Shown: piece by piece, positions 1 through 64,000 of the stretch | Layout: each line of letters opens with the position of its first letter | How positions within the stretch are numbered: position 1 is the stretch's first letter | Assembly (NCBI GenBank): GCA_025449905.1 | Contig: JANWIN010000008.1 | Location: 4,642 to 68,641 of the forward strand | Direction of reading: 5' to 3' | DNA: 64,000 bases | DNA from: Candidatus Saccharimonadales bacterium | Lineage (GTDB): Bacteria; Patescibacteriota; Saccharimonadia; Saccharimonadales; JANWIN01 | Made by a program: the position numbers and the translations under genes | Notes under the pieces: generated by a model | The model's database searches: none | Told to the model about the DNA's origin: nothing | What the model saw: the letters and a program-made list of their open reading frames with translations, nothing else

Positions 1-34
1 ACCGAGCCTTCGCCCATTTCGCGAGGTTTTAATT

Positions 35-271
35 ATGGGTATACGTGAAGGAATAAGTGATTTTGCGAAAGATGCGAAAGTGAAGCTCGAGGGTCGTTCA
101 GCTCTGTCCACAAATCGAATTGCAAATAATCGCGAGGCTTTAGGTACGGGCAGTTTCACAGAAGCTTGCATCGGGCGCATTTGCAACATAGGTGCGGAAG
201 CAGCAGCCCACTTTATCATTCCAGAAGCAAAACCAGAAGTGATTGATCCGGGAGCTATTTACTATGACTAG
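35..271 (+). CDS. hypothetical protein (78 aa)
   Basis: ORF track only; no recognisable motif; its stop overlaps the next ORF's ATG by 8 nt. Confidence 0.3.
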   Translation: MGIREGISDFAKDAKVKLEGRSALSTNRIANNREALGTGSFTEACIGRICNIGAEAAAHFIIPEAKPEVIDPGAIYYD

Positions 272-521
272 TTTAGGTCCAGAAACAGACCCATTTATCA
301 ATCTAGGACTTCCTCCAAATTTCTCTGATTTTGTGGTTACGGCGCTAAAGAGAGGACGAAACGCAGAAGGTTGTCCTATTAATGTAAGTAGATCTGATGG
401 TGAAGTAGTTCCAATTGAGCAGCAAGAACTAAGAATTATTAACGATGCTGCTAATTTTGTTTGTGGCCCCGATGGCCCTAGACAAGTTGTTTCACTAATT
501 GCAGATATTATTCTGGAATAA
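264..521 (+). CDS. hypothetical protein (85 aa from ATG 264)
   Basis: ORF 243..521; ATG 264 (MTSLGPE...) overlaps the upstream stop; ends 4 nt before fusA GTG 526. Confidence 0.35.
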
Positions 522-525
522 AATT

Positions 526-2613
526 GTGGCAGAGAAAAAATACGAACTAGAAAAGGTTAGAAATATCGGCATTATTGCCCATATTGACGCCGGCAAAACT
601 ACCACAACCGAAGGTATTTTGTATCGCACTGGCCTGAAACACAAGATCGGTGCTGTACATGAAGGTGAAACCACTACCGATTGGATGGCGCAGGAAAAAG
701 AGCGTGGAATTACCATTACCGCCGCCGCCGTCACCTGTTACTGGAAAGATCACAAAATCAACATTATTGACACACCGGGGCACATTGACTTCACAGTCGA
801 AGTCGAGCGATCACTTCGTGTTCTAGACGGTGCAGTTGTAGTATTTGACGGCAAAATGGGCGTGGAAAGCCAGTCCGAAACGGTTTGGCGCCAGGCTGAT
901 AAGTACAACGTGCCGCGGATCTGCTTTATTAACAAAATCAATCAAACTGGTGGTGACTTTTATAAATCGCTAGAAAGTATTCATAACCGCCTAAGTAAGC
1001 ACGCTCACCCGATTCACTTGCCGATTGGTTTCGAACAAGGTGTAAACGGAATAGTCGACCTTATTTCCATGAAGGCTTACACCTACAAGGAATTTACCGA
1101 TAAAGAGCTGACTGAAGGTGAAGTACCGGAAGATATGAAGGAAAAGGCTCAGCGCTACCGGTCACTATTGGTTGAAGCTACCGTCGAGTATGACGATGCC
1201 TTGCTTGAAAAGTACCTTGAAGAAGGTGAAGACTCCTTGAGCGAAGACGAAGTTAGAAAAGCCGTCCGTGCTGCTGTTTTGTCCGGACAATTTTACGCCG
1301 TTAGCGGCGGTGATGGTCGCGGCGTAATTGTCGAGAAGTTACTAGATGCCGTTGTTGATTTTTTGCCCTCGCCGCTGGACAAAAGTTCGGTTTGGGGCAC
1401 TCACCCCAAAACTGGTGATGAAATTGAGCGTAAACCTGACGAATCCGAGCCACTGGCCGGATTAGCATTTAAGATTGCTACCGACCCGTTTGTCGGCAAA
1501 CTCTGTTTTTACAGGATTTACTCCGGAAAACTCCAAGCTGGTTCGTACATTTTAAATGCCAGTACCGGTGAAAAAGAGCGTGTCGGTCGAATTGTGCGCA
1601 TGCACGCTAACGACCGTGAAGAAGTAACCGAAGTTGGAGCTGGTGATATTGCCGCCATTGTTGGCCTGAAAGGCACAACTACCGGTAACACTTTAAGTGA
1701 TCTTAATAATCCGATTGTGCTGGAAAGTATAACTTTCCCAGACCCGCCGGTTAGTATTGCGATTGAGCCAAAGACCAAGGCTGATCAGGAAAAAATGGGC
1801 ATCGCCCTGCAGCGCTTGGCTGAAGAAGATCCTACCTTTCAGGTTAAAGGTGATGAAGAAACCGGCCAAACAATTATTTCCGGCATGGGTGAACTGCATC
1901 TGGAGATTATTGTTGACCGCATGAAGCGTGAGTTTACAGTTGAAGCTAATGTTGGCGCACCGCAGGTGGCTTACCGTGAAACTATCCGCAAAGATGCTGT
2001 CGAGTCCGAAGGCAAGTACATAAAACAATCCGGCGGCCGCGGCCAGTATGGACATGTCTGGATTAGGTTAAGCCAAAACGAGCAAGGTAAAGGCTTTGAG
2101 TTTATCAATTCCATTAAAGGTGGCAACGTGCCCAGTGAATACATACAGCCGGTAAAGGCCGGTATTGAAGAGGCTATGAGCAACGGTGTGATCGCCGGCT
2201 ATCCGGTAGTAGATGTTAAAGCTGAGCTATATGACGGCAGTTATCACGATGTAGACTCTAGCGAGATGGCCTTTAAAATTGCCGGCTCTATGGCCCTGCA
2301 GTCAGGTGTAAAAAACGCTAGCCCAGTGTTACTAGAACCCATTATGAAAGTTGTGGTGGTAACGCCCGAAGCTTCAATGGGTGATGTTATTGGCGACCTT
2401 AACTCCAAGCGCGGACGGATTGAATCTATGGAAGACCTGCAAGCTGGGATAAAAGAAATTACAGCTTTTGTGCCGCTGGGCGAAATGTTTGGCTACACAA
2501 CCAACCTGCGCAGTATGACTCAAGGTCGTGCCAGCTCAAGTATGGAACTTGACCACTATGCCGACGTACCAAATAACGTCGCCGAAACAATCATTGCCAA
2601 AAGCGGTAAGTAG
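526..2613 (+). CDS. fusA: translation elongation factor G
   Basis: G1 motif AHIDAGKTT and DTPGHIDF; full-length EF-G-like sequence. The ORF opens at TTG 499, but GTG 526 ([16 protein letters not shown]) follows the upstream stop and fits the canonical N-terminus. Confidence 0.95.
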
Positions 2614-2621
2614 AGTGCAAA

Positions 2622-3311
2622 ATGGGAAATAAACTAAGGCCACCCCATAAATCAATTACCACTCGTCTGCTAGCAACTGTTGCTGGCTTGGTTACTGTGG
2701 CGGCTTGCTCAGGAGCCAACAATTCATTTTTGACGATTGAAGAGCGACCCAAATTACGAACCACCACGACAACAACTCCAGAATTTGATGATCATGGCTG
2801 GGGTCACCCCGAAGCACAAAGAAATTTAGATGCGGTTACCACAAATGCACTAGGTAATCGAGCTTTAGTAAGGGTACGGGCAGGTGTATGCATAGAGTAC
2901 AAGACAGAAAATGCTACTGTGGTTGTCCAACATCCAATAGATGTAATTGGACGCCCGGCGTCTAATGTCGAAGCCCAAGTATTGGGTGGTGTTGTGCCTT
3001 CAATGAATCGAGATGTGGACGGCATGCGTAAGCACAGCGATATTGCAATAAGAGAAGTTGATGGCCGACTAGAGTACGGAAAGTTGGGGCATATACCCGG
3101 CGAAGTTCCAAGAGAAGTAATCACCACCCTTGAGCGCAGCGATCTTCAAATGTCTAGAAGCGATGAAGAATACCTAGGTGCTAGTGAATACCCGCTTGGT
3201 GGGGTGGTAAGCCTGGCGCCAACGGTGCCTAATTCTGATATACCACCAGGAAATGTAGTTTACATTAGAGCTCAACCTGAACGCATTAACGATTATTGCT
3301 TAATAGAATAA
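2622..3311 (+). CDS. putative secreted lipoprotein, function unknown
   Basis: N-terminal signal with lipobox LVTVAA|C; no other motif; sits between fusA and tuf. Confidence 0.55.
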   Translation: MGNKLRPPHKSITTRLLATVAGLVTVAACSGANNSFLTIEERPKLRTTTTTTPEFDDHGWGHPEAQRNLDAVTTNALGNRALVRVRAGVCIEYKTENATVVVQHPIDVIGRPASNVEAQVLGGVVPSMNRDVDGMRKHSDIAIREVDGRLEYGKLGHIPGEVPREVITTLERSDLQMSRSDEEYLGASEYPLGGVVSLAPTVPNSDIPPGNVVYIRAQPERINDYCLIE

Positions 3312-3318
3312 CCCTTTA

Positions 3319-3381
3319 CCCCGCCTATTAAATTGACGTTGCTGACGCAAAACTTGTTTTGTGTCAATTTAAATGGCGGGG
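3319..3381. repeat. long imperfect inverted repeat (19-nt arms, 25-nt loop), possible terminator or operator
   Basis: ccccgcctattaaattgac (3319-3337) versus gtcaatttaaatggcgggg (3363-3381), differing only by a central at/ta swap; weak T-tract after it. Confidence 0.4.
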
Positions 3382-3382
3382 C

Positions 3383-3411
3383 TTTACAAACCTCTTAACT
3401 TTAGTTAAAAT
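3383..3411 (+). promoter_or_regulatory. sigma70-like promoter for tuf
   Basis: TTTACA (3383-88), 17-nt spacer, TAAAAT (3406-11), about 75 nt upstream of the tuf ATG. Confidence 0.45.
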
Positions 3412-3487
3412 ACTTCGGTAATCCGTGTGGGTATTGCTATACGTACGCGAAAAACTTATTAATATCAGAATGATAGGAGAAAATTAA

Positions 3488-4669
3488 ATGGCAGATTTTG
3501 ACCGCTCAAAGCCGCACATCAACGTTGGAACTATGGGTCACGTTGATCACGGCAAAACTACATTAACCGCTGCAATTACCGCAGTGCTAGCTAAGAAATT
3601 ACCTAGTGATGTGAACAAACCAGTTAGTTATGACCAAATTGACAATGCACCAGAGGAAAAAGCTCGGGGTATTACTATTGCGACCTCTCACCAGGAATAC
3701 GAGAGTGAAAAGCGTCACTACGCCCACGTTGACATGCCCGGACACGCCGACTATGTCAAGAACATGATTACCGGTGCCGCCCAGATTGATGGCGCTGTAT
3801 TGGTTGTTTCAGCTGCTGATGGCCCTATGCCGCAAACACGCGAACATGTTCTTCTTGCCAAGCAAGTTGGCGTACCTTCTATCTTAGTTTTCATGAACAA
3901 GATGGACCTGGCTGACCCTGAACTAGTTGAACTAGTAGAAGTTGATATCCGCGACCTGCTTAAAAAGTACGAATTTGACGAAAAAGCACCTATCATCAAG
4001 GGATCTGCGACTAAGGCTCTTGAAGGCTCGGCTTCTGACGAAGATGCCATTATGGAACTTGTAAAGGCTATGGATGACTACATTCCAGAGCCTAAGCGTG
4101 AGCTAGACAAGCCGTTCTTAATGCCAATTGAGGACGTCTTTTCAATTAAAGGTCGCGGTACTGTTGCTACCGGCCGTGTTGAGCAAGGCGTTGTTAAAGT
4201 TAACGAAGAAGTTGAAATTGTTGGCCTACGCGACACTAAAAAGACGGTTGTTACTGGTGTAGAAATGTTCAAGAAGAATCTCGACCAAGGCCAAGCTGGC
4301 GACAACGTTGGAGTTCTATTACGCGGTGTTGAGCGCGAAGACATCGAGCGGGGCCAAGTTTTGGCTAAGCCCGGAACCATTACGCCGCACACCGAATTTG
4401 ACAGTGAAGTCTACATTCTGACCAAAGAAGAAGGTGGACGACACACACCATTCTTCAAGGGCTACAAGCCACAGTTTTACTTCCGAACTACTGATGTAAC
4501 GGGTGAAGTTGAACTTCCAGAAGATAAAGAAATGGTTATGCCGGGGGACACAATTACCTTTAAAGTGAAATTACTTCAACCGATTGCTATGGAACAAGGA
4601 TTGCGCTTCGCCATCCGCGAAGGTGGCCGAACCGTCGGCGCTGGTGTCGTTACCAAGATTAACAAATAA
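3488..4669 (+). CDS. tuf: translation elongation factor Tu
   Basis: [22 protein letters not shown] motifs; 393 aa; strong SD (taggagaaa). Confidence 0.97.
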
Positions 4670-4673
4670 TAAG

Positions 4674-4862
4674 ATGGCTTTTACGGAAATTTTTACCGCT
4701 TTACAAGAACCAAACACTGCGGACATTGTGATAGTCCTAAGAGGTGATCAGGCAGAGATTGATGCTTCTCGCATGGAAACGGCTAAGCATATTGCATACG
4801 TAACATCTGGAGCTTTAACACTAGAGGAACTAGAAGCTCCTCTGATAGAATATGCTGAATAA
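4674..4862 (+). CDS. orphan small acidic protein (62 aa) between tuf and rpsJ
   Basis: ATG 4674 lies 4 nt after the tuf stop, in frame with ORF 4584..4862; its stop overlaps the rpsJ start (TAATG). Confidence 0.45.
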
Positions 4863-5197
4863 TGGTTGAGACAAAAAAAACCGAAGTAGCACCAAAGCAG
4901 CGGATAAGAATCCGTCTTAAGGCTTATGACCATAAGGTTATAGATCAATCAGCAAAACAGATTGTCGACACCGCGCTAAGAAATGGTGCCACAATTGCCG
5001 GCCCAATTCCTTTGCCAACAAGGCGCAGTACTTTTACGGTTGTTAAAAGCCCGCATGTTTATAAAAAGGGCCGCGAACAATTTGAAATGAGAGTCCACAA
5101 ACGTTTAATAGACGTATTAGACCCTTCGCCAAAAACCGTTGACGCACTTATGAACCTATCCCTGCCAGCCGGCTGTGACGCCGAAATCAAAATGTAA
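4862..5197 (+). CDS. rpsJ: 30S ribosomal protein S10 (uS10)
   Basis: [18 protein letters not shown]...[23 protein letters not shown] is a typical S10 sequence. Confidence 0.95.
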
Positions 5198-5238
5198 ATT
5201 GTACAAGATATTGACGATCGTCATTTCCTTGTACAATT
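5197..5238 (+). promoter_or_regulatory. nested-palindrome promoter/operator motif, copy 1
   Basis: ATTGTACAA (5198-5206), TGACGATCGTCA 12-bp perfect palindrome (5212-5223), TTGTACAAT (5229-5237). Contains TTGACG and TACAAT hexamers. Near-identical copy at 25504-25546. Confidence 0.6.
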
Positions 5239-5274
5239 TCCTAGAGATATAAAAGTCTGTTATAGAATAAGATA

Positions 5275-5751
5275 ATGAACAAGATTGTTCCAGCCATTGA
5301 TAAGGTAGATTTAAGGCGGGGGATTGATCATATTGGTGTTTCGGCTGTTTCAGTGGTGCATGATGGCAAAGGCAAAATCTTGCTTCACAAGCGCGGTAAG
5401 GGCGCACGTGACGAGCGTGGTCACTGGGATGTAATTGGTGGTGCCATTGAGTTTGGGGAGACTATTGAAGAAGCCATTACGCGCGAAATTAAAGAAGAAC
5501 TTTGCACTAAGCCATTAGATATGGTGTTTTTAATAGTATTTGATGCGCATCGCGTCAATCAAGACAAAGATAAAACTCACTGGATAGCCATCTTGTACGC
5601 CGTGAAAGTTGAACCAAAAACAGTTAAAATAGGTGAGCCGCATAAAATGGATGCCATTGGTTGGTTTGGTCTGAAAGATTTGCCAAAACCACCGCATTCA
5701 CAACTCCACAAAGCATTAAAAGTTGCTATGCAGACTAAGATTATAATCTAG
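5275..5751 (+). CDS. NUDIX hydrolase
   Basis: NUDIX box GGAIEFGETIEEAITREIKEELC; 158 aa; inserted between rpsJ and rplC. Confidence 0.85.
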   Translation: MNKIVPAIDKVDLRRGIDHIGVSAVSVVHDGKGKILLHKRGKGARDERGHWDVIGGAIEFGETIEEAITREIKEELCTKPLDMVFLIVFDAHRVNQDKDKTHWIAILYAVKVEPKTVKIGEPHKMDAIGWFGLKDLPKPPHSQLHKALKVAMQTKIII

Positions 5752-5768
5752 GTAGTTTTTACAACGCA

Positions 5769-5932
5769 TTGACAGAGGTAGCGGTCTTTTGTTACTCTAT
5801 TACGGTATCTAAATAATTTGAGGCAACTTTGCTTGGTGAATCGGAAGGTCCGGGTCACGCTCGGAAACCAGCGGACACCAAGTATTTTAGTGCCAAAGGA
5901 TGCATTAATGCATAGAAGCATAGGAAGGGTTT
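5769..5932 (+). promoter_or_regulatory. candidate promoter plus structured leader of the rplC-led operon
   Basis: TTGACA (5769-74), 18-nt spacer, TACTCT. A 7-bp closing helix CTTGGTG...CACCAAG and the 14-bp palindrome ATGCATTAATGCAT lie just before the rplC RBS. Confidence 0.3.
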
Positions 5933-6547
5933 GTGAAAGCACTAATTGCTCAAAAGTTGGGCATGACCAGTCTTATAAACGAAAACGGAACAGCGCAAGC
6001 TGTAACTCTTCTAGCTATTGGCGACAATACAGTCGTCCAAGTTAAAACAATTGAAAAAGATGGCTACACGGCCATACAGGTTGGTGCAAACAAGGTAAAA
6101 AAGAATAGCAAGCCTTTGAGTGGGCATCTGAAGCCAGCCAAAGTGAATGTCGGTATTATGCGCGAATTTCGCGCAGACGAGATTCCAGAAGACCTCAGTG
6201 TTGGAACCAAGCTAACACCCGAGGTCTTTTCAGTTGGTGATGTCGTGTCAGTAACGGCCAACAATAAAGGCAAAGGTTTTGCCGGCACTATTAAGCGCCA
6301 TAATTTTAACACTGGGCCTAAAACTCATGGTGGCCAAAGTTATCGCCGCCCGGGCTCTATTGGCTCAATGTATCCGCAGAAGATTTTTAAAGGTAAAAAA
6401 ATGGCTGGCCGCATGGGCAATGTCCGTACCACAACCAAAAACCTCAAGATTGCCCTAGTTGACAATGAAAATCAGGTTATTGGCGTAACCGGCGCCGTTC
6501 CCGGACCAAGAAAAGGTACAGTTTTAGTGAAAGGGGCTCAAAAGTGA
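5933..6547 (+). CDS. rplC: 50S ribosomal protein L3 (uL3)
   Basis: VKALIAQKLGMTS..., GKGFAGTIKRHNF; GTG start. Confidence 0.95.
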   Translation: MKALIAQKLGMTSLINENGTAQAVTLLAIGDNTVVQVKTIEKDGYTAIQVGANKVKKNSKPLSGHLKPAKVNVGIMREFRADEIPEDLSVGTKLTPEVFSVGDVVSVTANNKGKGFAGTIKRHNFNTGPKTHGGQSYRRPGSIGSMYPQKIFKGKKMAGRMGNVRTTTKNLKIALVDNENQVIGVTGAVPGPRKGTVLVKGAQK

Positions 6548-7206
6548 GTGTAGCAACTTTCACTAAAACGGGAACCAAGGCAACCGCTGAAGCCAAATTG
6601 CACAAGGCTATTTTTGGCGTAGAGGTTGGTAGCCATGAACTGCTAAAACAAGCTTACGTTGGGTATTTGGCTAATGGCCGCAGTGCAGGTGCTAAAACCA
6701 AGACTCGCGGCCTAGTACGTGGTGGTGGACGAAAACCACACCCCCAAAAGGGTACCGGCCGAGCCCGTTCGGGCTCAAAACGAAATCCCTTGTGGACAGG
6801 TGGAGGTATAATTTTTGGCCCAACTGGCAATCAGAATTATTCTAAAAAGCTTAGCACTCAAGCTAAGCGACAAGCTTTAAGGCAAGCTTTGAGCCTAGCT
6901 GCCAAAGAAGGGCAGCTTAAGATTATTGAAACTTTTGAATGCAAAGAAGGCCAAGTTAAGCCGACATTGAGTTTACTTAAAAAAATTGGTGCTGAGGGCA
7001 ATGTCCTATTAGTTGTTAGTGTGCTTGATGAGCTGGTAGGCCGAGCCACGCGCAATATCTCAAACATAGCTGCTGTTCAGGCTAAATATCTTAACGTTTA
7101 TGACATTTTGAATGCTGAAACGATCATAATTAGCCAAAAATCTTTGGCAGTTATTAATGACTGGCTGGGTGAAGCTAAGACCAAAAAGGTGACAAGCAAT
7201 GAGTAA
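6544..7206 (+). CDS. rplD: 50S ribosomal protein L4 (uL4)
   Basis: RGGGRKPHPQKGTGRARSGS motif; 4-nt overlap with rplC. Confidence 0.95.
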   Translation: MSVATFTKTGTKATAEAKLHKAIFGVEVGSHELLKQAYVGYLANGRSAGAKTKTRGLVRGGGRKPHPQKGTGRARSGSKRNPLWTGGGIIFGPTGNQNYSKKLSTQAKRQALRQALSLAAKEGQLKIIETFECKEGQVKPTLSLLKKIGAEGNVLLVVSVLDELVGRATRNISNIAAVQAKYLNVYDILNAETIIISQKSLAVINDWLGEAKTKKVTSNE

Positions 7207-7666
7207 ATCAATGACTCTAAACCCAGTAATGAGCGAGAAGGCTTACGCTAGTAGTAAGGACCTAAGAACCTACGTATTTAGCGTTCCAGACTCGGCCAAT
7301 AAATTATCGGTTGCCGAAGCCGTTAAAGCACAATTTAAAGTCGGGGTGGATAAGGTAAAAGTTGCAAATATAAAAGGTAAGTCTAAGCGCACTGTTCGTC
7401 AAGGTCGTCCGGTTTATGGCCAACGCGTCACCGTCAAAAAGGCTTATGTAACGCTGAAAGAAGGCGATAGTTTACCATTTTTTGCTGAAGTAGAAAAAGA
7501 TCAGGAAAAGGCCGAGAAAACTGAAGAAAAAGCCAAAGCTGAGCCTGAAAATACAGAGAAGAGTACCGCTAAAGTCATTGAAGCTCCAGCAAAAAAGAAG
7601 CGTGGTCTAAGTGGTGTGTTTAACAGAAGTTCCCGCCAAACTCAAAACCGCGGAGGAGAAAAATAG
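7199..7666 (+). CDS. rplW: 50S ribosomal protein L23 (uL23) with K/E-rich C-terminal tail
   Basis: uL23 core in the first ~95 aa, then ~55 aa of EKDQEKAEKTEEKAKAE...; S10-operon position. Confidence 0.9.
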   Translation: MSKSMTLNPVMSEKAYASSKDLRTYVFSVPDSANKLSVAEAVKAQFKVGVDKVKVANIKGKSKRTVRQGRPVYGQRVTVKKAYVTLKEGDSLPFFAEVEKDQEKAEKTEEKAKAEPENTEKSTAKVIEAPAKKKRGLSGVFNRSSRQTQNRGGEK

Positions 7667-8503
7667 ATGGCTATAAAAGCTTATAAACCCACTACTCCAG
7701 CCAGACGCGGCATGACAACTCAGGACATGTCAACGATAACCGCTAAAAAGCCGGTTAAATCCCTACGCGTTGTTAAAAACAGAATTAACGGCCGAAACAA
7801 CCAGGGCCGCATTACCGTTCGTCATCGCGGTGGCGGAGCGCGTAAGTTCTATCGAATTGTTGATTTTAAACTGGAATCAGGGACCACGGCGGTGGTTGAG
7901 CAGATCGAATATGATCCGAACCGCAGTGCCCGAATTGCTCGCATTAAGGATGACAATAATAGCTATCACTATATTTTGGCTGGTAAGGGAATGAAAGTGG
8001 GCAAGAAAATTTCTAGTGGCGATGAATCAGCCATTGCTAGCGGCAATCGCTTACCTCTAAAGAATATTCCAGCCGGTAGCTCGATTTATGCTATTGAAAT
8101 GCAACCTGGCAAAGGCGCCCAAATTGCCAGAAGTGCCGGCGCAAGTGCTACACTTATGGGTAAAGAGGGTAAGTTTGCGCAGCTTAGGATGCCGAGCGGT
8201 GAAATTCGCTTAGTAAATTTGGACTGTACAGCTAGCTTGGGTGTGGTTGGTAACGAGCAGCACCAAAACATTAAGGTTGGCAAGGCTGGACGAACCCGTA
8301 GAAAAGGTATTCGCCCGACCGTCCGAGGTGTGGTTATGAACGCCGCAGACCACCCGCACGGTGGTGGTGACGGTGGTCGTCACGGTTCCGGTAAAGACCC
8401 ACGCACCCCTTGGGGCCAGAAGACGCTGGGCTACAAAACTCGCCGACGCAAGAATACCAATCAGTTTATTGTTAAAAGCCGACAGGCAGCAAAGAGGAGA
8501 TAG
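7667..8503 (+). CDS. rplB: 50S ribosomal protein L2 (uL2)
   Basis: RHRGGGARKFYR and NAADHPHGGGDG motifs. Confidence 0.97.
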   Translation: MAIKAYKPTTPARRGMTTQDMSTITAKKPVKSLRVVKNRINGRNNQGRITVRHRGGGARKFYRIVDFKLESGTTAVVEQIEYDPNRSARIARIKDDNNSYHYILAGKGMKVGKKISSGDESAIASGNRLPLKNIPAGSSIYAIEMQPGKGAQIARSAGASATLMGKEGKFAQLRMPSGEIRLVNLDCTASLGVVGNEQHQNIKVGKAGRTRRKGIRPTVRGVVMNAADHPHGGGDGGRHGSGKDPRTPWGQKTLGYKTRRRKNTNQFIVKSRQAAKRR

Positions 8504-8505
8504 CG

Positions 8506-8754
8506 ATGAATACAGTTGATCAAGTAGCAATCCGGGAAGCCTGCGAAACTGGACGCAAGGAAGGAAGATACATAAAAGCTGAAATGCAATTTTTAACTCT
8601 TGAGCAGCAACATATGGTTCAGCTGGAAGTGGCTAGTGATTTGATAGCTAGTGATGGACTGAGCCACAGCAAAAATCAAGGGATTTTCTATGAAGCCGTA
8701 GGCACACCCTTGTGCTTTTTGAGAAAAGAGCTAGGGAAAGAATTGACAAAATGA
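8506..8754 (+). CDS. orphan protein (82 aa) between rplB and rpsS
   Basis: ATG 2 nt after the rplB stop; its stop overlaps the rpsS ATG (ATGA at 8751-8754); no recognisable motif. Confidence 0.5.
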
Positions 8755-9053
8755 GTAGATCACTTAAAAAAGGACCATTTGTAGAACCAAAGTTAGCTAA
8801 GAAAGTTGCTGCATTGGGCGCTGAAGACCGCACCATTATCAAGACTTGGGCGCGCTACAGTGTTATTTCGCCTGATTTTGTAGGCCGCACCATTGCCGTC
8901 CATAACGGCAAAGTTCATATTCCGGTATTTATTACTGAAAACATGGTTGGGCATAAGTTAGGTGAATTCTCACCAACCCGTAAATTCCGCGGGCATGGTG
9001 GTAGATTAGCTAAAGAACAAGGCACGACCGCGCCTAAGGAAGCAGGAGCTTAA
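8751..9053 (+). CDS. rpsS: 30S ribosomal protein S19 (uS19)
   Basis: [15 protein letters not shown] is the canonical N-terminus. The ORF track opens at 8712, but ATG 8751 is preferred. Confidence 0.95.
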
Positions 9054-9055
9054 GT

Positions 9056-9442
9056 ATGCCAGTTCGAGCCGTTAGCAAAGGAGTTAGCATTAGCCCCCGA
9101 AAAGTCGGCGTAGTGGCTGATTTGGTGCGCGGCTTCTCCGTTAAAGACGCTCTGACAATCTTAGAGCATACTCCGCGCCGCGCTGCTACAGCGGTTTCTA
9201 AGACTATTGCCAGCGCTAAAGCTAATGCCGATTATAACCACAATTACAAACCTGACACCTTAAGGATTACTGAGATAACTATCAATCACGGCCCACGCTC
9301 AAGGCGCTATCGCCCCGCTGCCCACGGCCGAGCCTTACCTTATCAAAAACGAACTTCGCACATTACAGTTATAGTTGACGGCGAAAAGCGTCAACCCAAA
9401 AAGCCCGTTGATAAAACTACTGCCAAAAAGGAGACCAAGTAA
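9056..9442 (+). CDS. rplV: 50S ribosomal protein L22 (uL22)
   Basis: uL22-like sequence (ISPRKVGVVADLVRG...); operon order. Confidence 0.95.
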   Translation: MPVRAVSKGVSISPRKVGVVADLVRGFSVKDALTILEHTPRRAATAVSKTIASAKANADYNHNYKPDTLRITEITINHGPRSRRYRPAAHGRALPYQKRTSHITVIVDGEKRQPKKPVDKTTAKKETK

Positions 9443-10068
9443 TGGGACAGAAGGTTAATCCAATTAGCATGCGGCTCCAAGTCAACAAAGACTGGCGCAG
9501 TAAGTGGTTTGCTAACAAGCGCGAATATGCTAAATATTTAGCTCAAGATTTGGCTACTAGAAAACTGATTCAAGACCGCGTCGGCAGCCGTGGAGCTATT
9601 AATAAAGTTGATATTGAACGCTCGCCTAACCTAGTAACTGTGACGATTAATACCGGTAAGGCCGGTGTAGTAATTGGCCGCGGTGGCACCGGTGCCCAAG
9701 AGCTTAAGGATGATATTGAGAAAATCTATGGCGTTGCCGCCCGCGTTAACATTGAGGAAATTAAAAAGCCCGAACTGCACGCTAAATTAGTTGCTGAAAA
9801 TATTGCCCACCAATTATCACGCCGCATGAGCTTCCGCCGAGCGATTAAATCCGCTTCGGCCGCTACTATGCGTGCCGGTGCCAAAGGTATCCGAATTGAA
9901 GTTGCCGGACGTTTAAACGGTGCGGAAATGAGCCGACGCGAAAAAGAAGTCGCCGGTAGTGTACCACTGCATACCATTAGAGCCGATATTGATTTTGCCC
10001 AGATTCATGCACAGACCGTAGCTGGCATTATTGGCGTTAAAGTCTGGATTTATAAGGGAGAAAACTAA
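9442..10068 (+). CDS. rpsC: 30S ribosomal protein S3 (uS3)
   Basis: [12 protein letters not shown]..., KH domain; TAATG overlap with rplV. Confidence 0.96.
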
Positions 10069-10481
10069 TGTTAATGCCGAGTCGGAGTAAGCACAGAAAA
10101 GTTCGAAAAGGCATTATTAAGGGTGTGGCTACTCGCGGCCAAACTATTGCTTTTGGCCAGTACGCACTACAGGCTCAGCAAAACGGCCGGATTAGCGCCC
10201 GAGAGATTGAAGCCGCTCGTCAGGCCATGACCCGATACGTCAAACGCGGTGGCAAAATTTGGATTCGTATTTTTCCGCACACGCCTATCACCCGTAAGCC
10301 CCAAGATGTCAAAATGGGTAGCGGCAAAGGCAACCCCGAATTTTTTGCAGCCAAAGTCTCACCCGGCACAATCTTGTTTGAAATGCAGGGCGTAACAGAA
10401 GAGATGGCCCGTGAGGCTATGCGCCTAGCTGGCCATAAGATGTCTGTTAAGACGGTGTTTTTAGTCAAGGAAGAGGTGTGA
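10068..10481 (+). CDS. rplP: 50S ribosomal protein L16 (uL16)
   Basis: [15 protein letters not shown]... is a typical L16 sequence. Confidence 0.96.
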
Positions 10482-10684
10482 TTATGAAGATTGTAGAAAT
10501 TCGTAAATTATCTACTGCCCAATTGACTACTGAGAGTACTAATTTACGTGAGGAAATTGCCGAAATGCGTCGCCGCTTACACCTGGGCGAACTGCAAAAT
10601 AACCGCGCCATTCGGGCTAAGCGCAAAGATTTAGCCCGAATGCTTACCGTTTTGAGTGAACAACTGACCAAGGAGACGGCGTAA
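10478..10684 (+). CDS. rpmC: 50S ribosomal protein L29 (uL29)
   Basis: 68-aa helical protein at the canonical position; [12 protein letters not shown] pattern. Confidence 0.9.
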
Positions 10685-11088
10685 TGGCAAAAGTACTTGT
10701 AGGTGTCGTAGCGGCCGATAAAGCTGATAAGACTATTACTGTCAGCGTCAGAACTCGTCGAACACACCCGATTTACCGCAAACAGTACACTGTTTCTAAT
10801 AAGATTTTGGCTCATGACGAAAAGAACGAAGCTAAGCTTGGCGATAAAGTGTCACTTAAAGAAACTCGGCCAATTAGCAAGCGAAAGAGCTTTACTCTGG
10901 AAAAGATTATTGATCGCCCGGCAATTCGCGAGGATCAAAGTGTTAGTGAAGTTACTAAAGCCGATGATGAAGTGGTGGAAAAGCCCAAGGTAGAGAAAGT
11001 TGTAAAAGCCGCGGAGTCAAAAGCCGAAAAAGAGGCCAAGAGGCCTGCTAAAAAAGAGCCAGCCAAAAAGAGCGAGGAAGAAGAATGA
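10684..11088 (+). CDS. rpsQ: 30S ribosomal protein S17 (uS17) with K/E-rich C-terminal tail
   Basis: uS17 core ([16 protein letters not shown]...HPIYRK) plus ~50 aa of K/E/A-rich tail. Confidence 0.92.
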
Positions 11089-11453
11089 TACAACAAGAAT
11101 CACGACTAACCGTCTGCGATAACAGCGGTGCCAAAGAAATTTTGTGCATACGCGTGCTTGGCGGCACAAGGCGCCGTTATGCTGGCATTGGTGATGAAAT
11201 AGTAGCCAGTGTTAAAGATGCTAGCCCTTCTGGCATGGTCAAAAAGAAAGCTGTGGTTAAGGCTGTGGTAGTACGAACTAAGAATTCTATTAAGCGTCCG
11301 GATGGTTCAACCCTGAAGTTTGACGATAACGCGGCTGTGATTTTGGATGAAAATAAACTCCCTAAAGCCACCCGCATCTTTGGTCCAGTGCCAAGAGAAT
11401 TGCGTGAACGTGGTTATAAAAAGATTATTTCCCTAGCACCGGAGGTTCTGTAG
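11085..11453 (+). CDS. rplN: 50S ribosomal protein L14 (uL14)
   Basis: [18 protein letters not shown]... is canonical. Confidence 0.97.
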
Positions 11454-11782
11454 TGAGTACTCAAGTTTATAAAATACGCCTGAAAAAAGGTGACGAAGTG
11501 ATTGTGCGTCTGGGTAAAGACAAAGGCAAAACTGGTAAAGTCACGGCAACCCACCCACGTCTTAATAAAGTGACTGTGGAAGGTGTCAACATTGCTAAGA
11601 AGCACGTTAAGCCCAATAAAGCCTACCCACAAGGTGATATTGTTGAGATTACGCGCCCAATTTGGGTATCTAAAGTGTCTATTGTTGACCTTAGCAGTAA
11701 AAAAGCTACCAAGATTGGCTACAAACAAGTTAATGATAAAAAAGTTAGAGTTTATAAATCTTCAGGTAAGGAGATAAAGTAA
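11453..11782 (+). CDS. rplX: 50S ribosomal protein L24 (uL24)
   Basis: KOW motif (KKGDEVIVRLGKDKGKTGKV). Confidence 0.94.
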   Translation: MSTQVYKIRLKKGDEVIVRLGKDKGKTGKVTATHPRLNKVTVEGVNIAKKHVKPNKAYPQGDIVEITRPIWVSKVSIVDLSSKKATKIGYKQVNDKKVRVYKSSGKEIK

Positions 11783-12369
11783 TGGCTACCTTACAGAATC
11801 GATCAGCTCAATCACGCCTGAAGAGAAGCTTTAACGAAAGCTATAGAGCAGAGCTTTTGAAGGATTTAAGCCTGAAAAATATTAATGAAGTTCCGAGCCT
11901 AGAAAAAATTGTGGTTAACGTTGGCCTGGGACGGGGCAAGGATGACAAGAAACTTTTCGAGGCTGCTTCCACCACACTTAGTAAGATAACAGGCCAAAAA
12001 CCAATTGATACCATTGCTAAGAAATCAATTGCGGCTTTCAAATTACGTGAGGGCAATAAAGTTGGGCTTAAAGTCACGCTGCGCGGTGAGCGAATGTACG
12101 AGTTTCTAGACCGAGTTATAAATGTGGTTTTACCTCGCCTGCGTGACTTTCACGGTGTATCTATCAAAGCTTTTGATAAGCAGGGTAACTACAGTCTGGG
12201 CTTTACCGATCAATCGGTCTTTCCGGAACTTACTTTTGAAGAAACCACCACACCACATGGCTTACAAGTAATCTTAGTGATTAATGCTAAAGATCCACAG
12301 CACAGCCGGGCATTACTAACTAAACTTGGTCTACCTTTCGAGAAAACTCATAAAAAGGAGGAGTCTTAA
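11782..12369 (+). CDS. rplE: 50S ribosomal protein L5 (uL5)
   Basis: uL5-like sequence; operon order. Confidence 0.95.
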   Translation: MATLQNRSAQSRLKRSFNESYRAELLKDLSLKNINEVPSLEKIVVNVGLGRGKDDKKLFEAASTTLSKITGQKPIDTIAKKSIAAFKLREGNKVGLKVTLRGERMYEFLDRVINVVLPRLRDFHGVSIKAFDKQGNYSLGFTDQSVFPELTFEETTTPHGLQVILVINAKDPQHSRALLTKLGLPFEKTHKKEES

Positions 12370-12639
12370 ATGGCTAAAAAATCAAACTTAGCACGCGACC
12401 TAAAGCGTCAGAAGATGATTGTAAAATATGCTGCTAAGCGAGCTGAGCTTAAAGCTATGGGTGATCAAGAAGGTCTGCGTAAATTACCGCGCAATTCTTC
12501 ACCAACCCGCTGGAAGAATCGCTGCCAGGAAACTGGGCGACCTCACGCCTATATGCGCACTTTTGGACTTTCCAGAATTTCATTTCGCGAACACGCCAGT
12601 AAAGGAGAAATACCAGGCATAACTAAATCAAGCTGGTAG
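12370..12639 (+). CDS. rpsN: 30S ribosomal protein S14 (uS14), Cys-free long form
   Basis: 89 aa ending ...IPGITKSSW; no CxxC pairs. Confidence 0.92.
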
Positions 12640-12649
12640 AAAGGAAACT

Positions 12650-13051
12650 ATGACTACAACATCAACTGACCCCATCGCCGACATGCTATCGCGAATTCGT
12701 AATGCCATTGCAGTTAATCAGACCGAGATTAGCTTCCCGCACTCTAAAATCAAGGAGTCGGTAGCAAAGTTGCTACGCGACAATAATTTTGTTAGCAAGG
12801 TTGATGTAACTGACGAAGGAATAGGCAAGGCTCTGAAGCTAGTTATTAATGAGCAATCAACCAATGCTAACATCACTGAAATTAAGCGTTTGAGTAAGCC
12901 GGGTAGCCGCTTCTATGTTGGTGCCAGCGGCATACCAACAGTCAAACAGGGCCGCGGTATAGTCATTATTTCAACATCACAAGGTCTAATGACCGGCGGC
13001 GAGGCTAAACTTAAGGGTGTCGGCGGCGAGTTAATTTGCGAGGTTTATTAA
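12650..13051 (+). CDS. rpsH: 30S ribosomal protein S8 (uS8)
   Basis: DPIADMLSRIRNA is the canonical N-terminus. Confidence 0.96.
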   Translation: MTTTSTDPIADMLSRIRNAIAVNQTEISFPHSKIKESVAKLLRDNNFVSKVDVTDEGIGKALKLVINEQSTNANITEIKRLSKPGSRFYVGASGIPTVKQGRGIVIISTSQGLMTGGEAKLKGVGGELICEVY

Positions 13052-13052
13052 G

Positions 13053-13595
13053 ATGAGTCGAGTTGGCAAACAACCAATCAAAGTTCCCAGCGGCGTAAAT
13101 GCCGCAATTGATGGCTCTAATGTAACTGTTAGCGGCCCTCAAGGTAATTTGTCACTCAAAACCTTGCCAGGTATGGTTATCAAGCAAGACGGTGATGAGA
13201 TAATTGTAAGCCGTAGCAATGAAGAAACAATGTCCAGAGCCCGTCATGGCCTAACCCGAACGCTTATAGACAATATGGTAGTTGGCGTCAGCCAGGGTTT
13301 TAATAAAAAGTTAGAAGTTAACGGTGTTGGCTTTCGTGTAAATCTAGCTGGACAGGATCTTAAGCTTAGCTTGGGCTATTCCCATGAAATAACTTATAAG
13401 ATACCAGAGACTGTAAAATTAGCTGTTGACCAGAACATCATCACGATTAGCGGCATTGATAAACAGCAGGTTGGCCAAGTGGCAGCTGAAATTCGAGCAC
13501 TTAAAAAACCCGAGCCATATAAGGGCAAAGGTATTAAATATGTTAATGAGCGAATTATTAGAAAAGCCGGCAAAAGCGCTAAGGATAAAGCATAA
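13053..13595 (+). CDS. rplF: 50S ribosomal protein L6 (uL6)
   Basis: MSRVGKQPIKVPSGV... is canonical. Confidence 0.96.
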   Translation: MSRVGKQPIKVPSGVNAAIDGSNVTVSGPQGNLSLKTLPGMVIKQDGDEIIVSRSNEETMSRARHGLTRTLIDNMVVGVSQGFNKKLEVNGVGFRVNLAGQDLKLSLGYSHEITYKIPETVKLAVDQNIITISGIDKQQVGQVAAEIRALKKPEPYKGKGIKYVNERIIRKAGKSAKDKA

Positions 13596-13708
13596 TGAGA
13601 ATTGAAGCTATAAGGGAAAAGAGAGCCCGAGAAAATGTATTTCATTGTTCCCGGCGTGATGAGAAAAACCGTAGGTTTGTCTCATGGAACTCTAAGGATA
13701 AGGCGTAA
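13595..13708 (+). CDS. candidate 37-aa basic micro-protein filling the rplF-rplR gap
   Basis: Hand-translated as MRIEAIREKRARENVFHCSRRDEKNRRFVSWNSKDKA. TAATG overlaps at both ends (rplF stop/ATG 13593-97; stop/rplR ATG 13706-10). Below the ORF-track size cutoff. Confidence 0.3.
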   Translation: MRIEAIREKRARENVFHCSRRDEKNRRFVSWNSKDKA

Positions 13709-14064
13709 TGAATAGACTAGCCGCCACGACCGGTCGAAGACAGGCCCGTAGCCGCCGTACTAGAGCTGTAGTTCGAGGTACTTCCGAACGGCCCCGACTC
13801 AATGTATTTATTAGCCAGCGGCATATCACTGCCCAGATAATTGATGACAGCAAGCATCAAACATTGGCTTATGTCACAACCGTTAGCCAAAAGTCCTTAC
13901 CGACTAACCTTACTGAGCGAGCCAACTGGGCTGGAGATGAAATAGCCAAGCTGGCAAAAACCGCTAAGGTAAAAAAAGTGGTTTTAGATCGCAGCAACCG
14001 CCTGTATCATGGGCGAGTAAAGGCTTTGGCAGAGGCAGCCCGCAAGTCAGGATTGGAGTTTTAA
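13708..14064 (+). CDS. rplR: 50S ribosomal protein L18 (uL18)
   Basis: Arg-rich N-terminus, RPRLNVFISQRHITAQIIDD. Confidence 0.95.
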   Translation: MNRLAATTGRRQARSRRTRAVVRGTSERPRLNVFISQRHITAQIIDDSKHQTLAYVTTVSQKSLPTNLTERANWAGDEIAKLAKTAKVKKVVLDRSNRLYHGRVKALAEAARKSGLEF

Positions 14065-14624
14065 TGGCCAACAATTTTAAAAACCGAGTTGATCGAGCCG
14101 TCAATATAACTGAAGAAAAGCAATTTGATGAGCGCGTTCTTAATATTGACCGTGTAGCTCGCGTGGTTAAAGGCGGCCGCCGTTTCCGTTTTCGTGCTCT
14201 AGTAGTAATGGGCGATAATAAAAGCAGAGTCGGCATTGGTTCGGCCAAAGGCGCAGATGTCACAGGTGCCATTAATAAGGCTACCGAAGTAGCTAAAAAG
14301 AATATGGTCACACTGCAGCTTTATAGAGAAACCCTGCCTCACGAGACCGAGGCGAAGGTTGCCGGCGCTCATATTTTGATAAAGCCAGCTAGCCCAGGTA
14401 CCGGTTTAATTGCCGGTGGCGCGGTCCGTACTATCTTAGAAGTAGCCGGTGTGCGCAATGCATTATCTAAATCGTTAGGCTCTAGCAATAAAACCAATAT
14501 TGCCTACGCTACGGTTAAGGCCCTAACACAACTGGTACCAGCTAATAAGTGGGTAATTCAGCCAAAGTCGAAGAAGACTTCTACGCCTGTCAAAAAAACT
14601 GCAAAAGAGGCGGTTGCCAAATGA
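14064..14624 (+). CDS. rpsE: 30S ribosomal protein S5 (uS5)
   Basis: VARVVKGGRRFRFRALVVMGD motif. Confidence 0.96.
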   Translation: MANNFKNRVDRAVNITEEKQFDERVLNIDRVARVVKGGRRFRFRALVVMGDNKSRVGIGSAKGADVTGAINKATEVAKKNMVTLQLYRETLPHETEAKVAGAHILIKPASPGTGLIAGGAVRTILEVAGVRNALSKSLGSSNKTNIAYATVKALTQLVPANKWVIQPKSKKTSTPVKKTAKEAVAK

Positions 14625-15097
14625 AATACAATACTTTGAAGGTAACTAAAAAAGGTTCGCTCAAAAGAGTTGGGCGCGGTATTGCTGCCGGACAGGGTAA
14701 AACAGCCGGTCGTGGCACCAAAGGCCAAAAATCTCGAGCTGGTGCTACTCGCAAGCTTGGTTTTGAAGGCGGCCAAAATCCGCTAATTCAGCGCTTACCG
14801 AAGCTTAGAGGCTTCAACAGACCCGATAGAAATCAAAGTAATGTTTATACCGACCAACTAGAAAAGATTAAATCTGCAATTGTTGATAATGCCGCTCTTG
14901 TTGAAGCCGGACTGATAGATAACGCCCACACGACAGTAAAACTCATTCAGCGGGGAGAACTTAAAAAGAAGCAAACCGTTAACCTCCAAGCCGCCAGCAA
15001 GGGCGCAATTGCTCAAATTGAAAAGGCCGGCGGTAAATTTACTGCAACGCCGCGAGTTGGACGAACAGCTAAGAAAAGCGCCAAAAAGGACAAATAG
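14621..15097 (+). CDS. rplO: 50S ribosomal protein L15 (uL15)
   Basis: MKYNTLKV...GRGIAAGQGKTAGRGTKGQKSR. ATG 14621 overlaps the rpsE stop (ATGA); the ORF-track start 14549 is rejected. Confidence 0.94.
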   Translation: MKYNTLKVTKKGSLKRVGRGIAAGQGKTAGRGTKGQKSRAGATRKLGFEGGQNPLIQRLPKLRGFNRPDRNQSNVYTDQLEKIKSAIVDNAALVEAGLIDNAHTTVKLIQRGELKKKQTVNLQAASKGAIAQIEKAGGKFTATPRVGRTAKKSAKKDK

Positions 15098-15099
15098 CG

Positions 15100-16551
15100 A
15101 TGACCTGGAGGGTAATCTGGCAATCACTAAAAACTAAGGACATGCAAAAGCGTATTTTTGCGGTTTTGGGCATGATTTTAGCTTTTAGAATCCTAGCACA
15201 CATACCTGTTCCACTAACCGATAATCCGCAAACTTTGCAGCAAGTCCTAAGCAACATATTTCATTCGCAAAATACCCCGGGACTCTTGAGTTTTATTAAC
15301 GTCCTGTCCGGCGGCGCACTGGCTAAATTTTCTATTGTTCTAGCGGGGCTGGGCCCATATATTAACGCCTCGATTATTATGCAGCTTTTGACGCGTGCTA
15401 TACCTAAGCTTGAAGCCCTGAATAAAGAGGGCGAATACGGCCGCAAGAAGATTAATCAATATACCCGCCTGCTGACCTTTCCGCTAGCCATCATTCAATC
15501 AGTTGGCTCGCTTTACCTAATACGCCAAACAGCCGCCAGCATTGGCGGTCTTAGTGATATTACCGCCCATACCTCGCTATCCCAGTGGATACTAATGGTC
15601 GCTGCTATGACCGGCGGCTCGATGATTTTGATGTGGCTTGGAGAACTGATTACCGAAAAGGGCATAGGTAATGGTATATCGCTAATTATTACTATTGGCA
15701 TTGTAAGTAGTCTGCCTAGCACCATCGCTAACCTGGTTGACGGGCCGGTGGGTGGAAACACGATTTTATTCGCGGCGCTGGTAATTTTATCAATCACAAT
15801 TATAACTATGCTGGTGGTAAAGCTAAATGAAGCCTCCCGAAAGATAACGGTCAATTACGCGAAACGGGTGCAAGGCAACAGAAGTTATGGTGGCGTGACC
15901 ACCGTATTACCAATCAAACTTATAACGGCAGGAGTGATTCCCATAATCTTTGCCGTAGCCTTTTTAAGTGTACCTAGCTTTGCCGGTCAGCTAATGGTCG
16001 GCTCGTCCAGTGAGCGTTTGCAACATATTGGCGCTAAATTAGTTGATATCTTTCAAAATCCGACGCAAGGCTCACTACAGGCCGGTGGTTTTAAGCCATT
16101 TATCTACCCGCTGGTTTATTTCATTATGGTCTTTGTCTTTACCTTCTTCTATACCAGTATCGCATTTAATGCCAAAGAAATAGCCGAAAACCTGCAAAAA
16201 CAAGGTGGATTTATTGCTGATGTTAGGAGCGGCAAGCAGACCGAAAAGTACCTTAGTAAGATAGTTAACCGTTTGACCTTATTTGGGGCTTTCAGCTTGG
16301 GCATGCTGGCACTGTTGCCGTTAATTGCCCAAATGTTCTTAAAAGCCAATGTGACCATTGGTGGAACCAGTATTCTTATCTTGGTATCGGTAGCGCTGGA
16401 AACACTTCGCCAGATTGAATCCAGGGCTTTAATGGTAACTTATGACCGATACAGCCAACCCGATTTCTTTTATGAGGGTGACGCTGTGGCTGCTCAACAC
16501 CTAAGACTTGGCAAAAGATTCAACAAACTACGCAGCAAAAAGCAGAAATAA
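15100..16551 (+). CDS. secY: preprotein translocase subunit SecY
   Basis: 483 aa, about 10 TM segments, SecY-like sequence; follows rplO. Confidence 0.95.
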   Translation: MTWRVIWQSLKTKDMQKRIFAVLGMILAFRILAHIPVPLTDNPQTLQQVLSNIFHSQNTPGLLSFINVLSGGALAKFSIVLAGLGPYINASIIMQLLTRAIPKLEALNKEGEYGRKKINQYTRLLTFPLAIIQSVGSLYLIRQTAASIGGLSDITAHTSLSQWILMVAAMTGGSMILMWLGELITEKGIGNGISLIITIGIVSSLPSTIANLVDGPVGGNTILFAALVILSITIITMLVVKLNEASRKITVNYAKRVQGNRSYGGVTTVLPIKLITAGVIPIIFAVAFLSVPSFAGQLMVGSSSERLQHIGAKLVDIFQNPTQGSLQAGGFKPFIYPLVYFIMVFVFTFFYTSIAFNAKEIAENLQKQGGFIADVRSGKQTEKYLSKIVNRLTLFGAFSLGMLALLPLIAQMFLKANVTIGGTSILILVSVALETLRQIESRALMVTYDRYSQPDFFYEGDAVAAQHLRLGKRFNKLRSKKQK

Positions 16552-16554
16552 CAC

Positions 16555-16583
16555 TTTACAACAGATAGAGCGTTTGTTATACT
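16555..16583 (+). promoter_or_regulatory. internal sigma70-like promoter ahead of infA
   Basis: TTTACA (16555-60), 17-nt spacer, TATACT (16578-83). Confidence 0.4.
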
Positions 16584-16602
16584 TACGTGTCGTTATCTAT
16601 TT

Positions 16603-16824
16603 ATGGCTAGTAGTAAGGAAGTAATCGAGCTAACAGGGACAATCACCGAGACTCTTCCGGGAACTCAGTTTCGTGTTGAGCTCGAAAATGGCCATCAAAT
16701 AATAGCTCATGTTGCCGGTAAGATGAGGAAACACTTCATCCGCATAGTACCGGGCGACAGCGTGACGGTTGAGTTGACCCCTTATGATCTTTCTAAGGGA
16801 AGAATCACCTATCGCAAAACCTGA
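16603..16824 (+). CDS. infA: translation initiation factor IF-1
   Basis: S1-like 73 aa, [25 protein letters not shown]... Confidence 0.96.
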
Positions 16825-16899
16825 ATAATCAGGAATATTAACTAAAGCAGTGTGCCCAGCCCTTCAAGAAGAGCTGGGTCCGTACAAAGGATTTCTTTA

Positions 16900-17016
16900 G
16901 TGAAAGTACGTGCTAGTGTCAAAAAAATTAGTCCCGATGACAAAATTGTCCGCCGTAAGGGCCGTCTTTATGTTGTTAACAAGCAAAAACCTAAGCACAA
17001 GCAAAGGCAAGGTTAA
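16900..17016 (+). CDS. rpmJ: 50S ribosomal protein L36 (bL36), Cys-free form
   Basis: Hand-translated from GTG 16900 as [38 protein letters not shown]. Not in the ORF track (38 aa). Confidence 0.9.
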
Positions 17017-17019
17017 TTC

Positions 17020-17406
17020 ATGGCCCGAATTTCTGGCGTAACCATTCCGGCCGAAAAGCAAGTCCATGTGGCCTTAACCTATATTTATGGCATTGGCCCC
17101 AAAACCAGTCAGGATGTTTTAGCTAAAGCTAAGATTGCCCCTGAAGTAAGGGTTAAAAACCTGACAGATGACGAAATTTCGCGAATTCAGGATGTTATAA
17201 GCGCCGATATCGAGGTTGAAGGCGACTTGCAGCGCCGCGTAACCGGCAATATCAAGCGACTCAAAGATATTAATGCTTACCGTGGCCTTAGACACAAGGC
17301 TAACTTACCGGCTCGTGGCCAACGCACCAGAACTAATGCTCGCACCAAGCGTGGTAAGAAAATAACCGTTGGCGGAACAGCTAAGAAAGTAGCGGCTAAG
17401 ACCTAA
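17020..17406 (+). CDS. rpsM: 30S ribosomal protein S13 (uS13)
   Basis: MARISGVTIP...YIYGIG is canonical. Confidence 0.96.
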   Translation: MARISGVTIPAEKQVHVALTYIYGIGPKTSQDVLAKAKIAPEVRVKNLTDDEISRIQDVISADIEVEGDLQRRVTGNIKRLKDINAYRGLRHKANLPARGQRTRTNARTKRGKKITVGGTAKKVAAKT

Positions 17407-17414
17407 GGCTTATT

Positions 17415-17876
17415 ATGGCAGACGATAAATCTACCGCAGTTGAAGATGTAGAAAAGACCGATGCCCCAGCGGATGCTGAGGCTCCGGAAAAAGAAGCTGC
17501 GCCTCGCAAGAAAAAATCCAAGCGCAGTGTGCCGATTGGTCAAGTCCACATTTTAGCTACTTTTAATAATACAATTGTGACTTTTACCGACCAAAAAGGT
17601 GGAGTTTTAACTACCGCTAGCGCTGGTAGCTGCGGCTTTCGCGGTTCTAAAAAAGGCACAGCTTACGCTGCTCAGACAGCCGCTGAAAAGGCCGGCCAAC
17701 TGGCTAAGCAACAACACAGCTTTAGCAAAGCCGATGTTTATGTCAAAGGCATTGGCCTTGGCCGAGAGTCTGCTATTCGCACCTTATCAACTCTAGGGAT
17801 CAATGTAGACACTATTCGCGATGTAACCGGCATTCCGAACGGCGGCGTTAGACCGCGGAAGGCAAGGAGAGTCTAA
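17415..17876 (+). CDS. rpsK: 30S ribosomal protein S11 (uS11) with acidic N-terminal extension
   Basis: Core GQVHILATFNNTIVTFTD..., preceded by ~35 aa rich in A/E/D/K. Confidence 0.94.
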   Translation: MADDKSTAVEDVEKTDAPADAEAPEKEAAPRKKKSKRSVPIGQVHILATFNNTIVTFTDQKGGVLTTASAGSCGFRGSKKGTAYAAQTAAEKAGQLAKQQHSFSKADVYVKGIGLGRESAIRTLSTLGINVDTIRDVTGIPNGGVRPRKARRV

Positions 17877-18502
17877 TGGCCCGCGACACAGCATCAATTG
17901 TTAAACGTTCTAGGCGAGAGGGCTATGCCCTTCACCCCAAAGCCCACAAAGCCCTAATTAAGCGCACCGGCCCACCAGGCCAACAGGCTGGCGGTCGCCG
18001 CGGCGGACGGATTAAGTCCAGCCAGTATTCACTGCAATTACGTGAAAAGCAGAAGGTTAAGCGCCTTTACGGTCTGCTAGAACGTCAATTTAGCAAATTA
18101 ATGGTTGAAGCCAGCCGTAGCAAAGGCCGCAGTGGCGAAGTCTTGCTGCAAATGCTGGAACGACGCTTAGATAACGTGGTTTACCGCAGTGGATTTGCTG
18201 TCAGCCGCCAAGCCGCCCGACAATTAGTGACTCACGGTCACTTTACACTTAACGGCCGCCGTGTTGACATCCCATCCATCCGAGTTGACATAAAAGATGA
18301 GATTGCAGTTCGCGCTCGAAGCTTAAAAACTGAATATTTCAAGAAAATTGATGAAGTTAGCCCCGCCAGCCCTAATGATCTGGCCGATTGGTTAAAAGTG
18401 GAACGTAAGAAATTTAATGTCACGGTTATCGGACTGCCCTCACGCGAAGCGGCCGAACCAGATATTAATGAACAATTAATAGTAGAATACTACTCGCGTT
18501 AA
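17876..18502 (+). CDS. rpsD: 30S ribosomal protein S4 (uS4)
   Basis: S4 domain, LERRLDNVVYRSGFA. Confidence 0.95.
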   Translation: MARDTASIVKRSRREGYALHPKAHKALIKRTGPPGQQAGGRRGGRIKSSQYSLQLREKQKVKRLYGLLERQFSKLMVEASRSKGRSGEVLLQMLERRLDNVVYRSGFAVSRQAARQLVTHGHFTLNGRRVDIPSIRVDIKDEIAVRARSLKTEYFKKIDEVSPASPNDLADWLKVERKKFNVTVIGLPSREAAEPDINEQLIVEYYSR

Positions 18503-18519
18503 AGGAGGCAAGAGTAAAT

Positions 18520-19452
18520 ATGAGCAAAGTAATTCACACCCCGGGACTGGTCAACATCAAGGACCACTCACCGATTAGCGCGACCTTTACGGTTGAGCCA
18601 CTGCACACTGGCTATGGCATGACACTCGGTAACTCCTTGCGACGTGTTTTGCTGTCCAGCATTGCCGGCGCGGCTATCACTGCGTTTAAGATTGAGGGTA
18701 TTACCCACGAGTTCACTTCGCTACCGGGAGTTAAAGAAGATGTTGTTGACGTTATGCTAAATCTTAAGAGTGTACGTTTTCGCTTGTTTAGTGCCGAGCC
18801 GCAAACTCTGCGCTTAACCAAAAGTGGCAAGGGGGTGGTTACCGCCGGAGATATTACGCTTAACGCCGATGTGGAAGTAGTAAATCCTAAACAGGTTATT
18901 GCTACTTTGGATGATTCTAAAGCCAAGTTGGTGGTTGATGTAGTTGTCGAGACCGGTCGTGGTTACCGCACAATTGACGATAGCTCCAGCAGCAAAGCCA
19001 GCGACATGGTGGCCATTGATGCCGTCTTTAGTCCAGTTAATCGAGTGCGTTACAAGGTAGAAAACACTCGTGTTGGCCAAATGACAGACCTCGACAAGCT
19101 GTTAATTACCATAGATACAGATGGCACGTTAACACCGCGGGAAGCTTTTGAAGAAGCTTCAGCTATTTTAGTTAACCAATACACGGCTCTCGCAGGCCAA
19201 ACCCGCGTTGAAACTACTGAACCTTTAACTAATGAGGGCGCGGCTGGCGATAATGACGAACCGCCGGAGTTAATGACACCAATTGAAGACCTTAACCTGT
19301 CAGCTCGTACCACAAACGCCTTAGTGAATAATGAAATTCACACTTTGAAAGACTTGTTTAGCCTAAGCGACGCTGAACTAAAAGACCTCAAAGGTTTTGG
19401 CAGTAAAGCTCTGGATGAAGTTAAAGAAAAGCTAGCGGAGTTGGAGCTATAA
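18520..19452 (+). CDS. rpoA: DNA-directed RNA polymerase alpha subunit
   Basis: 310 aa with N-terminal and C-terminal domains (LNLSARTTNALVNNEIHTLKDL). Confidence 0.95.
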   Translation: MSKVIHTPGLVNIKDHSPISATFTVEPLHTGYGMTLGNSLRRVLLSSIAGAAITAFKIEGITHEFTSLPGVKEDVVDVMLNLKSVRFRLFSAEPQTLRLTKSGKGVVTAGDITLNADVEVVNPKQVIATLDDSKAKLVVDVVVETGRGYRTIDDSSSSKASDMVAIDAVFSPVNRVRYKVENTRVGQMTDLDKLLITIDTDGTLTPREAFEEASAILVNQYTALAGQTRVETTEPLTNEGAAGDNDEPPELMTPIEDLNLSARTTNALVNNEIHTLKDLFSLSDAELKDLKGFGSKALDEVKEKLAELEL

Positions 19453-19453
19453 G

Positions 19454-19933
19454 ATGCATCGGCACGGATACAGCGGTCGAAAATTTGGACGAGAGACGGA
19501 TCAACGCCGAGCTTTGATTAAAAGCTTAGCCGAGGCGTTGATTATCAACGAGTCCATTGAGACCACCTTGCCAAAGGCCAAAGAGTTAGTGCCTTACATG
19601 GAAAAACTGATAACTAAAGCTAAGAAAGGCCAGCTCGCACAGCGCCGTCAGGTGGTTGTGGGCCTGCAAACTGTTTCCAGTGCTCACAAGCTGGTTGATG
19701 AGATTGCGCCCAAACTCAAAGGCCGGACTAGCGGACACTTAACTATTGAAAAAACGACGTTACGCCGAGGTGACTTGGCACAACTAGCCAGAGTTAGCTT
19801 TGTTGATGATTTAAAGGCTCAGTCGGCTAAAGTATCACCAGAAAATAAGACTCAAGTTGAAAAGCCTAAAGCTAACGTCAAGGCTCCGGTCAAAAAGACA
19901 TCAGCAAAGCCTAAAGTGGAGGCCAAGAAATGA
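19454..19933 (+). CDS. rplQ: 50S ribosomal protein L17 (bL17) with K-rich C-terminal tail
   Basis: MHRHGYSGRKFGRETDQRRAL... core plus ~40-aa tail. Confidence 0.94.
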   Translation: MHRHGYSGRKFGRETDQRRALIKSLAEALIINESIETTLPKAKELVPYMEKLITKAKKGQLAQRRQVVVGLQTVSSAHKLVDEIAPKLKGRTSGHLTIEKTTLRRGDLAQLARVSFVDDLKAQSAKVSPENKTQVEKPKANVKAPVKKTSAKPKVEAKK

Positions 19934-20370
19934 AGACTTTTAGCCTAAAACCAGCCGATGTGAAGCGCAGGTGGTATGAACTTGATGCCGCGGAAACAAC
20001 CCTTGGTCGCTTGTCGGTCGGCGCAGCCAAATTGCTAATTGGCAAATCAAAACCGGAGTATTCACCGCACGTAGATAACGGCGACTACGTAGTTATAACG
20101 AACGCCGCTAAGCTTAAAGTTACTAGCGATAAGCTGCTCAAAAAAACTTATTACCGACACAGCGGCTACCCTGGTAACTTGCGAAGCAAAACCTTAGCTG
20201 AAAAAATGGATGAATCACCTAGTGAAGTTGTTAGACTAGCTATTCGCGGCATGCTGCCAGTAAATAAGCTTCGCGATGGAAGGCTTGCCCGGCTTAAGAT
20301 CTACGACGGTCCAGAGCATGAAAACACTGCTCAAAAGCCTGAAAAGATTACTATCAAGGAGCTCAAATGA
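19930..20370 (+). CDS. rplM: 50S ribosomal protein L13 (uL13)
   Basis: uL13-like sequence (RWYELDA..., YYRHSGYPG). Confidence 0.95.
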   Translation: MKTFSLKPADVKRRWYELDAAETTLGRLSVGAAKLLIGKSKPEYSPHVDNGDYVVITNAAKLKVTSDKLLKKTYYRHSGYPGNLRSKTLAEKMDESPSEVVRLAIRGMLPVNKLRDGRLARLKIYDGPEHENTAQKPEKITIKELK

Positions 20371-20543
20371 CTCAGACACTTTTTCGCTTAGATGAGTACA
20401 AGGAAATACTGAAGCACGCAGCGAAGCGTGCGAAGTGGTACGCAGAACGAGTACTGGAAGTAATTGACGCAGTAATCACTAAGAGCATTCAAGTTGCTGC
20501 CCGCTTTGCTGGTGGACAGTTGAATGCGGCGAGGAGAGTCTGA
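20367..20543 (+). CDS. orphan helical protein (58 aa) between rplM and rpsI
   Basis: Hand-translated as MTQTLFRLDEYKEILKHAAKRAKWYAERVLEVIDAVITKSIQVAARFAGGQLNAARRV. Its ATG overlaps the rplM stop (ATGA); its stop lies 1 nt before the rpsI ATG. Confidence 0.4.
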   Translation: MTQTLFRLDEYKEILKHAAKRAKWYAERVLEVIDAVITKSIQVAARFAGGQLNAARRV

Positions 20544-20544
20544 A

Positions 20545-20940
20545 ATGGCTGCTAATTATACCTATGCTTTAGGCCGACGTAAAAGTGCTACTGCCAGGGT
20601 CCGTCTGACTCGCGGTAAGGGTCAGGTTACGATTAATGGTAAACCCGCAGAAGAATATGTAAAGAACAGCAAATACCTCTTAAAAGTGCTACAAGAGCCG
20701 TTCACTGCAATTGAGCAGAACAATAATTATGATGTTAGTGCTAAGGTAACCGGTGGCGGAACCAGCGGTCAGATTGATGCTATTCGTCTAGGAATTGCCA
20801 AAGCTCTTGCGACTTCTAATGACGATCTGCGCAGTACTTTACGCCGTGCTGAACTACTTGGCCGCGATCCGCGCGAGAAGGAACGAAAGAAATTCGGCCT
20901 CAAAGGCGCTCGTAAGAAACGACAATTCACCAAGAGGTAG
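20545..20940 (+). CDS. rpsI: 30S ribosomal protein S9 (uS9)
   Basis: MAANYTYALGRRKSATARVRL...KKRQFTKR. The ORF-track start 20524 is trimmed to ATG 20545. Confidence 0.95.
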   Translation: MAANYTYALGRRKSATARVRLTRGKGQVTINGKPAEEYVKNSKYLLKVLQEPFTAIEQNNNYDVSAKVTGGGTSGQIDAIRLGIAKALATSNDDLRSTLRRAELLGRDPREKERKKFGLKGARKKRQFTKR

Positions 20941-20944
20941 ATCC

Positions 20945-22078
20945 ATGGTCTTAGACACCCAAACAGCACTGGAATATTACTGGGCGCTAGATTCAATGTC
21001 AGCCGAAGTGTTTGCTTCAAGAATGGATGCTGCCGGCCAATCTCGGCGTTTAGAAGCTATCTATTCTCCTCTTGGCGAAATCGCAATTGATGATACCGTA
21101 GGCATGAGTCGGGATCGAATTGGCGCCATCTTTAGAGGCGAATCCAAAGAAAAGCTAATTGCCTTTGGACCTTGTTCGGATGGAAATGAACAGGATTTAC
21201 CGGTGCAATTAGATGAACTGTTTGATTTCATCGAAAAACTTCAAGAAACTTATCCAGGTGCACTTTTTGCAGTCAGGCTAAACGGCGCCAAACCTCGTAC
21301 CGGCCCCGACTGGACAGGCTCGTACTATAGCCTTAACCCTAACTCCAGAATGCACCTCATTGAACACTATATATCTGCAGCCAACCGAGGCATTCCTGCT
21401 CTTAGTGAAATAACACAAGAATCACAACTTGGCTTATTGGCACCATACCTAAGTGCTGCGTGGCTTGGAGCAAGAGATATGCAATCAACCACTCTGCGAA
21501 CTGCCCTTTCGGCTTATCATTTGCCAGCAGGTGTCAAAAATAGCATAAGCGGCCAGCCAAAGACCGTAGAAGATGCCGTCAGAACTATTAGAAGCAATTC
21601 TAAGGATAGAGGTAATACGGGTGTAGAACTTACTATTGCTGGACATATGGCGGATGTACCGCTGCCAGTTGGGCAAGGCAATAAAGACGTTGCAATTTTT
21701 GCTAGAGGACATGAGCTACGTAAAGGTACTTTAGCCGAGGAGGGACGAGCACTTGCCTTAGAGCATCTAGGTATAATGTGCACATTAGGTGTAGAGTTGG
21801 GTGCGACAGTCATTATTGATGGCTCACATGACGTACCAAAAATGTTTAACTTAGCTACGAGCGAGGGAAAAAAAGACCCTGACCGATTAGTCCCTGTTTT
21901 GCGTGAAATCCATAGAGGAATTGAAGAAGAAAGAGTAGAGAATGCTAGTCAGATTGGGGGTCTGATAGGCGAGGTTGGGCCTGACGTAGGCGACACAGAC
22001 CCAAACTTTATCTTGGACGAGGCGCATAAAGAACAGCTAATGAAAGTCGTTGACGAGTTCCTTAACCTAGAAATATAG
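20945..22078 (+). CDS. divergent class-I DAHP synthase family protein
   Basis: By-eye alignment to AroG-type landmarks: FGPCS, GAKPRTGPDWTG, AAWLGARDMQS, LPAGVKNSISG, VIIDGSHD. ATG 20945 lies 4 nt after the rpsI stop; the ORF-track start 20795 would overlap rpsI. Confidence 0.55.
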   Translation: MVLDTQTALEYYWALDSMSAEVFASRMDAAGQSRRLEAIYSPLGEIAIDDTVGMSRDRIGAIFRGESKEKLIAFGPCSDGNEQDLPVQLDELFDFIEKLQETYPGALFAVRLNGAKPRTGPDWTGSYYSLNPNSRMHLIEHYISAANRGIPALSEITQESQLGLLAPYLSAAWLGARDMQSTTLRTALSAYHLPAGVKNSISGQPKTVEDAVRTIRSNSKDRGNTGVELTIAGHMADVPLPVGQGNKDVAIFARGHELRKGTLAEEGRALALEHLGIMCTLGVELGATVIIDGSHDVPKMFNLATSEGKKDPDRLVPVLREIHRGIEEERVENASQIGGLIGEVGPDVGDTDPNFILDEAHKEQLMKVVDEFLNLEI

Positions 22079-22081
22079 ACG

Positions 22082-22237
22082 TTGACAAAGTTATTATTTG
22101 TAGTATATTAGTTTTTATGTCTAAAATGACAATCAACAATTCATTTTGGTTTACCGACACAACTCGTGGCGGTTTATTCCGTATGTTCTAAGATTGTCTA
22201 AAACCTATCGAAGAAGCCGCCACCAAGGCGGTTTTTT
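22082..22237 (+). promoter_or_regulatory. candidate leader-peptide attenuator upstream of the 72-aa ORF and trpS
   Basis: TTGACA (22082-87), 16-nt spacer, TATATT (22104-09), 7 nt, then a 24-codon ORF 22117-22191 (MSKMTINNSFWFTDTTRGGLFRMF). GTGGCGGTTT (22166-75) can pair with AAGCCGCCAC (22214-23), which overlaps the terminator. Confidence 0.5.
22216..22237 (+). terminator. intrinsic terminator
   Basis: GCCGCC / accaa / GGCGG(T) stem-loop followed by T6. Confidence 0.6.
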
Positions 22238-22274
22238 AATAATTTAAGTAATAATTTAAGAAAGGAATATAACA

Positions 22275-22493
22275 ATGGATAAAGATAAAAGGCCTAGGGG
22301 CATGATGATCATACCCCCTGGAGGAACAGAAGGTCTGATAGAAGACAAAGCAGAAATTGAGCGTTTAGATGCAGGACAATCTCAAAACCAAGATTTAGAA
22401 GTTGGAACGGAGCAAAATATTGGTACTGTCGCAACCAAAGCAGAGGCAGACAGATCTAATTCCCCATATTTCGTAAAACGTGCAGGAATTTAA
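22275..22493 (+). CDS. hypothetical protein (72 aa)
   Basis: ORF with upstream aaggaa RBS-like sequence; polar low-complexity protein; no motif. Confidence 0.3.
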   Translation: MDKDKRPRGMMIIPPGGTEGLIEDKAEIERLDAGQSQNQDLEVGTEQNIGTVATKAEADRSNSPYFVKRAGI

Positions 22494-22508
22494 GATATAA
22501 TTACAACA

Positions 22509-23768
22509 ATGAGTAAACCGGTAATACTTACAGGTCTTAGAGCTAATAACGACCTCCACCTAGGTAATTATTTGGGGGCCTTGCTACCTATGGTTGACAT
22601 GGCTAACAAACAAGCTGGCGAGCATCAAATTAATCTGTTCGTACCTGATTTACACAGCTTTACGACACCAATCGACCATTCTAAGCTTTACCAGCAAAGC
22701 ATTGATAATGTGAAAGTCTTTGTAGCTACCGGACTTCATATCGGACACGAAAATGTACACATATACCGTCAAAGTTTTATTCCAGCCCATTCGGAGCTGG
22801 CTATCATCCTTAATAGCTTTGTGGGCGTTGGTGAAATGGAGAGAATGACACAATACAAAGAAAAGATAGCAAGTTCAGTTGAAAAAGAAAGAGAGTTCGC
22901 TAAACACCTAGAGGAGCTATTCAGAAAAAATATAAATGAAAATAACGAGGTAAATGATGCAGTGGAAAGGATGACACAGTATAAGAAAAGAATTAAAATA
23001 AATGAAAAAAAATACTTAAGCCAACAAAAATATATGCAAAGTCTATCTGACATTGTTTTAGAAACAGAAAAAGGTGACATTTTCAACATTGAAGTCAAAT
23101 CAAAAAAAGATATTGGACCATCGGTAGGCCTTTTTGATTATCCTGTGTTGATGGCGGCTGATATTCTGCTTTATGGCGCCTCATATGTGCCCGTTGGCGA
23201 TGATCAGACTCAGCATCTAGAATTTACCCGCAATATAGCTGAGCGAATGAATAAAAAGTTTGGCGAGCTGTTTGTTGTGCCAAACCCTGTTGCTGAGCAG
23301 CACAAATTCTTTGGAAAAGACCAAGGTTTGCGCATTCGCGACCTTCTAGATCCAAATAAAAAGATGAGCAAATCCGACGACACCGGCAAAGGTGTGATTT
23401 TCTTAAGTGACAAGCCCGAAGAAGCAGCAAAAAAAGTAATGTCAGCTACTACGGATAGCCTTAATAAAATTGCACTGGATTTTGAGAAGCAACCTGGAGT
23501 TAGTAATTTATTGCAAATACATGCCTTGCTTTCTGGCGAAACTCTAGACGCCGTCACTAAACATCACGGTGGGGAAACAAACTACAGCGACCTTAAAAAA
23601 GAGGTGGCAGAACAAGTTAAAGAGTTCTTAAATGACTTCCAGGCAAAACTTTCAGCTGTAAACGAGCACGAAGTTATCAAAAAGCTGGAAGCCAGCGAAG
23701 CTGAAATGAATAGACAAGCCAACGAGACCCTAGCCAAGGTTCAAAAAGCCGTAGGCCTGCGCAAATAA
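22509..23768 (+). CDS. trpS: tryptophan--tRNA ligase with a large internal insertion
   Basis: Class I HIGH-type motif (NDLHLGNYLG), KMSKS (NKKMSKSD), YPVLMAADIL. 419 aa, with a ~80-aa K/E/N-rich insert. Confidence 0.9.
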   Translation: MSKPVILTGLRANNDLHLGNYLGALLPMVDMANKQAGEHQINLFVPDLHSFTTPIDHSKLYQQSIDNVKVFVATGLHIGHENVHIYRQSFIPAHSELAIILNSFVGVGEMERMTQYKEKIASSVEKEREFAKHLEELFRKNINENNEVNDAVERMTQYKKRIKINEKKYLSQQKYMQSLSDIVLETEKGDIFNIEVKSKKDIGPSVGLFDYPVLMAADILLYGASYVPVGDDQTQHLEFTRNIAERMNKKFGELFVVPNPVAEQHKFFGKDQGLRIRDLLDPNKKMSKSDDTGKGVIFLSDKPEEAAKKVMSATTDSLNKIALDFEKQPGVSNLLQIHALLSGETLDAVTKHHGGETNYSDLKKEVAEQVKEFLNDFQAKLSAVNEHEVIKKLEASEAEMNRQANETLAKVQKAVGLRK

Positions 23769-23771
23769 CCT

Positions 23772-24632
23772 ATGTTGAGATTTATCGTTGACGACGAACA
23801 TGACGGTCAGCGCGTGGACGTTTTTGTTGCGGAAAAACTTAAAGACTTGAGCCGATCATTTATTAACCAGTTAGCCGATGATGGTAGGATAAGTATTAAT
23901 AATAAAGTCGTTAAACCAAGCCACAAGTTAAAGATTGGCGACATCATCCAAGTTGATTTTGATCTGGAAACCCTAGAAAATGTACCGAAGGTTGATTTGC
24001 CAATACTTTATGAAGACAATGACGTCTTAGTTCTTGATAAACCAGCAGGGGTCTTGACGCACAGCAAGGGCTCATATAACCCAGAAGCTACTGTTGCTAC
24101 CTTTATTAAGGACAAAATTGCAAATATGGAAGGCAACCGCGGTGGCATTGCTCATCGCCTGGACAGATTTACTTCTGGAGTAATTATTACAGCTAAAAAC
24201 CCTGAAAGTTTAAAGTGGCTTCAAAAACAATTTTCTACCCGGAAAGTCCAAAAAACCTATATTGCCGTAGTTGAAGGAAAAGTTGAGCCGCCAGAGGCCA
24301 TAATTGATATGCCAATTGAACGCAACCCAAAAAAACCGCAGACTTTTAGAACCGGGCCCAACGGCAAACCAGCAATTACTAAATATAAAACCCTAGAATC
24401 AAATGAAAAATATAGTTTATTGCAACTTAGGCCTAAGACAGGTAGAACACATCAACTGCGAGTGCACTTAAAACAGTTAAATCATCCGATTGTTGGCGAC
24501 TTACTTTATGGCGGTAAGCCAAGCGACAGGCTCTATTTGCATGCATTGAACTTGAAGTTGACTATGCCGAGCGGTGAACAACGGAAATTTGAAGCCCAAT
24601 TGCCCGATGAATTCAATAAAATGGTTAAATAG
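23772..24632 (+). CDS. rluD: RluA-family 23S rRNA pseudouridine synthase (RluD-like)
   Basis: N-terminal S4 domain, HRLDRFTSGVII catalytic motif, TGRTHQLRVH. Confidence 0.85.
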   Translation: MLRFIVDDEHDGQRVDVFVAEKLKDLSRSFINQLADDGRISINNKVVKPSHKLKIGDIIQVDFDLETLENVPKVDLPILYEDNDVLVLDKPAGVLTHSKGSYNPEATVATFIKDKIANMEGNRGGIAHRLDRFTSGVIITAKNPESLKWLQKQFSTRKVQKTYIAVVEGKVEPPEAIIDMPIERNPKKPQTFRTGPNGKPAITKYKTLESNEKYSLLQLRPKTGRTHQLRVHLKQLNHPIVGDLLYGGKPSDRLYLHALNLKLTMPSGEQRKFEAQLPDEFNKMVK

Positions 24633-24636
24633 ACTC

Positions 24637-25503
24637 ATGGATTTAGTCTTAAACCCAAAGGTTAAGGGTGAAATAGAGCAGTTTTTGAATAAACCATCGC
24701 ATGCTTTGCTGCTAGTTGGGCCCGTAGGTAGCGGGAAAAACACATTAGCAACTTATATTTCCGCCAATATCTTAGATTTAAGCGAAGAAAAGCTAAAACA
24801 TTACCCCCATTTTCTTACGCTGGAACCGGACGGACCCAGCATTTCGATAGACGACATTAGAAAGCTGCACAGCTTTGTAAGCTTGAAAACACCGGGTACA
24901 AAATCGATACGCAGAATAGTGGTAGTTCAAAACGCTCAAACTCTGACAATTGAAGCCCAAAACTCTTTTCTAAAACTCCTAGAGGAACCACCGGCTGATA
25001 CGCTATTTATTATGACCGCTTCAGATACTAATTCACTGCTACCAACGGTCTTATCAAGAGTTAGAAGATTAAACGTTTTGCCACCAGACAGAGTTAAATT
25101 TAACGATTATCTTCAAAATAAAGGTTACAAAGTCAGTGACATAGAACGAGCTTTAAATGTTTCCGGCGGACTGCCTGGGCTAGCGACAGCAATTTTAGAG
25201 GCCGATGAAGAGCACCTGCTGGTTAGTCAGATTGAACGAGCCAAGCAACTAATATCTTCAACTATGTTTGAGAGACTAAACGAAGTTAATAACCTGGCAA
25301 AGAACAAGGATGAACTTCCAACCTTATTAATGGCCATCCGGCGCGTCAGTCGAGCAATGTTAACTCAAGCTGCCGAAAAACACAGCCAAGCCGAAGTCAG
25401 AAAGTGGCACTCAATTTTATCGAATGTTGTGCGATCTGAAGACTTGCTGGGTAAAAACCCCCAGCCAAAGTTGCTACTGACTAACCTCCTCATCCAGTTT
25501 TAA
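24637..25503 (+). CDS. holB: DNA polymerase III delta' subunit
   Basis: LLLVGPVGSGKNTLA, FLKLLEEPP, LLPTVLSRVRRL. ATG 24637 lies just after the rluD stop; the ORF-track start 24574 is rejected. Confidence 0.7.
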   Translation: MDLVLNPKVKGEIEQFLNKPSHALLLVGPVGSGKNTLATYISANILDLSEEKLKHYPHFLTLEPDGPSISIDDIRKLHSFVSLKTPGTKSIRRIVVVQNAQTLTIEAQNSFLKLLEEPPADTLFIMTASDTNSLLPTVLSRVRRLNVLPPDRVKFNDYLQNKGYKVSDIERALNVSGGLPGLATAILEADEEHLLVSQIERAKQLISSTMFERLNEVNNLAKNKDELPTLLMAIRRVSRAMLTQAAEKHSQAEVRKWHSILSNVVRSEDLLGKNPQPKLLLTNLLIQF

Positions 25504-25546
25504 AATTGTACTAGATATTGACGATCGTCACGAAGTTGTACAATTT
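25504..25546 (+). promoter_or_regulatory. nested-palindrome promoter/operator motif, copy 2
   Basis: AATTGTACTAGATATTGACGATCGTCAcgaagTTGTACAATTTC. Matches copy 1 except for one arm base and the 5-nt spacer segment; 38 nt upstream of the TPR gene. Confidence 0.6.
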
Positions 25547-25582
25547 CAGGGGTGATTTGTGGGTTTGCTATAATGAAGTTGC

Positions 25583-26236
25583 ATGTTAGAACTTGCATTA
25601 GTCTTAGGCTTTGGAGCGCTGGCAGTCAGAAGCGCCAAAGTACGAGAAGATGAACTATCCCCATTGCCACGCCGTCTGAGTGACCGTATGGGCAAGCTTT
25701 GGGATATCGCCCATCAGGGCATGCGCGATAATCGGTTTTTGCGAGCTGAAAAAGCCCTTCTAACTATCCTAAAGATTGATCAAAAAAACGCAGCTGCTTA
25801 TAACCGTCTAGGCATTCTATATGCCAAACAAAAAGAATATCGAGACGCGATTGACTGTTTTGAGATAGCTTCCAGCATAGAGGCTACGCCATCGAGCCTC
25901 CATAACCTTGGCTTAATTTATTATGAAACCGAGAATTACGATAAGGCGGCTGTGGCCTTCGAGCAGGCCTTGAAGCTAGAGGATGACCTAGCCGCCAGGC
26001 ACGTGGCTTACGCCAAAGTTCAGGAAAAATTGGGTAACCATAAAATTATGCTGCAAGAGCTAGAGAAGGCGGTTGAACTAGAACCCAACCATGAAACTTT
26101 TAATTTACTTAAAAAGGCTTACGAGAACTTGGGACTTACTGAAGAGGCCAAAGCCGTTGAAAAACGGGTTGATAAAATGATTGTAACTTCAGGTAAGCGT
26201 AAGCGTATGCTTAGGCCGCGTCGAGTTGTAATCTGA
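25583..26236 (+). CDS. TPR repeat protein
   Basis: Repeated AxxYxxLGxxYxxxxxYxxAxxxFxxAL pattern; N-terminal hydrophobic segment. Confidence 0.8.
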   Translation: MLELALVLGFGALAVRSAKVREDELSPLPRRLSDRMGKLWDIAHQGMRDNRFLRAEKALLTILKIDQKNAAAYNRLGILYAKQKEYRDAIDCFEIASSIEATPSSLHNLGLIYYETENYDKAAVAFEQALKLEDDLAARHVAYAKVQEKLGNHKIMLQELEKAVELEPNHETFNLLKKAYENLGLTEEAKAVEKRVDKMIVTSGKRKRMLRPRRVVI

Positions 26237-26268
26237 CCCCTGTTTTGGTAAACTTCAGCAGTATCAGC

Positions 26269-26344
26269 GCCGACGTAGCTCAGTGGCTAGAGCGGCTGTT
26301 TTGTAAACAGCGGGTCGTGGGTTCGAATCCCTCCGTCGGCTCCA
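26269..26344 (+). tRNA. tRNA-Thr (anticodon UGU)
   Basis: Cloverleaf folded by eye; acceptor gccgacg/cgtcggc; anticodon loop TTTGTAA; CCA encoded; one T-stem mismatch. Confidence 0.85.
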
Positions 26345-26348
26345 TATT

Positions 26349-26434
26349 GCAGGGTTAGTGAAGCGGTCAAACACGGCAGACTGTAAATCTGTTGGCATTC
26401 GCCTTCGTAGGTTCGAATCCTACACCCTGCACCA
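26349..26434 (+). tRNA. tRNA-Tyr (anticodon GUA)
   Basis: Acceptor gcagggt/accctgc; anticodon loop CTGTAAA; long variable arm; CCA encoded. Confidence 0.85.
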
Positions 26435-26500
26435 ATTTAGTGGTAAATCGAGCACTTGCAGACTAAGCACTCCGGACTATTGTAATTCCGTAAATTTTTA

Positions 26501-26968
26501 TTATTCCGACTTATTCCTTCGATACCAAGGTTTTTGCGTCAGTGCATAATTTTGAACGCAAGTATCCTCACTACTAGCTATCCACCCGATATGAGAATTC
26601 TCATATAGGAAAAAATATCGCTCCTCTTCGCCCAGTTCATCTACAACTTCTTGTCCGAGGTCTTCGGCAACTCCAAAGAAATCCAGAGTTGTTAAACATA
26701 GCCGTCCACATGTTTTAACAGGACATTGATTTACTTGAACAGGAATTTCACCGTTCCCATTAGAGGACTCTTGGGCTAAATCAGTTTCATTGGAATGTGA
26801 TGCGATGTAATCATCTATCGCAATAGGGAATAAAAAGGAATTGAAAGCATTTCCATCTACATAATTTAGTAATTCAAGTAAACAAGTAGGAGGTCTATCT
26901 GCCTCTAATTGACTTCCTGCTGCATCAGCGAATTTATCATGTAAATCGACAAATTCTTTAAATTCCAT
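26501..26968 (-). CDS. hypothetical protein (155 aa), possibly SMI1/KNR4 (SUKH)-like
   Basis: AT-rich ORF. Weak resemblance only (LLELLNYVDGNAF..., ...FFLYENSHIGWIASS); not verified. Confidence 0.35.
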   Translation of the reverse strand: MEFKEFVDLHDKFADAAGSQLEADRPPTCLLELLNYVDGNAFNSFLFPIAIDDYIASHSNETDLAQESSNGNGEIPVQVNQCPVKTCGRLCLTTLDFFGVAEDLGQEVVDELGEEERYFFLYENSHIGWIASSEDTCVQNYALTQKPWYRRNKSE

Positions 26969-27099
26969 ACCACATTAATAACATTAAGGTGACGATTAGT
27001 CAATAATATCACCTGCACTTCAGATGTATCGAAAAGTGTTTTCAGTTTAACGGACGTAGCTAAAAGATTCCTACGACACCAATCACGCTAAACCAAAAA

Positions 27100-27128
27100 T
27101 TGACACAGTAGTAATCCAGTATTATAAT
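27100..27128 (+). promoter_or_regulatory. consensus sigma70 promoter
   Basis: TTGACA (27100-05), 17-nt spacer, TATAAT (27123-28). The ATG of the next gene is 9 nt after the -10 box, with no SD. Confidence 0.6.
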
Positions 27129-27137
27129 AGGTTTATT

Positions 27138-27548
27138 ATGGCAAACGAAACTTTATCGCCAATGACTGACGAAGTAGCGCATTTGCGTCAGCAGCTTGCT
27201 GATACTCTAACTCATTTAGAAGAGCATCCAGAAGATGATAGTTCACTTTCTTTGTCACTATATGACTTAAGGAAAGAGGTTAGACACTATGATGCGGTTG
27301 TAAGCGGAGAAATAAGCTCCTTTCAAGTAGACTCACTTGCTGATATCCCTAAAGTACTAGTAGACGTGCGCCGGGCACGACACATGAGCCGAGTAGAGTT
27401 ATCGCAAGCGTGGGGTCTCTCAGAAGAGAATCGTCAGAGGCTTCTTGCTGATGAAGAGAACTTTTATGCCGGAATGTCTTTAGCGGGAGTTGTTTCTGCC
27501 GCAATAATTCTAGGCGCTGAGCTTAAAGGCGATATAAAGGTAGAGTAG
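27138..27548 (+). CDS. XRE-type helix-turn-helix protein (136 aa)
   Basis: C-terminal half RRARHMSRVELSQAWGLSEENRQRLLADEEN fits an HTH_XRE pattern. Confidence 0.5.
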   Translation: MANETLSPMTDEVAHLRQQLADTLTHLEEHPEDDSSLSLSLYDLRKEVRHYDAVVSGEISSFQVDSLADIPKVLVDVRRARHMSRVELSQAWGLSEENRQRLLADEENFYAGMSLAGVVSAAIILGAELKGDIKVE

Positions 27549-27630
27549 CTAAGTAGAAAAGTTTCAACTTGTTAGATAACGCTGCACCAAAATTTACCGA
27601 CTTGATCTAAAGTGCTATAGTTAAAAATAG

Positions 27631-27960
27631 ATGGGGGAAACAAAAACTGGCTCAACTGCTTACTTAGCGTACGAAAGAGGTCCATTTACGGTTCGTGTTA
27701 ATGCAGACTCCTGGCGAGCTGAAGAGGATGCCTATCTTTATCTACGTGGACATAATTTTTTTGGTGAAACTTTTCGTAGGCAATATGAAGCTACACTCCC
27801 ATTAGTTATAATTAGACCCCTCACTACTGAGGAGGTGCATATTAGTGGTAATGGCCAAGAGACAAAACTCATTTCTCACCTATTAAACCGAACGCCTGAA
27901 AGGCTAACAGATGCTACGCCAACTCAAGCTGTTCATCTTGGGCAGCTTAGCCTTATTTAA
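27631..27960 (+). CDS. hypothetical protein (109 aa)
   Basis: ORF track only; follows the HTH gene. Confidence 0.4.
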   Translation: MGETKTGSTAYLAYERGPFTVRVNADSWRAEEDAYLYLRGHNFFGETFRRQYEATLPLVIIRPLTTEEVHISGNGQETKLISHLLNRTPERLTDATPTQAVHLGQLSLI

Positions 27961-27977
27961 AGTTAAAAATTATCTCT

Positions 27978-27986
27978 TGATATAAT
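27978..27986 (+). promoter_or_regulatory. extended -10 promoter for tRNA-Thr(GGU)
   Basis: TGaTATAAT, 9 nt upstream of the tRNA 5' end. Confidence 0.45.
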
Positions 27987-27995
27987 TTCATAGGT

Positions 27996-28070
27996 GCCGT
28001 CGTAGCTCAGTGGTAGAGCACCTCCATGGTAAGGAGGGGGTCACGAGTTCAACTCTCGTCGACGGCTCCA
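27996..28070 (+). tRNA. tRNA-Thr (anticodon GGU)
   Basis: Acceptor gccgtcg/cgacggc; anticodon loop ATGGTAA; CCA encoded. Confidence 0.88.
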
Positions 28071-28118
28071 CACTTACTTATTGCATAAACAGCTCACCTC
28101 TGTTAAACTTACAATCTA

Positions 28119-28322
28119 ATGAAATACCTGCAAAAGTCTAATAAGAATAAGAAATGGGCTGGTGTTTGCGGCGGCTTTGCTGAGTATTTTGAAATAGATC
28201 CTACACTAGTCAGAGCCATTTATATCTTTATAACCATAGTTACCGGTATAATTCCCGGTTTGCTGGCATACTTTGTGCTTGCTTGGATAATGCCATCTCA
28301 GGGACAAGCTAAAAATGGCTAA
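28119..28322 (+). CDS. PspC-domain small membrane protein
   Basis: KWAGVCGGFAEYFEIDPTLVRAIYIF... is a typical PspC domain; overlaps the rpmG start by 8 nt. Confidence 0.8.
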   Translation: MKYLQKSNKNKKWAGVCGGFAEYFEIDPTLVRAIYIFITIVTGIIPGLLAYFVLAWIMPSQGQAKNG

Positions 28323-28515
28323 GACAAGCAAGCGTAAAATTGTGGGATTGGTAAGTGAAGCTAGCGGCCACCGCAGTTATTACACGACTAAAAACCCGCA
28401 AAATGTCACTGAGAAACTCAAGCTGCGGAAGTATGACCCAATTGTTAGGAAACATGTGTTCTATGTTGAGACCAAGAAAAACTTAGGCCGCAACGAAGTA
28501 AAACCAAAGAAATAA
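28315..28515 (+). CDS. rpmG: 50S ribosomal protein L33 (bL33), Cys-free form
   Basis: ...SYYTTKNPQNVTEKLKLRKYDPIVRKHVFYVETK; the CxxC pairs are replaced. Confidence 0.88.
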   Translation: MAKTSKRKIVGLVSEASGHRSYYTTKNPQNVTEKLKLRKYDPIVRKHVFYVETKKNLGRNEVKPKK

Positions 28516-28545
28516 GCTTAAACATACTGTAATATAGGTTGTGTT

Positions 28546-28622
28546 AGGGGTGTAGCTCAGTTGGCTAGAGCGACGGTCTCCAAAACCGTAGGTCGGGGGT
28601 TCAAGTCCCTCCACCCCTGCCA
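28546..28622 (+). tRNA. tRNA-Trp (anticodon CCA)
   Basis: Acceptor aggggtg/cacccct; anticodon loop CTCCAAA; CCA encoded. Confidence 0.88.
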
Positions 28623-28683
28623 AATTATTAATTGAGGGAATTGAATCCCCTGGCGGGTTAGCGCTGCACGAAGACAGAGCGCT

Positions 28684-28701
28684 GTCCCTCCACCCCTGCC
28701 A
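28684..28701 (+). repeat. 18-bp direct duplicate of the tRNA-Trp 3' end
   Basis: gtccctccacccctgcca at 28605-28622 and again at 28684-28701. Confidence 0.85.
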
Positions 28702-28740
28702 TTTATAAAACTCCTATAATCTGTTATAAATACTATTGAT

Positions 28741-29406
28741 ATGGCTAAGATAAACCTCACAAAACCAATTATTATATTACCGTATGGTTATCCAGGGGCT
28801 GGCAAAACTTATTTTTCGAGCCAGTTAGGCGACTATATCAATATTGCCCATTTAAGTAGTGACCGCTTGCGCCATGAAATAAACGAAAAACCAACTTATA
28901 GCCGGCAGGAAGATGAACTGGTTGAGAGGTTAATGCAGTATTTGGCGGAAGAGTTCCTGCGGGCAGGCACCAGTGTGGCTTATGATGCCAATCTTTCGCG
29001 GCTGGGTACGCGGCGACAATTGCAAGCTATTGCCCGACAGTATCACGCCGTTCCGTTGACTATTTGGTTTCAGATTGATATTGAGGCTGCCTTTTATAGG
29101 ATCGCCAAGCGGGACAGACGTAAAATTGAGGATAAGTACGCTACGCCTTATGACCGCTCAACCTTTGATGATTACTCTAAAACTATGCAAACTCCCCGGA
29201 ACGAGGATTACATAGTACTGAGCGGCAAACACACCTTTAATACTCAAAAGAGTGCATTAGTTAATAAGCTCTATGCCATGGGTCTAATTAGTGGTGATAG
29301 TGCCTCATCACAAGTTATTAAGCCCGGAATGGTAAATCTAGTAGCTTCGCAGCAGCTAAGGGCGGGCCGAGTGGATACATCGCGCCGCAATATAGTTATA
29401 CGCTGA
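28741..29406 (+). CDS. P-loop kinase (AAA_33 / polynucleotide-kinase-like)
   Basis: Walker A YGYPGAGKTY; about 220 aa; family assignment by eye. Confidence 0.6.
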   Translation: MAKINLTKPIIILPYGYPGAGKTYFSSQLGDYINIAHLSSDRLRHEINEKPTYSRQEDELVERLMQYLAEEFLRAGTSVAYDANLSRLGTRRQLQAIARQYHAVPLTIWFQIDIEAAFYRIAKRDRRKIEDKYATPYDRSTFDDYSKTMQTPRNEDYIVLSGKHTFNTQKSALVNKLYAMGLISGDSASSQVIKPGMVNLVASQQLRAGRVDTSRRNIVIR

Positions 29407-30098
29407 TGGCCTTTAAAGAATTTGATTTACAAGGCGTGGGTAAAGTTAAGATTTATAAACGGCGCGGTACCAGGGGGCTGCGTTTAAGTTTGCACCCAGA
29501 GAATTACGTAAGAGTTACAATGCCAACTTGGCTACCATATAAGACTGGCCTGGATTTTGCGCGTTCCAGGAGGACCTGGATTAACCAACACCGCCAGCCC
29601 CTACGCCTACTGCGGCAAAATATGAAAATTGGCAAGCAGTATCAGCTGAAGTTTATCGCTAGCAATATAAAGCAGCCTCGAACAGCTATAGCAGCGTCCA
29701 GAATTATGGTTCAGTATCCGTCAATTAGTTCCATCTACAGCGCTGATGTTCAAAATATGGCCAGAAAAGCCTCGCTAAGAGCCTTAAAGAAAGAAGCGCC
29801 GCAACTACTAAGTCTGCGGCTAGAACAGCTAGCAAAACAACATAGATTTAAATATAAAATTGTTAAATTTCGTTATCTTAAATCGCGCTGGGGCAGCTGT
29901 ACGTCTAAAAAAGAGATAACCCTAAACATCATGCTGCTGAATTTGCCCTGGCAACTTATTGATCATGTAATACTCCACGAGCTTTTGCACACTAAAGTCT
30001 TAAAACATGGGCCAAAGTTTTGGAAAGAATTTGAAAAAATTGAACCCGAAGCAAAGTCTCTTCAAAAAAAACTCCGCCATCATCAACCAGCATTCTAG
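29406..30098 (+). CDS. YgjP-like (DUF45/M48-type) zinc metallohydrolase
   Basis: HELLHTKVLKHGPKFW zincin motif near the C-terminus; TGATG overlap with the kinase gene. Confidence 0.75.
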   Translation: MAFKEFDLQGVGKVKIYKRRGTRGLRLSLHPENYVRVTMPTWLPYKTGLDFARSRRTWINQHRQPLRLLRQNMKIGKQYQLKFIASNIKQPRTAIAASRIMVQYPSISSIYSADVQNMARKASLRALKKEAPQLLSLRLEQLAKQHRFKYKIVKFRYLKSRWGSCTSKKEITLNIMLLNLPWQLIDHVILHELLHTKVLKHGPKFWKEFEKIEPEAKSLQKKLRHHQPAF

Positions 30099-30121
30099 AT
30101 TAAGCAAGTTTATGTAATAAT

Positions 30122-30212
30122 GCGGCTTTGCCTTATAAGACAAAACTACGTTTTTTCTCACCAAAGCCGGAAAAATGAAATACATTTTAGTCGGGCTGCT
30201 CTTTTTCCTTAA
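30122..30212 (-). repeat. ~91-bp hairpin-bearing repeat element, copy A
   Basis: About 80 of 91 positions match the reverse complement of 45064-45154 by eye. Internal helix GGCTTTG...CAAAGCC. Flanked by the 12-bp direct repeat TTATGTAATAAT (30110-21, 30224-35). Confidence 0.75.
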
Positions 30213-30242
30213 GCTGCTTCAAATTATGTAATAATAAGGCAT

Positions 30243-31349
30243 ATGCTTAGACAGACTCTTAGTGGAAGCCGCCCGGCAATCGTGGAGCGCGAGCGACTCA
30301 CTAGTCTTATTAACAGCATGGCTGACGGAGTGATTGCGACTGACGACAAGGTTAACATCTTACTTTATAACGGCGCTGCGCTAAATATTCTAGACTCAAA
30401 TAGCATGATAGGCGGCAAATCATTGTCAAGTATATTGCAGCTAAAAGACAAGAATGACCGACCGGTAGATGTTCAAAAGTTAGTTCTGGGCGCCAAAACA
30501 CCAATTGTATCGCGCGAAATGCGTATACATTACGGTGATAGCAGTACTATAAATCTGTATATTAGCATCGCGCCGGTAAAGTTTGGCTTTGGCCATATGG
30601 GCAATGCTGGGTATGTAATTGTGCTGCGTGATATTACTCGTGAAAAATCTCTGGAAGAAGAACGTGATGAATTCATAAGCGTAGTTAGCCATGAGCTTCG
30701 CACTCCAATTACTATAGCTGAAGGTAATATAAGTAACGCTAAACTTATGGCTCAGCAAGGAACGGACCTGACTAAAATTGAGGAGGCGCTGGAGCATGCC
30801 CATAACCAAGTAGAGTTTTTGGCCGGTTTAATAAATGATTTGGCCACTTTGTCTCGTGCTGAACGCGGCAAACTAACAGTCGATATAGAGACTATAAACG
30901 TCCATGACCTAGTTAACGAACTGGCCGAAAATTACTTACCAGAAGTTCGCGGTAAAGGTCTAGAGCTTAAAATTTTCCTGGACCCAACACTGCAGGCTAT
31001 TAATTCGAGCAAGCTCTACGTACGCGAAATTTTGCAAAACTTTATAACTAACTCCATCAAGTATACTGATCACGGCTCGATAACCATTAGTGCCCAGCGC
31101 CGGGAAGGCGGAGTTCTATTTGAAGTTAGTGATACGGGTATTGGCATTAGCAAGCAGGATCAAGGCAAGATTTTTGAAAAATTCTTTAGGTCTGAAGATT
31201 ACCGTACTAAGAAAACTAGTGGCACTGGGCTTGGACTTTATGTAACTAAAAAATTACTTTCTTTACTGCACGCTCAAATGAGTTTTGAGAGTGAGCTTAA
31301 TAAGGGCACGACCTTTAAGGTTTTTATACCAAGCTTAAAATTAATGTAA
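30243..31349 (+). CDS. cytoplasmic PAS-domain sensor histidine kinase (orphan)
   Basis: H-box SHELRTPIT; N, G1 (DTGIGI) and G2 (GTGLGL) boxes; no TM segment; no adjacent response regulator. Confidence 0.88.
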   Translation: MLRQTLSGSRPAIVERERLTSLINSMADGVIATDDKVNILLYNGAALNILDSNSMIGGKSLSSILQLKDKNDRPVDVQKLVLGAKTPIVSREMRIHYGDSSTINLYISIAPVKFGFGHMGNAGYVIVLRDITREKSLEEERDEFISVVSHELRTPITIAEGNISNAKLMAQQGTDLTKIEEALEHAHNQVEFLAGLINDLATLSRAERGKLTVDIETINVHDLVNELAENYLPEVRGKGLELKIFLDPTLQAINSSKLYVREILQNFITNSIKYTDHGSITISAQRREGGVLFEVSDTGIGISKQDQGKIFEKFFRSEDYRTKKTSGTGLGLYVTKKLLSLLHAQMSFESELNKGTTFKVFIPSLKLM

Positions 31350-31392
31350 GTCTTGACTGTAATTTTCTATCTGTTATATACTTGATTCAGCG

Positions 31393-31419
31393 AAACCTGT
31401 CTGTATGATAGGTTTTTTT
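31393..31419 (+). terminator. intrinsic terminator after the histidine kinase
   Basis: AAACCT / 11-nt loop / AGGTTT followed by a T-run. Promoter-like TTGACT-N16-TATATA (31353-80) sits just upstream, so its role is ambiguous. Confidence 0.45.
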
Positions 31420-31469
31420 AATTCACCTGCCTAAAATTTCGAAGAAACTTTAGTAGGTTAAGGAGTTAG

Positions 31470-31805
31470 ATGGCGGAAGAAGTTAAGAAAAGGCGCCTGC
31501 AAGCGGCCAACGAGCCAACAAAGGCTGAAAAAAAAGCTGACAAGCCTAAAGCCAGCCATTCTGCTGTTGGTAAAGTTTTCCATGTCATATTTTATCCTTT
31601 CAGGATTTTTAAGTTCTTGAAATTCTTAGTTCCATCTTACTTTAAGAATGCCTTTAAAGAACTCCGTCTAGTAACTTGGCCGTCGCGTAAGGAAACTATG
31701 AAGCTGACCTTTGCAGTTTTCATGTTTGCTATCATATTCGGAGCTTTTATAACCGCCCTAGACTACATACTTAACAATATATTTAAAAGGATATTACTAC
31801 GATGA
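31470..31805 (+). CDS. secE: preprotein translocase subunit SecE with K-rich N-terminal extension
   Basis: C-terminal VTWPSRKETMKLTFAVFMFAIIFGAFITALD is typical of SecE. Confidence 0.85.
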   Translation: MAEEVKKRRLQAANEPTKAEKKADKPKASHSAVGKVFHVIFYPFRIFKFLKFLVPSYFKNAFKELRLVTWPSRKETMKLTFAVFMFAIIFGAFITALDYILNNIFKRILLR

Positions 31806-32344
31806 CAAAACGTTATGACACAACCAAACACTGGTACGCTATCCACACTTATAGCGGTTACGAAGAAAAAGTAGCCGAGAGTATCCGCCAGCGAGCCGAC
31901 AGCCTAGATATGAAAGACAAGATCTTTCAAGTTTTAGTACCTAAAGAAAAAATGATTGAGATTAAAAACGGCAAGCGTAAAGTCGTAGAAAAGCGTATTT
32001 TTCAGGGTTATGTACTGGTTGAAATGAAATTATCCGAAGACGCCTGGTATATTGTCCGAAATACACCAAGTGTAACCGGCTTTGTCGGCAGTGGTACCGA
32101 ACCCACGCCAATTAGTGACGACGAGATGGAAAAGATTAACAAACGTATGGGTCTGGAACAGCCCAAGCACAAGATTGACTTCAAAGTTGGTGAAGTGGTG
32201 AACATTACTGATGGGCCGTTTAAGGGCTTTGATGGCAGTATAAACGATATTGACACTCAAAAAGGCAAGCTAAAGGTCTTAGTTAACATGTTCGGCCGCG
32301 AAACACCGGTTGAACTGGATAGCTTACAGGTTAAGAGAGTATAG
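31802..32344 (+). CDS. nusG: transcription termination/antitermination factor NusG
   Basis: HWYAIHTYSGYEEKV NGN domain and C-terminal KOW; ATGA overlap with secE. Confidence 0.95.
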   Translation: MTKRYDTTKHWYAIHTYSGYEEKVAESIRQRADSLDMKDKIFQVLVPKEKMIEIKNGKRKVVEKRIFQGYVLVEMKLSEDAWYIVRNTPSVTGFVGSGTEPTPISDDEMEKINKRMGLEQPKHKIDFKVGEVVNITDGPFKGFDGSINDIDTQKGKLKVLVNMFGRETPVELDSLQVKRV

Positions 32345-32353
32345 AGCTAAAAT

Positions 32354-32590
32354 ATGGCTTCTGAACAACAGCCTTCACCAGAGCAAGACATTGCGGACTA
32401 CAAAAGAAAGTTGAAAGTAGCGCGTGGCACGGCCGCGATCTGTCTTGGATTTGGAGTAGGCAATGGTCTCAAAGCAGTAGTTGAAGCAGTAAATGGTGAT
32501 TGGCATCAAGCTGGTGAGTCTGCAGGTTTAGGTGCTATCTTTTTTGGTAAGTTCAGTAATGCCGATAGGTATAGCAAGAGATTACGGTGA
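32354..32590 (+). CDS. orphan small protein (78 aa) between nusG and rplK
   Basis: ORF track; Gly/Ala-rich hydrophobic stretches; no motif. Confidence 0.35.
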   Translation: MASEQQPSPEQDIADYKRKLKVARGTAAICLGFGVGNGLKAVVEAVNGDWHQAGESAGLGAIFFGKFSNADRYSKRLR

Positions 32591-32648
32591 CTCAATTGCG
32601 GAAATTGCTAGACAACAGGGGTCGAATCCTGTAGAATAGGCTAAATTT

Positions 32649-33071
32649 ATGGCAAAACAAGTTACAGCAAATCTTAAGATGAAAATACCAGCCGGCAAAG
32701 CCAGTCCAGCACCGCCTGTGGGCAGTATTTTAGGCCAATATGGTGTTAATATGATGGATTTTATTAATCCGTTTAACGAGCAAACCAAAGAGTTAAAAGG
32801 TACCGTGACTGCCCATATCCGCATTTATGATGACAGAACTATGGATTTCAGGGTCATCAGCCAGCCCACAGATGACCTTATCAGGGCAAAATTAGGCATA
32901 GAGAAGGGCTCAGGTGTCCCCAACCGCGAGAAAATAGAGAAAAAGCTGTCAGATGCCCTATTGACCGAAATAGCTGAGGAAAAGGCTAAGGATATGAATA
33001 CTGAAGATATTGAGGCTGTAAAGAAGATTGTCGCTGGCACAGCCCGCAGCATGGGTGTGGAGATAGGATAA
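32649..33071 (+). CDS. rplK: 50S ribosomal protein L11 (uL11)
   Basis: IPAGKASPAPPVGSILGQYGVNMMDF is canonical. Confidence 0.96.
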   Translation: MAKQVTANLKMKIPAGKASPAPPVGSILGQYGVNMMDFINPFNEQTKELKGTVTAHIRIYDDRTMDFRVISQPTDDLIRAKLGIEKGSGVPNREKIEKKLSDALLTEIAEEKAKDMNTEDIEAVKKIVAGTARSMGVEIG

Positions 33072-33075
33072 GAAT

Positions 33076-33420
33076 ATGGGGGTTAATATCGAGACATTAG
33101 GTGCTTCAGGCTATAAATACGCTGTGTCTGAATTTACCGGGTTTAGATTTGGGGATATAGAGCTGCACGGAACCGTGAGAATCGGCACAGATATTAGACT
33201 TTCGGACTCATGGAAAGAAGATTTTGAAAAATTAAATGGTATACACCCGGATGAGCAGGTAAGGAGAGATTCTGGTAATTTAGTAGAAGGCTATGATGAT
33301 TGGGACAGGAAAGTTCGTGAGCTTGAAGCGAGCAGAATCCCACGGTTCATAGCAACTGCAGCTCACTTGAGAACGCAATTGGGTATGCAACCATTAGGTG
33401 AAATAACAGACGGAAAATAA
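33076..33420 (+). CDS. orphan protein (114 aa) between rplK and rplA
   Basis: ATG 4 nt after the rplK stop; no motif. Confidence 0.45.
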   Translation: MGVNIETLGASGYKYAVSEFTGFRFGDIELHGTVRIGTDIRLSDSWKEDFEKLNGIHPDEQVRRDSGNLVEGYDDWDRKVRELEASRIPRFIATAAHLRTQLGMQPLGEITDGK

Positions 33421-33472
33421 ATTAAATTTGTGGGAGAGTTAGAAACTCGTAAGTACCACGAAAGGAGTCATT

Positions 33473-34387
33473 ATGGCGGAAACCAAAAAAACAGCTGAGA
33501 AAACTGAAGAAAAACCAAAAACTGTCAAGAATAAAGTAGAAACTAAACCTGCTGCTGAAGAAAAGGTAGTGGCGAAGGCTGGCAAACGCAGCGCCAAAGC
33601 CATTAAAGAGTCTGAAGAGAAAGTAGCTAAAGAAGAGCGTAAAGCAGTAAAAGCTAGTGACAAAGAAGCTGATAAGCCTAAGAAACCTGTCAAGCCGGCC
33701 CGTAGCCGGTTGGAGCGTCGTAGTAAAAAGTACCGTGAAAGCGCAAAGCTTATAGATAAAACTAAGCAATACGCACTTAAAGATTCACTTGAGCTAGCTA
33801 TAAAAACATCTACAGTTAAGTTTGATGCATCAGTTGAGATGCATGTTCGTTTAGGCGTAGATCCAAAGACGGCTGATCAGAACATTCGTGACACCGTTAC
33901 CTTACCAGCCGGTACCGGTAAGGATGTCAAAATAGCAGTTTTTACAGATGAACCTGCCGATAAGATAAAGCAAGCTGGCGCTGACATCGTCGGCAATGAA
34001 GATTTTCTGGCTCAACTGGAGAAAGAAAACCTAAACTTTGACGTTTTAATAACCTCACCGCAAATGATGGCTAAATTAGCTAAATATGCGCGTATTTTAG
34101 GTCCGCGAGGTCTTATGCCCAATCCAAAAAGCGGCACAGTGGCAAAAGATTTAACAGCAGCAGTAAAAGGCGCCAAAGGCGGCCGCGTAGAATACCGAGT
34201 AGATAGTGAAGGCATAATCCACTTGGCTATTGGTAAGGTTAGCTTTGGGCCTGAAAAACTCCAGCAAAACGCCGAGGCTATAGTCAAAAGTATAAAAGCT
34301 GCTAAACCCAGCTCTATCAAAGGCATTTACATTCAGTCTACATATATTACAACCAGCATGGGACCAAGCATTAAAGTCGAGCTATAA
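33473..34387 (+). CDS. rplA: 50S ribosomal protein L1 (uL1) with ~80-aa K/E-rich N-terminal extension
   Basis: uL1 core from RSKKYRESAKLID...; SD aaggag; 304 aa. Confidence 0.93.
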   Translation: MAETKKTAEKTEEKPKTVKNKVETKPAAEEKVVAKAGKRSAKAIKESEEKVAKEERKAVKASDKEADKPKKPVKPARSRLERRSKKYRESAKLIDKTKQYALKDSLELAIKTSTVKFDASVEMHVRLGVDPKTADQNIRDTVTLPAGTGKDVKIAVFTDEPADKIKQAGADIVGNEDFLAQLEKENLNFDVLITSPQMMAKLAKYARILGPRGLMPNPKSGTVAKDLTAAVKGAKGGRVEYRVDSEGIIHLAIGKVSFGPEKLQQNAEAIVKSIKAAKPSSIKGIYIQSTYITTSMGPSIKVEL

Positions 34388-34394
34388 TAGCGAG

Positions 34395-35036
34395 GTGAGT
34401 CAAAAACAAGGTCGAGTTATTGCCTTTGACGGACCGGATGGTGTTGGTAAAAGCAGCCAATTAAAACTTTTGGCCAACTACTTATTAGGAAAGGGCTATA
34501 AGGTATTTAAAACCCGCTCGGCCGGCGGAACGCCAATAGGTGTAGCTTTAAGGGCTGCTTCGCTTTTAAACGTTCCGCGCCAACCAGAAACTGATCTTTA
34601 TATTTCCTTAGCCGGTCAAACTGATGTTGGCTACCAAATTAAGAACCGTAAAAGTACAGGCGAGATTATTCTAGTGGACCGTAGCCCTTTAACAATTATT
34701 GCCTATCAAGTTTTTGCCAGTAATCTACCAATACCAAAACAGGGCTACGACGCCTGTGAAAAAATGTTAAAGTTATGGAGTATTGACGACCTAATAGTTT
34801 TTGATGCTCCAGAGTCTATACTTAAGGGCCGCCGCGACAAGCGAAAGCAGGAAGATAAATCAGCTGCCAACAACTATTTTGAACGGCAAAACGACAATTA
34901 TCACAAGCAAACCCAAGCTGGTTACCGTGAAGCGACTAAATTTGCTCAAAAACTTGGTGTTAATACTGTCAAGATTGATGCTTCGCCTACGATTGATATA
35001 ATTCAGGATGACATCCGAAATAAGCTGGGACTTTAG
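34395..35036 (+). CDS. tmk: thymidylate kinase (paralog 1)
   Basis: VIAFDGPDGVGKSSQ P-loop, DRSPLTIIAYQ; GTG start. Confidence 0.8.
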   Translation: MSQKQGRVIAFDGPDGVGKSSQLKLLANYLLGKGYKVFKTRSAGGTPIGVALRAASLLNVPRQPETDLYISLAGQTDVGYQIKNRKSTGEIILVDRSPLTIIAYQVFASNLPIPKQGYDACEKMLKLWSIDDLIVFDAPESILKGRRDKRKQEDKSAANNYFERQNDNYHKQTQAGYREATKFAQKLGVNTVKIDASPTIDIIQDDIRNKLGL

Positions 35037-35096
35037 ACTCGTTGTAATATCTGCGGGAGGCCTTGAATAGTTTTCAAGTTATTACGTACAATATAT

Positions 35097-35822
35097 TTGA
35101 GCGAGGTATTTTTGGGAGTTTATAGCAATACACAAATTAGACAAGCAATTAAAGAAGGTCATATCGTCCTTCACCCTTACAATGACAAAAACATTGCCGG
35201 TAGTAGCGTTGACGTTACCCTAGGCTATTATTTCTATCGTTTGGAGCGGCCAAGTGAGGGCGGTTTTTATAATCCATTTGATGAAAAAGCTGTTAAATCA
35301 TACTTTCGCGGTGGACCATACCACGCCGAGCCGCATGAGAAATGGGTTAAGCAACATGGCCGGCAATTATTTAAGAATATCCCGCCAAAACATCCAATCA
35401 TTGTCTTAAGGCCAGGCGAGCGCATACTTAGTCATACTCATGAATTTATAGGCATTCGAGCCCCCGGCACTAGCACTATGCAAGCCCGCAGTACCTGGGG
35501 TCGCAACGGCGTCTCGGTTTGTTTAGACGCCGGGTGGGGTGATCCTGGTTATATAAACCGCTGGACGATGGAAGTTTATAATATGAACCAATATGAAAGC
35601 GTTGTACTGCCTGTTGGTGAACGAGTCGCGCAAATGGTCTTCTACGAAACAGGCCCCGTTAGCAGCGAGTACACCAAGCTAAGCGGCAAATATCAGAGCC
35701 GCCCCAGCCAGGATCTGCAAACCATTATTAAGACTTGGTCGCCGGAACAGATGCTCCCCCGAGCTTACAAAGATAGTCGCCAGATGCCTAAAATCATCAA
35801 AGGCTTGAAAGGCTACAAGTGA
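35097..35822 (+). CDS. dcd: dCTP deaminase / dUTPase-superfamily protein
   Basis: GSSVDVTLG and an ERVAQMVF-type C-terminal segment. Start uncertain: TTG 35097, or TTG 35112 which has GAGG 5 nt upstream. Confidence 0.7.
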   Translation: MSEVFLGVYSNTQIRQAIKEGHIVLHPYNDKNIAGSSVDVTLGYYFYRLERPSEGGFYNPFDEKAVKSYFRGGPYHAEPHEKWVKQHGRQLFKNIPPKHPIIVLRPGERILSHTHEFIGIRAPGTSTMQARSTWGRNGVSVCLDAGWGDPGYINRWTMEVYNMNQYESVVLPVGERVAQMVFYETGPVSSEYTKLSGKYQSRPSQDLQTIIKTWSPEQMLPRAYKDSRQMPKIIKGLKGYK

Positions 35823-38167
35823 AACCGGCAAGTAAGAGTAGGGGTGCATTTATTGTTATTGAAGGTACTGATGGCTCGGGCAAAGGTACGCAATTTGAAT
35901 TATTGACCGAAAGGTTACGCCAAGCCGGACACCAAGTAGAGACTTTTGATTTTCCTCGTTATGATGAGCCTTCCAGCTACTTTGTGAAGGAGTACTTAAA
36001 TGGTAAATACGGCAGTTCGGAAGAGGTTGGACCTTATACCGGTTCGCTATTTTACGCGATTGACCGCTACCAAGCCGCACCGCAAATCAGGCAGGCGCTA
36101 GAAGAAGGCAAGGTTGTGCTGGCTAATCGTTTTACCGGTTCAAATATGGCTCATCAGGGTACTAAGTTTGCTTATCCTGAAGAGCGGCGCGGTTATTTTA
36201 TCTGGCTGGATAATTTGGAGTTTGAAATGCTGGGAATCCCGCGGCCGGACAGGAGTTTTGTGCTGCGCGTGCCAGCCGAGATTGCCCAGCAATTAATTGA
36301 TAGAAAGGCCGCCCGCAGTTATACCGATAAGAAGCGTGACTTGCACGAGGCTGATTTTAAGCACTTAAAGCTTTCAGTTGAGGTTTATGACGACCTATGC
36401 CGATTATTCCCGCGTGATTTTCAGCGCCTTGACTGTGTGCGCAGCGGAAAAATGATGACTAAAAGCGTAGTTGCCGACATGATTTGGAAAAATGTCGAGC
36501 CGTTGTTACCCGAGCCGATGCCTATTACCAAAGGAACTAAACCCAAGCCGCAGGTTGAAAAGCCAAAAAATCCTTATATTCACAAGACGAACGCCGGCTA
36601 CGAAATAACTTCGGAGGGTAAGCGCTTTTTGGAAGAAGCCGTAACTAATGCCAGTGGTAATGTCTATGGTTTTAAGGACAAGTTGACGGCTACAACCATA
36701 GCAGCAGCTATGGCGCGATTGAGTCGCCGCGGTGATGATATGCGCGTAACTATTTTGGACGAGTTTGCCGCCACCGAAGGCAAAGATGAAAAGCTGCTCC
36801 AGCGGGTTATAACGGCTTATGGTGATGACTCTGTTCAACAGTTGGTTGGCCAGCATATAGTTGTTGAGAACGCCTCTAACCTGCTTATAAAGAAACTGGA
36901 GTGGGGCAGGCTGGCCGCCTATCTGGAACAATCGACGCGCTACATTTATTTCGATCAAAAAGATAACGAAGGACGATACAAATATCATATCCCGGAGCAT
37001 TTTGACGAAGATACACTCCAAGTCTATGTCAAAGTCATGGATGAAATCTTTGACACTTATTCAGTTATTGTCAGAAAGGCTACAGACTATGTGCGTACTA
37101 ACTCTAAAGTTCCAAAAGATGAGCAAGATGTTGCCTGGCAAGGGGCGACTCGGGCCCAAGCTTGTGACGCCGCTCGCCATGTTCTGCCCGTAGCCACCAC
37201 TGCCACCGTGGGTATTTATGCTTCAGGCCAAGCTCTAGAAAGTCTTATCATGCACCTAATGAGCGAAGAGTTCGTTGAAGCTCGTATAACCGGACAGAAA
37301 CTCTTAGACGAAGGTCGGCAAATGATTCCAATGTTCTTGGAGCGAGCCGATAAGCCGGATCGCGGCGGCGCAGCCATTGCTTATCGAGCCAACACCAAAC
37401 AAGGCGTAAAAAAATTAGCCGAGAAATATTTACCTAATAATTTTGGTCAGCATGAAGCGCCGGTTAGGCTAACAGGCGTCTGGCCTCGCAACGAAGTGGA
37501 CTTAGTGCCAGATATGCTCTATGAGCACAGTAATTTATCGTTAGACGAGATTAAGGATTCAGTTAGTAAATGGTCATATGATAAAAAAGCTTCGGTGCTG
37601 CTGGCCTATATCGGTGAACGCTTAAACCGGCGCCACAAGCCCGGGCGAGCACTAGAAAAAGCCCATTACAGCTGGGATTTGGTTTGTGATTACGGCATCT
37701 TTCGAGATTTACAACGTCACCGCATGGTTGATGATTTAGAGTGGCAGGAGTTAACCCCTCGCTATGGCTATGAAATACCAGAGCTTATTGAAGAAGCCGG
37801 GCTAGCTGAATTATATGAAAAGTGCTTTGACATGAGCTTGGCGCTTCATAGCAAGTTACAGGCAGCTGGCTACGGGGTTGAGGCGCAATACGCTACGCTT
37901 TTGGGGCATAAAATGCGGTGGAAAATGACTTTTAATGCCCGCGAGGCATATCATTTTGTTGAACTTAGGACTTCGCCGCAGGGACACCCTGGCTACCGCA
38001 AACTAACTCAACAAATGTATGAAAAGTTAGCAGAAGTACATCCGCTACTTGCTCAGGGTATGAAGTTTGTCAATCAAGGCGAAGACGAAGAATTAACGCG
38101 TTTGGCGGCTGAAAAGTATACACAGTTTAAGCTTCAACAGATTGATCAGGCTGAGAAGAAACGCTAG
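35819..38167 (+). CDS. fusion protein: thymidylate kinase (N-terminal) plus tandem ThyX-like flavin-dependent thymidylate synthase domains
   Basis: N-terminus FIVIEGTDGSGKGTQ (Tmk). C-terminal ~550 aa carries two ThyX-like halves: WGRLAAYLEQSTRY and QRHRMVDD...TPRY, and YHFVELRTSPQGHPGYR. GTGA overlap with dcd. Confidence 0.6.
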   Translation: MKPASKSRGAFIVIEGTDGSGKGTQFELLTERLRQAGHQVETFDFPRYDEPSSYFVKEYLNGKYGSSEEVGPYTGSLFYAIDRYQAAPQIRQALEEGKVVLANRFTGSNMAHQGTKFAYPEERRGYFIWLDNLEFEMLGIPRPDRSFVLRVPAEIAQQLIDRKAARSYTDKKRDLHEADFKHLKLSVEVYDDLCRLFPRDFQRLDCVRSGKMMTKSVVADMIWKNVEPLLPEPMPITKGTKPKPQVEKPKNPYIHKTNAGYEITSEGKRFLEEAVTNASGNVYGFKDKLTATTIAAAMARLSRRGDDMRVTILDEFAATEGKDEKLLQRVITAYGDDSVQQLVGQHIVVENASNLLIKKLEWGRLAAYLEQSTRYIYFDQKDNEGRYKYHIPEHFDEDTLQVYVKVMDEIFDTYSVIVRKATDYVRTNSKVPKDEQDVAWQGATRAQACDAARHVLPVATTATVGIYASGQALESLIMHLMSEEFVEARITGQKLLDEGRQMIPMFLERADKPDRGGAAIAYRANTKQGVKKLAEKYLPNNFGQHEAPVRLTGVWPRNEVDLVPDMLYEHSNLSLDEIKDSVSKWSYDKKASVLLAYIGERLNRRHKPGRALEKAHYSWDLVCDYGIFRDLQRHRMVDDLEWQELTPRYGYEIPELIEEAGLAELYEKCFDMSLALHSKLQAAGYGVEAQYATLLGHKMRWKMTFNAREAYHFVELRTSPQGHPGYRKLTQQMYEKLAEVHPLLAQGMKFVNQGEDEELTRLAAEKYTQFKLQQIDQAEKKR

Positions 38168-38351
38168 ATTGAGGTGAATTTACCTCTTGATCGAGGTCAA
38201 TTAATCGAGATTTTCCAGATGCAAACTCTCCTAATAATAAGTTCCTCGAGCTAGCTTCAGCGTGCACGCTCGCAAGTTCTTCAGCTATTCCTGTTTGCTT
38301 ATCATCTCTGTGTGTTAAGTCTATTTCTGTGACTGCCATAACTCTTACCAA
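38127..38351 (-). CDS. hypothetical protein (74 aa), doubtful
   Basis: Convergent ORF overlapping the 3' end of the tmk-thyX fusion by 41 nt; no motif. Confidence 0.2.
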   Translation of the reverse strand: MVRVMAVTEIDLTHRDDKQTGIAEELASVHAEASSRNLLLGEFASGKSRLIDLDQEVNSPQSSVSSQPDQSVEA

Positions 38352-38422
38352 AAACTAATACTACACCGAATTTTTAAGAACGCAAGCAATAGTTTTTGAA
38401 TATTGTATTTTTCAGTCAAGAG

Positions 38423-38574
38423 TGATAACCTCTAAATCACTATGGGTTTTAACCAGAAGCACTCTTCGAGTCTCCTACTTATCCTTCAAGGGCTGTGCTT
38501 CAAATTGGTTGAAGCCTGAGCGTACAGATACGTTTTGCACAGCCCCACAATCAGGCCTCAACGCCTGATTTTTT
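38423..38574 (+). promoter_or_regulatory. Leu-rich leader peptide attenuator candidate
   Basis: TGaTAACCT (38423-31). ORF 38442-38519 MGFNQKHSSSLLLILQGLCFKLVEA. Alternative pairings 38490-98/38537-45 and 38514-19/38551-56, then a terminator. Confidence 0.6.
38551..38574 (+). terminator. intrinsic terminator 17 nt upstream of the leuA-family start
   Basis: TCAGGC / ctcaac / GCCTGA followed by T6. Confidence 0.7.
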
Positions 38575-38591
38575 AATTTAAGGAGAACTAA

Positions 38592-39761
38592 ATGAGTGAA
38601 GTTAATCTAACAATTTTTGATACAACCTTGCGTGATGGAGCACAATCGTTGCCTGAGCAAAATCAGTTTCCGAAAGGAACAAAGGCTGATATTGCCGGTG
38701 AAATAGCTGCTTTGGGCATAGGTGTCATAGAAGCAGGATTCCCTAGAACAGTTGGCGATGCAGACGAAGTACGTATGGTGTCTAAGCTAGTGGGTAACAA
38801 TGAATATGCTATTTCTGAATGGCGCAATAACCACGCTGTTGGCAAGGTAGGCGCTACCCCAACTATTGCGGGGCTTTGCCGAACAACCCGCAGGGACATT
38901 GATGTGGCCTGGGAGGCTGTACAGGATGCTATATTCCCGCGAATTCACACATTCGTGTCGACAGATAGAGAGCACATGGCAGCAAAATTTCCGGGCAAAA
39001 CACCAGAAGAAGTACACCTAATGGGTCGAGATGCAGTTATGCACGCCAAATCATTGATGATTGACAGGCCCCAAGCAACAGTGGAATTTTCGGCAGAGGC
39101 GGCTAGTACCACAGAAGAAAAATACTTAGAAGGAGTAATGAAGTCAGCTGTTGATGAAGGAGCTGATGTAATTAATGTACCCGACACCGTTGGCCAGCGT
39201 AATCCATTCTGGATGCGTGATTTCTATAGTCGAGTAATTGATTGGGTAGTAAGGGCAAATCCTGATGTAACAATTTCAGCTCATAACCACAACGATCTAG
39301 CTATGGCAACTGCCAATAGTTTTAGCTTGGTTAGTGCAGCTGCCGAATACGCCAAAATACAAGCTAAGCCAATAAATATTCAAATAGAAACTACTATTTC
39401 TGGTCTGGGTGAACGAGCTGGGAATGCTGATGTCTTCTCAGTTGCAGCCAGTATTTTTAAATTTGCCGAAGATCTCCCAGTTGATATTTATTGGCGTTTT
39501 AACCCTGAAAGATCTGTAAAAACCGCCAATCGCGTACTAAGTATGGCTGGTATCGAGGTCCACAGGCAAGCTCCGGTTGTTGGCCGAGATACGCTAGTAC
39601 ACCGTTCTGGAATTCATAGTGATGGTGTCATAAAAGGGGGTCATCGTATATACACCCCCCATGACCCAACCTTCTGGGGCCAAGGCGCCGATGCTATACA
39701 CGAAGAAGGTAGGTATCAGGGTAAGAGTGGACGAGCAGCCATTGCCCGAACATCCCAATAG
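38592..39761 (+). CDS. short 2-isopropylmalate / citramalate / homocitrate synthase family protein (HMGL-like)
   Basis: DTTLRDGAQS, HNHNDLAMATANS, GLGERAGNADV, HRSGIHSDGVIK. 389 aa with no LeuA C-terminal regulatory domain; strong SD aaggag. Confidence 0.8.
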   Translation: MSEVNLTIFDTTLRDGAQSLPEQNQFPKGTKADIAGEIAALGIGVIEAGFPRTVGDADEVRMVSKLVGNNEYAISEWRNNHAVGKVGATPTIAGLCRTTRRDIDVAWEAVQDAIFPRIHTFVSTDREHMAAKFPGKTPEEVHLMGRDAVMHAKSLMIDRPQATVEFSAEAASTTEEKYLEGVMKSAVDEGADVINVPDTVGQRNPFWMRDFYSRVIDWVVRANPDVTISAHNHNDLAMATANSFSLVSAAAEYAKIQAKPINIQIETTISGLGERAGNADVFSVAASIFKFAEDLPVDIYWRFNPERSVKTANRVLSMAGIEVHRQAPVVGRDTLVHRSGIHSDGVIKGGHRIYTPHDPTFWGQGADAIHEEGRYQGKSGRAAIARTSQ

Positions 39762-39762
39762 C

Positions 39763-39897
39763 TTGACATACCCCTATAGATATTTAAAATACTATCTATG
39801 GCTCAAACAACAATTATTAAAATTATTCGAGATTCCGTCTAGCGCGGTAGAGCTTTTATTTGTCAACAAACAGCTCCGCGCAGGGGCTGTTTTAAAT
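39763..39897 (+). promoter_or_regulatory. Thr/Ile-rich leader peptide attenuator candidate
   Basis: TTGACA (39763-68), 16-nt spacer, TAAAAT (39785-90), 7 nt, then ORF 39798-39842 MAQTTIIKIIRDSV. Mutually exclusive hairpins 39842-81 and 39868-92. Confidence 0.5.
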
Positions 39898-39909
39898 ATG
39901 AGGAGGACG

Positions 39910-40137
39910 ATGGAAGGTCAAATAAGCGAACCTGTTTCTAGCCAAGAACCAATAGTAGACCCTGAAGTCTATAGGCTACTTGAAATTGGTGAAAAACTTA
40001 AAGCCTTTGGCCTATTAAGTCGAGAGATAAGACTTGAGCTTATACACGGTGCGCCTTGTGGCGAACAATGGAGTGTCAGGCTAATGCGCTGGTACCCGAA
40101 ACCAACGGTTGACGAAACATCTGAATCTAATCTATAA
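39910..40137 (+). CDS. hypothetical protein (75 aa)
   Basis: ATG 39910 preceded by AGGAGG at 4 nt. The longer ORF-track frame (39661) runs through the leuA-family 3' end and the leader region. Confidence 0.45.
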   Translation: MEGQISEPVSSQEPIVDPEVYRLLEIGEKLKAFGLLSREIRLELIHGAPCGEQWSVRLMRWYPKPTVDETSESNL

Positions 40138-40139
40138 TA

Positions 40140-40234
40140 TACTGGTTACCAGAGACAGTGGCGGCGAAAGCTTAATTATGCCACCGAGGTAGAAACAACT
40201 TTTCTATGTCTTTGGTATGCGCCAAAGATTTTTT
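40140..40234 (+). promoter_or_regulatory. rplJ (L10) leader-like structured 5' region with terminator-type hairpin
   Basis: GTGGC...GCCAC helix (40159-40185). TCTTTGG/tatgcg/CCAAAGA plus T6 (40209-40234), 16 nt before the rplJ ATG. L10-leader autoregulation is known in other bacteria. Confidence 0.45.
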
Positions 40235-40250
40235 AATTTTAAGAGGTAAG

Positions 40251-40781
40251 ATGGCTTTAACGAAAGAAAAAAAGCAAGAAATTATCGAGCAGGTTGCGAG
40301 CTATCTCGATAATACTAAGATGACTGTAATGGCTCACTATGATGGTGTATCGGTTCAGGCTATGCAGGATCTGCGTCGTCAAATTAAAGATTCAGGGACT
40401 AGCGTAAGGGTCATCAAGAATAACCTGTTTGTCAAAGCCCTGGATAAAAACGACAAATTTAAGGACATTGAACGCAAAGTCATTGAAGGACAGCTGTTGT
40501 TTGCCTTTAATCCTGATGACGAGGTTGCTCCGGCTCAAGCCCTGGCCGGTTTTGCTAAAAGTGGTCAAAAAGTTGACTTTGTCGGTGCTATTACAGAAGA
40601 GGGCCAATTTGTTGAGGCTGAAGACGTCAAGTCAATGGCCAACCTACCGTCCAAAGAGCAACTGCGCGGCCAATTGGTTGGCCTATTTAGTTCACCGCTC
40701 AGCGGTTTGGTAAGTGTCTTAAACGGTAATGCCCGAGGTGTTTTGCAGGTACTGCAAGCTCGCGCTGAATCGATAAGCTAA
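40251..40781 (+). CDS. rplJ: 50S ribosomal protein L10 (uL10)
   Basis: MALTKEKKQEIIEQV... is the canonical N-terminus; SD aagagg. The ORF-track start 40206 is rejected. Confidence 0.94.
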   Translation: MALTKEKKQEIIEQVASYLDNTKMTVMAHYDGVSVQAMQDLRRQIKDSGTSVRVIKNNLFVKALDKNDKFKDIERKVIEGQLLFAFNPDDEVAPAQALAGFAKSGQKVDFVGAITEEGQFVEAEDVKSMANLPSKEQLRGQLVGLFSSPLSGLVSVLNGNARGVLQVLQARAESIS

Positions 40782-40808
40782 TAATTTGTTAATAAGAAAG
40801 GAAATAAT

Positions 40809-41342
40809 ATGGCTGATGAAGACGTAAAGCAAGAAGAGAAAAAAGAAGAGAAGCCGGTTGAAGAGCAAGCACCTGCTGAAAACGCACCAAAAGAGGAAGT
40901 TAAAGTAGAGGAACCCAAAGAAGAGACTAAGAAAGAGAAGAAATCTGACGCGAAAGTCCCTAAAGAGTTTGAAAAACTGGTCAGTGAGCTTGATAAGATG
41001 TCAGCCTTAGACATCAGTAAGTTCGTGAAGTTACTAGAAGAGCACTGGGGCGTGAGCGCCGCTGCACCGGCTGCAGCCGTTGCTGCCGCACCGGCTGGTG
41101 GTGGTGAAGAAAGTGCCGCAGCTGAGGAAAAAGCCGAGTTTGACGTTAACCTGAAAGACGCTGGCGCTCAAAAAGTAGCCGTAATTAAGGCTGTTAAAGA
41201 AGTGACTGGTCTTGGTCTGGGTGAAGCTAAAGCTTTAGTAGACGGTGCGCCTAAGGTCGTTTTGGAAAAAGCTAAGAAAGAAGACGCTGACAATGCCAAG
41301 AAACTACTTGAAGAAGCCGGCGCAACTGTAGAGCTATCGTAA
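40809..41342 (+). CDS. rplL: 50S ribosomal protein L7/L12 (bL12) with ~50-aa K/E-rich N-terminal extension
   Basis: C-terminal domain [28 protein letters not shown]...; 177 aa. Confidence 0.93.
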
Positions 41343-41448
41343 ACTGCTTAAAAAGTAAACTTTTTATCCACAGGTCTTTTGACTTGACGGTGTAAAAATG
41401 GTAATTTTACTGTTGAGTGTCCGTAAACAAACACTTTAGAGGTACCTC

Positions 41449-41958
41449 ATGACCGACGTAGCAGATAAGCAGATTAAGAGACTGCGGAGCCTATTGCAAG
41501 AAGCCGAAACCAGTTTGGGAGCGGCTAAAGAGTTATTGGTGAGCCTGGTTGGCGATGACGCTGAAGCTACTGCTTTGGCTAAAGATGAATCCTTGGGCAA
41601 GGTTATTGAAGGTGTATTTGATGGTCAAAATATGGTTGGCTCTGATGGTAAAACTTATCCGGTACCGGCCAACTACGCATCTAAGTCAAAATTAGTCCAA
41701 GGTGATATCTTAAAGCTAACTATTGCCGACGACGGTGCTTTTATGTATAAGCAAATTGGTCCTATCGCCCGAAAACAGGTCGTCGGCGTACTGGAGTTAA
41801 AGGATGGCCATTACTTTGTAAACGTCGGCAAGAAGCAATATAGAATTTTGCTAGCCAGTGTGACTTACTTCAAGGCTAAGCCAGGGGATCAAGTTAGCGT
41901 AAACATCCCAGAAGATGACGAAAATGCCGAGTGGGCTGCGCTCGAAGCCGCATTATAA
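41449..41958 (+). CDS. hypothetical protein (169 aa)
   Basis: ORF track; sits where rpoB would be expected after rplL. Confidence 0.5.
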   Translation: MTDVADKQIKRLRSLLQEAETSLGAAKELLVSLVGDDAEATALAKDESLGKVIEGVFDGQNMVGSDGKTYPVPANYASKSKLVQGDILKLTIADDGAFMYKQIGPIARKQVVGVLELKDGHYFVNVGKKQYRILLASVTYFKAKPGDQVSVNIPEDDENAEWAALEAAL

Positions 41959-42211
41959 ATTACGAGTTTCAAAAAAGTTTTTAATTACTTTGAGTGCACT
42001 TATAGTCGTTTTCTTAGCTGGGCACTTTATTCCAATTGAAAGTATAGCGAGACCAGACTGGTGCGCTTATGATAATTTTAAAGGAAGATACTACAAAGTC
42101 TTGGGACAAGAGTCTGAATTCGACAACTGGCAAGGCGGGGTCACTCTCGCTATCGGTTGTGGCGTTGATCTTGATAATTCCACTAAGTCTGCCAAATTAT
42201 ATCTCTGGTAA
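41915..42211 (+). CDS. hypothetical membrane-anchored small protein
   Basis: ORF track; hydrophobic segment FLITLSALIVVFLAG; start uncertain; overlaps the upstream gene by 44 nt. Confidence 0.35.
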   Translation: MTKMPSGLRSKPHYKLRVSKKFLITLSALIVVFLAGHFIPIESIARPDWCAYDNFKGRYYKVLGQESEFDNWQGGVTLAIGCGVDLDNSTKSAKLYLW

Positions 42212-42258
42212 TTTCTACAATCTAATTTCAAATATCATTCGTCTATAATTGATAGGGC

Positions 42259-43665
42259 ATGAGTCAGGCTTTATACCGTAAATATCGATCTAAGAAGTTT
42301 AGCGAGGTTGTTGGACAGCAGCATATCACTCGGACACTAAGTAATGCTATTAAAAGTGGGCGAGTTAACCATGCCTATTTATTTACCGGTCCGCGTGGCG
42401 TTGGCAAGACTAGTGTGGCGCGTATTTTAGCTCACGAAGTTAACAATATTAAGTATGACGAAACCAAAACGTATCTCGACATCATTGAAATTGACGCCGC
42501 AAGTAATCGACGTATTGACGAGATACGTGACCTGCGCGAAAAAGTCCATATTGCCCCAACTTCTGCCAAATATAAGGTCTACATTATTGACGAAGTCCAC
42601 ATGCTTACTAAAGAAGCTTTTAACGCACTCCTTAAAACCCTGGAAGAACCACCGGGCCACGTTATTTTTATTCTGGCCACAACCGAAGCCCATAAACTGC
42701 CAGAGACCATTGTCAGCCGCACCCAGCGCTTTAGTTTTAAGCCAATTAGTAAAAGCGACGCAATAAAGCATCTCAAAGAGATTGCTAAAACAGAAGGTGT
42801 AAAGATCGATGATGAAGCTGTTGAACTACTAGCCAGCCACGGAGCAGGGAGTTTTCGTGACAGTATTAGCCTACTCGACCAAGTCAGTACCGGCGGTGAT
42901 GTAAAAGTTGACGATGTAAGAAAAATGCTAGGGATTGCACCAGCTGAGGCGATTGAGGCAATAGGCACAACTGTAGATTCTGGCACCCCAGAGCAGCTAC
43001 TTGGTAAATTAGAAGAGATTCGCCTCAAAGGCTATCATCCGCCAACAATCGCCAAGCAGTTAAGCGCTTATTATAGAAGCAGGCTTATTAATGACCAAGC
43101 CGATAGACAAGAAGTTATTAGTCTTCTAAAAAAACTCTTAGCCGTACCGGCTAGCCAAGACCCAGACCAGTTACTGGAGCTGATTTTACTGGATAAATTA
43201 CTGCAATCCGCACTAACAGCCACTCCAGTAGAAAAAACACCGGAAAACAATGTCAAAATCGAACCTGACAAGCCGACGGCCGAGGTAAAACCAGAACCAG
43301 TAAAAGCCAGCCGTAAGAGTGAAAGTGCTTGGGATAAAATTCTGGAGGCTCTAAAAGACCAACATAATACGCTATACAGCACATTGCGTATGGCTAAGGC
43401 TGAATTCAGCGGCAAGCAAGTGCTGAAGCTGACATTTAATTTTGCTTTTCATAAAAAACGTCTAGATGAAGCCAAAAACCTCGAAATATTAGCGGCTACC
43501 GCTAAACAAATTGTGGGTAAGCCGGTTAAAATTATTACTGTTGTAGAAACCGGTGGCATCCCTTTGAAGTCATCTGATAAACCGACTGTGGACGGTACTG
43601 TGGAGAACGGCGAACTACAAACCATTAGCAATATATTCGGCGATGCTGAAGTGCTAGACTCCTAA
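42259..43665 (+). CDS. dnaX: DNA polymerase III subunit gamma/tau
   Basis: FTGPRGVGKTS Walker A, IIDEVHML, LLKTLEEPP, SRTQRF. Confidence 0.93.
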   Translation: MSQALYRKYRSKKFSEVVGQQHITRTLSNAIKSGRVNHAYLFTGPRGVGKTSVARILAHEVNNIKYDETKTYLDIIEIDAASNRRIDEIRDLREKVHIAPTSAKYKVYIIDEVHMLTKEAFNALLKTLEEPPGHVIFILATTEAHKLPETIVSRTQRFSFKPISKSDAIKHLKEIAKTEGVKIDDEAVELLASHGAGSFRDSISLLDQVSTGGDVKVDDVRKMLGIAPAEAIEAIGTTVDSGTPEQLLGKLEEIRLKGYHPPTIAKQLSAYYRSRLINDQADRQEVISLLKKLLAVPASQDPDQLLELILLDKLLQSALTATPVEKTPENNVKIEPDKPTAEVKPEPVKASRKSESAWDKILEALKDQHNTLYSTLRMAKAEFSGKQVLKLTFNFAFHKKRLDEAKNLEILAATAKQIVGKPVKIITVVETGGIPLKSSDKPTVDGTVENGELQTISNIFGDAEVLDS

Positions 43666-43695
43666 GACAACTACCGCGTTTATTAAGAGGGGGAA

Positions 43696-45051
43696 ATGGA
43701 CAGCGACGACGCCAAGTTACCACCACAAAACACCGACGCCGAAGCCAGTTTATTGGGAGCTTTACTAATTGACAGTGACGCTATAGTTAAAATAGCCGAT
43801 GCTATTACCGTAAAAGATTTTTACGATGAAAAGCACCAGCGAATTTATGAGGCCGTAAACACTCTTTATGAAAAGCATAGTCCAGTTGATGTATTAACCC
43901 TATCTAACCATTTAAAAGACAGCGGCAATTTGGATTTTGTCGGTGGTTCGGCTTATTTAACAGAACTGACTAACTATGTACCGACAGCTGCTCATGTTGA
44001 GCGTTATGCTGACATTGTTGCTCAAAAAGCCTTAAGACGCCGATTAATCGCTGCTTCCCAGGATATAACTAATTTAAGTTACGACGAAGGCAGAAACTTA
44101 GATGAGCTAATCGAAAATGCCGAAAGCCGTTTATTTGAAATCAGCCAAAAGCATGTTGGCCAAGATGTCACTAGTCTAGAGACCGTCCTGAGCGAAAGTT
44201 TTGACCGACTTGACGAACTTCATAAAGACAAAGGTAAAATCCGAGGTATTCCAACAGGCTATAAAGATTTGGATAACGTTCTGGCCGGTTTGCAGCGTTC
44301 TGACTTGGTTGTTTTAGCAGCTCGACCATCAATGGGTAAAACCGCCTTAGCTCTTAATATTGCCCATAACGTCGCGCTGGGAGCAGACCAGCCGGTGCTA
44401 ATTTTTAGCCTGGAGATGAGCAAGGAACAGCTGGTTGACCGCATGCTAGCTATGGAGTCTGGAGTTGATGCTTGGGCGCTCCGCACCGGAAATCTAACCG
44501 ATGCTGACTTTGAAAAAATTAGCCAAGCCATGGGCGCCTTAGGTGAAGCAAAAATATACATTGATGATACGCCAAGTATTACTGTTAGTGAGCTACGGAC
44601 TAAAGCTCGCCGCGAGGCTCATATCCGCGAACTTGGTTTGATAGTGGTTGATTATCTGCAGCTCATGAGTGGTGGCCGTTATGGCGGCGACGGTAACCGC
44701 GTACAGGAAATATCTGAGATCTCGCGCGGCCTGAAAGGTATAGCCCGCGAGCTAAATGTGCCGGTGCTGGCACTAAGTCAACTTAGTCGTTCGGTTGAAA
44801 ACCGTCCAGATCGAATCCCACAATTAGCCGACCTACGTGAATCTGGCTCAATCGAGCAAGATGCCGACGTGGTAGCATTTATCTATAGAGACGACTACTA
44901 TAAGCCGGACACTGACCGTAAAAATGTCGCCGATATCCTAATAAAGAAACAGCGTAACGGTCCAACTGGTGCAGTCGAGCTTTACTTTGACAAAGAGAAG
45001 CAACGCTTTAGGAGCTTAGAAACCAAGCAAGCTTCGCCATTCCCAGAGTAG
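43696..45051 (+). CDS. dnaB: replicative DNA helicase DnaB
   Basis: AARPSMGKTALALN Walker A, VVDYLQLM, SQLSR, ESGSIEQDADVV. Confidence 0.95.
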   Translation: MDSDDAKLPPQNTDAEASLLGALLIDSDAIVKIADAITVKDFYDEKHQRIYEAVNTLYEKHSPVDVLTLSNHLKDSGNLDFVGGSAYLTELTNYVPTAAHVERYADIVAQKALRRRLIAASQDITNLSYDEGRNLDELIENAESRLFEISQKHVGQDVTSLETVLSESFDRLDELHKDKGKIRGIPTGYKDLDNVLAGLQRSDLVVLAARPSMGKTALALNIAHNVALGADQPVLIFSLEMSKEQLVDRMLAMESGVDAWALRTGNLTDADFEKISQAMGALGEAKIYIDDTPSITVSELRTKARREAHIRELGLIVVDYLQLMSGGRYGGDGNRVQEISEISRGLKGIARELNVPVLALSQLSRSVENRPDRIPQLADLRESGSIEQDADVVAFIYRDDYYKPDTDRKNVADILIKKQRNGPTGAVELYFDKEKQRFRSLETKQASPFPE

Positions 45052-45063
45052 ACATCTTACCCG

Positions 45064-45154
45064 TTAAGGAAAAAGAGCAGCCCAAGACAAATGTATTCCA
45101 TTTTGCAGGCTTTGGTGAGAAAAACGTAGTTTTGTCTTATAAGGCGAAGCCGGC
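45064..45154 (+). repeat. ~91-bp hairpin-bearing repeat element, copy B
   Basis: Reverse-complement match to 30122-30212; internal helix GGCTTTG...CGAAGCC (one G-U). Confidence 0.75.
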
Positions 45155-45179
45155 AAAATGCTATACTTAAATTCGTTAA

Positions 45180-46370
45180 ATGGTTAAAGAAATACGTTTG
45201 AAGCTTGGTGGTTCTTGGCAACCAATTATAGGTTATTTTGCTGGTATTGCTGCAGTTATGAGTTTGCTAATTTTCAAGCTTGGGTCAATTGTCCCTGGCC
45301 TAAGCCCTTACGAAGCATCTTCACTGGCTAACACCTCGGATGTTCACCATATTCTTAATAATCCGGTTAACGCCCCTTTTAATCTTATGCAGTGGCTTTT
45401 GCATTACTTTAGCTGGACCACCCCCGCACAGGTTCGTGGTGTGAGTGTATTCTTTGCTTTTATCGCCGCCGGGCTATTCTATTATGTATTAAAAAATTGG
45501 CACACTTGGCGAATCGCAGTACTAGGCACTGCCTTGTTCGCTAGTTCAGCCTGGTTTTTTCATATTGCCCGCCAGAGTACGCCAGATGTCTTGTTGATAT
45601 TCGCCATCATTGCAGTTCTAGCTTATGGCACTTGGCTAAAGCTGACTAAGCGTGTCAGCTGGGCTTTGTTTGTTGGCGCATTATTGCTTAGCATTCTTGT
45701 TTACGTCCCGGGAGTTATCTGGATCTTGGCTGCTGGTTTAGTTTGGCAACGAAAATTGTTGCTTGCCCTTTTTAAACGAGCTAATTGGTTGAGTAAAATC
45801 TTATCAATTTTTATATGTTTTTTAGCCTTATCAGCCCTAGGCTGGGCAATATTTAGGCAACCCTCGGTTGCCCGGTCAATAGCAGGCCTACCCCTAAACG
45901 GCATTTTTAGCCCCAGAGATAGCCTTGTGAATCTGGCTAAAATTCCAGTTCGGATTTTCTACCGTGGACCTAGCGATCCAACGTTTTGGCTCGGGACTTT
46001 GCCGCTGCTAGGAATTTTTGCTACGGTCACCAGCATCATTGGCGCCTATGCCTATTGGCTGGGGCGTAAACTCGACAGGACCAAAGTCTTAATTGGGCTT
46101 TTTATAATGACCACGGTTTTATCAGCACTTAGCGGCCTGATTAGCCTGGCTCTACTTTTACCGTTGATGTATTTACTAGTAATAAGAGGGGTTACGCTAC
46201 TACTGCAACAATGGCTAACTGTCTTTCCCAGGAACCCATTGGCCCGTGGGGTAGGCCGCGGCTTAATCACCGTGGTTATTATTCTGGCGACATTCTATAA
46301 CATTAATCATTATTTTGTGGCTTGGCCAAACGCACCAGAGACTAAAGCCGCCTTTACCATTCAACAATAA
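45180..46370 (+). CDS. polytopic integral membrane protein (possibly GT-C/ArnT-like)
   Basis: About 10 hydrophobic segments; family guess only. Confidence 0.5.
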   Translation: MVKEIRLKLGGSWQPIIGYFAGIAAVMSLLIFKLGSIVPGLSPYEASSLANTSDVHHILNNPVNAPFNLMQWLLHYFSWTTPAQVRGVSVFFAFIAAGLFYYVLKNWHTWRIAVLGTALFASSAWFFHIARQSTPDVLLIFAIIAVLAYGTWLKLTKRVSWALFVGALLLSILVYVPGVIWILAAGLVWQRKLLLALFKRANWLSKILSIFICFLALSALGWAIFRQPSVARSIAGLPLNGIFSPRDSLVNLAKIPVRIFYRGPSDPTFWLGTLPLLGIFATVTSIIGAYAYWLGRKLDRTKVLIGLFIMTTVLSALSGLISLALLLPLMYLLVIRGVTLLLQQWLTVFPRNPLARGVGRGLITVVIILATFYNINHYFVAWPNAPETKAAFTIQQ

Positions 46371-46568
46371 AGCTCATTTGCTACAATAAAGAGGTACACA
46401 CGCCTTCCGCACTTGGATGCAGTGCAAGTAAGAAACAAGCAACAGAGTGAGCTGTATATATTAATACTGTGAGCGAGTAGCGGAGTTTCTGAAATGGCAA
46501 TGCGCCAAGAACACTAGCGGGTTGACAGCTTTGCTGTCAAACAGGCTGTGTGGTGCGAAAGGAGTGAA

Positions 46569-46862
46569 ATGAGTAAGTTTGATCAGGCGAAGATGCTAAT
46601 GAAGGTTAAGAAGCTGCAAAAAGAACTGCAGAAAGAGACAATTACAGTTCAAGCCGGCGACGGTGCAGTAAAAGTAGAGATTACCGGCGAACAAAAAATA
46701 AAGAAAGTTAATATAGATCCGGAAAGTGTTGACTTAGACGATATCGGACAATTAGAGCGTTGGATAGAGGACGCTGTTAAAGAAGCCATCAACCAAAGCC
46801 AAAAGCTGGCGGCCGCAAAAATGCAGCCGGTGATGGGTTCATTAGGGGATTTAGGGCTTTAA
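46569..46862 (+). CDS. ybaB: nucleoid-associated protein YbaB/EbfC
   Basis: MSKFDQAKMLMKVKKLQKELQK...VKVEITGEQKI; SD aaaggag. The ORF-track start 46548 is trimmed. Confidence 0.88.
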   Translation: MSKFDQAKMLMKVKKLQKELQKETITVQAGDGAVKVEITGEQKIKKVNIDPESVDLDDIGQLERWIEDAVKEAINQSQKLAAAKMQPVMGSLGDLGL

Positions 46863-46863
46863 T

Positions 46864-47037
46864 ATGAAAAATTCACATTATAGGCTGTTGTGTACCATAT
46901 CTTTTGTGATTCTGTTTTTTGGGCTGCTAGGACTTAGCGATAATATGCGTGAGCGAACCACAGCTTACATTTTTGTCCTAGTGATCAGTGCGCTAGTTCT
47001 AGGCTACGCATCTGCTAAATATAATCGTAAAAAGTAA
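46864..47037 (+). CDS. orphan two-TM micro-protein (57 aa) between ybaB and recR
   Basis: Hand-translated as MKNSHYRLLCTISFVILFFGLLGLSDNMRERTTAYIFVLVISALVLGYASAKYNRKK. ATG 1 nt after the ybaB stop; its stop overlaps the recR ATG (TAATG). Confidence 0.45.
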   Translation: MKNSHYRLLCTISFVILFFGLLGLSDNMRERTTAYIFVLVISALVLGYASAKYNRKK

Positions 47038-47651
47038 TGCCCGATAAGGTTCTGCCACCCGCGTTACTTGAATTAATTGAGGCTTTATCGGCTTTGCCTG
47101 GTGTTGGTCCTAGGTCTGCTGAACGATATGCCTACTATTTGTTGCGCAGTGATCACTTAAATGCCGACCGGCTAGCTATAAGTCTAGAGAAACTGCATGC
47201 CGGCATTGACTACTGCCAGAAGACTTTTGCGTTGGTACCTAAGGGTCAAAAGCTTTCCAGTCTTTACACGGACAACGACCGTGACAAGCAACTAGTCGCG
47301 GTGGTAGCTGATCCGTTCGACATCGTTTCAATTGAAAAAACCAACGACTACAAAGGTACTTATCATGTGCTTGGTGGTTTAATATCACCAATTGATGATA
47401 TTAGCCCGGAGCAACTAAAAATACGAGAGCTTATTAAGCGAGTTAAAGATGACAAGGTAAAAGAAATAATACTGGCTACCAATGCCAGCGTAGAGGGTGA
47501 GTCAACCGCTCTTTATATTCAGCAGCAACTTGTCGGGCTGAAGGTTAAATTAAGCCGTTTGGCACGAGGACTGCCAATCGGTGTTGATCTCGAATATGCC
47601 GATCAAATTACTTTGTCGCGTGCTTTAGAGGGCAGACAGACAATCAATTAG
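47037..47651 (+). CDS. recR: recombination protein RecR (zinc-finger cysteines largely lost)
   Basis: HhH LPGVGPRSAERYAYYLL and a Toprim domain. Only one Cys remains where the C4 finger normally sits. Confidence 0.9.
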   Translation: MPDKVLPPALLELIEALSALPGVGPRSAERYAYYLLRSDHLNADRLAISLEKLHAGIDYCQKTFALVPKGQKLSSLYTDNDRDKQLVAVVADPFDIVSIEKTNDYKGTYHVLGGLISPIDDISPEQLKIRELIKRVKDDKVKEIILATNASVEGESTALYIQQQLVGLKVKLSRLARGLPIGVDLEYADQITLSRALEGRQTIN

Positions 47652-47669
47652 TCCGTTATAATAGAGAAA

Positions 47670-48677
47670 ATGAGCAAATACCCGGAAGCTGAGCAAATTC
47701 AGACTATTTTAGATGGTGCTAAGACTATTGTAGTTATGCAGGCCGATAATCCAGATGGCGACAGCTTGGCGAGTAGCTTGGCACTGGAGCAAATCCTGGG
47801 TGACGCGGGCAAAGAAATCGTACTTTACTGCGGCGTTGATATTCCTTCGTATCTAACTTATTTGAAGGGCTGGGATAGAGTCACCAAGGATCTGCCAACA
47901 AATTTCGATTTAAGTATTGTAGTGGATGTCAGTGCTATTAGTTTGTTTGAGAACCTGCAGAAATCCGGTCAGCTGGGTTGGGTAGCCTCCAAGCCTTCAA
48001 TTATCATCGACCATCACGCTGTTGACGTCAGCATTCTTTTTGCTACTGTCATCTGTAATAAGCCGGCCGTAGCTACCGGCGAGGTTATATATGAACTGGC
48101 ACAGCAGCTAAAATGGCCCTTGAATGAGCAGGCTAAAAATATGCTGTCAATTTCGATTTTATCGGATAGTCTGGGCTTAATTAGCGAGGGTACAACGGCC
48201 CGCAGTATTCACATTATTGCAGAGCTTGTAGAAAGCGGCGTTAAGCTGGCGGAACTGGAAAATGCTCGCCGGGAAATGATGCGCAAATCCATCGAGCTAA
48301 TTCGTTACAAAGGCAAGCTGCTAGAGCGAATTGAGTACTTTAACGATAACCGCATAGCCGTAGTAACCATCCCATGGGAAGAAATTGAAAAATACAGCCA
48401 TGCCTATAATCCTTCAATGCTGGTTATTGACGATATGCGCCTAACCGAAGGCACCGACGTAGCGATTGCTTTTAAGCTGTACCGTGACGGCAAGGTTACG
48501 GCTAAAATACGCACCAACTATGGCAAGAATATTGCCGGTGACCTGGCCGCTCATTTTGGCGGCGGCGGCCACCCTTACGCCAGCGGTTTTAAGATAACTA
48601 GCGGCAAGAAATTTGATGAAGTTAAAAACGAAACGATTGAAGTAGCTGCTAAATTACTTGCTAAACTAGACGGGTAA
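47670..48677 (+). CDS. nrnA: DHH/DHHA1 phosphoesterase (NrnA-like)
   Basis: DNPDGDSLAS, IIIDHHAVD, GGGGHPYASGF. Confidence 0.85.
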   Translation: MSKYPEAEQIQTILDGAKTIVVMQADNPDGDSLASSLALEQILGDAGKEIVLYCGVDIPSYLTYLKGWDRVTKDLPTNFDLSIVVDVSAISLFENLQKSGQLGWVASKPSIIIDHHAVDVSILFATVICNKPAVATGEVIYELAQQLKWPLNEQAKNMLSISILSDSLGLISEGTTARSIHIIAELVESGVKLAELENARREMMRKSIELIRYKGKLLERIEYFNDNRIAVVTIPWEEIEKYSHAYNPSMLVIDDMRLTEGTDVAIAFKLYRDGKVTAKIRTNYGKNIAGDLAAHFGGGGHPYASGFKITSGKKFDEVKNETIEVAAKLLAKLDG

Positions 48678-48679
48678 TT

Positions 48680-49567
48680 ATGATTAACATACCTACAAAG
48701 AAGTTAAAAAATGGCTTTGAGCTTCCAGTCTACGGATTGGGACTTTGGCAGGTAGGTGGTCGCTACGAGCCAGATACAAGCCACGATAAAGAAGAAATAG
48801 ACGCAATCCGTTTTGCGCTTGATAGTGGCATCACACATATTGATACTGCTGAAGGCTATGCTAGAGGCCATTCGGAAGAATTGCTGGGACAAGCCATTAC
48901 AGGCTATGACAGAAAAAAGCTAATAATTGCTACAAAGGTCTCTGGAACTAATCAGTCATACAAAGATCTAGGTCAATCCTGTGAAGCAAGCTTAAAACGA
49001 CTTGGAGTTGACTATATAGATTTGTATTTGCTGCACCGTTACCCGGAGGCTGGCATACCAATTGCAGATACCATGAGAGCTATGGATGAACTTGTCGAAC
49101 GCGGTTTAGTTAAGAATATTGGCGTATGTAATCTAACACCTCGACGATTTGCTGAGGCGCAAAAACACACTAAAAATAAATTAGTCTGTAATCAGGTTCA
49201 TTACAATGTTCAGTATCGTGAAATGGAAGAAACCGGCGTCCTGAAGTACTGCCAGGAAAATGATGTTATGTTAGTTGCCTGGCGTCCCTTACAAAAAGGA
49301 TCTTTGCCAAAGTCAATGTTATTAGAAGAGCTTGCAAGGAGGTATAAAAAAACGGTCCCTCAAGTAGTAATAAATTGGCTTATCTCGCAGCAAAAAGTAG
49401 TTACGCTTGCTAAAACCAGTAACATCGACCATCTAAAAGAAAACCTGGGAGCGGTAGATTGGAGCTTAGAACCAGATGACGTAGAGAAAATCCGTAAAGA
49501 TTTTCCCGATCAAAAGTTAGTTTCTGATGCATTTGCCTTAAACTATAAGGCAGATATCAAGCCATGA
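48680..49567 (+). CDS. aldo/keto reductase
   Basis: GITHIDTAEGYARGHSEELLG, IDLYLLHR, IGVCNL. Confidence 0.88.
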   Translation: MINIPTKKLKNGFELPVYGLGLWQVGGRYEPDTSHDKEEIDAIRFALDSGITHIDTAEGYARGHSEELLGQAITGYDRKKLIIATKVSGTNQSYKDLGQSCEASLKRLGVDYIDLYLLHRYPEAGIPIADTMRAMDELVERGLVKNIGVCNLTPRRFAEAQKHTKNKLVCNQVHYNVQYREMEETGVLKYCQENDVMLVAWRPLQKGSLPKSMLLEELARRYKKTVPQVVINWLISQQKVVTLAKTSNIDHLKENLGAVDWSLEPDDVEKIRKDFPDQKLVSDAFALNYKADIKP

Positions 49568-50949
49568 AGCTATACAACAGCCTAAGTAGAAAAGCTGAAG
49601 AAATTATGCCCATCCAAGATGGTCAAGTTGGTTTATATACCTGCGGGCCGACAGTTTATGACCATGTTCATATTGGCAATCTTAGAACATATATTAATGA
49701 AGATATACTAAGGCGAACTCTTAAAGCCAACGGGCTAAAAGTTAAGCATGTTATGAACATCACTGATATTGAAGACAAGATTTTTGCTCGCTCAAAAGAA
49801 ACAAATAAGCCGTATAAAGAATTAACCAGCCATTTTGAAAAAGTTTTCTTAGATGACGTTAAACGAGTCGGCATTGATCTTAGCGAATCCACCTTAGTTC
49901 GGGCCAGCGAAGCTATTGAGGACATGCAACAAGTCATTATTAAGATTCCTAATAAGTACGTAGCCGAGGACGGCATATATTTTGATATTGCTAAGTATCC
50001 AGAATATGGGGTTTTTGTAAAATTGGACCGCAGTCACAGTCACCACCGTATTAATAATGATGAGTACGATAAAGAACATGTCGCTGACTTTGCGCTTTGG
50101 AAAGCCAAGCAACCAGATGAGCCCAGCTGGGACTTTGAAGTTGATGGGCGAAATATCGAAGGCCGGCCGGGCTGGCACATTGAGTGCTCGGCAATGTCAG
50201 CAAAGCACTTAGGCCAGCCCTTTGACATACACACCGGCGGCGTCGACTTAAAGTTTCCGCACCACGAAAACGAAGTGGCCCAAAGCCACTCAGCTAGTGG
50301 CAAGAAACTAGCCAATTACTGGGTACATTCCGAGCATTTGCTGGTAGATGGTAAAAAAATGAGCAAAAGTCTGAAAAATTTCTACACCTTAGCTGATGTT
50401 ATTGATAAGGGTTTTGACCCGCTGGCGCTGCGTCTTTTGGTCCTCCAGGCACATTACCGAACGGAGGCCCATTTTACCTGGGACAACCTAGAGGCCGCTC
50501 AGAATCGCCTAAATGATTATCGGGCAATGGCCGCTTTGCGCTGGCAGCCCAGAAAGCACCTGAAGGATGCTAGTACCTACATTTTGAGGGACATTCCCAA
50601 GCAGTTCGCTGCCATTTTAGCCAACGACCTTGATACCCCCGGCGCCCTAAGCCTTCTCAGCAATATTGCTACTCAGCTTGGTGCTTTAGATCTTGATTCC
50701 GAAAATGCCAACCGCTATAACAACGTCCAGGATTTTACTAAACTATTAGAATTTTTGGATGATCTACTAGGACTTAAATTAATGAATGTTGATGACATTT
50801 CTGACGAGCAAAAAGACTTTATAAACCAGCGTGAAAAGGCTCGCGAGGACAAAGATTGGACTAAAGCTGACGAGCTGAGAAAACAACTAGAAGAAGCTAA
50901 AATTGGTCTAAATGATACAGATCATGGGGTTATTTGGTATCCGCTGTAG
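49564..50949 (+). CDS. cysS: cysteine--tRNA ligase
   Basis: CGPTVYDHVHIGN (HIGH), GWHIECS, KMSKSL. Confidence 0.94.
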   Translation: MKLYNSLSRKAEEIMPIQDGQVGLYTCGPTVYDHVHIGNLRTYINEDILRRTLKANGLKVKHVMNITDIEDKIFARSKETNKPYKELTSHFEKVFLDDVKRVGIDLSESTLVRASEAIEDMQQVIIKIPNKYVAEDGIYFDIAKYPEYGVFVKLDRSHSHHRINNDEYDKEHVADFALWKAKQPDEPSWDFEVDGRNIEGRPGWHIECSAMSAKHLGQPFDIHTGGVDLKFPHHENEVAQSHSASGKKLANYWVHSEHLLVDGKKMSKSLKNFYTLADVIDKGFDPLALRLLVLQAHYRTEAHFTWDNLEAAQNRLNDYRAMAALRWQPRKHLKDASTYILRDIPKQFAAILANDLDTPGALSLLSNIATQLGALDLDSENANRYNNVQDFTKLLEFLDDLLGLKLMNVDDISDEQKDFINQREKAREDKDWTKADELRKQLEEAKIGLNDTDHGVIWYPL

Positions 50950-52057
50950 GAGCGGTCGTTGAAACTTCGGCTGGATCCATCAATTTGCGGCGCTGGATAA
51001 AATCCAACACCAAAACCCTAAGACAGCCAGCCACTGGAATGGCTATCAGACCACCAATTAAGCCGTTCAAGCTGGCACCAATTAAGACAGCTGTGAAAAC
51101 CAACAGTGGGGACATATTTGTAGCATTAGCCTGAATCCGGGGTTGGACTAAGTAATTTTCTATTTGCTGGTAGGCCACATAATAGACAAAAATCACTGCG
51201 CCGGCAGTTACGGAGTGGAGCAGAGCAATAATACTTACCACAATGGCACCTATGGTATGGCCAACCAATGGAATCAAACCGAAGATAAAAACCAGCACCA
51301 TTAGCGCTACCGGGTAGCTAACGTGTAATATCTGCAGCGGCACAAAGATAAATATTGCCGCTAAGGTAGCTAATATCAACTGGCCGTTGACGTAGCCGCG
51401 CACGACGTTGTACATATCTTTAGCCAGCTTTGCGGTATGGTCGCGGTGAACACGGGGCACCAAGCGGCGGCTCACATCAATCCAACGCGGTCCTTCCAGT
51501 AGCATCATAAATGTTAATACAATAATGGCTAGCACCGCAAAAATACTGCTAGTAATTTTTGAAATCGTCCCTACAAGCGAGCCGCTTAAATGTCCAAGAC
51601 GATCGGAAATTTGATCCGACAGCTTATCGACTTCATCTTCAAGTTTATGCTCTCTAACAAAACGGCCTAGGCTGGAGTTTTGGTCGCGCAAATCTTCCAC
51701 TAATCCTGGTGCTGCATCAATAAAGTTATTGGTCTGCTTTACGAGCGGCGGAATAATAATCGCAAAAAACGCTGTAAAGGCGAAAACTACGGCAACAAAT
51801 GACAAAGTTATAGCTATGGTGCGGTTTCCACGTTTTTTTCCGGGTAAATGCTGGCTCAGGCGGTGAACCGGTTCGTTAAGGGCTAAGGCTAGAATAAAAG
51901 CCACCAGTATAAGAGTTAGGGCGTAGTGTGCCTGTTTAATGGCGGCTAGAACTAGCAACGAACCAAGTATCACGGCAACAACTCTAAAAATTGTCTTAGT
52001 CGAAACAGTTACTTCAACATGTCGTTGTTTTTTATTTTCGCTAAACCAACCCAGCAT
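50930..52057 (-). CDS. AI-2E family transporter (PerM/UPF0118)
   Basis: 375 aa, about 8 TM; typical family layout; converges on cysS with a 20-nt overlap. Confidence 0.8.
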   Translation of the reverse strand: MLGWFSENKKQRHVEVTVSTKTIFRVVAVILGSLLVLAAIKQAHYALTLILVAFILALALNEPVHRLSQHLPGKKRGNRTIAITLSFVAVVFAFTAFFAIIIPPLVKQTNNFIDAAPGLVEDLRDQNSSLGRFVREHKLEDEVDKLSDQISDRLGHLSGSLVGTISKITSSIFAVLAIIVLTFMMLLEGPRWIDVSRRLVPRVHRDHTAKLAKDMYNVVRGYVNGQLILATLAAIFIFVPLQILHVSYPVALMVLVFIFGLIPLVGHTIGAIVVSIIALLHSVTAGAVIFVYYVAYQQIENYLVQPRIQANATNMSPLLVFTAVLIGASLNGLIGGLIAIPVAGCLRVLVLDFIQRRKLMDPAEVSTTAPTADTK

Positions 52058-52143
52058 AGTTTTATTATCTCACGCTCCGTCAGTCTTGCAATGCCTAACT
52101 GTTATATTAATGTCAAAAATGGTATAGTAGGCGTTTAAGACTT

Positions 52144-53094
52144 ATGGAGCAGGTAAATTTTCTCAATAATTCGGGAATGCTAAAGGTTTCCGGTGGGCAC
52201 CATCTTTACTGGGAAGATTGGGGTAACAAACAATCCAAAGTACCTATCTTTTATTTACACGGTGGTCCAGGTGAGGGTTTTAAGGCTAAAGATGGGCTAA
52301 TGTTTGATCCGAAGAATCAACGCATTATATTTTATGATCAGCGCGGATCCGGCAAGAGTAGGCCCTACGCCAGTCTAAAAAATAACACAACCCAGGATTT
52401 AGTAGACGATATAGATCGTATACGGAAACATTTAAACATCGGGGTTATACACTTAGCTGGCGGTTCTTGGGGATCAACTTTAGCTTTAAATTATGCAACC
52501 GCTAATCCCGAGGTTGTTCAGAAAATGTTGCTTTGGGGTATTTTTCTTGGACGAGAGGAAGATATTAACTATCTCTACCAAGGTGAGGGTCACAAGTTCA
52601 ACTTTCCTGACGTTTGGCAGAGATACGTTGACATGGTTCCGCAAATGGAACGCTCAAATATTGCGGCTTATTACACAAAACAACTGGAGCATAGAGATCC
52701 GGCAGTCCGACAGCGTTATGTCAACGAGTGGTTGCTTTATGAAAATTCGCTACTCGAGATTGACAGCAAAATCGAAAGAAAAATCCTAGAATCAGACCTA
52801 AAGGATGACCCCTACGCGCTAGCCTTCGCCAAACTTGAAGCTCACTATGGTGCAAATAAGTATTTCATGTCTGAAAACCATCTTCTAAAGAATGCTAAAG
52901 TTTTACGCCATATTCCCATCATCTTAGTTCACGGGCGATTCGATTTTGTCTGCCCCCTAAGCGGTGCCTTTGAATTACAAAAGGAAATTGGCGATAATTC
53001 ATATCTTCATATAGTTCCAGCAGGGCATGCCAGAAGTGATGCAGTCTATCGTGAGGTTGTAAAAGCCTACGCTCGCAGTTTTTTATTGAGCTGA
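52144..53094 (+). CDS. pip: proline iminopeptidase (alpha/beta hydrolase)
   Basis: HGGPG, GGSWGSTLAL nucleophile elbow, C-terminal GHA. Confidence 0.85.
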   Translation: MEQVNFLNNSGMLKVSGGHHLYWEDWGNKQSKVPIFYLHGGPGEGFKAKDGLMFDPKNQRIIFYDQRGSGKSRPYASLKNNTTQDLVDDIDRIRKHLNIGVIHLAGGSWGSTLALNYATANPEVVQKMLLWGIFLGREEDINYLYQGEGHKFNFPDVWQRYVDMVPQMERSNIAAYYTKQLEHRDPAVRQRYVNEWLLYENSLLEIDSKIERKILESDLKDDPYALAFAKLEAHYGANKYFMSENHLLKNAKVLRHIPIILVHGRFDFVCPLSGAFELQKEIGDNSYLHIVPAGHARSDAVYREVVKAYARSFLLS

Positions 53095-54065
53095 GTTCGT
53101 AGTTTAACCGGTAGTAACTTAGTTAGCTCTTTTTGATTACTCATCAGAACGGTCGAGGGCTGACTGGATTTGACGCTTAGTCGAATAAAATCGTTATAAG
53201 TAACTCGCATATGTTGTTCGTGAGCGTGTCGATTGAACTTCTTGCCACCTGCACGGCTTATATGCCAAACCGGCAAGTCAATTTGGACTCTGCAGTTATC
53301 CAGCTTTAGCTGCTGCAAGACGCTGTAAAGGTAAGTTCTGGTGCTAGCCGCGCGCAGTTGTTTAGCCTCAACTTCGGCAAGGCTAGATTTTTCGACCACA
53401 TTTAGATTATTAAAGTCGTGACCTAGATTTTTTTGATAATATTTTTTTAATATCTTAGGTCTAAAAGCTAACTGCCTGATAAGCGGTGCGGTTACACGGG
53501 TGGAAAATATCTCAGTTAACATTGCAAGTAGGGCTTTATGCGATTTAGACATAACCAAGTCTTCATGGTGGGTAAAGCCCTCAACGCTAACAACCAAATC
53601 AACCCTTGATGCTATTTCTGGATGATTTTGTAGCATTCGAGTCAGCGCAACGAAGCCGAAGCCCCAGCCGACAACCGTTAATCGCCGTCTTTTATAGCGC
53701 AGCTTAACAATAGCTGCCAAATAATCGGCAAAGTTATTTATAGTAGGTTTTTGACCAATTTTATAAAAACTATCCATGCCGCCAACACCTGGTAGGTCTG
53801 GCACCGTAACGGATCCGTATTTATTGAGTAAAATTGCAACTTGGTGAATTTGCTCCAGGCTGCCAGGCATGTCGTAAACAAGCAAAATATCTCGACTCTT
53901 AGTGCCCTTAGCTGGCAATCGTAGCATTCGGCCGCTCATGCCGTTGACGTTCAAGGGTACTATAAATTTAACCGGTATATTAGAGATATACTCGTTCATT
54001 TCTTTAAACTCTAAAGATAGATTACGATATCTTTGCAAAATCAGCAACATTCGCGTAAATAGCAT
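53067..54065 (-). CDS. alpha/beta-hydrolase-fold-like protein lacking the nucleophile serine
   Basis: LLVYDMPGS...VPDLPGVGGMD resembles an a/b-hydrolase N-terminus. The elbow reads GWGFG instead of GxSxG. Confidence 0.45.
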   Translation of the reverse strand: MLFTRMLLILQRYRNLSLEFKEMNEYISNIPVKFIVPLNVNGMSGRMLRLPAKGTKSRDILLVYDMPGSLEQIHQVAILLNKYGSVTVPDLPGVGGMDSFYKIGQKPTINNFADYLAAIVKLRYKRRRLTVVGWGFGFVALTRMLQNHPEIASRVDLVVSVEGFTHHEDLVMSKSHKALLAMLTEIFSTRVTAPLIRQLAFRPKILKKYYQKNLGHDFNNLNVVEKSSLAEVEAKQLRAASTRTYLYSVLQQLKLDNCRVQIDLPVWHISRAGGKKFNRHAHEQHMRVTYNDFIRLSVKSSQPSTVLMSNQKELTKLLPVKLRTQLNKKLRA

Positions 54066-54091
54066 AAGTTTAATGTTAGAGTATAGGGTAG

Positions 54092-54808
54092 GTGAAAAAG
54101 CACATTTTACTTGTACTGGCCGTTATCTTGGTTATCCTCGTTAGGCAGGTTGATTTTTTTAAGTTCAAAGATCATACTAATGGACCCAAAGTTTTTGATA
54201 AAACGACTCACTCTCTAAGTGACCCGGCAAGTCTCTGGATTATTGTTAATAAAAAGCGGCCACTTAACCCTCCTAATTACGAGCCAAACGATTTAACTAT
54301 GCCAAAAGTGCCTCTGCGCCGAGAGCCTAGTTCGGTCGAAATGAAGGTTAGGGCATCTGCTGCCAAAGCCATGGAAGAGCTATTTGATAGCGCTAAACAT
54401 GACGGCTTAAGCTTAGCTTTAGCCAGCGGCTACCGCTCTTATGATATGCAAAAAACAACGTACGATACTGAAGTTATTGGTTATGGTAAAAAGTTCGCTG
54501 ACACCGAAAGTGCTCGGCCAGGCTATAGCGAACATCAAACCGGCTGGGCGGCTGATGTTGGGCCTGAAAATGGCGAATGTGTGGTGCTGGACTGCTTTGC
54601 TAATACACCGGAGGGTAAGTGGTTAGCAATACACGCCTGGCAGCACGGTTTTGTAATTCGCTATCGGCAAAGCACTAAAGCTATTGTCGGTTATAAGTAC
54701 GAGCCTTGGCACATCAGGTACGTCGGTAAAGAACTAGCCAATGAGATTCACAAAACCAATCTGACATTAGAGCAATTTTTTGATTTACCAGCTGCACCCA
54801 ACTACTAA
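54092..54808 (+). CDS. VanY-type D-alanyl-D-alanine carboxypeptidase (M15B)
   Basis: SGYRSY, SEHQTGWAADV, EPWHIRYVG; N-terminal membrane anchor; GTG start. Confidence 0.88.
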   Translation: MKKHILLVLAVILVILVRQVDFFKFKDHTNGPKVFDKTTHSLSDPASLWIIVNKKRPLNPPNYEPNDLTMPKVPLRREPSSVEMKVRASAAKAMEELFDSAKHDGLSLALASGYRSYDMQKTTYDTEVIGYGKKFADTESARPGYSEHQTGWAADVGPENGECVVLDCFANTPEGKWLAIHAWQHGFVIRYRQSTKAIVGYKYEPWHIRYVGKELANEIHKTNLTLEQFFDLPAAPNY

Positions 54809-54810
54809 CG

Positions 54811-54884
54811 TGGCTTCGGGACTAGGATTCGAACCTAGATTGCCGGGACCAAAACCCGGTGTCCTACCATTAGACGATCCCGAA
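54811..54884 (-). tRNA. tRNA-Gln (anticodon UUG)
   Basis: The reverse complement folds as a cloverleaf: acceptor ttcggga/tcccgaa (U1-A72), anticodon loop TTTTGGT, CCA encoded. Confidence 0.8.
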
Positions 54885-54996
54885 ATACTCTAACTATTCT
54901 GCCAGATAATCATCAGCTAATCTACAGTGTGAAAATAATTACTGCGCGATAAGTCATAAAACTGTATGATTTGGACTGTTAAAAAGGAGTGTTTTT

Positions 54997-55152
54997 ATGG
55001 CTAAATATGGCGCAAAAGCTCAGCAGAAGGTTAAAAAGAATTTGCATGAGCATAAACATGAGGGTAAATTTCAAAGCCGCAAGCAAGCTATAGCGGCCGG
55101 CTTAAACCAAGCTCGGAAAGCCGGCGGCAAAGTTCCGGCCAATAAAAGCTAG
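54997..55152 (+). CDS. small basic protein (51 aa)
   Basis: Hand-translated as MAKYGAKAQQKVKKNLHEHKHEGKFQSRKQAIAAGLNQARKAGGKVPANKS; SD aaaggag. Resembles a widespread small-protein family by memory only. Confidence 0.55.
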   Translation: MAKYGAKAQQKVKKNLHEHKHEGKFQSRKQAIAAGLNQARKAGGKVPANKS

Positions 55153-55224
55153 TATTAACTTTTAGATTGACAAAAGTAAACGCACAGCTAATAATCAACC
55201 TTATAAATTAACGGAGGTTTTATT

Positions 55225-55632
55225 ATGGCAACAACTAAAGAACCGACCGGCTGGATTGGCTGGGTTGGTTTTGCAAGTTTTATGCTACTGCTGGGCGGTA
55301 TGTTCGCACTACTCGCCGGCGTTGTAGCATTGTTCAAGGACACTACGGTCTATAACTCGGCAACCAACAATGCCTTTATTTTGAGTTATGACCAGTGGGG
55401 CTGGGCGCACATCCTAATCGGCTTATTGGCTGTTTGGGCTGGTTCGTCACTGATGCGAGGTGGTATGTACGGTAGAATTATTGCTGTTTTGGTAGCGTTG
55501 GTAAGTGCCGTGGTTAATGTGGCATTCATTCCTGTCTATCCAATCTGGGCAACAATCATCGTCGTAGTAGATGTACTTGTGATTTTTGCGGTGACGGTTC
55601 ATGGTAGGGAAATGAAGGGCTTAAGCGAATAA
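55225..55632 (+). CDS. integral membrane protein (135 aa, 4 TM)
   Basis: ORF track; SD acggagg; hydrophobic profile. Confidence 0.6.
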   Translation: MATTKEPTGWIGWVGFASFMLLLGGMFALLAGVVALFKDTTVYNSATNNAFILSYDQWGWAHILIGLLAVWAGSSLMRGGMYGRIIAVLVALVSAVVNVAFIPVYPIWATIIVVVDVLVIFAVTVHGREMKGLSE

Positions 55633-55697
55633 TAGCTTTTCAACTATAAACAAAATGGGTCCAGAGAAATCCGGACCTATTTTAATTTTAACGAGGT

Positions 55698-57470
55698 TTA
55701 ATTCCAGCGAACGTCGTCGATGTAAGCCAAAATACCAGCGTTAGCACTGTTTATTATCTGTAGACTAGCCGATTTAACGTTAGCTGAACTGGCTACGTAT
55801 TTAACCACCACGTTGCCTTTGCCAACAGCGTGAACAGTAGCCTTGTACTGGCCGGAAATCCACTGGCCATTGGCGTCATACTCATCAATGTAAAAACCTA
55901 CGCCGCTGCTAGTGGTAGTAACTTTTTTAGCATTAACGTAGGTAGAGATAGTGTATGTCTGGCCGTAATTTATGCCGATTTTAGAGGAAAACAGGTGCGT
56001 ACTTTTAGTTCCAGAGACAAACTTTACCGAGTTGACCGGGTTGGCCGGGCTGCCATTATTTAAACTATCAGCTGTAATATTGGCTGGACCATCGGTAGTC
56101 CAACCGCCGCTAATGCCAGCGTCAAAGCTGCCATTTGGTATAAAAGTCACTCCAGATGGAGGCGTTGGGGCGGTTGAATATAGCGGAAACCATTGGCTAT
56201 TGTCCAAGTAGGCGGTAATGCCCGAGTTGCCAGTCACGTAAACTTGTAAGCTAGCAGACTTAACATCATCGGAAGTCGGCTTATAGCTAAAGTTCATTTC
56301 CTCTACAAAGACGCTTTTTTCAGCGGCCTTGAATTGGCCGGATACCCAGTTGCCAAAACCGTCATATTCATCAATGTAAAAACCAACTTCGCCGCCAGAC
56401 AGCTGGGCAACATTTAAGAAGTTTTTAAGCATGTAGGTAGTATCAGGGTCTACTTCAACTTGTGGTGAGAACAAATGGCCGGTTTGCGAGTCAGCAGTCA
56501 GTTTAACCGCGTTGGCCGGGTCAGGATAACTGCCATTATTAGCACTGTCAGCAGTAATGCCGGTTGGGCTGTCGGTAGACCATCCATCCCCTAAGCCATT
56601 ATTAAAACTCGGGTTGGCTAACAGATTAACGTCACTGCGTACCAGTCCATCGTTGACTTTAACAACGTTAATATTCTTGGATTTAACATAAGCCGCCACT
56701 TGATCTAGATTGCCAGTGCTGTATTCATAATCGTCGGCTCTGGTACTGGCCTTGGTTTTAATGTCATGGAAAACTAAAACCAACCACTGATTGTTAGCGG
56801 CCGCGGCATCTACGTAGCCTTTGATAGTCGCCACGCTGGTTTGGCCGGAAACTGTCTGGACTTTCAGGAAGTAATCGCTATTGGGCCAGCTGTTATAGCC
56901 AACGTCGTTAAAACCGCGCTGGCTAGAGTAATACTTGGCAATTTCAGCTAGAATCTTTGGACTATAGTCGCCGTAAGGGGTAGAGAAGTTTGCGGCGTTG
57001 ATGCCGTGAGCGCTTAGCGCTGCTTTGCTTTGACTTAATTCATTGGTTACTTGATCAGGGGTTAAGACATTTGGCTGGCCTTCAGCCGGGTCACTTGTAG
57101 CTAACAACGGGTGACTGACGGTATGCGAGCCAATTTCCCAACCATAGCTATTTTGCAGTTGGGTTATTTGAGCCCAAGTCAGATAAGTCTTGTCTGAGTC
57201 AGCCTTACAGGCATTGCGGATTTTAGTCATGCCAACGCAGTTAGTGATAACGTAATCGGTGCCCACAAAGCCGTACTTAGCCAGGGTCGGTGCCGCCGTA
57301 GTTAAAGCGCTGGTGTAGCCATCATCAAAGGTAAAAGATACTTTAGCGGCTGGCACTGCATTGATAGTTAGGGCCGAAGCTCGCAAAGGAGTAGCAATCA
57401 ATAGAAGGCTCCAGACAGCGGCGACACTTAGGATAGACAGCTTGCGGGCTTTTTGGTTGTTTGGTTGCAT
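55698..57470 (-). CDS. secreted polysaccharide deacetylase (NodB domain) with two tandem CBM-like jelly-roll repeats
   Basis: Signal peptide from ATG 57470 (MQPNNQKARKLSILSVAAVWSLLLIA...); FTFDDGY and GSHTVSHP motifs. Two ~150-aa repeats share GFYIDEYD...W(V/I)SGQ(F/Y)KA...VKSASLQ. Confidence 0.82.
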   Translation of the reverse strand: MQPNNQKARKLSILSVAAVWSLLLIATPLRASALTINAVPAAKVSFTFDDGYTSALTTAAPTLAKYGFVGTDYVITNCVGMTKIRNACKADSDKTYLTWAQITQLQNSYGWEIGSHTVSHPLLATSDPAEGQPNVLTPDQVTNELSQSKAALSAHGINAANFSTPYGDYSPKILAEIAKYYSSQRGFNDVGYNSWPNSDYFLKVQTVSGQTSVATIKGYVDAAAANNQWLVLVFHDIKTKASTRADDYEYSTGNLDQVAAYVKSKNINVVKVNDGLVRSDVNLLANPSFNNGLGDGWSTDSPTGITADSANNGSYPDPANAVKLTADSQTGHLFSPQVEVDPDTTYMLKNFLNVAQLSGGEVGFYIDEYDGFGNWVSGQFKAAEKSVFVEEMNFSYKPTSDDVKSASLQVYVTGNSGITAYLDNSQWFPLYSTAPTPPSGVTFIPNGSFDAGISGGWTTDGPANITADSLNNGSPANPVNSVKFVSGTKSTHLFSSKIGINYGQTYTISTYVNAKKVTTTSSGVGFYIDEYDANGQWISGQYKATVHAVGKGNVVVKYVASSANVKSASLQIINSANAGILAYIDDVRWN

Positions 57471-57588
57471 AGTAGTAAGATTTTTCCTTAAAACCCCACG
57501 TTTATCGTTAGTATACAATACTTGTGCATTATTAGCAATACTATGACGCTTAGCTTTATTGGTCGCTGCGCAGGAGACGTTCATCAGC

Positions 57589-58860
57589 TTAAGCACCAAC
57601 CCTTATTGGCGATATCCACTTACCGCCGGCATCTGACTGCTGGGTTATATCTTTATAGTTAGATAAGCATTTAAAAACCGCTATTACCTGAATAACCGTC
57701 ATCACGTAAAACAGCGGGTAAAGTGCTGGCGTTAGCAAAGACAAGGCAATTTTTTCTTTAAAGCTGAAGTACTCATCACCCCAGATTGCGAACAGTAGGA
57801 CAATCATTACCACTGCGCAGGCACCGGTGTAAAAGGCTGGGTTTAGGTTAACAATAGCTAGGTAAAACAGAGCAATAATTAATAGCGGCTCGAGTATTAG
57901 TTGTATTTCGCCCCATAGCGCTAGCGGCAGTTTGAACCAGCTAAGCATTTTACTGTGCCGAGACTGAGTACTAAACACCAGCTTACGATTAAGATAGATG
58001 GCTTGCAGGGCGCCTAGTTTCCAGCGGTAACGTTGGCGAAGCAGATTCTTATAAGTCGGTGCCGGTTCGGTATAAACCACCACATCGCTGCCGTATAACA
58101 AGCGGTTTACTTTATTACCCAACCTGGTAATTGCTAGGCTAATGGCGATATCTTCGGTCTGCATACTGCGCAGGTAATGCTTAACCTGGTTAAATACTTC
58201 CTTTCGGTAAAATGCGCCGGCGCCGCCGATGATGTACTCACAGTTAGCGTCGGAATTTAGTTTTTTGCTTCTAAAGCCGATTAAAAAGTCGAACTTTTGC
58301 AATATACCAATCAGCGTATAGCTGGGTAAAATCCGGACATTAGAGGCTAGTGCGGCTGTTTTTTCGTCGCTGAAGTAACGCACGGCATTCTTTATGGCGT
58401 TTTTCTCAATCTTGCAGTCTGCATCAAGGGTCATAACCAACTCGCCAGCCGGGAAGCGCTGGATGCCGTAGTGCAGAGCCTCGCCCTTACCGCCGTTAGC
58501 GCGCCGGGTTATTAGTTTTATATCTTTACTGGGATGCGTTTTAATAAAACGTCTAACTATTTCGCTGGTTTTATCAGTTGAGCCATCATCAACCACCACT
58601 ATTTGATACTTTCGGTAGGAACTTTTAACAATGCTTGTCAAACACCTCTCAATAACCCGCTCTTCATTGTTAGCGGCAATTAAAATCTTTACCGTTGGGC
58701 GATAGGCAAAGTATTTACCGCTCGGGTGCTTTTTTTGCTTTTTAAGCCGGTGAGTAGCTCGAATATCATAGATGTTGGCAAATATTAAGATTAAAGCCAT
58801 GTAAGTCAGGCTAAGAAGGGCTAGGCTTATAAAAATGTAGGTCAAAATTTGATGAGTCAT
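57589..58860 (-). CDS. processive family-2 glycosyltransferase (PgaC/IcaA/NodC-like)
   Basis: VVVDDGSTD, TLDADC, QTEDIA, QRYRWKLG (QxxRW); TM segments at both ends. Confidence 0.85.
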   Translation of the reverse strand: MTHQILTYIFISLALLSLTYMALILIFANIYDIRATHRLKKQKKHPSGKYFAYRPTVKILIAANNEERVIERCLTSIVKSSYRKYQIVVVDDGSTDKTSEIVRRFIKTHPSKDIKLITRRANGGKGEALHYGIQRFPAGELVMTLDADCKIEKNAIKNAVRYFSDEKTAALASNVRILPSYTLIGILQKFDFLIGFRSKKLNSDANCEYIIGGAGAFYRKEVFNQVKHYLRSMQTEDIAISLAITRLGNKVNRLLYGSDVVVYTEPAPTYKNLLRQRYRWKLGALQAIYLNRKLVFSTQSRHSKMLSWFKLPLALWGEIQLILEPLLIIALFYLAIVNLNPAFYTGACAVVMIVLLFAIWGDEYFSFKEKIALSLLTPALYPLFYVMTVIQVIAVFKCLSNYKDITQQSDAGGKWISPIRVGA

Positions 58861-58863
58861 GGC

Positions 58864-59454
58864 TTAGCTCACCTTCAGCAATCTAAAGGTCATTATTCGA
58901 CGGTACTGGTAAAATGTGCCTTCACAAGTCATTAGCCGGATTTCCGGCTTTTCAGCCGCTAAACCAAGAATGTTAGTGTCGGTCGGGTTAGCGTAATTAT
59001 CGTGAACGTAGTAATACTCAAACAGCTTGCCATTTCGGCCTTTAATCAGTAGTTGATCACCTTCAACCAGCTTTTCAGTCTTCTTCAGTACATCAGCCCG
59101 GTTGTGACCATATATTAAAGTGTTACTTTTTTTACTACTCAGCGGCGTGGTTACGTCACTGGCGTAAAAGACGCTGTCATTAGACAACGTCCACAGCCGT
59201 GTGGTTGGATTATAATGGCCGTCCTGAACATCGAGGTTAATACCTAGACGCGGTAGGCTAATACTGGCTGGCAGAGCTGTCTGCGTAGGTTTGGCAGCCG
59301 GACTCTCTATTGTTTGGTTAATTCTAACGTCGTTGGTGGCAATAACTCTTTTTATTGATAGCGACTTATAAAAATAGGGAAAAGTAAAGGCCAGAAGTGT
59401 CAGGCCGTATAGCGGCATTATCTTTAAAACAAAGGTTTTACGTGAGGCTTCCAT
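58864..59454 (-). CDS. sortase
   Basis: N-terminal anchor, catalytic IYGHN, LMTCEG and a downstream Arg (YRRIMTF). Confidence 0.85.
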   Translation of the reverse strand: MEASRKTFVLKIMPLYGLTLLAFTFPYFYKSLSIKRVIATNDVRINQTIESPAAKPTQTALPASISLPRLGINLDVQDGHYNPTTRLWTLSNDSVFYASDVTTPLSSKKSNTLIYGHNRADVLKKTEKLVEGDQLLIKGRNGKLFEYYYVHDNYANPTDTNILGLAAEKPEIRLMTCEGTFYQYRRIMTFRLLKVS

Positions 59455-59524
59455 TTGCGTATCTAGTGTAAATAACAGCCCCTGAAGACTGTTATTTTAC
59501 GGTTAACTTTTAGCTAACTTCCAA

Positions 59525-59707
59525 TTATTTAGAAGTCATTTTGTAGACACGGCTAGCTGCGTGGGTAAGCAAGATTGCACCTATCGCAAACAAGCTGACA
59601 ATAGCGATTATTCCTAGGCTTCCATGTGTATCTGGAAGTAAGGCAACGCCACCGGCTACTGCTGCAGCTCCACCGCCGAATCCACCTACGGGTAAAGTAC
59701 CTGACAT
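59525..59707 (-). CDS. 60-aa mini-protein consisting essentially of a Gly/Ala-rich segment plus an LPxTG-type sorting signal
   Basis: MSGTLPVGGFGGGAAAVAGGVALLPDTHG-SLGIIAIVSLFAIGAILL-THAASRVYKMTSK: LPDTHG, then a hydrophobic helix, then a basic tail. Perfect SD aaggag 5 nt upstream; first gene of the sortase operon. Confidence 0.6.
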   Translation of the reverse strand: MSGTLPVGGFGGGAAAVAGGVALLPDTHGSLGIIAIVSLFAIGAILLTHAASRVYKMTSK

Positions 59708-59810
59708 TTTAACTCCTTAAGATTTAGTTCAAAAAATACTTTATAGGATTTTTGACGTTTAGTCAATTAGATTTTTGCAATTCAGCGATTATACCTCTAA
59801 TAATATAAAC

Positions 59811-59839
59811 TTGACATTTATAGTATTATTGTGTATAGT
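59811..59839 (+). promoter_or_regulatory. sigma70-like promoter of the collagen-like gene
   Basis: TTGACA (59811-16), 17-nt spacer, TATAGT (59834-39). Followed by a ~100-nt 5' UTR with hairpins GCCGAG...CTCGGC (59856-83) and GGCGG/ttg/CCGCC (59899-911). Confidence 0.5.
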
Positions 59840-59945
59840 GCTAATTCAAGGGTAAGCCGAGTTGTCTTATATAACCGCTCGGCATCAACATTAAATGCGG
59901 CGGTTGCCGCCTCTCGCAGAGAGTAAAGAAGGAGTTTTATTACTC

Positions 59946-61061
59946 ATGAAAGCAAAGCTTTTTAATCAAGATTTACTAACCAAGAGTTTATTGGTTGTTC
60001 TAGCCTTACTATTAGTATGGTTTGTAATGTTTTTATTCGACATGCCCAAGAAAACCAACGGTGTTGTTCTGGGCGAATCAGCCAGCGTAGTCAGTGGCAC
60101 ACAAGGTCCACAGGGGATCCCCGGTTTAGACGGTCTTCAAGGAGTACAGGGAATACAAGGTATTCAGGGCGTCGCTGGCGTTAACGGCCAAGACGGTAAA
60201 GATGGAAACGATGGCGCAACTGGCGCTCAAGGTGTTCAGGGAGTTCAAGGTGAAACTGGTGCTCAGGGCGCACAAGGTCCACAGGGTGACACTGGTCAAA
60301 CTGGTGCTCAGGGACCACAGGGTGTTCAAGGTGTAAAAGGTGACACCGGAGCAACCGGTGCGCAAGGTCCGCAGGGCGACACTGGTGCTACCGGCGCTCA
60401 AGGTCCTCAAGGTGATAAAGGTGATATTGGTTTAACCGGTCCTCAAGGTGTTCAGGGTGAAACCGGTCCACAGGGAATTCAAGGTCCTATCGGTTTAACC
60501 GGTGCACAAGGACCACAGGGAATTCAAGGTCCTCAGGGTGACACCGGTCTTCAAGGTCCAACTGGTCAAACCGGTGCTATTGGTCTTACTGGTCCTCAAG
60601 GTCCAGCCGGAATCCAAGGTCCTATTGGCTTAACTGGCCCAACTGGTGCTACTGGTGCGCAAGGTCCTATCGGCTTAACAGGTCCAACCGGTCCTGCCGG
60701 TGCTACTGGTGCGCAAGGTCCTATTGGTCTAACCGGTCCCCAGGGTCCAGCTGGTCCAGCTGGTGCTGCCGGAGCCAACGCTTCAGCTTCACTAGAAACT
60801 GTTACTGCCACCTCAGGTACCGCAACTGGTTCGCCAGAAACTGCTTCTGCAACAGTTAGCTGTACGGGTTCTAAAAAGATCCTAGGCGGTGGCTACTTAG
60901 TTAACGCTGGTGTCGCTTCAGCCTCTAACAACCCAGGTGAAGTTAGCGTTGTGGAAAACCGTGCCGCTAGCGCTACTAGCTGGATAGTTCGAGCCTTCAC
61001 TGATAACAGCGGTGACGTAGGTAGCTGGACAATTACGGCTTACGCAATTTGTAGCCTGTAA
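59946..61061 (+). CDS. membrane-anchored collagen-like (G-X-Y repeat) protein with 94-aa C-terminal globular domain
   Basis: About 75 uninterrupted G-X-Y triplets (nt 60096-60776). N-terminal anchor [17 protein letters not shown]. The alternative in-frame ATG 59895 lacks an SD. Confidence 0.85.
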
Positions 61062-61117
61062 TCGAGCAGTTGCCCACAGGTTTACACACAGCTTTTACAC
61101 AAATTTTAAAAAAACAG

Positions 61118-61256
61118 TTGACACCAAAATAGAGCAGATGGTACATTAGTACATGCCATCGTGAGGTGGCAATGGGGATATCAGCAATGATATTTCCAGG
61201 AAAGGACCCCGTAAAAAGGGTTCTTTTCAATTTTAGGGCCCATTTTGGGCCTTTTT
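61118..61256 (+). ncRNA. candidate small RNA or cis-leader (orphan promoter-to-terminator unit)
   Basis: TTGACA (61118-23), 18-nt spacer, TACATT (61142-47). Hairpins GGATATCA/gcaa/TGATAT and GACCC...GGGTT, then terminator GGCCCA/ttt/TGGGCC plus T5 (61237-56). No ORF. Confidence 0.4.
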
Positions 61257-61305
61257 GCGTGCTATACTAAGCAAGCTTATTTATAAATATTAGGAGGAAT
61301 AACAG

Positions 61306-61779
61306 ATGTCCAGTACTGCAAAATCTCTAATTATCGCAGCAGTGGTGGCCGTCCTAGGTGTGGGAGCATTTTTAGCTTTTGGCGGCGGCAATGATAACAA
61401 AAATGAAACGACCGAGCCAACCACACAGACTCAAACACAACCCTCACAATCTTCAAATGATTCAACCTCAAATCAGAGTAATTCTGGCGAGTGTCTTGAT
61501 AACAAGACAGCTAGCGCTACCGTAACCTACACAAACAATGGTTTTGAGCCAGCAACCAGTACTATCAAGGTAAATGGCTTCATAAAATTTGTAAATAACT
61601 CTGATAATCCTTTCCAGCTGGATTCTGATCCGCACCCGGTACACACTGATGAGCCGGAGCTTAATGTCGGTGAGATTCCTAAAGGTTCAAGTTGTACAAT
61701 CACTATCACCGAGAAGGGTGACTGGGGCTTTCATAACCACCTCAACTCTGTTGATCGAGCCAGAGTAACCGTAAATTAG
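61306..61779 (+). CDS. secreted cupredoxin-fold-like protein
   Basis: Signal/anchor, S/T/Q-rich linker, and a ~95-aa beta domain with ...DSDPHPVHTDEPELNVG...HNHLN. Fold guess only. Confidence 0.5.
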   Translation: MSSTAKSLIIAAVVAVLGVGAFLAFGGGNDNKNETTEPTTQTQTQPSQSSNDSTSNQSNSGECLDNKTASATVTYTNNGFEPATSTIKVNGFIKFVNNSDNPFQLDSDPHPVHTDEPELNVGEIPKGSSCTITITEKGDWGFHNHLNSVDRARVTVN

Positions 61780-61809
61780 CCCTGGTATTAAGAGTTCTCG
61801 CGGTACAAT

Positions 61810-64000
61810 ATGCCTGTGAGCAAGTTTGAGAGCGAATACAAAAAGCTTAATCCAGCCCAAAAGCAGGCTGTTGACTATATTGAGGGCCCTTTGCTGGTTA
61901 TCGCCGGGCCGGGCACCGGTAAAACCCAACTTCTGACAACTCGGGTAGCCAATATTCTCTATAAAACTGATGTCCAGCCACAAAATATTCTATGCCTGAC
62001 CTTTACTGAGTCAGCTGCCTATGAAATGCGTCAACGCTTGGTCAACATGATTGGCCAACGAGCTTACAACATAACTATCAATACTTACCATGCTTTTGGC
62101 AGTGAGCTAATCGGTCGTTTTCCGGAATATTTTACAGATACCACGGACCTCCGGCCAGTTGATGAACTTGGACAGCATAGCATCGTCAAAAACATAATTG
62201 ATAATTTAAATTATGATAATCCTTTGAAAAATGCTAACAACTACGTCAAGGATGTCGTTGGTACGATTAGCGAGCTAAAAGTCGCTCTGCTAGAGCCTGA
62301 AGATATCAAAAAAATAGCTCAAGCTAACCTTAAGGACCTAGCTTTATTAAGCAAGCATACTAAGGTTGAGTTAAGCGGCCTGGTTCGGATAAGTTCTAAA
62401 TCAATTGACCTTTTTAAAAAGCTAGCCACCGCCACCAAGAAACTTAACAGCTCAAAGTATATAAGCCCGGGAATTTTAAGCTTGCCAAGCCTTTGGCAAC
62501 AGCAGTTGGAAGAGGCCCTTGAGCAGTGCGCCGTAAGTGGTAAAACTAAACCGCTAACCGAGTGGAAAAATAATTGGCTAATACGGGATGCTTCTAATAA
62601 TTTTGTGGCTGAAGGCGTTAATACTAATAAAAAGCTAGCGGCCCTAGCCGATATCTACGCCAGTTATCTCGAAAACCTAACAAGCCAAAAGCTGTTCGAT
62701 TACGACGATATGATACTGCATGCCGTAAGCGGGCTGGAAAAGTCACTGGAGCTACGCTACCGCTTACAAGAACAATATATGTACATCCTGCTGGACGAAT
62801 TTCAAGACACCAACGCCGCCCAACTAAAAATGGTTAAGCTGTTAAGCGACAACCCGTTGTTTGAAGGCAAGCCCAATGTCTTGGCAGTTGGCGACGACGA
62901 TCAGGCCATTTACGCTTTTCAGGGGGCCAACTACTCACATATGCTGACGTTTATGGCTATGTATAAGGGTGTTGAGCCAATCTCATTAACTGAAAACTAC
63001 CGCTCACATAAAGATGTTCTGCATCTTACCCATGGTATAGCCGAGCAGATTGAGGAGCGGCTGCACCATCACCTGAAAGATATAAATAAGCTGCTAAGCG
63101 CCGAAAACCGCCAGCTACCAGCCAAAGCTAGGGTTGAGCGACATGAGTTTAAGAGTGATGTTAGCGAATATGCTTGGATAGCTAAGCAAATAAGCACGTT
63201 AATAAAAAAGGGTGTTAAGCCCAGCGAAATCGCCGTATTAGCCCCAAAGCACCGCTATTTGGAGCCACTGGTGCCTTATTTAACCCGGGCCAACATTCCG
63301 CTGCGTTATGAAAAACGCGAAAATATCCTAGAAGACCCGCACATTAGCCAGTTAATTAGAATGAGCCAGCTGGTAATCTGCCTTCAGCAGAAAAATTACG
63401 GCGAGGCGGCCAGCTTGTGGCCAGAGGTTTTAAGCTACGATTTTTGGCAGCTGCCGACCGATCTTATCTGGCAATTATCGTGGCAAGCCAACGACACGCG
63501 ATCTGACTGGACTAACTTATTAGCCAACAATAGCCAAACTAAGCCGATAGCTATGTTTTTTAGTCGTCTTAGTAATCTTTTAAAAACTGAGACCCTGGAG
63601 ACCATACTTGATAGCTTAATTGGCATTACCCCACTGGACGCTACTGACTCCAAAAAGGCCTTCAGCTCACCGTTTTATGAGTATAATTTTGGCAAACCTG
63701 CCCGGGCTAAAAATTTACGTGGTTTTTGGAGCTTATTGTCCAATTTGACCGTCCTAAGACAACACTTACGCGAATATCGCCAAGCCGAAGATCAGGCCTT
63801 AATTCTGCCAGACCTTGTAAAATTCGCCGACGAGCACCGCGAGGCCAATATCAAAATACTTAACACCAGTCCTTATCACGAATCAGCTGAAGCCGTCCAA
63901 ATTATGACCGCCTACCGGGCTAAAGGTCAGGAGTTTGAGCACGTTTTTATTACGGCTTGCGTCGATGAAGTGTGGGGCTCCAAGGCTTCGTCGCAGTCTA
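61810..64000 (+). CDS. UvrD/PcrA-family helicase (3' end truncated by the window edge)
   Basis: Hand-translated from ATG 61810 as MPVSKFESEYKKLNPAQKQAVDYIEGPLLVIAGPGTGKTQLL...LTFTESAA...ILLDEFQDTN...GDDDQAIY. Open to the window end, so absent from the ORF track. Confidence 0.85.
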   Translation, partial: MPVSKFESEYKKLNPAQKQAVDYIEGPLLVIAGPGTGKTQLLTTRVANILYKTDVQPQNILCLTFTESAAYEMRQRLVNMIGQRAYNITINTYHAFGSELIGRFPEYFTDTTDLRPVDELGQHSIVKNIIDNLNYDNPLKNANNYVKDVVGTISELKVALLEPEDIKKIAQANLKDLALLSKHTKVELSGLVRISSKSIDLFKKLATATKKLNSSKYISPGILSLPSLWQQQLEEALEQCAVSGKTKPLTEWKNNWLIRDASNNFVAEGVNTNKKLAALADIYASYLENLTSQKLFDYDDMILHAVSGLEKSLELRYRLQEQYMYILLDEFQDTNAAQLKMVKLLSDNPLFEGKPNVLAVGDDDQAIYAFQGANYSHMLTFMAMYKGVEPISLTENYRSHKDVLHLTHGIAEQIEERLHHHLKDINKLLSAENRQLPAKARVERHEFKSDVSEYAWIAKQISTLIKKGVKPSEIAVLAPKHRYLEPLVPYLTRANIPLRYEKRENILEDPHISQLIRMSQLVICLQQKNYGEAASLWPEVLSYDFWQLPTDLIWQLSWQANDTRSDWTNLLANNSQTKPIAMFFSRLSNLLKTETLETILDSLIGITPLDATDSKKAFSSPFYEYNFGKPARAKNLRGFWSLLSNLTVLRQHLREYRQAEDQALILPDLVKFADEHREANIKILNTSPYHESAEAVQIMTAYRAKGQEFEHVFITACVDEVWGSKASSQS

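Follow-up and report, generated by a model that had tools for sequence, protein, structure and literature searches.

A probable isoleucine attenuator on a predicted leaderless transcript, conserved upstream of exchangeable genes in Saccharibacteria

Between a LeuA-family gene and the rplJL operon of a Candidatus Saccharimonadales bacterium lies a short element that we consider, with a probability of about 0.8, to be a leaderless, ribosome-mediated (leader-peptide) transcription attenuator sensing charged tRNA-Ile. It lies in the window, that is, the whole 64,000-nt stretch of contig JANWIN010000008.1 that was analysed. Leader-peptide attenuation is a textbook mechanism, and the isoleucine attenuator described here is an apparently unreported instance of it in this phylum; we found no report of leader-peptide attenuation in the literature on Saccharibacteria or the Candidate Phyla Radiation. 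The anatomy of the element, its conservation, its covariation, its isoleucine specificity and its linkage to ilvA in relatives are shown computationally, and the attenuator is probably real and functional. Its parts in the window are as follows.

38592-39761, + strand: LeuA-family (HMGL-like) gene, 389 aa (Pfam PF00682, E 1.5e-43)
39763-39790, + strand: sigma-70-type promoter, TTGACA (39763-68), 16-nt spacer, TAAAAT (39785-90), 11/12 match
39797-39798, + strand: predicted transcription start, at the ATG or 1 nt before it, from the -10-to-ATG spacing
39798-39842, + strand: leader mini-ORF of 14 codons read from the sequence, ATG at 39798, TAG at 39840-42, peptide MAQTTIIKIIRDSV
39813-39827, + strand: putative regulatory Ile codons, ATT ATT (codons 6-7, 39813-18), AAA, ATT ATT (codons 9-10, 39822-27), from sequence and enrichment
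39842-39854, + strand: 5' arm of hairpin H1 (antiterminator), GCGCGG (39842-47), UAG bulge, AGCU (39851-54), from the predicted fold and a duplex test
39857-39867, + strand: conserved loop motif TTATTTGTCAA between the H1 arms, with similar motifs in relatives
39868-39899, + strand: hairpin H2, predicted intrinsic terminator, AAACAGCUCC (39868-77), loop GCGCA, GGGGCUGUUU (39883-92), then U39893 and AAAUAU, from the fold
39872-39881, + strand: 3' arm of H1, AGCUCCGCGC, overlapping the 5' arm and loop of H2, from the predicted fold, the duplex test and covariation (14 distinct units)

In the proposed mechanism, transcription would start at or beside the ATG of the 14-codon ORF. When Ile-tRNA is plentiful, the ribosome would reach the TAG (39840-42) and lay its footprint over the H1 5' arm (39842-54), and with that arm masked the 10-bp H2 (39868-92) would form and the transcript would end in the U-rich tract. 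When Ile-tRNA is scarce, the ribosome would stall on the ATT-ATT pairs (39813-27), about 14 nt before the H1 arm, which would then be free to pair with 39872-81, consuming the 5' half of H2, and transcription would go on. Read-through would enter a 75-aa gene in the window and ilvA in relatives, at three loci together with ridA. We infer the transcription start site, the termination at H2 and the Ile-dependent read-through in this scheme.

The promoter begins 2 nt past the LeuA-family stop codon and is one of six matches of at least 11/12 in the 64 kb, all of them on the gene-rich + strand, compared with 1.6 +/- 1.1 in shuffled sequence. The same TTGACA, 16-18-nt spacer and -10 box are present in 16/16 tabulated homologous units (L172 likewise, by eye). 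The -10 box is followed by the start codon after 7 nt in the window, after 6-8 nt in 15/16 units and after 10 nt in L029, and on this spacing the mRNA of the unit is predicted to be leaderless, with transcription starting at or next to the ATG. An earlier note, made from the sequence alone, had placed a promoter directly after the LeuA-family stop, an ATG 7 nt past its -10 box and a mini-ORF lacking a Shine-Dalgarno (SD) sequence, and all three were verified; no SD was found for the leader ORF, presumably because its mRNA is leaderless.

The mini-ORF carries four Ile codons as two tandem pairs, the codon cluster looked for in a leader ORF. Homologous mini-ORFs of 13-20 codons are found in 16 other loci, and across 16 units Ile accounts for 28% of the 250 residues in the leader peptides, compared with 6.7% of the proteome (P = 6e-25), while Leu is depleted (1.6% vs 9.8%). 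In most units the final Ile-Ile pair is found around codons 9-11, and in L028 at codons 5-6; conservation of the peptide is limited to the Ile run and the C-terminus encoded by the hairpin arm. The earlier description of the leader as Thr/Ile-rich, and of the element as sensing both amino acids, holds for Ile, whose enrichment is conserved; Thr is not enriched across the leader peptides of the units, and Thr codons were therefore rejected as part of the signal.

The 5' arm of H1 starts on the final base of the stop codon, 14 nt past the last Ile codon. H1 has a predicted energy of -15.1 kcal/mol when folded locally and of -16.3 when scored as a duplex, vs -9.0 +/- 2.5 for shuffled 5' zones (2/300 shuffles equal the observed value), and H2 has 10 bp at -14.9 kcal/mol. 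The comparison of folding energies that the earlier note had proposed thus gives -15.1 vs -14.9 kcal/mol. Its pairing of H1 at the stop codon was reproduced at the same coordinates, and its claim that the two hairpins cannot form together was confirmed, both using 39868-81; H2 is present as it had said, though longer than first described. The U-tract of H2, which had been called weak, is indeed short (four U's, three of them complementary to the AAA at the base of the stem), but it is no anomaly: terminators of the clade normally carry four U's and then AAU, and the same short, partly pairable tract occurs in L003, L014, L028 and L029, where the unit is conserved too. All homologous units have a hairpin of -14 to -20 kcal/mol with a UUUU(U)AAU-type tail, and a predicted intrinsic terminator sits between the leader ORF and the next gene in the window and in every one of them. 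The whole-leader fold is unexceptional compared with shuffles (z = -0.33; 63-nt core z = -1.96), and the case for more than chance rests on conservation in the 16 other loci. Between 39763 and 39909, Rfam gave no match at gathering score and only chance-level sRNA matches at E <= 10, and a tRNA/tmRNA search at the locus returned none.

A search of related genomes for the same mini-ORF/hairpin arrangement, also proposed in the earlier note, recovered the unit in 16 further Saccharibacteria loci (L001, L002, L003/L004, L007, L009, L164, L012, L014/L085, L023, L028, L029, L030, L166, L170, L017 and L172), which with the window makes 17 loci and 15 distinct sequences. The single LeuA-like protein used as a query against contigs matched nothing, and an alignment-based scan was required. 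The LeuA-like proteins that flank the units are only 51-70% identical, and in L017 and L170 the unit stands apart from the LeuA-like gene and adjoins ilvA. Among units with a defined antiterminator arm, the distance from the Ile run to the arm is 7-27 nt, mostly 10-16 and typically about 13 (14 nt in the window), and the offset of the arm from the stop codon is -13 to +14 nt; the gap between the two antiterminator arms is 27-36 nt across units. With this geometry a ribosome at the stop codon would mask the arm and a ribosome at the Ile codons would leave it free. L170 has no clear antiterminator.

Whole-unit MAFFT alignments were structurally inconsistent, so that no covariance model was built, and a duplex swap test and an anchored alignment of the arms were used instead. 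The duplexes between each locus's own stop zone and terminator arm average -14.9 kcal/mol, vs -12.1 +/- 0.6 after exchange of arms between loci, and 0/5000 permutations match the observed mean. In the anchored alignment, which was fitted to the predicted duplex so that pairing is inflated, 70% of cells are paired vs 58 +/- 2.5% when shuffled (0/500), and the covariation score is 0.28 vs 0.13 (0/500); the highest values among slid controls are 53% paired and a score of 0.147. Nine distinct arm pairs occur, e.g. GCGAGUGGU/ACCACUCGC in L028. The predicted antiterminator thus both shares bases with the terminator and covaries. The ribosome-mediated attenuator that the earlier note had read from one sequence has in this way gained comparative support for each of its elements, from the 17 loci, from covariation and from the linkage to ilvA.

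Threonine deaminase, the product of ilvA, catalyses the Ile-specific entry step. Its gene follows the unit in five relatives (L017, L023, L028, L030 and L170), three of which also have ridA: the unit lies directly before IlvA in L028 and L017 and before RidA-IlvA in L023 and L170, and in L030 a small ORF separates it from RidA-IlvA. The identity of IlvA is supported by TIGR01124 (672 and 596 bits vs a cut-off of 411), by the Pfam domains PALP and Thr_dehydrat_C and by BLASTP (E 3e-53). This placement before ilvA in relatives points to an ilv-type Ile attenuator. Some Saccharibacteria in the comparative set keep ilvA, ridA and ilvBN under such predicted control, which bears on the real auxotrophy of these lineages. 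At these five loci the unit is followed by genes that act in the metabolism of the amino acid it would sense. This is not the case in the window, where searches found neither ilvA nor ridA nor ilvBN in the 64 kb, nor any remnant of ilvA or ridA in 39700-40300; the absence of a cognate biosynthetic gene was counted against the attenuator reading.

What the window holds in the slot occupied by ridA-ilvA in other genomes is a small gene, followed by the leader of the ribosomal protein operon.

39901-39906, + strand: SD sequence AGGAGG of the downstream ORF, outside H2 and so unsequestered
39910-40137, + strand: 75-aa protein, presumed regulated cargo, with gene-like codon usage and two homologues
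40109-40244, + strand: second 11/12 promoter (40109-38) and L10 leader of rplJL (40131-40244; Rfam RF00557, 66 bits), the 3' boundary of the slot

The earlier note had listed the AGGAGG SD, the 75-aa ORF and then the rplJ leader in this order, as was confirmed. The SD is unpaired in the dominant predicted structures, and an SD follows straight after the terminator in most homologous units. Codon usage of the 75-aa ORF has a log-likelihood ratio (LLR) of 0.30 per codon, which out-of-frame segments never reach. The protein has no exact match on record and a word-based homology search returned only itself, but it can no longer be called an orphan, as exhaustive phmmer searching found two distant homologues, P0122 (E 2e-5) and P0123 (E 4e-4). 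P0123 has a homologous unit upstream, and at L171 a homologue of the 75-aa protein precedes rplJ without the unit. The family shares the motif DxEVYRLL...RLxL...PxGxxWS. Neither this protein nor the other small ORFs following units could be credibly assigned to a Pfam or PADLOC family, and an AlphaFold single-sequence model of the 75-aa protein (pLDDT 76) has no Foldseek match in PDB at E <= 0.001. The ORF and its surroundings were also considered as a remnant of ilvA or ridA, which was rejected for want of similarity. The 75-aa gene is presumed to be the functional target of the unit. There are no terminator-like sites on the + strand between 39910 and 40130, so that read-through is likely to run on in the direction of the L10 leader and rplJL.

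A conserved Ile switch before small, exchangeable proteins is an oddity. One tentative account, which we hold at somewhat worse than even odds, is that after the loss of ilvA at the locus the Ile attenuator was kept and re-used as a general sensor of Ile-tRNA shortage driving a swappable small-protein slot. Under this account, the fast-evolving small proteins of the slot could be starvation or host-interaction factors, and read-through may also feed the adjacent rplJL operon. If it is correct, amino-acid attenuation has been co-opted for non-biosynthetic cargo. Between the terminator and the L10 leader, the slot contains unrelated ORFs even where the genome flanks are 90-100% identical, and one family of slot ORFs is under purifying selection (dN/dS about 0.12). 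This exchange between near-identical flanks, the selection on one family and the retention of the pairing between the unit and the 75-aa family across deep divergence all fit such co-option.

The same exchange of cargo bears on a different possibility, namely that the unit is an evolutionary relic, a non-functional fossil left before unrelated DNA when ridA-ilvA was lost from the locus. The genes that follow the homologous unit in five relatives are indeed absent from the window, and even close relatives differ in what follows the terminator, unrelated sequence having taken its place. A fossil, however, would hardly be expected to keep its promoter, start codon, Ile pairs, both arms and terminator intact, as this unit does, or to be conserved in at least nine lineages without ilvA at the locus. 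Between the window and L172, where neutral third codon positions are saturated (36-39% identity), the unit is still 68% identical at the nucleotide level (the L10 leader 73%), and the antiterminator arms carry compensatory changes, which indicate continued selection. We therefore regard a relic as unlikely.

Conservation of the unit whatever follows it, together with the swappable cargo, might instead mean that the short terminated RNA and/or the 14-aa peptide acts in trans, with cis control of the downstream ORF being secondary. There is precedent in attenuator RNAs and peptides that act in trans (PMC6614838, PMC7298713), and the cis model leaves the loop motif TTATTTGTCAA (39857-67) without a role. 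The peptide is not conserved beyond the Ile run and the arm-encoded C-terminus, however, and it is cis attenuation that specifically requires the fixed spacing seen between the Ile codons, the arm and the stop. We consider a primarily trans-acting product still less probable than a relic. A trans-acting product would be compatible with the attenuator explanation. TTATTTGYCAAG-like loop motifs occur in L012, L029, L030, L014, L166 and L172. The minus-strand TTGACA of the loop motif was considered as part of an antisense promoter and rejected, having no usable -10.

It is very improbable that nothing here is regulatory, i.e. that the hairpin just terminates the LeuA-like gene, the gene that follows is served by the promoter, and H1 and the mini-ORF are there by chance. 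The hairpin does lie about 105 nt past the LeuA-like stop codon and the fold of the leader alone has an unremarkable z-score, but a terminator downstream of the promoter would be self-defeating in so plain an arrangement, the 17 loci repeat the combination of mini-ORF, Ile enrichment, geometry and covarying antiterminator, and in L017 and L170 the unit is found away from the LeuA-like gene but beside ilvA. The comparative data already contradict this interpretation. A leader that senses antibiotics in the manner of erm/cat/bmrCD, where a drug-stalled ribosome induces a resistance or stress gene, would share the short hydrophobic Ile-rich peptide, the alternative hairpins and the variable small genes downstream, but is scarcely credible given that the SD of the downstream ORF (39901-06) lies 3' of H2 and is not sequestered, that the run of Ile codons is the only conserved feature of the peptide, that homologous units precede ilvA and ridA and that the leuA-like gene and trpS have sister units with Leu or Trp codons upstream. 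Translational attenuation of the erm/cat type was also rejected as a mechanism on account of the unsequestered SD and the U-run that follows the hairpin in all units.

As a leader-peptide attenuator, the unit can be compared with the branched-chain leaders of E. coli ilvGMEDA and ilvBN and of Corynebacterium glutamicum ilvBNC and leuA (PMC11857589, PMC3890552), which likewise have a short ORF with a run of end-product codons and mutually exclusive antiterminator and terminator structures, the 5' arm of the antiterminator being masked by the terminating ribosome. The position before ilvA in relatives is shared with these systems, whereas the cargo in the window is non-biosynthetic. The ilvGMEDA leader is multivalent (Ile/Leu/Val), and the window unit is Ile-only and shorter, with a 14-codon ORF, a leader of about 100 nt and two clear hairpins; unlike the branched-chain leaders, it has no obvious 1:2 'protector' helix and is predicted to be leaderless. 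None of the Rfam leader families, among them Thr_leader, Leu_leader, His_leader, Trp_leader and T-box, resembles it in sequence. Its layout is almost identical to that of E. coli trpL, which has 14 codons with regulatory codons 10-11: the window unit has its tandem pair at codons 9-10, four more codons, a stop codon and an antiterminator arm at the stop. In contrast, trpL senses another amino acid, carries both an SD and a 1:2 pause hairpin, and shares no homology with the unit.

Leaderless leader peptides of Deinococcus deserti and leaderless regulatory sORFs of mycobacteria have been proposed to attenuate amino-acid biosynthesis and aminoacyl-tRNA synthetase genes (PMC4007540; bioRxiv 10.1101/834739), and they likewise have the start codon at the 5' end of the transcript and no SD. 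The phylum here is a different one (Saccharibacteria/CPR), and the transcription start is predicted from the 6-8 nt spacing between the -10 box and the ATG. The attenuator-derived, trans-acting rnTrpL and peTrpL of Sinorhizobium meliloti (PMC6614838, PMC7298713) show that leader-peptide attenuators can have roles beyond cis control of an adjacent biosynthetic gene; for the retention of the unit without ilvA they provide a lead.

The Ile-type unit has company in the window. The LeuA-family gene, whose best NCBIfam LeuA models score 240 bits, under their cut-offs, is itself preceded by a Leu-type attenuator (a Leu-rich leader unit) that is kept in 18 loci, and a Trp-containing leaderless unit precedes trpS. 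A search of the window for the pattern ATTATT..GCGG..CCGC returned no second type-A unit. Three attenuator-like units (Leu-type before the LeuA-like gene, Ile-type and Trp-containing before trpS) in one 64-kb window suggest that ribosome-mediated attenuation on leaderless transcripts is a main readout of amino-acid supply in these regulator-poor, host-dependent bacteria. The conserved Ile switch before exchangeable small proteins would offer a handle on how an obligate epibiont responds to shortage of a single amino acid, which is testable in genetically tractable Saccharibacteria strains.

The segment between the LeuA-family gene and the leader of rplJ/rplL (L10 leader) is best explained, with a probability of about 0.8 for the unit as a class, as a leaderless transcription attenuator sensing Ile-tRNA; the start of transcription, its termination at H2 and the Ile dependence are inferred. 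The coordinates in the earlier note all agreed with the sequence, and the elements are as follows.

Features of the Ile unit and its downstream region
39763-68 and 39785-90, + strand: promoter, TTGACA, 16-nt spacer, TAAAAT (11/12 against the sigma-70 consensus)
39798-39842, + strand: leader mini-ORF, ATG 39798 (7 nt past the -10), TAG 39840-42, peptide MAQTTIIKIIRDSV
39842-54 with 39872-81, + strand: H1 (antiterminator), GCGCGG 39842-47, UAG bulge, AGCU 39851-54; predicted fold about -15 kcal/mol
39868-92, + strand: H2 (terminator), AAACAGCUCC 39868-77, loop GCGCA, GGGGCUGUUU 39883-92
39901-06, + strand: AGGAGG, Shine-Dalgarno (SD) sequence of the downstream ORF, from sequence
39910-40137, + strand: 75-codon ORF
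40109-38, + strand: second promoter (11/12 match)
40131-40244, + strand: L10 leader (RF00557, 66 bits)

The promoter begins 2 nt past the LeuA-family stop codon. The 64 kb contains six sigma-70 matches of at least 11/12, every one on the + strand, which bears most genes, versus 1.6 ± 1.1 in shuffles; a perfect promoter (12/12; TTGACA, 17 nt, TATAAT) at 27100-27140 has an ATG 9 nt past its -10 that opens a 136-codon ORF, which may be a leaderless or near-leaderless gene. H1 and H2 have 39868-81 in common and are mutually exclusive, as proposed earlier. H2 lies where it had been placed and had been described too weakly, having 10 bp and a predicted -14.9 kcal/mol, compared with about -15 kcal/mol for H1. 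As a duplex, H1 reaches -16.3 kcal/mol versus -9.0 ± 2.5 for shuffled 5' zones, and the whole leader folds no better than shuffles (z = -0.33). The window by itself is insufficient to decide on an attenuator.

Homologues of the LeuA-like protein run to thousands, the nearest in Saccharibacteria, and relatives' loci (L numbers) were retrieved via exact-protein look-ups and alignment-based scans. Many repeat the order tmk-thyX fusion, LeuA-like gene, small ORF, L10 leader, rplJ, rplL; the window's fusion, also kept in relatives, is a 782-aa ORF (35819-38167) joining thymidylate kinase (PF02223) to ThyX (PF02511). The search of related genomes found the mini-ORF/hairpin arrangement in many Saccharibacteria loci: between the end of the LeuA-like gene and the small ORF in L001, L002 (=L161), L003 (=L004), L007, L009, L164, L012, L014 (=L085), L023, L028, L029, L030 and L166, elsewhere in L170 and L017, and also in L172. 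Identity between the window's LeuA-like protein and those beside these units is only 51-70%.

Each of the 16 tabulated units has a promoter with TTGACA (exact in 15), a 16-18 nt spacer and a -10-like hexamer, and in nine loci the -35 and the LeuA-like gene's TGA stop overlap. Since the start codon is fixed 6-8 nt past the -10 (10 nt in L029) and no SD precedes any of the 16 mini-ORFs, these are best read as leaderless transcripts. Of the proposed Thr/Ile signal, only Ile is borne out by composition: it makes up 70 of 250 leader-peptide residues (28%), compared with 6.7% for the proteome of the window (P = 6e-25), and Thr is not enriched (7.2% vs 5.7%); Leu is depleted (1.6% vs 9.8%), and the peptide is otherwise freely variable. 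The last Ile-Ile pair falls near codons 9-11, and the antiterminator 5' arm begins 10-16 nt past it in most units (14 nt in the window), between -13 and +14 nt relative to the stop codon, with 27-36 nt from arm to arm. This is the spacing expected if an Ile-stalled ribosome just clears the arm and one that has reached the stop codon masks it, and it closely parallels E. coli trpL, a leader of 14 codons with regulatory codons 10-11. Every unit ends in a hairpin (-14 to -20 kcal/mol) and a UUUU(U)AAU-type tail; with four U, the window's tract is one of the weaker, a feature shared by L003, L014, L028 and L029.

The antiterminator pairing is maintained through nine different arm pairs: GCGCGG/CCGCGC, CUGUGCGGGUC/GGCCCGUACAG, UGCGGGCC/GGCCCGCA, UGCGG/CCGCA, GCGGG/CCCGC, UUGCGGG/CCCGCAA, GCGAGUGGU/ACCACUCGC, GUGCGG/CCGCAC and UUGCGGGAU/AUCCCGCAA. 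Stop zones pair with their own terminator arms at -14.9 kcal/mol versus -12.1 ± 0.6 when swapped (0/5000 permutations as good). Fourteen distinct units were also aligned with the predicted duplex as anchor, which biases the result towards structure: 70% of cells are paired versus 58 ± 2.5% in shuffles, with a covariation score of 0.28 versus 0.13 (each 0/500); controls with a slid register stay at or below 53% and 0.147. L170 has no clear antiterminator.

The genes behind the unit in several relatives belong to isoleucine synthesis. The unit directly precedes the biosynthetic threonine ammonia-lyase IlvA in L028 (TIGR01124, 596 bits; cut-off 411) and a threonine dehydratase homologue in L017, where it follows rplJL (E 3e-53). 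It is followed by RidA (TIGR00004, 108 bits; cut-off 106) and IlvA (672 bits) in L023, by a 78-aa ORF, RidA and IlvA in L030, and by RidA and IlvA in L170 (Pfam Ribonuc_L-PSP; PALP plus Thr_dehydrat_C). An Ile-only leader ahead of the enzyme that opens the Ile-specific branch fits the logic expected of an ilv attenuator, and sister units support this reading.

One of these, the Leu-type unit (38442-38577), has a mini-ORF MGFNQKHSSSLLLILQGLCFKLVEA (38442-38519), alternative pairings GGGCUGUG/CACAGCCC and GUUGAAGCC/GGCCUCAAC, and a terminator with a U-run (38549-70) just 5' of the LeuA-like gene. A Leu-rich leader (..LLLxLxGLCF..VEA) with its own alternative hairpins precedes that gene in 18 of 18 Saccharibacteria loci examined, which implies its Leu-dependent control. 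The gene (38592-39761) encodes 389 aa with the catalytic HMGL-like domain only (Pfam, E 1.5e-43) and reaches no NCBIfam equivalog cut-off for LeuA, CimA or NifV (at best 240 bits vs 532); it is a candidate isopropylmalate or citramalate synthase, and the Leu-rich leader points to a leucine-pathway role. Leader variants also lie downstream of the LeuA-like gene (L013 ~1485-1690, L020 ~3679-3880, L092, L015, and L094 3740-3880, the last MTRNEVMIVMILGSKELG with its own terminator); in L013 and L020 a mixed Leu/Val/Ile leader, MVYNRVKQLVIIILGRQGLCFTMVEASEQ, precedes a small ORF, ilvB (TIGR00118, 739 bits) and ilvN. Part of the branched-chain pathway evidently stays under putative attenuation in some Saccharibacteria. 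A third attenuator-like unit (22082-22237; TTGACA 22082, 16 nt, TATATT, 7 nt, then a predicted leaderless ATG at 22117 opening MSKMTINNSFWFTDTTRGGLFRMF) has an arm, GUGGCGGUUU (22166-75), complementary to the 5' arm of its terminator (22211-37), and a fold z-score of -3.75; it probably senses Trp-tRNA, and is followed (22275-23768) by a 72-aa orphan ORF (22275-22493) and trpS (TIGR00233, 266 bits; cut-off 177).

In the window, the 75-aa ORF takes the place of ilvA/ridA after the Ile unit; IlvA, RidA, IlvB and IlvN are not encoded in the 64 kb, nor were their remnants found in 39700-40300. The ORF is gene-like in codon usage (LLR 0.30 per codon, never attained out of frame, vs 0.41 ± 0.14 for real genes). 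Its AGGAGG and the following L10 leader are as first described, but it is no orphan: in an exhaustive phmmer search it had two remote homologues of about its own size, P0122 (45% identity, E 2e-5) and P0123 (39%, E 4e-4), with the common motif DxEVYRLL...RLxL...PxGxxWS. No Pfam family, PADLOC family or structural match was found for it. P0122 (L171) lies before rplJ without an Ile unit. The contig of P0123 (L172) repeats the whole architecture: TTGACA, 16 nt, TATGAT, 7 nt, an ATG opening MAQSIIIAIIDVHASAR, a GCGCGG arm, a near-identical terminator, SD, 76-aa ORF, L10 leader and rplJ.

That the unit is a relic here is improbable, because the comparison with L172 counts against a mere fossil: third codon positions are saturated (identity 36% for the small ORF and 39% for rplJ), whereas the Ile unit is 68% and the L10 leader 73% identical, so that the unit is under purifying selection in lineages where the small protein follows. 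Active regulation of the 75-aa gene in this genome is rather likely, somewhat less so than the assignment of the unit to its class. Somewhat less probable than a relic is a mainly trans-acting RNA or peptide, for which rnTrpL/peTrpL is the precedent (PMC6614838, PMC7298713); a motif within the H1 loop, TTATTTGTCAA (39857-39867), recurs in many units (L012, L029, L030, L014, L166, L172), lies outside the hairpin model and might be a pause signal, protein site or trans-pairing site. Coincidence is very improbable, and a drug-sensing leader more so still.

The attenuation mechanism is classical, and leaderless leader peptides are already known from Deinococcus deserti (PMC4007540), as are leaderless regulatory sORFs from mycobacteria (bioRxiv 10.1101/834739). 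For Saccharibacteria and the CPR, literature searches returned no account of leader-peptide attenuation, and no Rfam model matched the Ile unit. A twist of possible interest is an attenuator with non-biosynthetic, swappable cargo. The small ORFs behind the units are mostly unrelated to each other, and between L007 and L009 identity is 90-100% along the LeuA-like gene and the unit, falls to ~35% right past the terminator (L007 3899-4559) and recovers at the L10 leader, suggesting that cassettes are exchanged by recombination between the conserved flanks. The swap behind a constant unit indicates that the putative attenuator heads an exchangeable slot, with ridA-ilvA in some genomes and uncharacterised small proteins in others. 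One small-ORF family is common to L009 and L164, with a weak relative in L012; its dN of 0.19 and dS of 1.67 between L009 and L164, versus a dS of 0.31 in the adjacent LeuA-like gene, show it to be a real coding gene whose coalescence is older than that of its flanks. Its conserved frame (L009 3929-4297, L164 3934-4305) begins at ATT, 6 nt past GGAG and well before its first ATG or GTG, and may use ATT as a non-canonical start.

Follow-up and report, generated by a model that had tools for sequence, protein, structure and literature searches.

A conserved mini-protein, sortase and glycosyltransferase module in Saccharibacteria with a possible role in building the cell envelope

Gene content of the locus

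The sequence-only reading of the 64-kb window (the whole stretch of DNA that was analysed) had described a cluster of four co-directional minus-strand genes. The ORF check bore this out, as all four, encoding a mini-protein, a sortase, a GT2 glycosyltransferase and a deacetylase, are present at the coordinates below. A gap of 70 nt lies between the mini-protein and sortase genes; sortase and GT2 are 3 nt apart, and GT2 and deacetylase 118 nt. The domain assignments made from the letters (sortase, GT2, NodB deacetylase, CBM-like repeats) were likewise recovered in profile searches with Pfam and NCBIfam. The features are as follows.

59788..59817, minus strand: candidate sigma-70-like promoter 5' of the mini-protein gene (ATGTCA-18-TATAAT, 10/12 consensus matches; a pattern match only)
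59525..59707, minus strand: mini-protein gene (ORF of 60 aa with an AAGGAG RBS)
59468..59500, minus strand: stem-loop with a U-rich stretch after it, between the mini-protein and sortase genes (RNA fold; candidate attenuator or partial terminator)
58864..59454, minus strand: membrane-anchored sortase gene (PF04203, E 1.3e-13)
57589..58860, minus strand: processive membrane-embedded GT2 gene of the synthase type (Pfam GT2 families)
56646..57470, minus strand: deacetylase, signal peptide and NodB/CE4 catalytic domain (PF01522, motifs)
56181..56645, minus strand: deacetylase, C-terminal repeat 1, CBM4/9-like (42% identity to repeat 2, E 3e-43)
55698..56162, minus strand: deacetylase, C-terminal repeat 2 (CBM_4_9) and stop codon (PF02018, 30.4 bits, cut-off 25.9)
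55658..55677, minus strand: intrinsic-terminator-like hairpin closing the unit (8-bp stem, 5 GC pairs, T-rich tail)

The closing hairpin lies 21 nt past the deacetylase stop codon. On the other side, the divergent collagen-like gene that had been noted as a neighbour is present in the window (59895-61061; PF01391, E 7.7e-38 in Pfam), but it was not seen next to the cluster in L002, the only relative showing the upstream flank. Neither a second sortase nor a further sorting signal was seen within the 64-kb window.

The mini-protein consists of MSGTLPVGGFGGGAAAVAGGVALLPDTHG followed by a hydrophobic helix and an SRVYKMTSK tail. Its N-terminus of 23 aa is Gly/Ala-rich and leads into the motif LPDTH (59624-59638); the helix after the motif is a TM helix, and the tail is basic. 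Profile searches returned no Pfam or NCBIfam match for it. The sortase scored 51.2 bits with PF04203 (Pfam cut-off 26.6) and is built of a TM helix (aa 3-32), a linker and a beta-barrel (aa 60-195), with a catalytic triad (H117, C177, R185) that is invariant in alignments of 38 and 62 sequences. Its AF2 model (pLDDT 88.8) matched many sortases in Foldseek (E ~1e-8 to 6e-9), with classes A, C, D and E about equal; none of the named classes (A-F) could be assigned, and the NCBIfam models for C, D and F gave 22-25 bits versus cut-offs of 160-166.

The GT2 matched PF00535 (E 7e-28) and PF13641 (E 1e-22) in Pfam, and its catalytic motifs, D92 (DDGS), D146/D148 (DAD), T235-E236-D237 and Q276-R277-x-R279-W280 (QRYRW), are invariant in 40 sequences. 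The AF2 model (pLDDT 89.5) depicts a GT-A domain fused to a transmembrane channel domain, with one helix at the N-terminus and three long ones at the C-terminus. Its closest folds are hyaluronan synthases (TM ~0.70), followed by BcsA and chitin synthases. Among NCBIfam models, PgaC_IcaA (TIGR03937) was the best match, followed by the XrtG- and XrtP-associated GT2 models, yet 137.3 bits versus a cut-off of 422.3 rules out a PgaC/IcaA equivalog.

The deacetylase carries a PF01522 domain (E 3.7e-17; 62.9 bits, Pfam cut-off 23.1), a CBM_4_9 match (E 5.8e-7, Pfam) and two repeats of ~150 aa each that are 42% identical. The motifs FTFDDG, HTVSH and LVFHD, which agree with the Asp-His-His metal site and catalytic motifs of NodB/CE4 enzymes, and an N-terminal signal peptide can be read from the sequence, with cleavage predicted near ASA|LT. 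Its nearest PDB sequence is BpsB/PgaB (E 2.9e-6) and its best NCBIfam matches are PgaB, IcaB and HfsH; assignment as a PgaB/IcaB equivalog was rejected at 41 versus 321.9 bits (TIGR03938) and 26.8 versus 248 bits (TIGR03933). Of the PNAG or chitin logic proposed earlier for the two enzymes, the pairing of a synthase with a CE4 enzyme stands, but because the GT2 falls below the PgaC_IcaA cut-off and its fold is nearest to hyaluronan synthases, we leave the polymer unnamed.

Conservation across Saccharibacteria

We surveyed 79 Saccharibacteria species-representative loci found through the GT2. The sortase abuts the GT2 in 63 of the 79, with the sortase stop codon -70 to +8 nt from the GT2 start. 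Of 65 sortase loci, 63 have a mini gene (an ORF of 51-68 aa) just upstream of the sortase; in the remaining two, a contig end interrupts the locus. Mini gene, sortase and GT2 thus form an invariable triad in every evaluable locus, and independent gene calls agree. Most GT2s without a linked sortase belong to one paralogous GT2-CE4 clade; three more lie on contigs that break off where the GT2 starts, and L031 and L071 appear to be rare losses. The arrangement is far beyond chance: the module is found again in close relatives whose flanks differ, and in 63 species-level loci of Saccharibacteria.

Co-conservation of all four genes, as implied by the sequence-only reading, holds strongly for mini gene, sortase and GT2, whereas the deacetylase is frequent yet movable. 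A CE4 gene lies ≤3 kb away in 50/63 sortase-GT2 loci, in varying position and on either strand; some loci have none within 8 kb, and the gene order of the window is found in 5/63 loci only. CE4 is also found immediately after the sortase-less paralogous GT2, indicating that it is part of the GT2 logic and not of the sortase's. A GH10 gene is frequent near the module as well (GH10 match, E 4e-78).

The mini gene is under purifying selection, and the encoded family is reduced to a sorting signal. It has no signal peptide (neither a basic n-region nor a cleavage site) and no passenger domain, with merely 11-29 residues before the motif (23 in the window protein). LPDTHG had been proposed as a sorting signal; it is present in the window protein as a lineage variant of the canonical LPNTG, which is found in 45/59 orthologues. 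Within the motif, L is conserved in 98%, P and T in 100% and G in 92%. Models of LPXTG signals (TIGR01167, PF00746) did not match the window protein with its LPDTH, and one orthologue exceeded the TIGR01167 cut-off (21.8 versus 15.9 bits). The segment after the motif has a constant length of ~35 aa, comprising a helix with a mean Kyte-Doolittle hydropathy of 2.2 and Gly at +16 in 88%, and a K/R-rich end with Arg at +26 in 75%; the family tail reads ARxxAK(R/K)AYKA, from which the tail of the window clade differs. The N-terminus (variable, 70% G/A/V/T) is the least conserved part of the mini-protein. For the peptide that a sortase would release, such weak conservation is odd in a functional product and counts against the explanation that we favour below.

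Downstream of the mini gene, the intergenic hairpin of the window folds at -18.1 kcal/mol (z -2.7), and a GC-rich hairpin with a T-run occurs at the same spot in most relatives (z < -2 in 43/59). A conserved terminator-like hairpin 3' of the mini gene implies that the substrate is made in excess, and suggests that the mini-protein is abundant and consumed.

Relation to known systems

Coupling of a sortase and a minimal substrate to a GT2 had been called a non-textbook arrangement, and this is how it appeared on searching the literature and family collections, which yielded no published description and no curated Pfam or NCBIfam family of this system. The closest analogues are the ica/pga operons and the exosortase XrtG system. 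With ica (IcaADBC) and pga (PgaABCD), the module shares a processive membrane GT2 (D, D, TED, QxxRW) and a secreted CE4 de-N-acetylase. However, its scores lie far under the equivalog cut-offs (137 versus 422 bits and 41 versus 322 bits), the GT2 fold is nearest to hyaluronan synthases, the CE4 bears CBM4/9-like repeats and no IcaD, PgaD, IcaC or PgaA was seen; sortase and mini-substrate take the place of the small membrane partner. The XrtG system of Firmicutes is similar in that its operon combines a single sorting-signal protein with a single sorting transpeptidase and one or more GT2 glycosyltransferases, and PEP-CTERM/exosortase EPS loci also carry a polysaccharide deacetylase and glycosyltransferases. 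In contrast, the transpeptidase here is a classical Cys-His-Arg sortase on LPXTG and not a polytopic exosortase on PEP-CTERM or Firmicu-CTERM. Membership in the XrtG system was accordingly rejected, the GT2 scoring 87.5 versus a cut-off of 363.95 for TIGR03111.

Dedicated sortase-substrate pairs, such as class B SrtB with its neighbouring target and the proteobacterial systems, also place a sortase beside a single cognate substrate gene, but the known targets carry both a signal peptide and a folded passenger domain, neither of which is present in the mini-protein. We know of no such pair coupled to a polysaccharide synthase, and found no counter-example in the literature. PorU, the 'sortase' of type IX secretion, joins a new protein C-terminus to a sugar-borne amine of A-LPS and is, by analogy, a precedent for a glycan acceptor, although it belongs to an unrelated gingipain-like enzyme family and acts on large cargo proteins in a diderm setting.

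A candidate envelope pathway and its alternatives

We propose that these genes form a conserved envelope module of the Saccharimonadia (Patescibacteria), in which a sortase step and a glycan are parts of a single pathway for making a glycan coat that bears peptides, a proposal that we regard as evenly balanced between right and wrong. Its core would be an abundant pre-peptide that is nothing but a sorting signal, a dedicated membrane-anchored sortase and a processive GT2 translationally coupled to the sortase, usually accompanied by a secreted CE4 de-N-acetylase that carries CBM4/9-like modules, and in many cases by a GH10 hydrolase. In favour of this proposal stand the conserved triad amid differing flanks, the features of the mini-protein family and purifying selection on its gene, the hairpin after that gene, the fold and triad of the sortase, the synthase architecture of the GT2 and the nearby CE4. 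The XrtG system, PorU with A-LPS, and exosortase loci that hold a deacetylase and glycosyltransferases are precedents for tying sorting transpeptidases to glycan genes or to amines on sugars. With a nearly uncharged N-tail of 11-29 residues and a basic C-tail, the mini-protein would insert N-out/C-in without a signal peptide. The sortase, as in its family, would cut past the Thr of LPxT|G (LPDT|H in the window) to yield an acyl-enzyme and hand the short Gly/Ala/Val/Thr-rich peptide to an envelope amine. The GT2, from its architecture, would polymerise and extrude a beta-glycan, probably containing GlcNAc, which CE4 may bind and partly de-N-acetylate. Wall anchoring that is covalent and coordinated with polymer export, suggested by the sequence-only reading, is itself an inference.

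For the acceptor amine, peptidoglycan or lipid II is the foremost candidate, if somewhat short of an even chance; GlcN on the de-N-acetylated glycan and something else again each fall behind it, one as plausible as the other. It is a doubtful step further that free amines made by CE4 on the synthase's glycan serve as the sortase nucleophile, so that a ribosomal Gly/Ala/Val/Thr peptide becomes amide-linked to glucosamine. If true, the bacteria would carry a gene-templated 'peptido-glycan' as a second coat separate from murein, and a classical sortase would for the first time be seen to join a peptide to a polysaccharide in nature. CE4 provides no specific argument for a GlcN acceptor, because it stands equally beside the paralogous GT2 and is missing within 8 kb in some loci. 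Compared with the nucleophiles that classical sortases use in vitro, the C2 amine of a sugar is hindered, which counts against the favoured explanation.

The sortases of the textbooks have secreted, folded surface proteins as substrates. In this module a bare sorting signal takes their place, and the sortase has stayed in translational coupling with a polysaccharide synthase throughout an entire class of the candidate phyla radiation, in which sortase diversity amounts to about 470 clusters at 50% identity. This undescribed pairing of mini-protein, sortase and synthase hints at a novel mechanism by which peptides and a sugar coat may be fixed to ultrasmall bacteria. Since attachment to other bacteria is how Saccharibacteria live, the chemistry of their surface is at the heart of their lifestyle, and it is almost unexplored. 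The module is a minimal, soluble-enzyme counterpart of the exosortase/PEP-CTERM-EPS association; with a glycan as acceptor, sortases would gain a reaction not yet in their repertoire, and a useful peptide-sugar ligase would become available.

The alternative that survives best is that a canonical sortase anchors a short peptide to peptidoglycan without any mechanistic link to the glycan, the adjacent GT2 reflecting an ancestral neighbourhood of envelope genes. The well-studied non-pilus sortases are all known to use lipid II, and in about 30 loci the genes immediately downstream include murA-like, mraY and murB, an adjacency by which the linkage could partly be inherited synteny. We also found no residue columns that separate sortase-linked from unlinked GT2s, and hence no GT2 residues specific to the sortase-linked form. 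Nonetheless, the stop/start abutment of sortase and GT2 is kept in 63/63 loci despite flank changes and CE4 movement, which favours selection on co-translation over drift, and a bare peptide of 15-30 aa has no evident role on murein. We consider this account rather unlikely.

Alternatively, CE4 and GH10 might stand outside the pathway as acetyl-xylan-esterase/xylanase-type enzymes that are secreted for nutrition or directed at the host, leaving mini-protein, sortase and GT2 as the system. CE4, GH10 and CBM4/9 are a classic xylan-degrading combination, and the strong GH10 match, the variable position and strand of CE4 and its absence within 8 kb in some loci fit such a role. We nevertheless judge it unlikely, as CE4 stays within 3 kb in most loci and directly after the paralogous GT2, the GT2-deacetylase pairing is the logic of pga, ica and nod, and a hydrolase is a normal member of synthase operons.

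We think it quite improbable that the product is instead the C-terminal membrane fragment, with the mini-protein a PgaD/IcaD-like small synthase subunit and sortase cleavage a means of maturation or regulation. The ica and pga synthases do require a small membrane partner, and conservation is higher in the TM helix, its constant length and the ARxxAK(R/K)AYKA tail than in the N-terminal peptide. However, the tail of the window clade differs, the terminator-like hairpin suggests a large excess of mini-protein over the enzymes, and a transpeptidase would be an odd choice where simple cleavage suffices. Finally, a minimal pilin, in which the sortase joins mini-peptides head to tail or via a side chain into a wall-anchored low-complexity fibre, would suit the pilin-like signs of high expression with a hairpin after the gene and the equally good match to class C pilus sortases, but is very improbable, as the N-terminal peptide has no conserved Lys and starts with Met-Tyr rather than Gly, and GT2 coupling would go unexplained.

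The gene cluster and its conservation

A sequence-only reading had described four co-directional minus-strand genes with a divergent collagen-like gene beside them. All four open reading frames are present:

59707-59525, minus strand: 60-aa sorting-signal protein (mini-protein, motif LPDTH), sequence MSGTLPVGGFGGGAAAVAGGVALLPDTHGSLGIIAIVSLFAIGAILLTHAASRVYKMTSK, with the Shine-Dalgarno sequence AAGGAG upstream
59454-58864, minus strand: sortase (PF04203, E 1.3e-13)
58860-57589, minus strand: processive membrane-embedded glycosyltransferase (GT2), matching Glycos_transf_2 and Glyco_tranf_2_3
57470-55698, minus strand: NodB-type deacetylase (CE4), matching Polysacc_deac_1 (E 3.7e-17) and CBM_4_9

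The divergent neighbour is likewise real (PF01391, E 7.7e-38). No Pfam or NCBIfam family matched the window mini-protein. Between the sortase stop codon and the GT2 start codon lie 3 nt, and both genes are in the same frame. A pattern scan placed a promoter-like site 5' of the mini gene and, 21 nt past the deacetylase stop codon, a terminator-like hairpin. The deacetylase begins with what reads as a typical Sec signal peptide (MQPNNQKARKLSILSVAAVWSLLLIATPLRASA) and ends in two repeats of ∼150 aa each that share 42% identity (E 3e-43).

Among 5.8 billion proteins, the window sortase had only two close relatives (69–70% identity), and looking up its exact sequence yielded no contig on record. 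A 7.7-kb Logan contig carries the full order of 60-aa gene, sortase, GT2 and deacetylase within flanks unrelated to those of the window, and a 2.2-kb JGI contig carries a 61-aa gene, a sortase and, at the contig end, the start of the next gene. A sortase-seeded scan of GTDB species representatives, based on a three-sequence alignment, gave no match because its patterns are too lineage-specific; the window sortase is absent from that set. For the comparative set, we searched one genome per GTDB species using a GT2 profile (alignment A3), which yielded 79 loci, nearly all titled Saccharibacteria or Saccharimonadales, in which open reading frames were called and then searched using the window proteins.

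In 63 of the 79 loci, the distance between the end of a same-strand sortase homologue and the GT2 start is −70 to +8 nt, the few large negative distances being a product of over-extended open reading frame calls. A mini-type open reading frame of 51–68 aa lies 5' of the sortase in 63/65 loci, and the remaining two are truncated at the edge of the contig. These counts are of species representatives of one class and are inflated by shared ancestry. Two additional metagenomic contigs with independent gene calls show the identical gene order. The loci had been chosen via GT2; from the sortase side, three sortase homologues were looked up on their contigs (P0003, P0204 and P0169), and GT2 was immediately 3' of the sortase in all three; for a further homologue, P0002, the adjoining gene is cut by the contig end and carries no annotation. 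A sortase profile retrieved 472 cluster representatives at E <= 1e-30 from 1.84 billion proteins, whose source names, where given, are all Saccharibacteria or Saccharimonadales. Judging from its relatives, the window comes from a divergent Saccharimonadia lineage. Absence of co-conservation in relatives had been named as grounds for abandoning the cluster; as mini-protein, sortase and GT2 (the triad) are kept together across loci, this objection fails for these three genes. That the flanks are rearranged speaks against synteny alone.

The 16 loci without sortase comprise three contigs cut at GT2, 11 loci of one clade and two others (L031 and L071), which look like rare losses. In a neighbour-joining tree, the 11 GT2s form a single, paralogous clade with one or two CE4 genes directly 3', and several genomes possess both a sortase-linked and a paralogous GT2. 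Members of this clade (L035 5779-7068, L060 3571-6598, L067 8001-9287, L058, L072, L078 and others) have neither sortase nor mini-protein nearby and sometimes share a contig with the sortase-linked copy. No alignment column separates the two kinds of GT2.

A putative sorting signal without cargo and its sortase

We tabulated 59 mini-proteins. LPNTG is the motif in 45 of them, the minority motifs being LPATG (4), LPKTG (4), LPSTG, LPTTG and LPNTA (1 each) and the His-type LPNTH (2) and LPDTH (the window protein); a mini-protein found later, at locus L013 and outside this table, has LPTTS. Conservation within the motif is 98% for L, 100% for P and T and 92% for G. Only 11–29 residues (median 18) precede it, of which 70% are Gly, Ala, Val or Thr and 0–2 are charged. 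The motif is followed by a helix of near-constant length, with 35 residues to the C terminus in 36/59. Position +16 is Gly in 88% and position +26 Arg in 75%; the tail is basic and frequently reads ARxxAK(R/K)AYKA. Neither a signal peptide nor a passenger domain is present in the tabulated mini-proteins. Model searches with orthologues found no dedicated family; some orthologues touch the LPXTG_anchor model and one exceeds its cut-off. By its features, the mini-protein reads as a genuine sorting signal that carries no cargo.

Comparison of the mini genes of the window and of locus L001 revealed 18 synonymous-only versus 13 amino-acid-changing codon differences, and the DNA 5' of the gene is just 30% identical; the mini gene is under purifying selection. 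A chance open reading frame is ruled out by conservation, the excess of synonymous changes, the ribosome-binding site and the terminator. In most loci, the mini stop codon is directly followed by a GC-rich hairpin and then a run of T (z < −2 in 43/59; −18.1 kcal/mol and z −2.7 in the window). A hairpin after the gene is the layout of stoichiometric precursor genes, such as those of pilins and bacteriocin precursors, and therefore hints that the cell makes more mini-protein than sortase and GT2, and so consumes it as substrate.

Two further roles for the N-terminal segment were rejected. Mini-proteins start with Met-Tyr in 83% of cases, yet Tyr2 is missing from the window protein and is therefore not an essential attachment site. 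Nor is the segment a second transmembrane helix or membrane anchor, given lengths down to 11 residues and a mean hydropathy of just 0.9. Elsewhere, locus L077 (11686-12177) encodes a 163-aa sorting-signal protein with a passenger and the C-terminal end ...ELPNTGTRNLLVLFVATALTGFAFRRLLQRLKIV, the only sorting-signal protein with a passenger that turned up, besides the mini-proteins, in 1.13 Mb of Saccharibacteria flanks; that locus has no cluster sortase.

The AF2 model of the sortase (pLDDT 88.8) shows an N-terminal transmembrane helix (aa 3–32), a disordered linker and a beta-barrel (aa 60–195). H117, C177 and R185 are invariant in the family alignments; by these residues the active site is intact, and catalysis is predicted. 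As structure comparison gave about equal likeness to classes A, C, D and E, and no NCBIfam sortase-class model reached its cut-off for the window protein, the sortase is a separate lineage. The window sortase, P0002 and P0003 (found in L001 and L002) form a clade on a long branch, ∼25–33% identical to the remaining family (58864-59454 against the sortase alignment A4). Sortases of this clade have LMTCEG in place of LQTCSG, and their mini-proteins have His, not Gly, after Thr (LPDTH, LPNTH); enzyme and P1' residue may have changed together.

Predicted glycan synthesis and the proposed pathway

The GT2 model (pLDDT 89.5) most resembles the Chlorella-virus and Xenopus hyaluronan synthases (TM ∼0.70), followed by cellulose synthase BcsA and chitin synthases. 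Together with the invariant motifs D, D, TED and QRxRW, the model identifies GT2 as a channel-forming synthase, predicted to polymerise and translocate its product. Structure prediction, which the sequence-only reading had proposed for classifying the polymer, thus gave the synthase type; the polymer type cannot be told from the model. The deacetylase has the NodB motifs FTFDDG, HTVSH and LVFHD. In 50/63 loci, a CE4 gene is found no more than 3 kb from the sortase, usually upstream (same strand in 25, divergent in 19); the downstream position seen in the window occurs in 5/63. About a quarter of loci have a GH10 hydrolase (PF00331, E 4e-78), and the conserved triad is thus frequently partnered by CE4 and GH10. 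The GH10 protein is ∼600 aa long with a ∼270-aa N-terminal extension (L003 5167-6933, L082 5719-7530 and ∼20 other loci); no such gene is present in the window.

We propose that the mini-protein inserts N-out/C-in, as the positive-inside rule predicts, and that its N-tail, being short and almost without charge, needs no signal peptide. The sortase would cut after the Thr of the motif, and the acyl-enzyme would hand a 15–30-residue peptide to an amine. GT2 would make a GlcNAc-type beta-glycan, which CE4 would de-N-acetylate. We think it more likely that the sortase step and the glycan are parts of one pathway, because the stop/start abutment is constant in all 63 loci while the surroundings move, and because other sorting transpeptidases show like partnerships: the XrtG system combines one Firmicu-CTERM protein with an exosortase and two GT2s, PEP-CTERM/exosortase loci contain, like the module here, a deacetylase and glycosyltransferases, and PorU couples cargo C termini to a sugar-borne amine of A-LPS.

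For the acceptor amine, peptidoglycan or lipid II is our tentative choice. GlcN amines of the GT2-made glycan are a doubtful acceptor. Peptide–sugar ligation by sortase is on record as a method, reportedly using 6-amino sugars, but the C2 amine of the sugar is a hindered nucleophile; moreover, CE4 equally accompanies the sortase-less paralogous GT2, and within the mini-protein conservation is lowest in the peptide that would be transferred. We also consider it rather unlikely that the sortase serves something else, be it a PgaD/IcaD-like transmembrane subunit released by cleavage only, head-to-tail polymerisation or a lipid amine.

Known systems and flanking genes

The component families (sortase, LPXTG signal, processive GT2, CE4 and CBM4/9) are already known. 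PgaC_IcaA is the best NCBIfam match of GT2, yet scores 137 bits against an equivalog cut-off of 422 bits, and the XrtG-associated GT2 model is second best. As their defining scores are not reached, the module lies outside pga/ica, XrtG and every named sortase-class family. Nor is it the essential exopolysaccharide cluster of the cultivated Saccharibacterium Southlakia, which a Tn-seq study describes as Wzx/Wzy-type, and which is unrelated; the two sortases there are in other contexts. In literature on Saccharibacteria, Patescibacteria, CPR or TM7 with sortase or LPXTG, we found general mentions only and no description of the module. What appears to be new is a putatively dedicated sortase system with a cargo-less predicted substrate, in which translation probably couples the sortase to a synthase-dependent glycan pathway.

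Many clusters are followed 3' by genes for a MurA-like protein whose N-terminal domain is HTH, SHMT, MraY and MurB, none of which is within the window. The HTH–MurA fusion (507 aa; L031 4292-5815, L082 9951-11474, L084 10111-11634 and ∼35 other loci) joins an XRE-type HTH (PF01381) to a MurA-like EPSP_synthase domain and is convergent with GT2 in most loci, with SHMT, MraY and MurB following. Fusion of an HTH domain to the first committed enzyme of murein synthesis is unusual.

In the window, the collagen-like protein (59895-61061, plus strand; 388 aa) starts with a hydrophobic anchor, continues with ∼80 G-x-x triplets, has a ∼90-aa non-collagen C-terminal domain with Cys, and lacks LPXTG. Its gene was rejected as a member of the unit, as it is not beside the cluster in L002, the sole relative displaying the upstream flank. 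Convergent with the deacetylase is a 135-aa multi-pass membrane protein (55225-55632, plus strand; DUF7144, E 3.5e-30). A VanY-type D-Ala-D-Ala carboxypeptidase with a signal anchor (54092-54808, plus strand; PF02557, E 1.5e-37) precedes a tRNA gene of opposite orientation (54814-54884, minus strand). At 61306-61779 (plus strand), a 157-aa secreted or anchored protein has a Ser/Thr/Gln-rich linker and a C-terminal domain with a weak cupredoxin-like match just below the cut-off (PF13473, E 1.3e-5). An open reading frame of >730 aa (∼61790-64000, plus strand) continues past the window end and carries, as read from its translation only, the UvrD/PcrA-type helicase motifs GPGTGKT and DEFQD.

Follow-up and report, generated by a model that had tools for sequence, protein, structure and literature searches.

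Introduction

By definition, sortase substrates are secreted and comprise a signal peptide and a passenger domain, and to our knowledge every characterised one has a Sec signal peptide. In the 64-kb window analysed here, by which we mean the whole stretch of DNA studied, a gene for a 60-aa protein (hereafter the mini-protein) forms a cassette with genes for a sortase, a membrane family-2 glycosyltransferase (GT2) and a CE4 polysaccharide deacetylase. Similar to the LPXTG proteins of the SrtA paradigm, the mini-protein contains an LPxT core, a hydrophobic helix and a basic tail (PF00746/TIGR01167), and its gene neighbours that of a cysteine transpeptidase with a His/Cys/Arg triad. Its relatives also share the canonical LPxTG and the matches to anchor HMMs. 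Different from the SrtA paradigm, however, these proteins lack a Sec signal and a folded passenger, with only 11–24 residues before the motif, and are associated with a glycan synthase rather than belonging to a large set of substrates.

Dedicated pairs include class B SrtB with IsdC as well as the class GN "marine" sortase and its target. SrtB with AbpA is likewise a dedicated pair of a sortase and a single substrate (PMC4974636). Similar to the cassette, the sortases of such pairs are found beside one cognate substrate with a variant motif. Different from the cassette, their substrates are secreted proteins of full size that have signal peptides, and none of these pairs is known to occur with a processive GT2. 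Tiny proteins with sortase motifs have already been noticed by annotators, as the curated model NF058583 ("LAXTG motif-containing small protein") exists, a 54-position profile for proteins of roughly 54 residues. NF058583 did not match the mini-protein of the window, and its best match among the relatives, in the related locus L014, scored 16.8 bits against a cut-off of 65. Our literature search found no functional work on the NF058583 family.

In the PEP-CTERM/exosortase (EpsH) system, a dedicated transpeptidase-like enzyme is encoded inside exopolysaccharide loci (PMC1569441). Similar to the mini-protein, the PEP-CTERM proteins possess a C-terminal motif, a transmembrane (TM) segment and a basic tail. 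However, the enzyme family and the motif are unrelated to those of the cassette, and the system is Gram-negative with many substrates per genome, all of which have signal peptides. The icaADBC and pgaABCD operons for poly-N-acetylglucosamine (PNAG) resemble the cassette in containing the same type of GT2, a deacetylase and a small membrane protein. They differ from the cassette, which has no IcaD/PgaD homology and includes a sortase; we know of no sortase in a PNAG operon. SafA, a small TM partner of the actinobacterial housekeeping sortase, is encoded downstream of that sortase, contains FPW, is not a substrate and shields the sortase from signal peptidase (PMC9282373). Like SafA, the mini-protein is small, spans the membrane once and is genetically linked to a sortase, but it is encoded upstream, lacks FPW and carries a full sorting signal. 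Finally, the Pf3 coat protein is inserted into the membrane without a signal peptide in an N-out/C-in orientation. Similar to the mini-protein, it is very small and has a short, nearly uncharged N-tail, one TM segment and a basic C-terminus, although the two sequences are unrelated.

Results

The mini-protein gene

The minus-strand ORF at positions 59525–59707 was translated into 60 amino acid residues identical to MSGTLPVGGFGGGAAAVAGGVALLPDTHGSLGIIAIVSLFAIGAILLTHAASRVYKMTSK, exactly as in the preliminary description. The ATG is 5 nt from a Shine-Dalgarno sequence, AAGGAG (59713–59718, minus strand), which that description had also recognised, and comparable Shine-Dalgarno sequences precede 13 of 15 related mini-protein genes. 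Further upstream, a consensus scan identified a promoter-like, sigma-70-like site on the minus strand (59738–59766), in which TTGACT and TAAAGT are separated by 17 nt. The −35 hexamer TTGACT and a −10-like hexamer are kept in the related loci L001 and L002. The −35 hexamer is overlapped by a palindrome read from the sequence, TTGAC-N5-GTCAA (59752–59766), which is conserved in the same two loci as TTGACTTATAGTCAA and is a possible operator candidate. A divergent gene is only about 190 bp away from the mini-protein gene. In L001 and L002, a Crp-family gene is located just upstream of the palindrome-bearing region. A search of Rfam identified no RNA family in the region.

Comparison with the mini-protein gene of L001 gave a dN/dS of 0.16. 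Moreover, the identities among the three orthologous mini-proteins ranged from 78 to 83%, while their sortases were less conserved (69–70%). Given this dN/dS and a conservation above that of its sortase, the 60-aa ORF is, judged from sequence comparison, a real gene under purifying selection.

Sorting signal and topology

The mini-protein begins with an uncharged Gly/Ala N-tail (residues 1–23; 59639–59707), followed by LPDTHG (residues 24–29; 59621–59638), a TM segment (residues 30–48; 59564–59620) and a basic tail (residues 49–60; 59528–59563) that carries R53, K56 and K60, all encoded by the minus strand. Residues 30–48 are predicted to be a single TM segment, with an insertion energy of about −1.8 kcal/mol. 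Neither a basic n-region nor a cleavage site of a Sec signal was found in the mini-protein; the impression that it has no obvious Sec signal was thus borne out, as the motif is preceded by 23 uncharged, Gly/Ala-rich residues. The suggestion that this Gly/Ala passenger could itself span the membrane fails, because a value of about +5.6 kcal/mol is predicted for its insertion into the membrane and because the N-tails of 7 of the 16 mini-proteins compared are only 11–16 residues long, too short for crossing a bilayer.

The preliminary description had also called the C-terminal part a complete sorting signal. The LPxT core, the TM segment and the basic tail stand, but the motif is LPDTHG and not the canonical LPXTG, and neither PF00746 nor TIGR01167 matched the mini-protein of the window at E ≤ 1. 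When LPDTHG is aligned with the LPxTG or LAxTAG of 13 relatives, its histidine is a one-residue insertion. The mini-proteins from other clades possess LPxTG (11 of 13) or LA[NT]TAG (2 of 13). Thus, on its sequence, the clade of the window is atypical of the family in having LPxT-H-G. PF00746 matched 9 of 16 mini-proteins among the relatives, with a best E-value of 6.6e-5, and TIGR01167 matched 6 of 16, two of them just over its cut-off of 15.9 bits.

Across the 16 mini-proteins, the N-tails contain 0–1 charge and the C-tails 2–4 K/R. The L-x-x-T core, the next Gly/Ala, the TM segment and the basic tail are nearly invariant and nothing else is; the composition of the N-tails is conserved between lineages, but their sequence only poorly so. 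Judged from these predictions, all members of the family are compatible with just one topology, a single span with the N-terminus outside and the C-terminus inside. A two-TM hairpin was rejected, its N-tail being too polar or too short. Pilin-like polymerisation through lysine was also rejected, with an N-tail lysine present in only one clade. Polymers joined head to tail through a shared N-terminal Gly or Ser were rejected as well: the N-termini differ (MSG, MYG, MNYG, MYD and MEY), and removal of Met would therefore not be uniform.

The sortase and the intergenic hairpin

The sortase gene (58864–59454, minus strand; PF04203) starts 70 nt after the mini-protein gene and encodes 196 residues with an N-terminal TM helix, a catalytic domain from about residue 55 to 196 and the catalytic residues His117, Cys177 and Arg185. 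Its product scored 51.2 bits with PF04203 (cut-off, 26.6), and H117, C177 and R185 were invariant in alignments of 45 and 53 sequences. The AF2 model had a pLDDT of 89.8 and matched SrtA, SrtE1 and SrtC in Foldseek with E-values of about 1e-9. Since its catalytic triad is invariant and its fold is confidently that of a sortase, the enzyme looks catalytically competent on the strength of model and alignment. It remained below the cut-offs of all NCBIfam models for classes A to F, the best scores being 22–25 bits (C, D and F) against cut-offs of 140–166. Judged from PDB and Foldseek matches, it is no closer to any one of classes A, C, D and E than to the others, and a profile search places it in a distinct subfamily with 896 representatives.

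The spacer between the two genes (−18.1 kcal/mol) folds into a stem-loop on the minus strand (59468–59500; z = −3.1). It extends a 9-bp core stem that had been reported earlier at 59470–59497 and proved to be real, and compensatory changes preserve it in L001. A stable hairpin follows the mini-protein gene in 6 of the 7 loci whose spacer is at least 60 nt long, and the analogous hairpins of L006, L015, L017 and L018 had z-scores from −3.8 to −7.1. Several loci have no hairpin, and their mini-protein and sortase genes are 2–28 nt apart or overlap. The stem-loop is likely a partial terminator or an mRNA-stabilising hairpin. Its recurrence after mini-protein genes with long spacers fits the earlier idea of a highly expressed subunit.

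Mini-proteins upstream of related sortases

The six-frame survey covered 186.8 kb, that is, the window and 20 related loci, and yielded 1,064 ORFs with a minimum length of 40 aa, of which exactly 20 combined L[PA]xT[GAH], a hydrophobic stretch and at least two K/R; all 20 were immediately upstream of a sortase gene, and none of the other 1,044 had these features. As the related loci were collected through sortase similarity, the sample represents one sortase subfamily, and within it an ORF with a sorting signal directly preceded the sortase of about 195 aa in all 20 loci with upstream sequence. Sixteen of these ORFs encode mini-proteins of 46–63 aa, which are signal-less and have an uncharged, Gly/Ala-rich N-tail of 11–24 residues. 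The other four encode longer proteins (103–186 aa), the three longest of which are classical substrates of sister lineages: those of L005, L007 and L008 consist of a signal peptide, a passenger and then LPNTG, LPNTA or LPKTG. In L005 and L008, the motif is preceded by a Gly-rich stretch that resembles the N-tails of the mini-proteins.

An HMM built from 13 mini-proteins of other clades matched a single one of the 970 ORFs of the window, the mini-protein gene (E = 5e-7; next, 0.26); no other substrate candidate occurs in the 64-kb window. With either the mini-protein or the sortase as query, word-indexed protein searches retrieved the same three genomes and no others. The related sortases downstream of mini-ORFs were from many metagenomic lineages and were 28–41% identical where BLASTP reported an identity. 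The taxonomic assignment relies on one relative, which is annotated as "Patescibacteria group bacterium". In a rough NJ tree of the sortases, which has no support values, most of the deep branches include loci with mini-proteins. The homologue search proposed when the ORF was first described, as a protein that is little more than a sorting signal beside its own sortase, has therefore returned mini-ORFs upstream of related sortases, mostly with LPxTG. Decay from a larger surface protein, the counter-possibility raised at that time, was not borne out: in-frame stops occur 1–7 codons before the start in 8 of 15 mini-protein genes, and no passenger homology was found upstream.

The membrane GT2 and the deacetylase

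The gene downstream of the sortase gene (57589–58860, minus strand) starts 3 nt past the sortase stop and encodes, on the basis of motifs and TM prediction, a membrane GT2 of the PgaC/IcaA-like processive synthase type. It contains the motifs DDGSTD, LDAD, TED and QRYRW as well as one N-terminal and about 3–4 C-terminal TM segments. The PgaC_IcaA model aligned with it over the full length, with 137 bits against a cut-off of 422, and from its sequence it would be assigned to the family type only and not as a PgaC/IcaA equivalog. The next gene (55698–57599, minus strand) encodes, by profile matches, a secreted CE4 polysaccharide deacetylase with a CBM_4_9 module, which resembles PgaB/IcaB/HfsH in a profile search. 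Translation of this gene probably begins at the Met at about 57470, ahead of the signal peptide. PDB sequence searches with the GT2 and the deacetylase returned only generic matches. The deacetylase gene is followed by a terminator-like hairpin with a T-run (55658–55677, minus strand), likely the end of the operon. With its promoter-like site, the four-gene cassette occupies 55658–59766.

Every sortase of the related loci has a membrane GT2 as its partner, whose gene starts within a few nt of the sortase stop or overlaps it, and a CE4 deacetylase that carries a carbohydrate-binding module is frequently present as well. The same type of deacetylase was found in the cassettes of L001, L006, L009, L014 and L017, while those of L003, L004 and L005 lack it. 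The MNYGKG clade has the same four gene types in another order and orientation. The D, DxD, TED and QxxRW motifs were kept in all 10 complete GT2s associated with mini-proteins, and likewise in the partial GT2 of L012 as far as it reaches. In contrast, DxD, TED and QxxRW were absent from the GT2-like proteins beside the long substrates (L005, L007, L008 and L010). This correlation is drawn from about 15 phylogenetically non-independent loci, and the motifs were lost in two separate places on the rough NJ tree, which has no support values. What points most clearly to the function is the conserved association with a processive GT2 and a CE4 deacetylase, which was absent from the preliminary description. 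A literature search for a cassette of mini-substrate, sortase, GT2 and deacetylase found none. Thus, the combination of a mini-substrate, a sortase and a polysaccharide synthase, often with a deacetylase, is apparently an undescribed cassette of Patescibacteria-type bacteria.

Discussion

The genomic evidence argues that the 60-aa protein is a dedicated minimal substrate of the downstream sortase within a conserved GT2/CE4 cassette, a reading to which we give a probability of roughly 0.7. This points to a short ribosomal peptide that, along with a sugar polymer, would be covalently incorporated into the cell envelope. The mini-protein gene would be transcribed from its own promoter, and with the hairpin on its 3′ side the substrate would be made in excess over the enzymes. 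No Sec signal would be required: in the predicted topology, the TM segment and the K/R tail keep the C-terminus in the cytoplasm, while the short, uncharged N-tail would be translocated in the manner of the Pf3 coat protein, and LPDTHG would thereby be placed at the outer face of the membrane. By analogy with characterised sortases, His117, Cys177 and Arg185 would cut after Thr27, within the segment GGVALLPDTHGSL, and form a thioacyl intermediate with a 27-residue, Gly/Ala-rich peptide, expected to be SGTLPVGGFGGGAAAVAGGVALLPDT or its Met-retaining form. Because the motif is LPDT-H-G, His and not Gly would directly follow the predicted cut. The intermediate would then be resolved by an amine, either of a peptidoglycan precursor or of a glucosamine in the partly de-N-acetylated GT2/CE4 polymer. 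The wall is the likeliest acceptor, at somewhat less than even odds; the glycan is a more tentative choice, and the remaining chance falls to other acceptors or water. The net outcome would be a short, hydrophobic ribosomal peptide that is covalently attached in the envelope and functionally tied to the exopolysaccharide.

The mini-protein could instead be an unprocessed accessory or regulatory membrane subunit, of which the LPxTG-like loop docks without being cleaved, such as a SafA-like stabiliser or gate of the sortase, a pseudo-substrate decoy or an IcaD/PgaD-like subunit of the GT2. We regard this as unlikely, although SafA is a sortase-linked small TM protein that is not a substrate (PMC9282373), PNAG synthases need the small membrane partners IcaD and PgaD, for which the operon offers no other candidate, and the missing signal peptide and LPDT-H-G would fit a non-substrate. 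What is nearly invariant in the 16 mini-proteins is limited to the L-x-x-T core, the next Gly/Ala, the TM segment and the basic tail, and textbook substrates occupy the same position in sister lineages. Moreover, FPW is absent and the gene is upstream of the sortase gene, while that of SafA is downstream. An identity with IcaD/PgaD is further opposed by the lack of any Pfam or NCBIfam match at E ≤ 1 and by the presence of one TM segment instead of two.

The sortase might also act mainly as a maturation protease. Hydrolysis would then either free the N-terminal peptide, to serve as a diffusible signal or a surface-active peptide, or leave the C-terminal fragment in the membrane as the functional product. 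It is established that sortases hydrolyse the acyl intermediate when no nucleophile is available, and a passenger without a fold makes a peptide product plausible. However, the poor conservation of the N-tail sequence between lineages differs from that of specific signalling peptides, and a protease role would not explain why glycan synthase and deacetylase genes are so closely and consistently coupled to the cassette; we regard it as quite improbable.

It is very improbable that the ORF is a translated leader peptide whose product is irrelevant and whose translation, together with the hairpin, attenuates the sortase/GT2 operon. The order of a small ORF, a hairpin and then the operon genes is typical of classical attenuators, but the hairpin here is 3′ of the stop codon and does not overlap the ORF, and several loci with spacers of 2–28 nt or with overlapping sortase genes have none. 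In addition, the whole protein is under strong purifying selection, and the sorting-signal architecture is kept across lineages whose DNA is unrelated. Finally, although an origin by truncation is plausible, given that the Gly-rich stretches ahead of the motif in L005 and L008 resemble the N-tails of the mini-proteins, it is scarcely credible that the ORF arose by chance or is the decayed, functionless 3′ end of a larger LPXTG protein. The conservation data effectively refute both possibilities, in view of the dN/dS of 0.16, the gene's own Shine-Dalgarno and promoter-like sequences, the upstream stops, the nearby divergent gene and the mini-proteins on most deep sortase branches.

Beyond its reading as a dedicated minimal substrate, the cassette might make a ribosomally templated peptide-glycan conjugate distinct from murein. 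This idea is speculative and is based on the correlation of mini-substrates with catalytically intact GT2s. Glucosamine amines freed by the CE4 enzyme on the GT2 polymer may be the nucleophile, with the 27-residue Gly/Ala peptide re-acylating the chain, or the mini-peptide may be a covalent linker between the exopolysaccharide and the wall. Alternatively, the peptide may be exposed with a free N-terminus and be hydrophobic and fusion-peptide-like (compare GGFGGGAAAVAGGVALL). Such a peptide could serve the probably episymbiotic Patescibacteria in adhesion to, or insertion into, the envelopes of host cells.

The mini-proteins are a recurrent family that breaks both rules for sortase substrates, as they have no signal peptide and only 11–24 passenger residues. 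Despite that, they are conserved, have their own sortase subfamily and are genetically tied to a polysaccharide synthase and a deacetylase. If the proposed chemistry is true, sortases would install short ribosomal peptides in the envelope and not only proteins. In Gram-positive-type cells, it would also connect sortase chemistry with the assembly of exopolysaccharides, much as the PEP-CTERM/exosortase hypothesis has proposed for Gram-negatives since 2006. The sortase and the mini-protein would be a naturally minimal enzyme/substrate pair with unusual residues after the cut (His and Ala), which could serve sortase-mediated ligation. Moreover, the cassette would offer a handle on the cell surface of the Patescibacteria (CPR), whose lifestyle depends on surface attachment.

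Mini-Gene and Its Sortase

The 60-amino-acid mini-protein is encoded at 59525–59707 on the minus strand, and its translation matched exactly the residues quoted in the preliminary description. A Shine-Dalgarno (SD) sequence (AAGGAG, 59713–59718, minus strand) 5 nt from its ATG and a stem-loop between the mini-gene and the sortase gene (59468–59500; spacer −18.1 kcal/mol, z = −3.1), both also described there, were found as well. A promoter-like site (TTGACT/TAAAGT, 59766–59738, minus strand) lies upstream. No ORF of at least 40 aa competes by overlap with the mini ORF, which was the sole carrier of the sorting-signal pattern among the ORFs of the 64-kb window; the window contains one sortase. 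The motif LPDTHG differs from LPXTG, and the mini-protein was below the reach of the Pfam and NCBIfam anchor models. A perfect palindrome, TTGAC-N5-GTCAA (59752–59766), overlaps the −35 element, is retained in the close-relative loci L001 and L002 as TTGACTTATAGTCAA and is a candidate operator. A Crp/cNMP-binding HTH gene is directly upstream in L002 (2695–3387, minus strand), and a Crp-family gene is also near in locus L007.

A search of 5.8 billion protein clusters yielded only two other orthologues of the mini-protein, one from JGI metagenome 3300078620 and one from the MAG GCA_964540225.1 and run SRR6868923. Both orthologue loci shared the gene order mini-ORF, sortase, GT2 and polysaccharide deacetylase. 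The identities among the orthologues were 78–83% for the mini-protein vs. 69–70% for the sortase, and comparison of the mini-gene with that of L001 gave a dS of ~0.8 and a dN/dS of 0.16. Moreover, the promoter −35 element, SD sequence and hairpin were all kept, the hairpin via compensatory changes. By these computational measures, the mini ORF is a real gene.

The sortase gene (58864–59454, minus strand) scored 51 bits on PF04203 (cut-off 26.6). Its product has a transmembrane helix at the N-terminus and the residues His117, Cys177, and Arg185. The AF2 model (pLDDT 89.8) displayed a sortase barrel to which the SrtA, SrtE1, and SrtC structures were equally similar, and the protein scored far under every cut-off of the NCBIfam class A–F models. 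Sortases are abundant in CPR genomes (PMC6744442). The window sortase falls in a distinct subfamily. Run against 1.84 billion representatives, a profile found only 896 matches at E ≤ 1e-3, and among the best 150 of them almost every sequence had 150–230 aa. One member was annotated as "Patescibacteria group bacterium," and no members were found in GTDB species-representative genomes.

Comparison of Related Loci

Seven loci were obtained via exact-protein look-ups and 13 more via a metagenome scan for NTLIYGHN. The sortases of the fetched loci were 28–41% identical to the window sortase, where BLASTP identity was reported. At 20 of 20 loci with upstream sequence, including the window and L001, the ORF directly upstream of the sortase gene encoded a tripartite signal in which L[PA]xT[GAH] is joined by a hydrophobic helix and a K/R tail. 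The pattern was absent from the remaining 1,044 ORFs (≥40 aa, 186.8 kb in all). The core of the preliminary description, that the mini-protein is essentially a sorting signal encoded with its sortase, is thus upheld, and its adjacency to a competent-looking sortase is computationally obligate. One of these loci, L003, also encodes a second, larger sortase (286 aa, 6939–7799, minus strand).

The 16 distinct minis, which include one JGI sequence without retrievable DNA and leave out the truncated mini of L019, were 46–63 aa long and had no signal peptide; examples are MSGQGQVLGASTSATGIAVLPNTGGN..., MSGDSTGQVASAAVSATGVALLPATGEG..., MNYGKGATPGVAGVALLPFTGNN..., and MEYQSGAATLAGVATTTAGVAVLPETGST.... 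Their N-tails (11–24 residues, 0–1 charge) consisted of 25% G, 20% A, 10% V, 8.5% T, and 8% S, and their C-tails contained 2–4 K/R. PF00746 matched 9 and TIGR01167 6 of the 16. An HMM of 13 minis from other clades had the window mini ORF as its sole match among 970 window ORFs (E = 5e-7). The His between Thr and Gly was confined, among minis, to the window clade. Four loci had long substrates at the mini position. Those of L005, L007, and L008 were 174–186 aa long and combined a signal peptide with an SNTGPDSTN-type passenger; in L005 and L008, a Gly-rich stretch similar to mini N-tails preceded LPNTG or LPKTG. The fourth, of L011 (103 aa), contained a SpaA-like fragment and lacked an evident signal peptide.

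The mini as the 3′ remnant of a larger surface protein is rejected: 8 of 15 minis had an in-frame stop 1–7 codons before their start, the SD sequence was strong in 13 of 15, tblastn with passenger domains found no passenger homology upstream, and minis were on most deep branches of a rough NJ tree. The remaining two minis, of L013 (139–303, LANTAG) and L016 (3218–3373, LATTAG), look leaderless. Their TATAAT ends 7 nt before the ATG with no SD sequence, which suggests leaderless mRNAs, and each mini runs into the start of the sortase gene at its 3′ end.

The proposal that the passenger itself spans the membrane, forming a membrane hairpin, did not stand. The N-tail of the window mini had an insertion energy of ~ +5.6 kcal/mol, and the N-tail was only 11–16 residues long in seven relatives. 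Because the N-tail is not a transmembrane segment, the predicted topology of minis must be N-out/C-in, in agreement with their charge distribution. The short, uncharged N-tail of the Pf3 coat protein is translocated without a signal peptide, and minis would follow a similar route.

Where the spacer measured 60 nt or more, 6 of 7 loci had a strong hairpin 3′ of the mini-gene (z between −3.1 and −7.1), a layout that would fit substrate excess over enzyme. At other loci, the spacer was only 2–28 nt long or the mini overlapped the sortase gene.

Association With Glycan Synthesis Genes

Beyond the pair in the preliminary description, the mini and sortase genes were linked to GT2 and deacetylase genes. 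The membrane GT2 gene (423 aa, minus strand) starts 3 nt past the sortase stop. Its product aligned along the full PgaC/IcaA model (137 bits, under the equivalog cut-off) and carries DDGSTD, LDAD, TED, and QRYRW, the motif set of processive beta-glycan synthases. Downstream on the minus strand is a secreted CE4 deacetylase with a carbohydrate-binding domain (CBM_4_9), followed by a terminator-like site. Wherever the same-strand downstream gene was readable, a membrane GT2 or GT2-like homolog followed the sortase (blastp), frequently overlapping or abutting its stop. In the MNYGKG clade of relatives, the deacetylase-CBM gene was divergent and the GT2 gene convergent, with the four gene types still together. 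The coupling to GT2 and CE4 genes is thus computationally evident.

The D, DxD, TED, and QxxRW motifs were kept in 10 of 10 complete mini-associated GT2s, and the partial GT2 of L012 (156 residues) kept both motifs within reach. GT2-like proteins without DxD, TED, and QxxRW were encoded in L005 (5579–6781), L007 (5594–6613), L008 (5623–6690), and L010 (628–1503); the upstream gene of L010 is off-contig, and a long substrate is encoded in its sister locus, L011. The motifs were lost in two separate places on the rough NJ tree. The motif-less proteins are membrane proteins adjoining the sortases of long-substrate lineages, are still translationally coupled to them and look like pseudo-enzymes kept as partners. 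GT2 motifs are intact beside minis and absent in long-substrate lineages. This pattern, from a small sample of non-independent loci, suggests joint action of the mini-substrate and an active polymerase.

Neighboring Genes

A collagen-like Gly-X-Y repeat protein (59895–61061, plus strand; PF01391, 7.7e-38), encoded divergently from the mini-gene promoter region, has an N-terminal transmembrane anchor and, at its C-terminus, a non-collagen domain, but lacks a sorting signal; its gene was not conserved beside the cassette in L001 or L002. The cassette is also flanked by genes for a VanY/LdcB-type peptidoglycan carboxypeptidase (54092–54808, plus strand), a DUF7144 membrane protein (55225–55632, plus strand) and a tRNA (54814–54884, minus strand). 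The carboxypeptidase could shape stem peptides as putative sortase acceptors, but the linkage of its gene to the cassette was not conserved in L001. A UvrD/PcrA-helicase-like ORF of at least 736 codons (~61790–64000, plus strand) runs past the window end, which accounts for the seeming absence of ORFs there. Among the related loci, unusual genes fusing an HTH_3 DNA-binding domain with an EPSP-synthase/MurA-family domain adjoin the cassette in L003 (7777–9318, minus strand, 513 aa) and L009 (5887–7407, minus strand, 506 aa). On its 1.19-Mb contig, L005 has a type IV pilus cluster (1–4234) with a prepilin peptidase, N_methyl pilins and a PilX_N protein directly upstream of the long-substrate cassette.

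Comparison With Known Systems and Possible Function

The mini cassette resembles the classical sortase/LPXTG system in its workings. However, the window mini lacks the canonical pentapeptide, signal peptide and HMM score of classical LPXTG substrates. Tiny sortase-motif proteins are not unheard of, since NCBIfam holds NF058583, "LAXTG motif-containing small protein" (54 positions); the minis are outside this family (best 16.8 vs. 65 bits), and the literature searched held no papers on NF058583 or the mini family. The nearest conceptual analog is PEP-CTERM/EpsH (PMC1569441), in which protein sorting is placed inside exopolysaccharide loci and the acceptor is likewise open. The mini as an analog of IcaD/PgaD, or of SafA (PMC9282373), is unlikely, as the defining features of each are absent. 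No description of the mini/sortase/GT2/deacetylase cassette was found in the literature searched.

For the mini as a sortase substrate, Sec-independent insertion would be followed by cleavage after Thr27 and formation of a thioacyl intermediate on the sortase, from which the 27-residue peptide would pass to an amine. Peptidoglycan is the default acceptor. An attractive alternative is the glucosamine amines of the partly deacetylated polymer of the cassette, which would explain the linkage of mini and sortase to GT2 and deacetylase. The sortase may thus make a conjugate of peptide and glycan, or the peptide may link the exopolysaccharide to the wall; to this reading as a whole we give roughly one chance in five.
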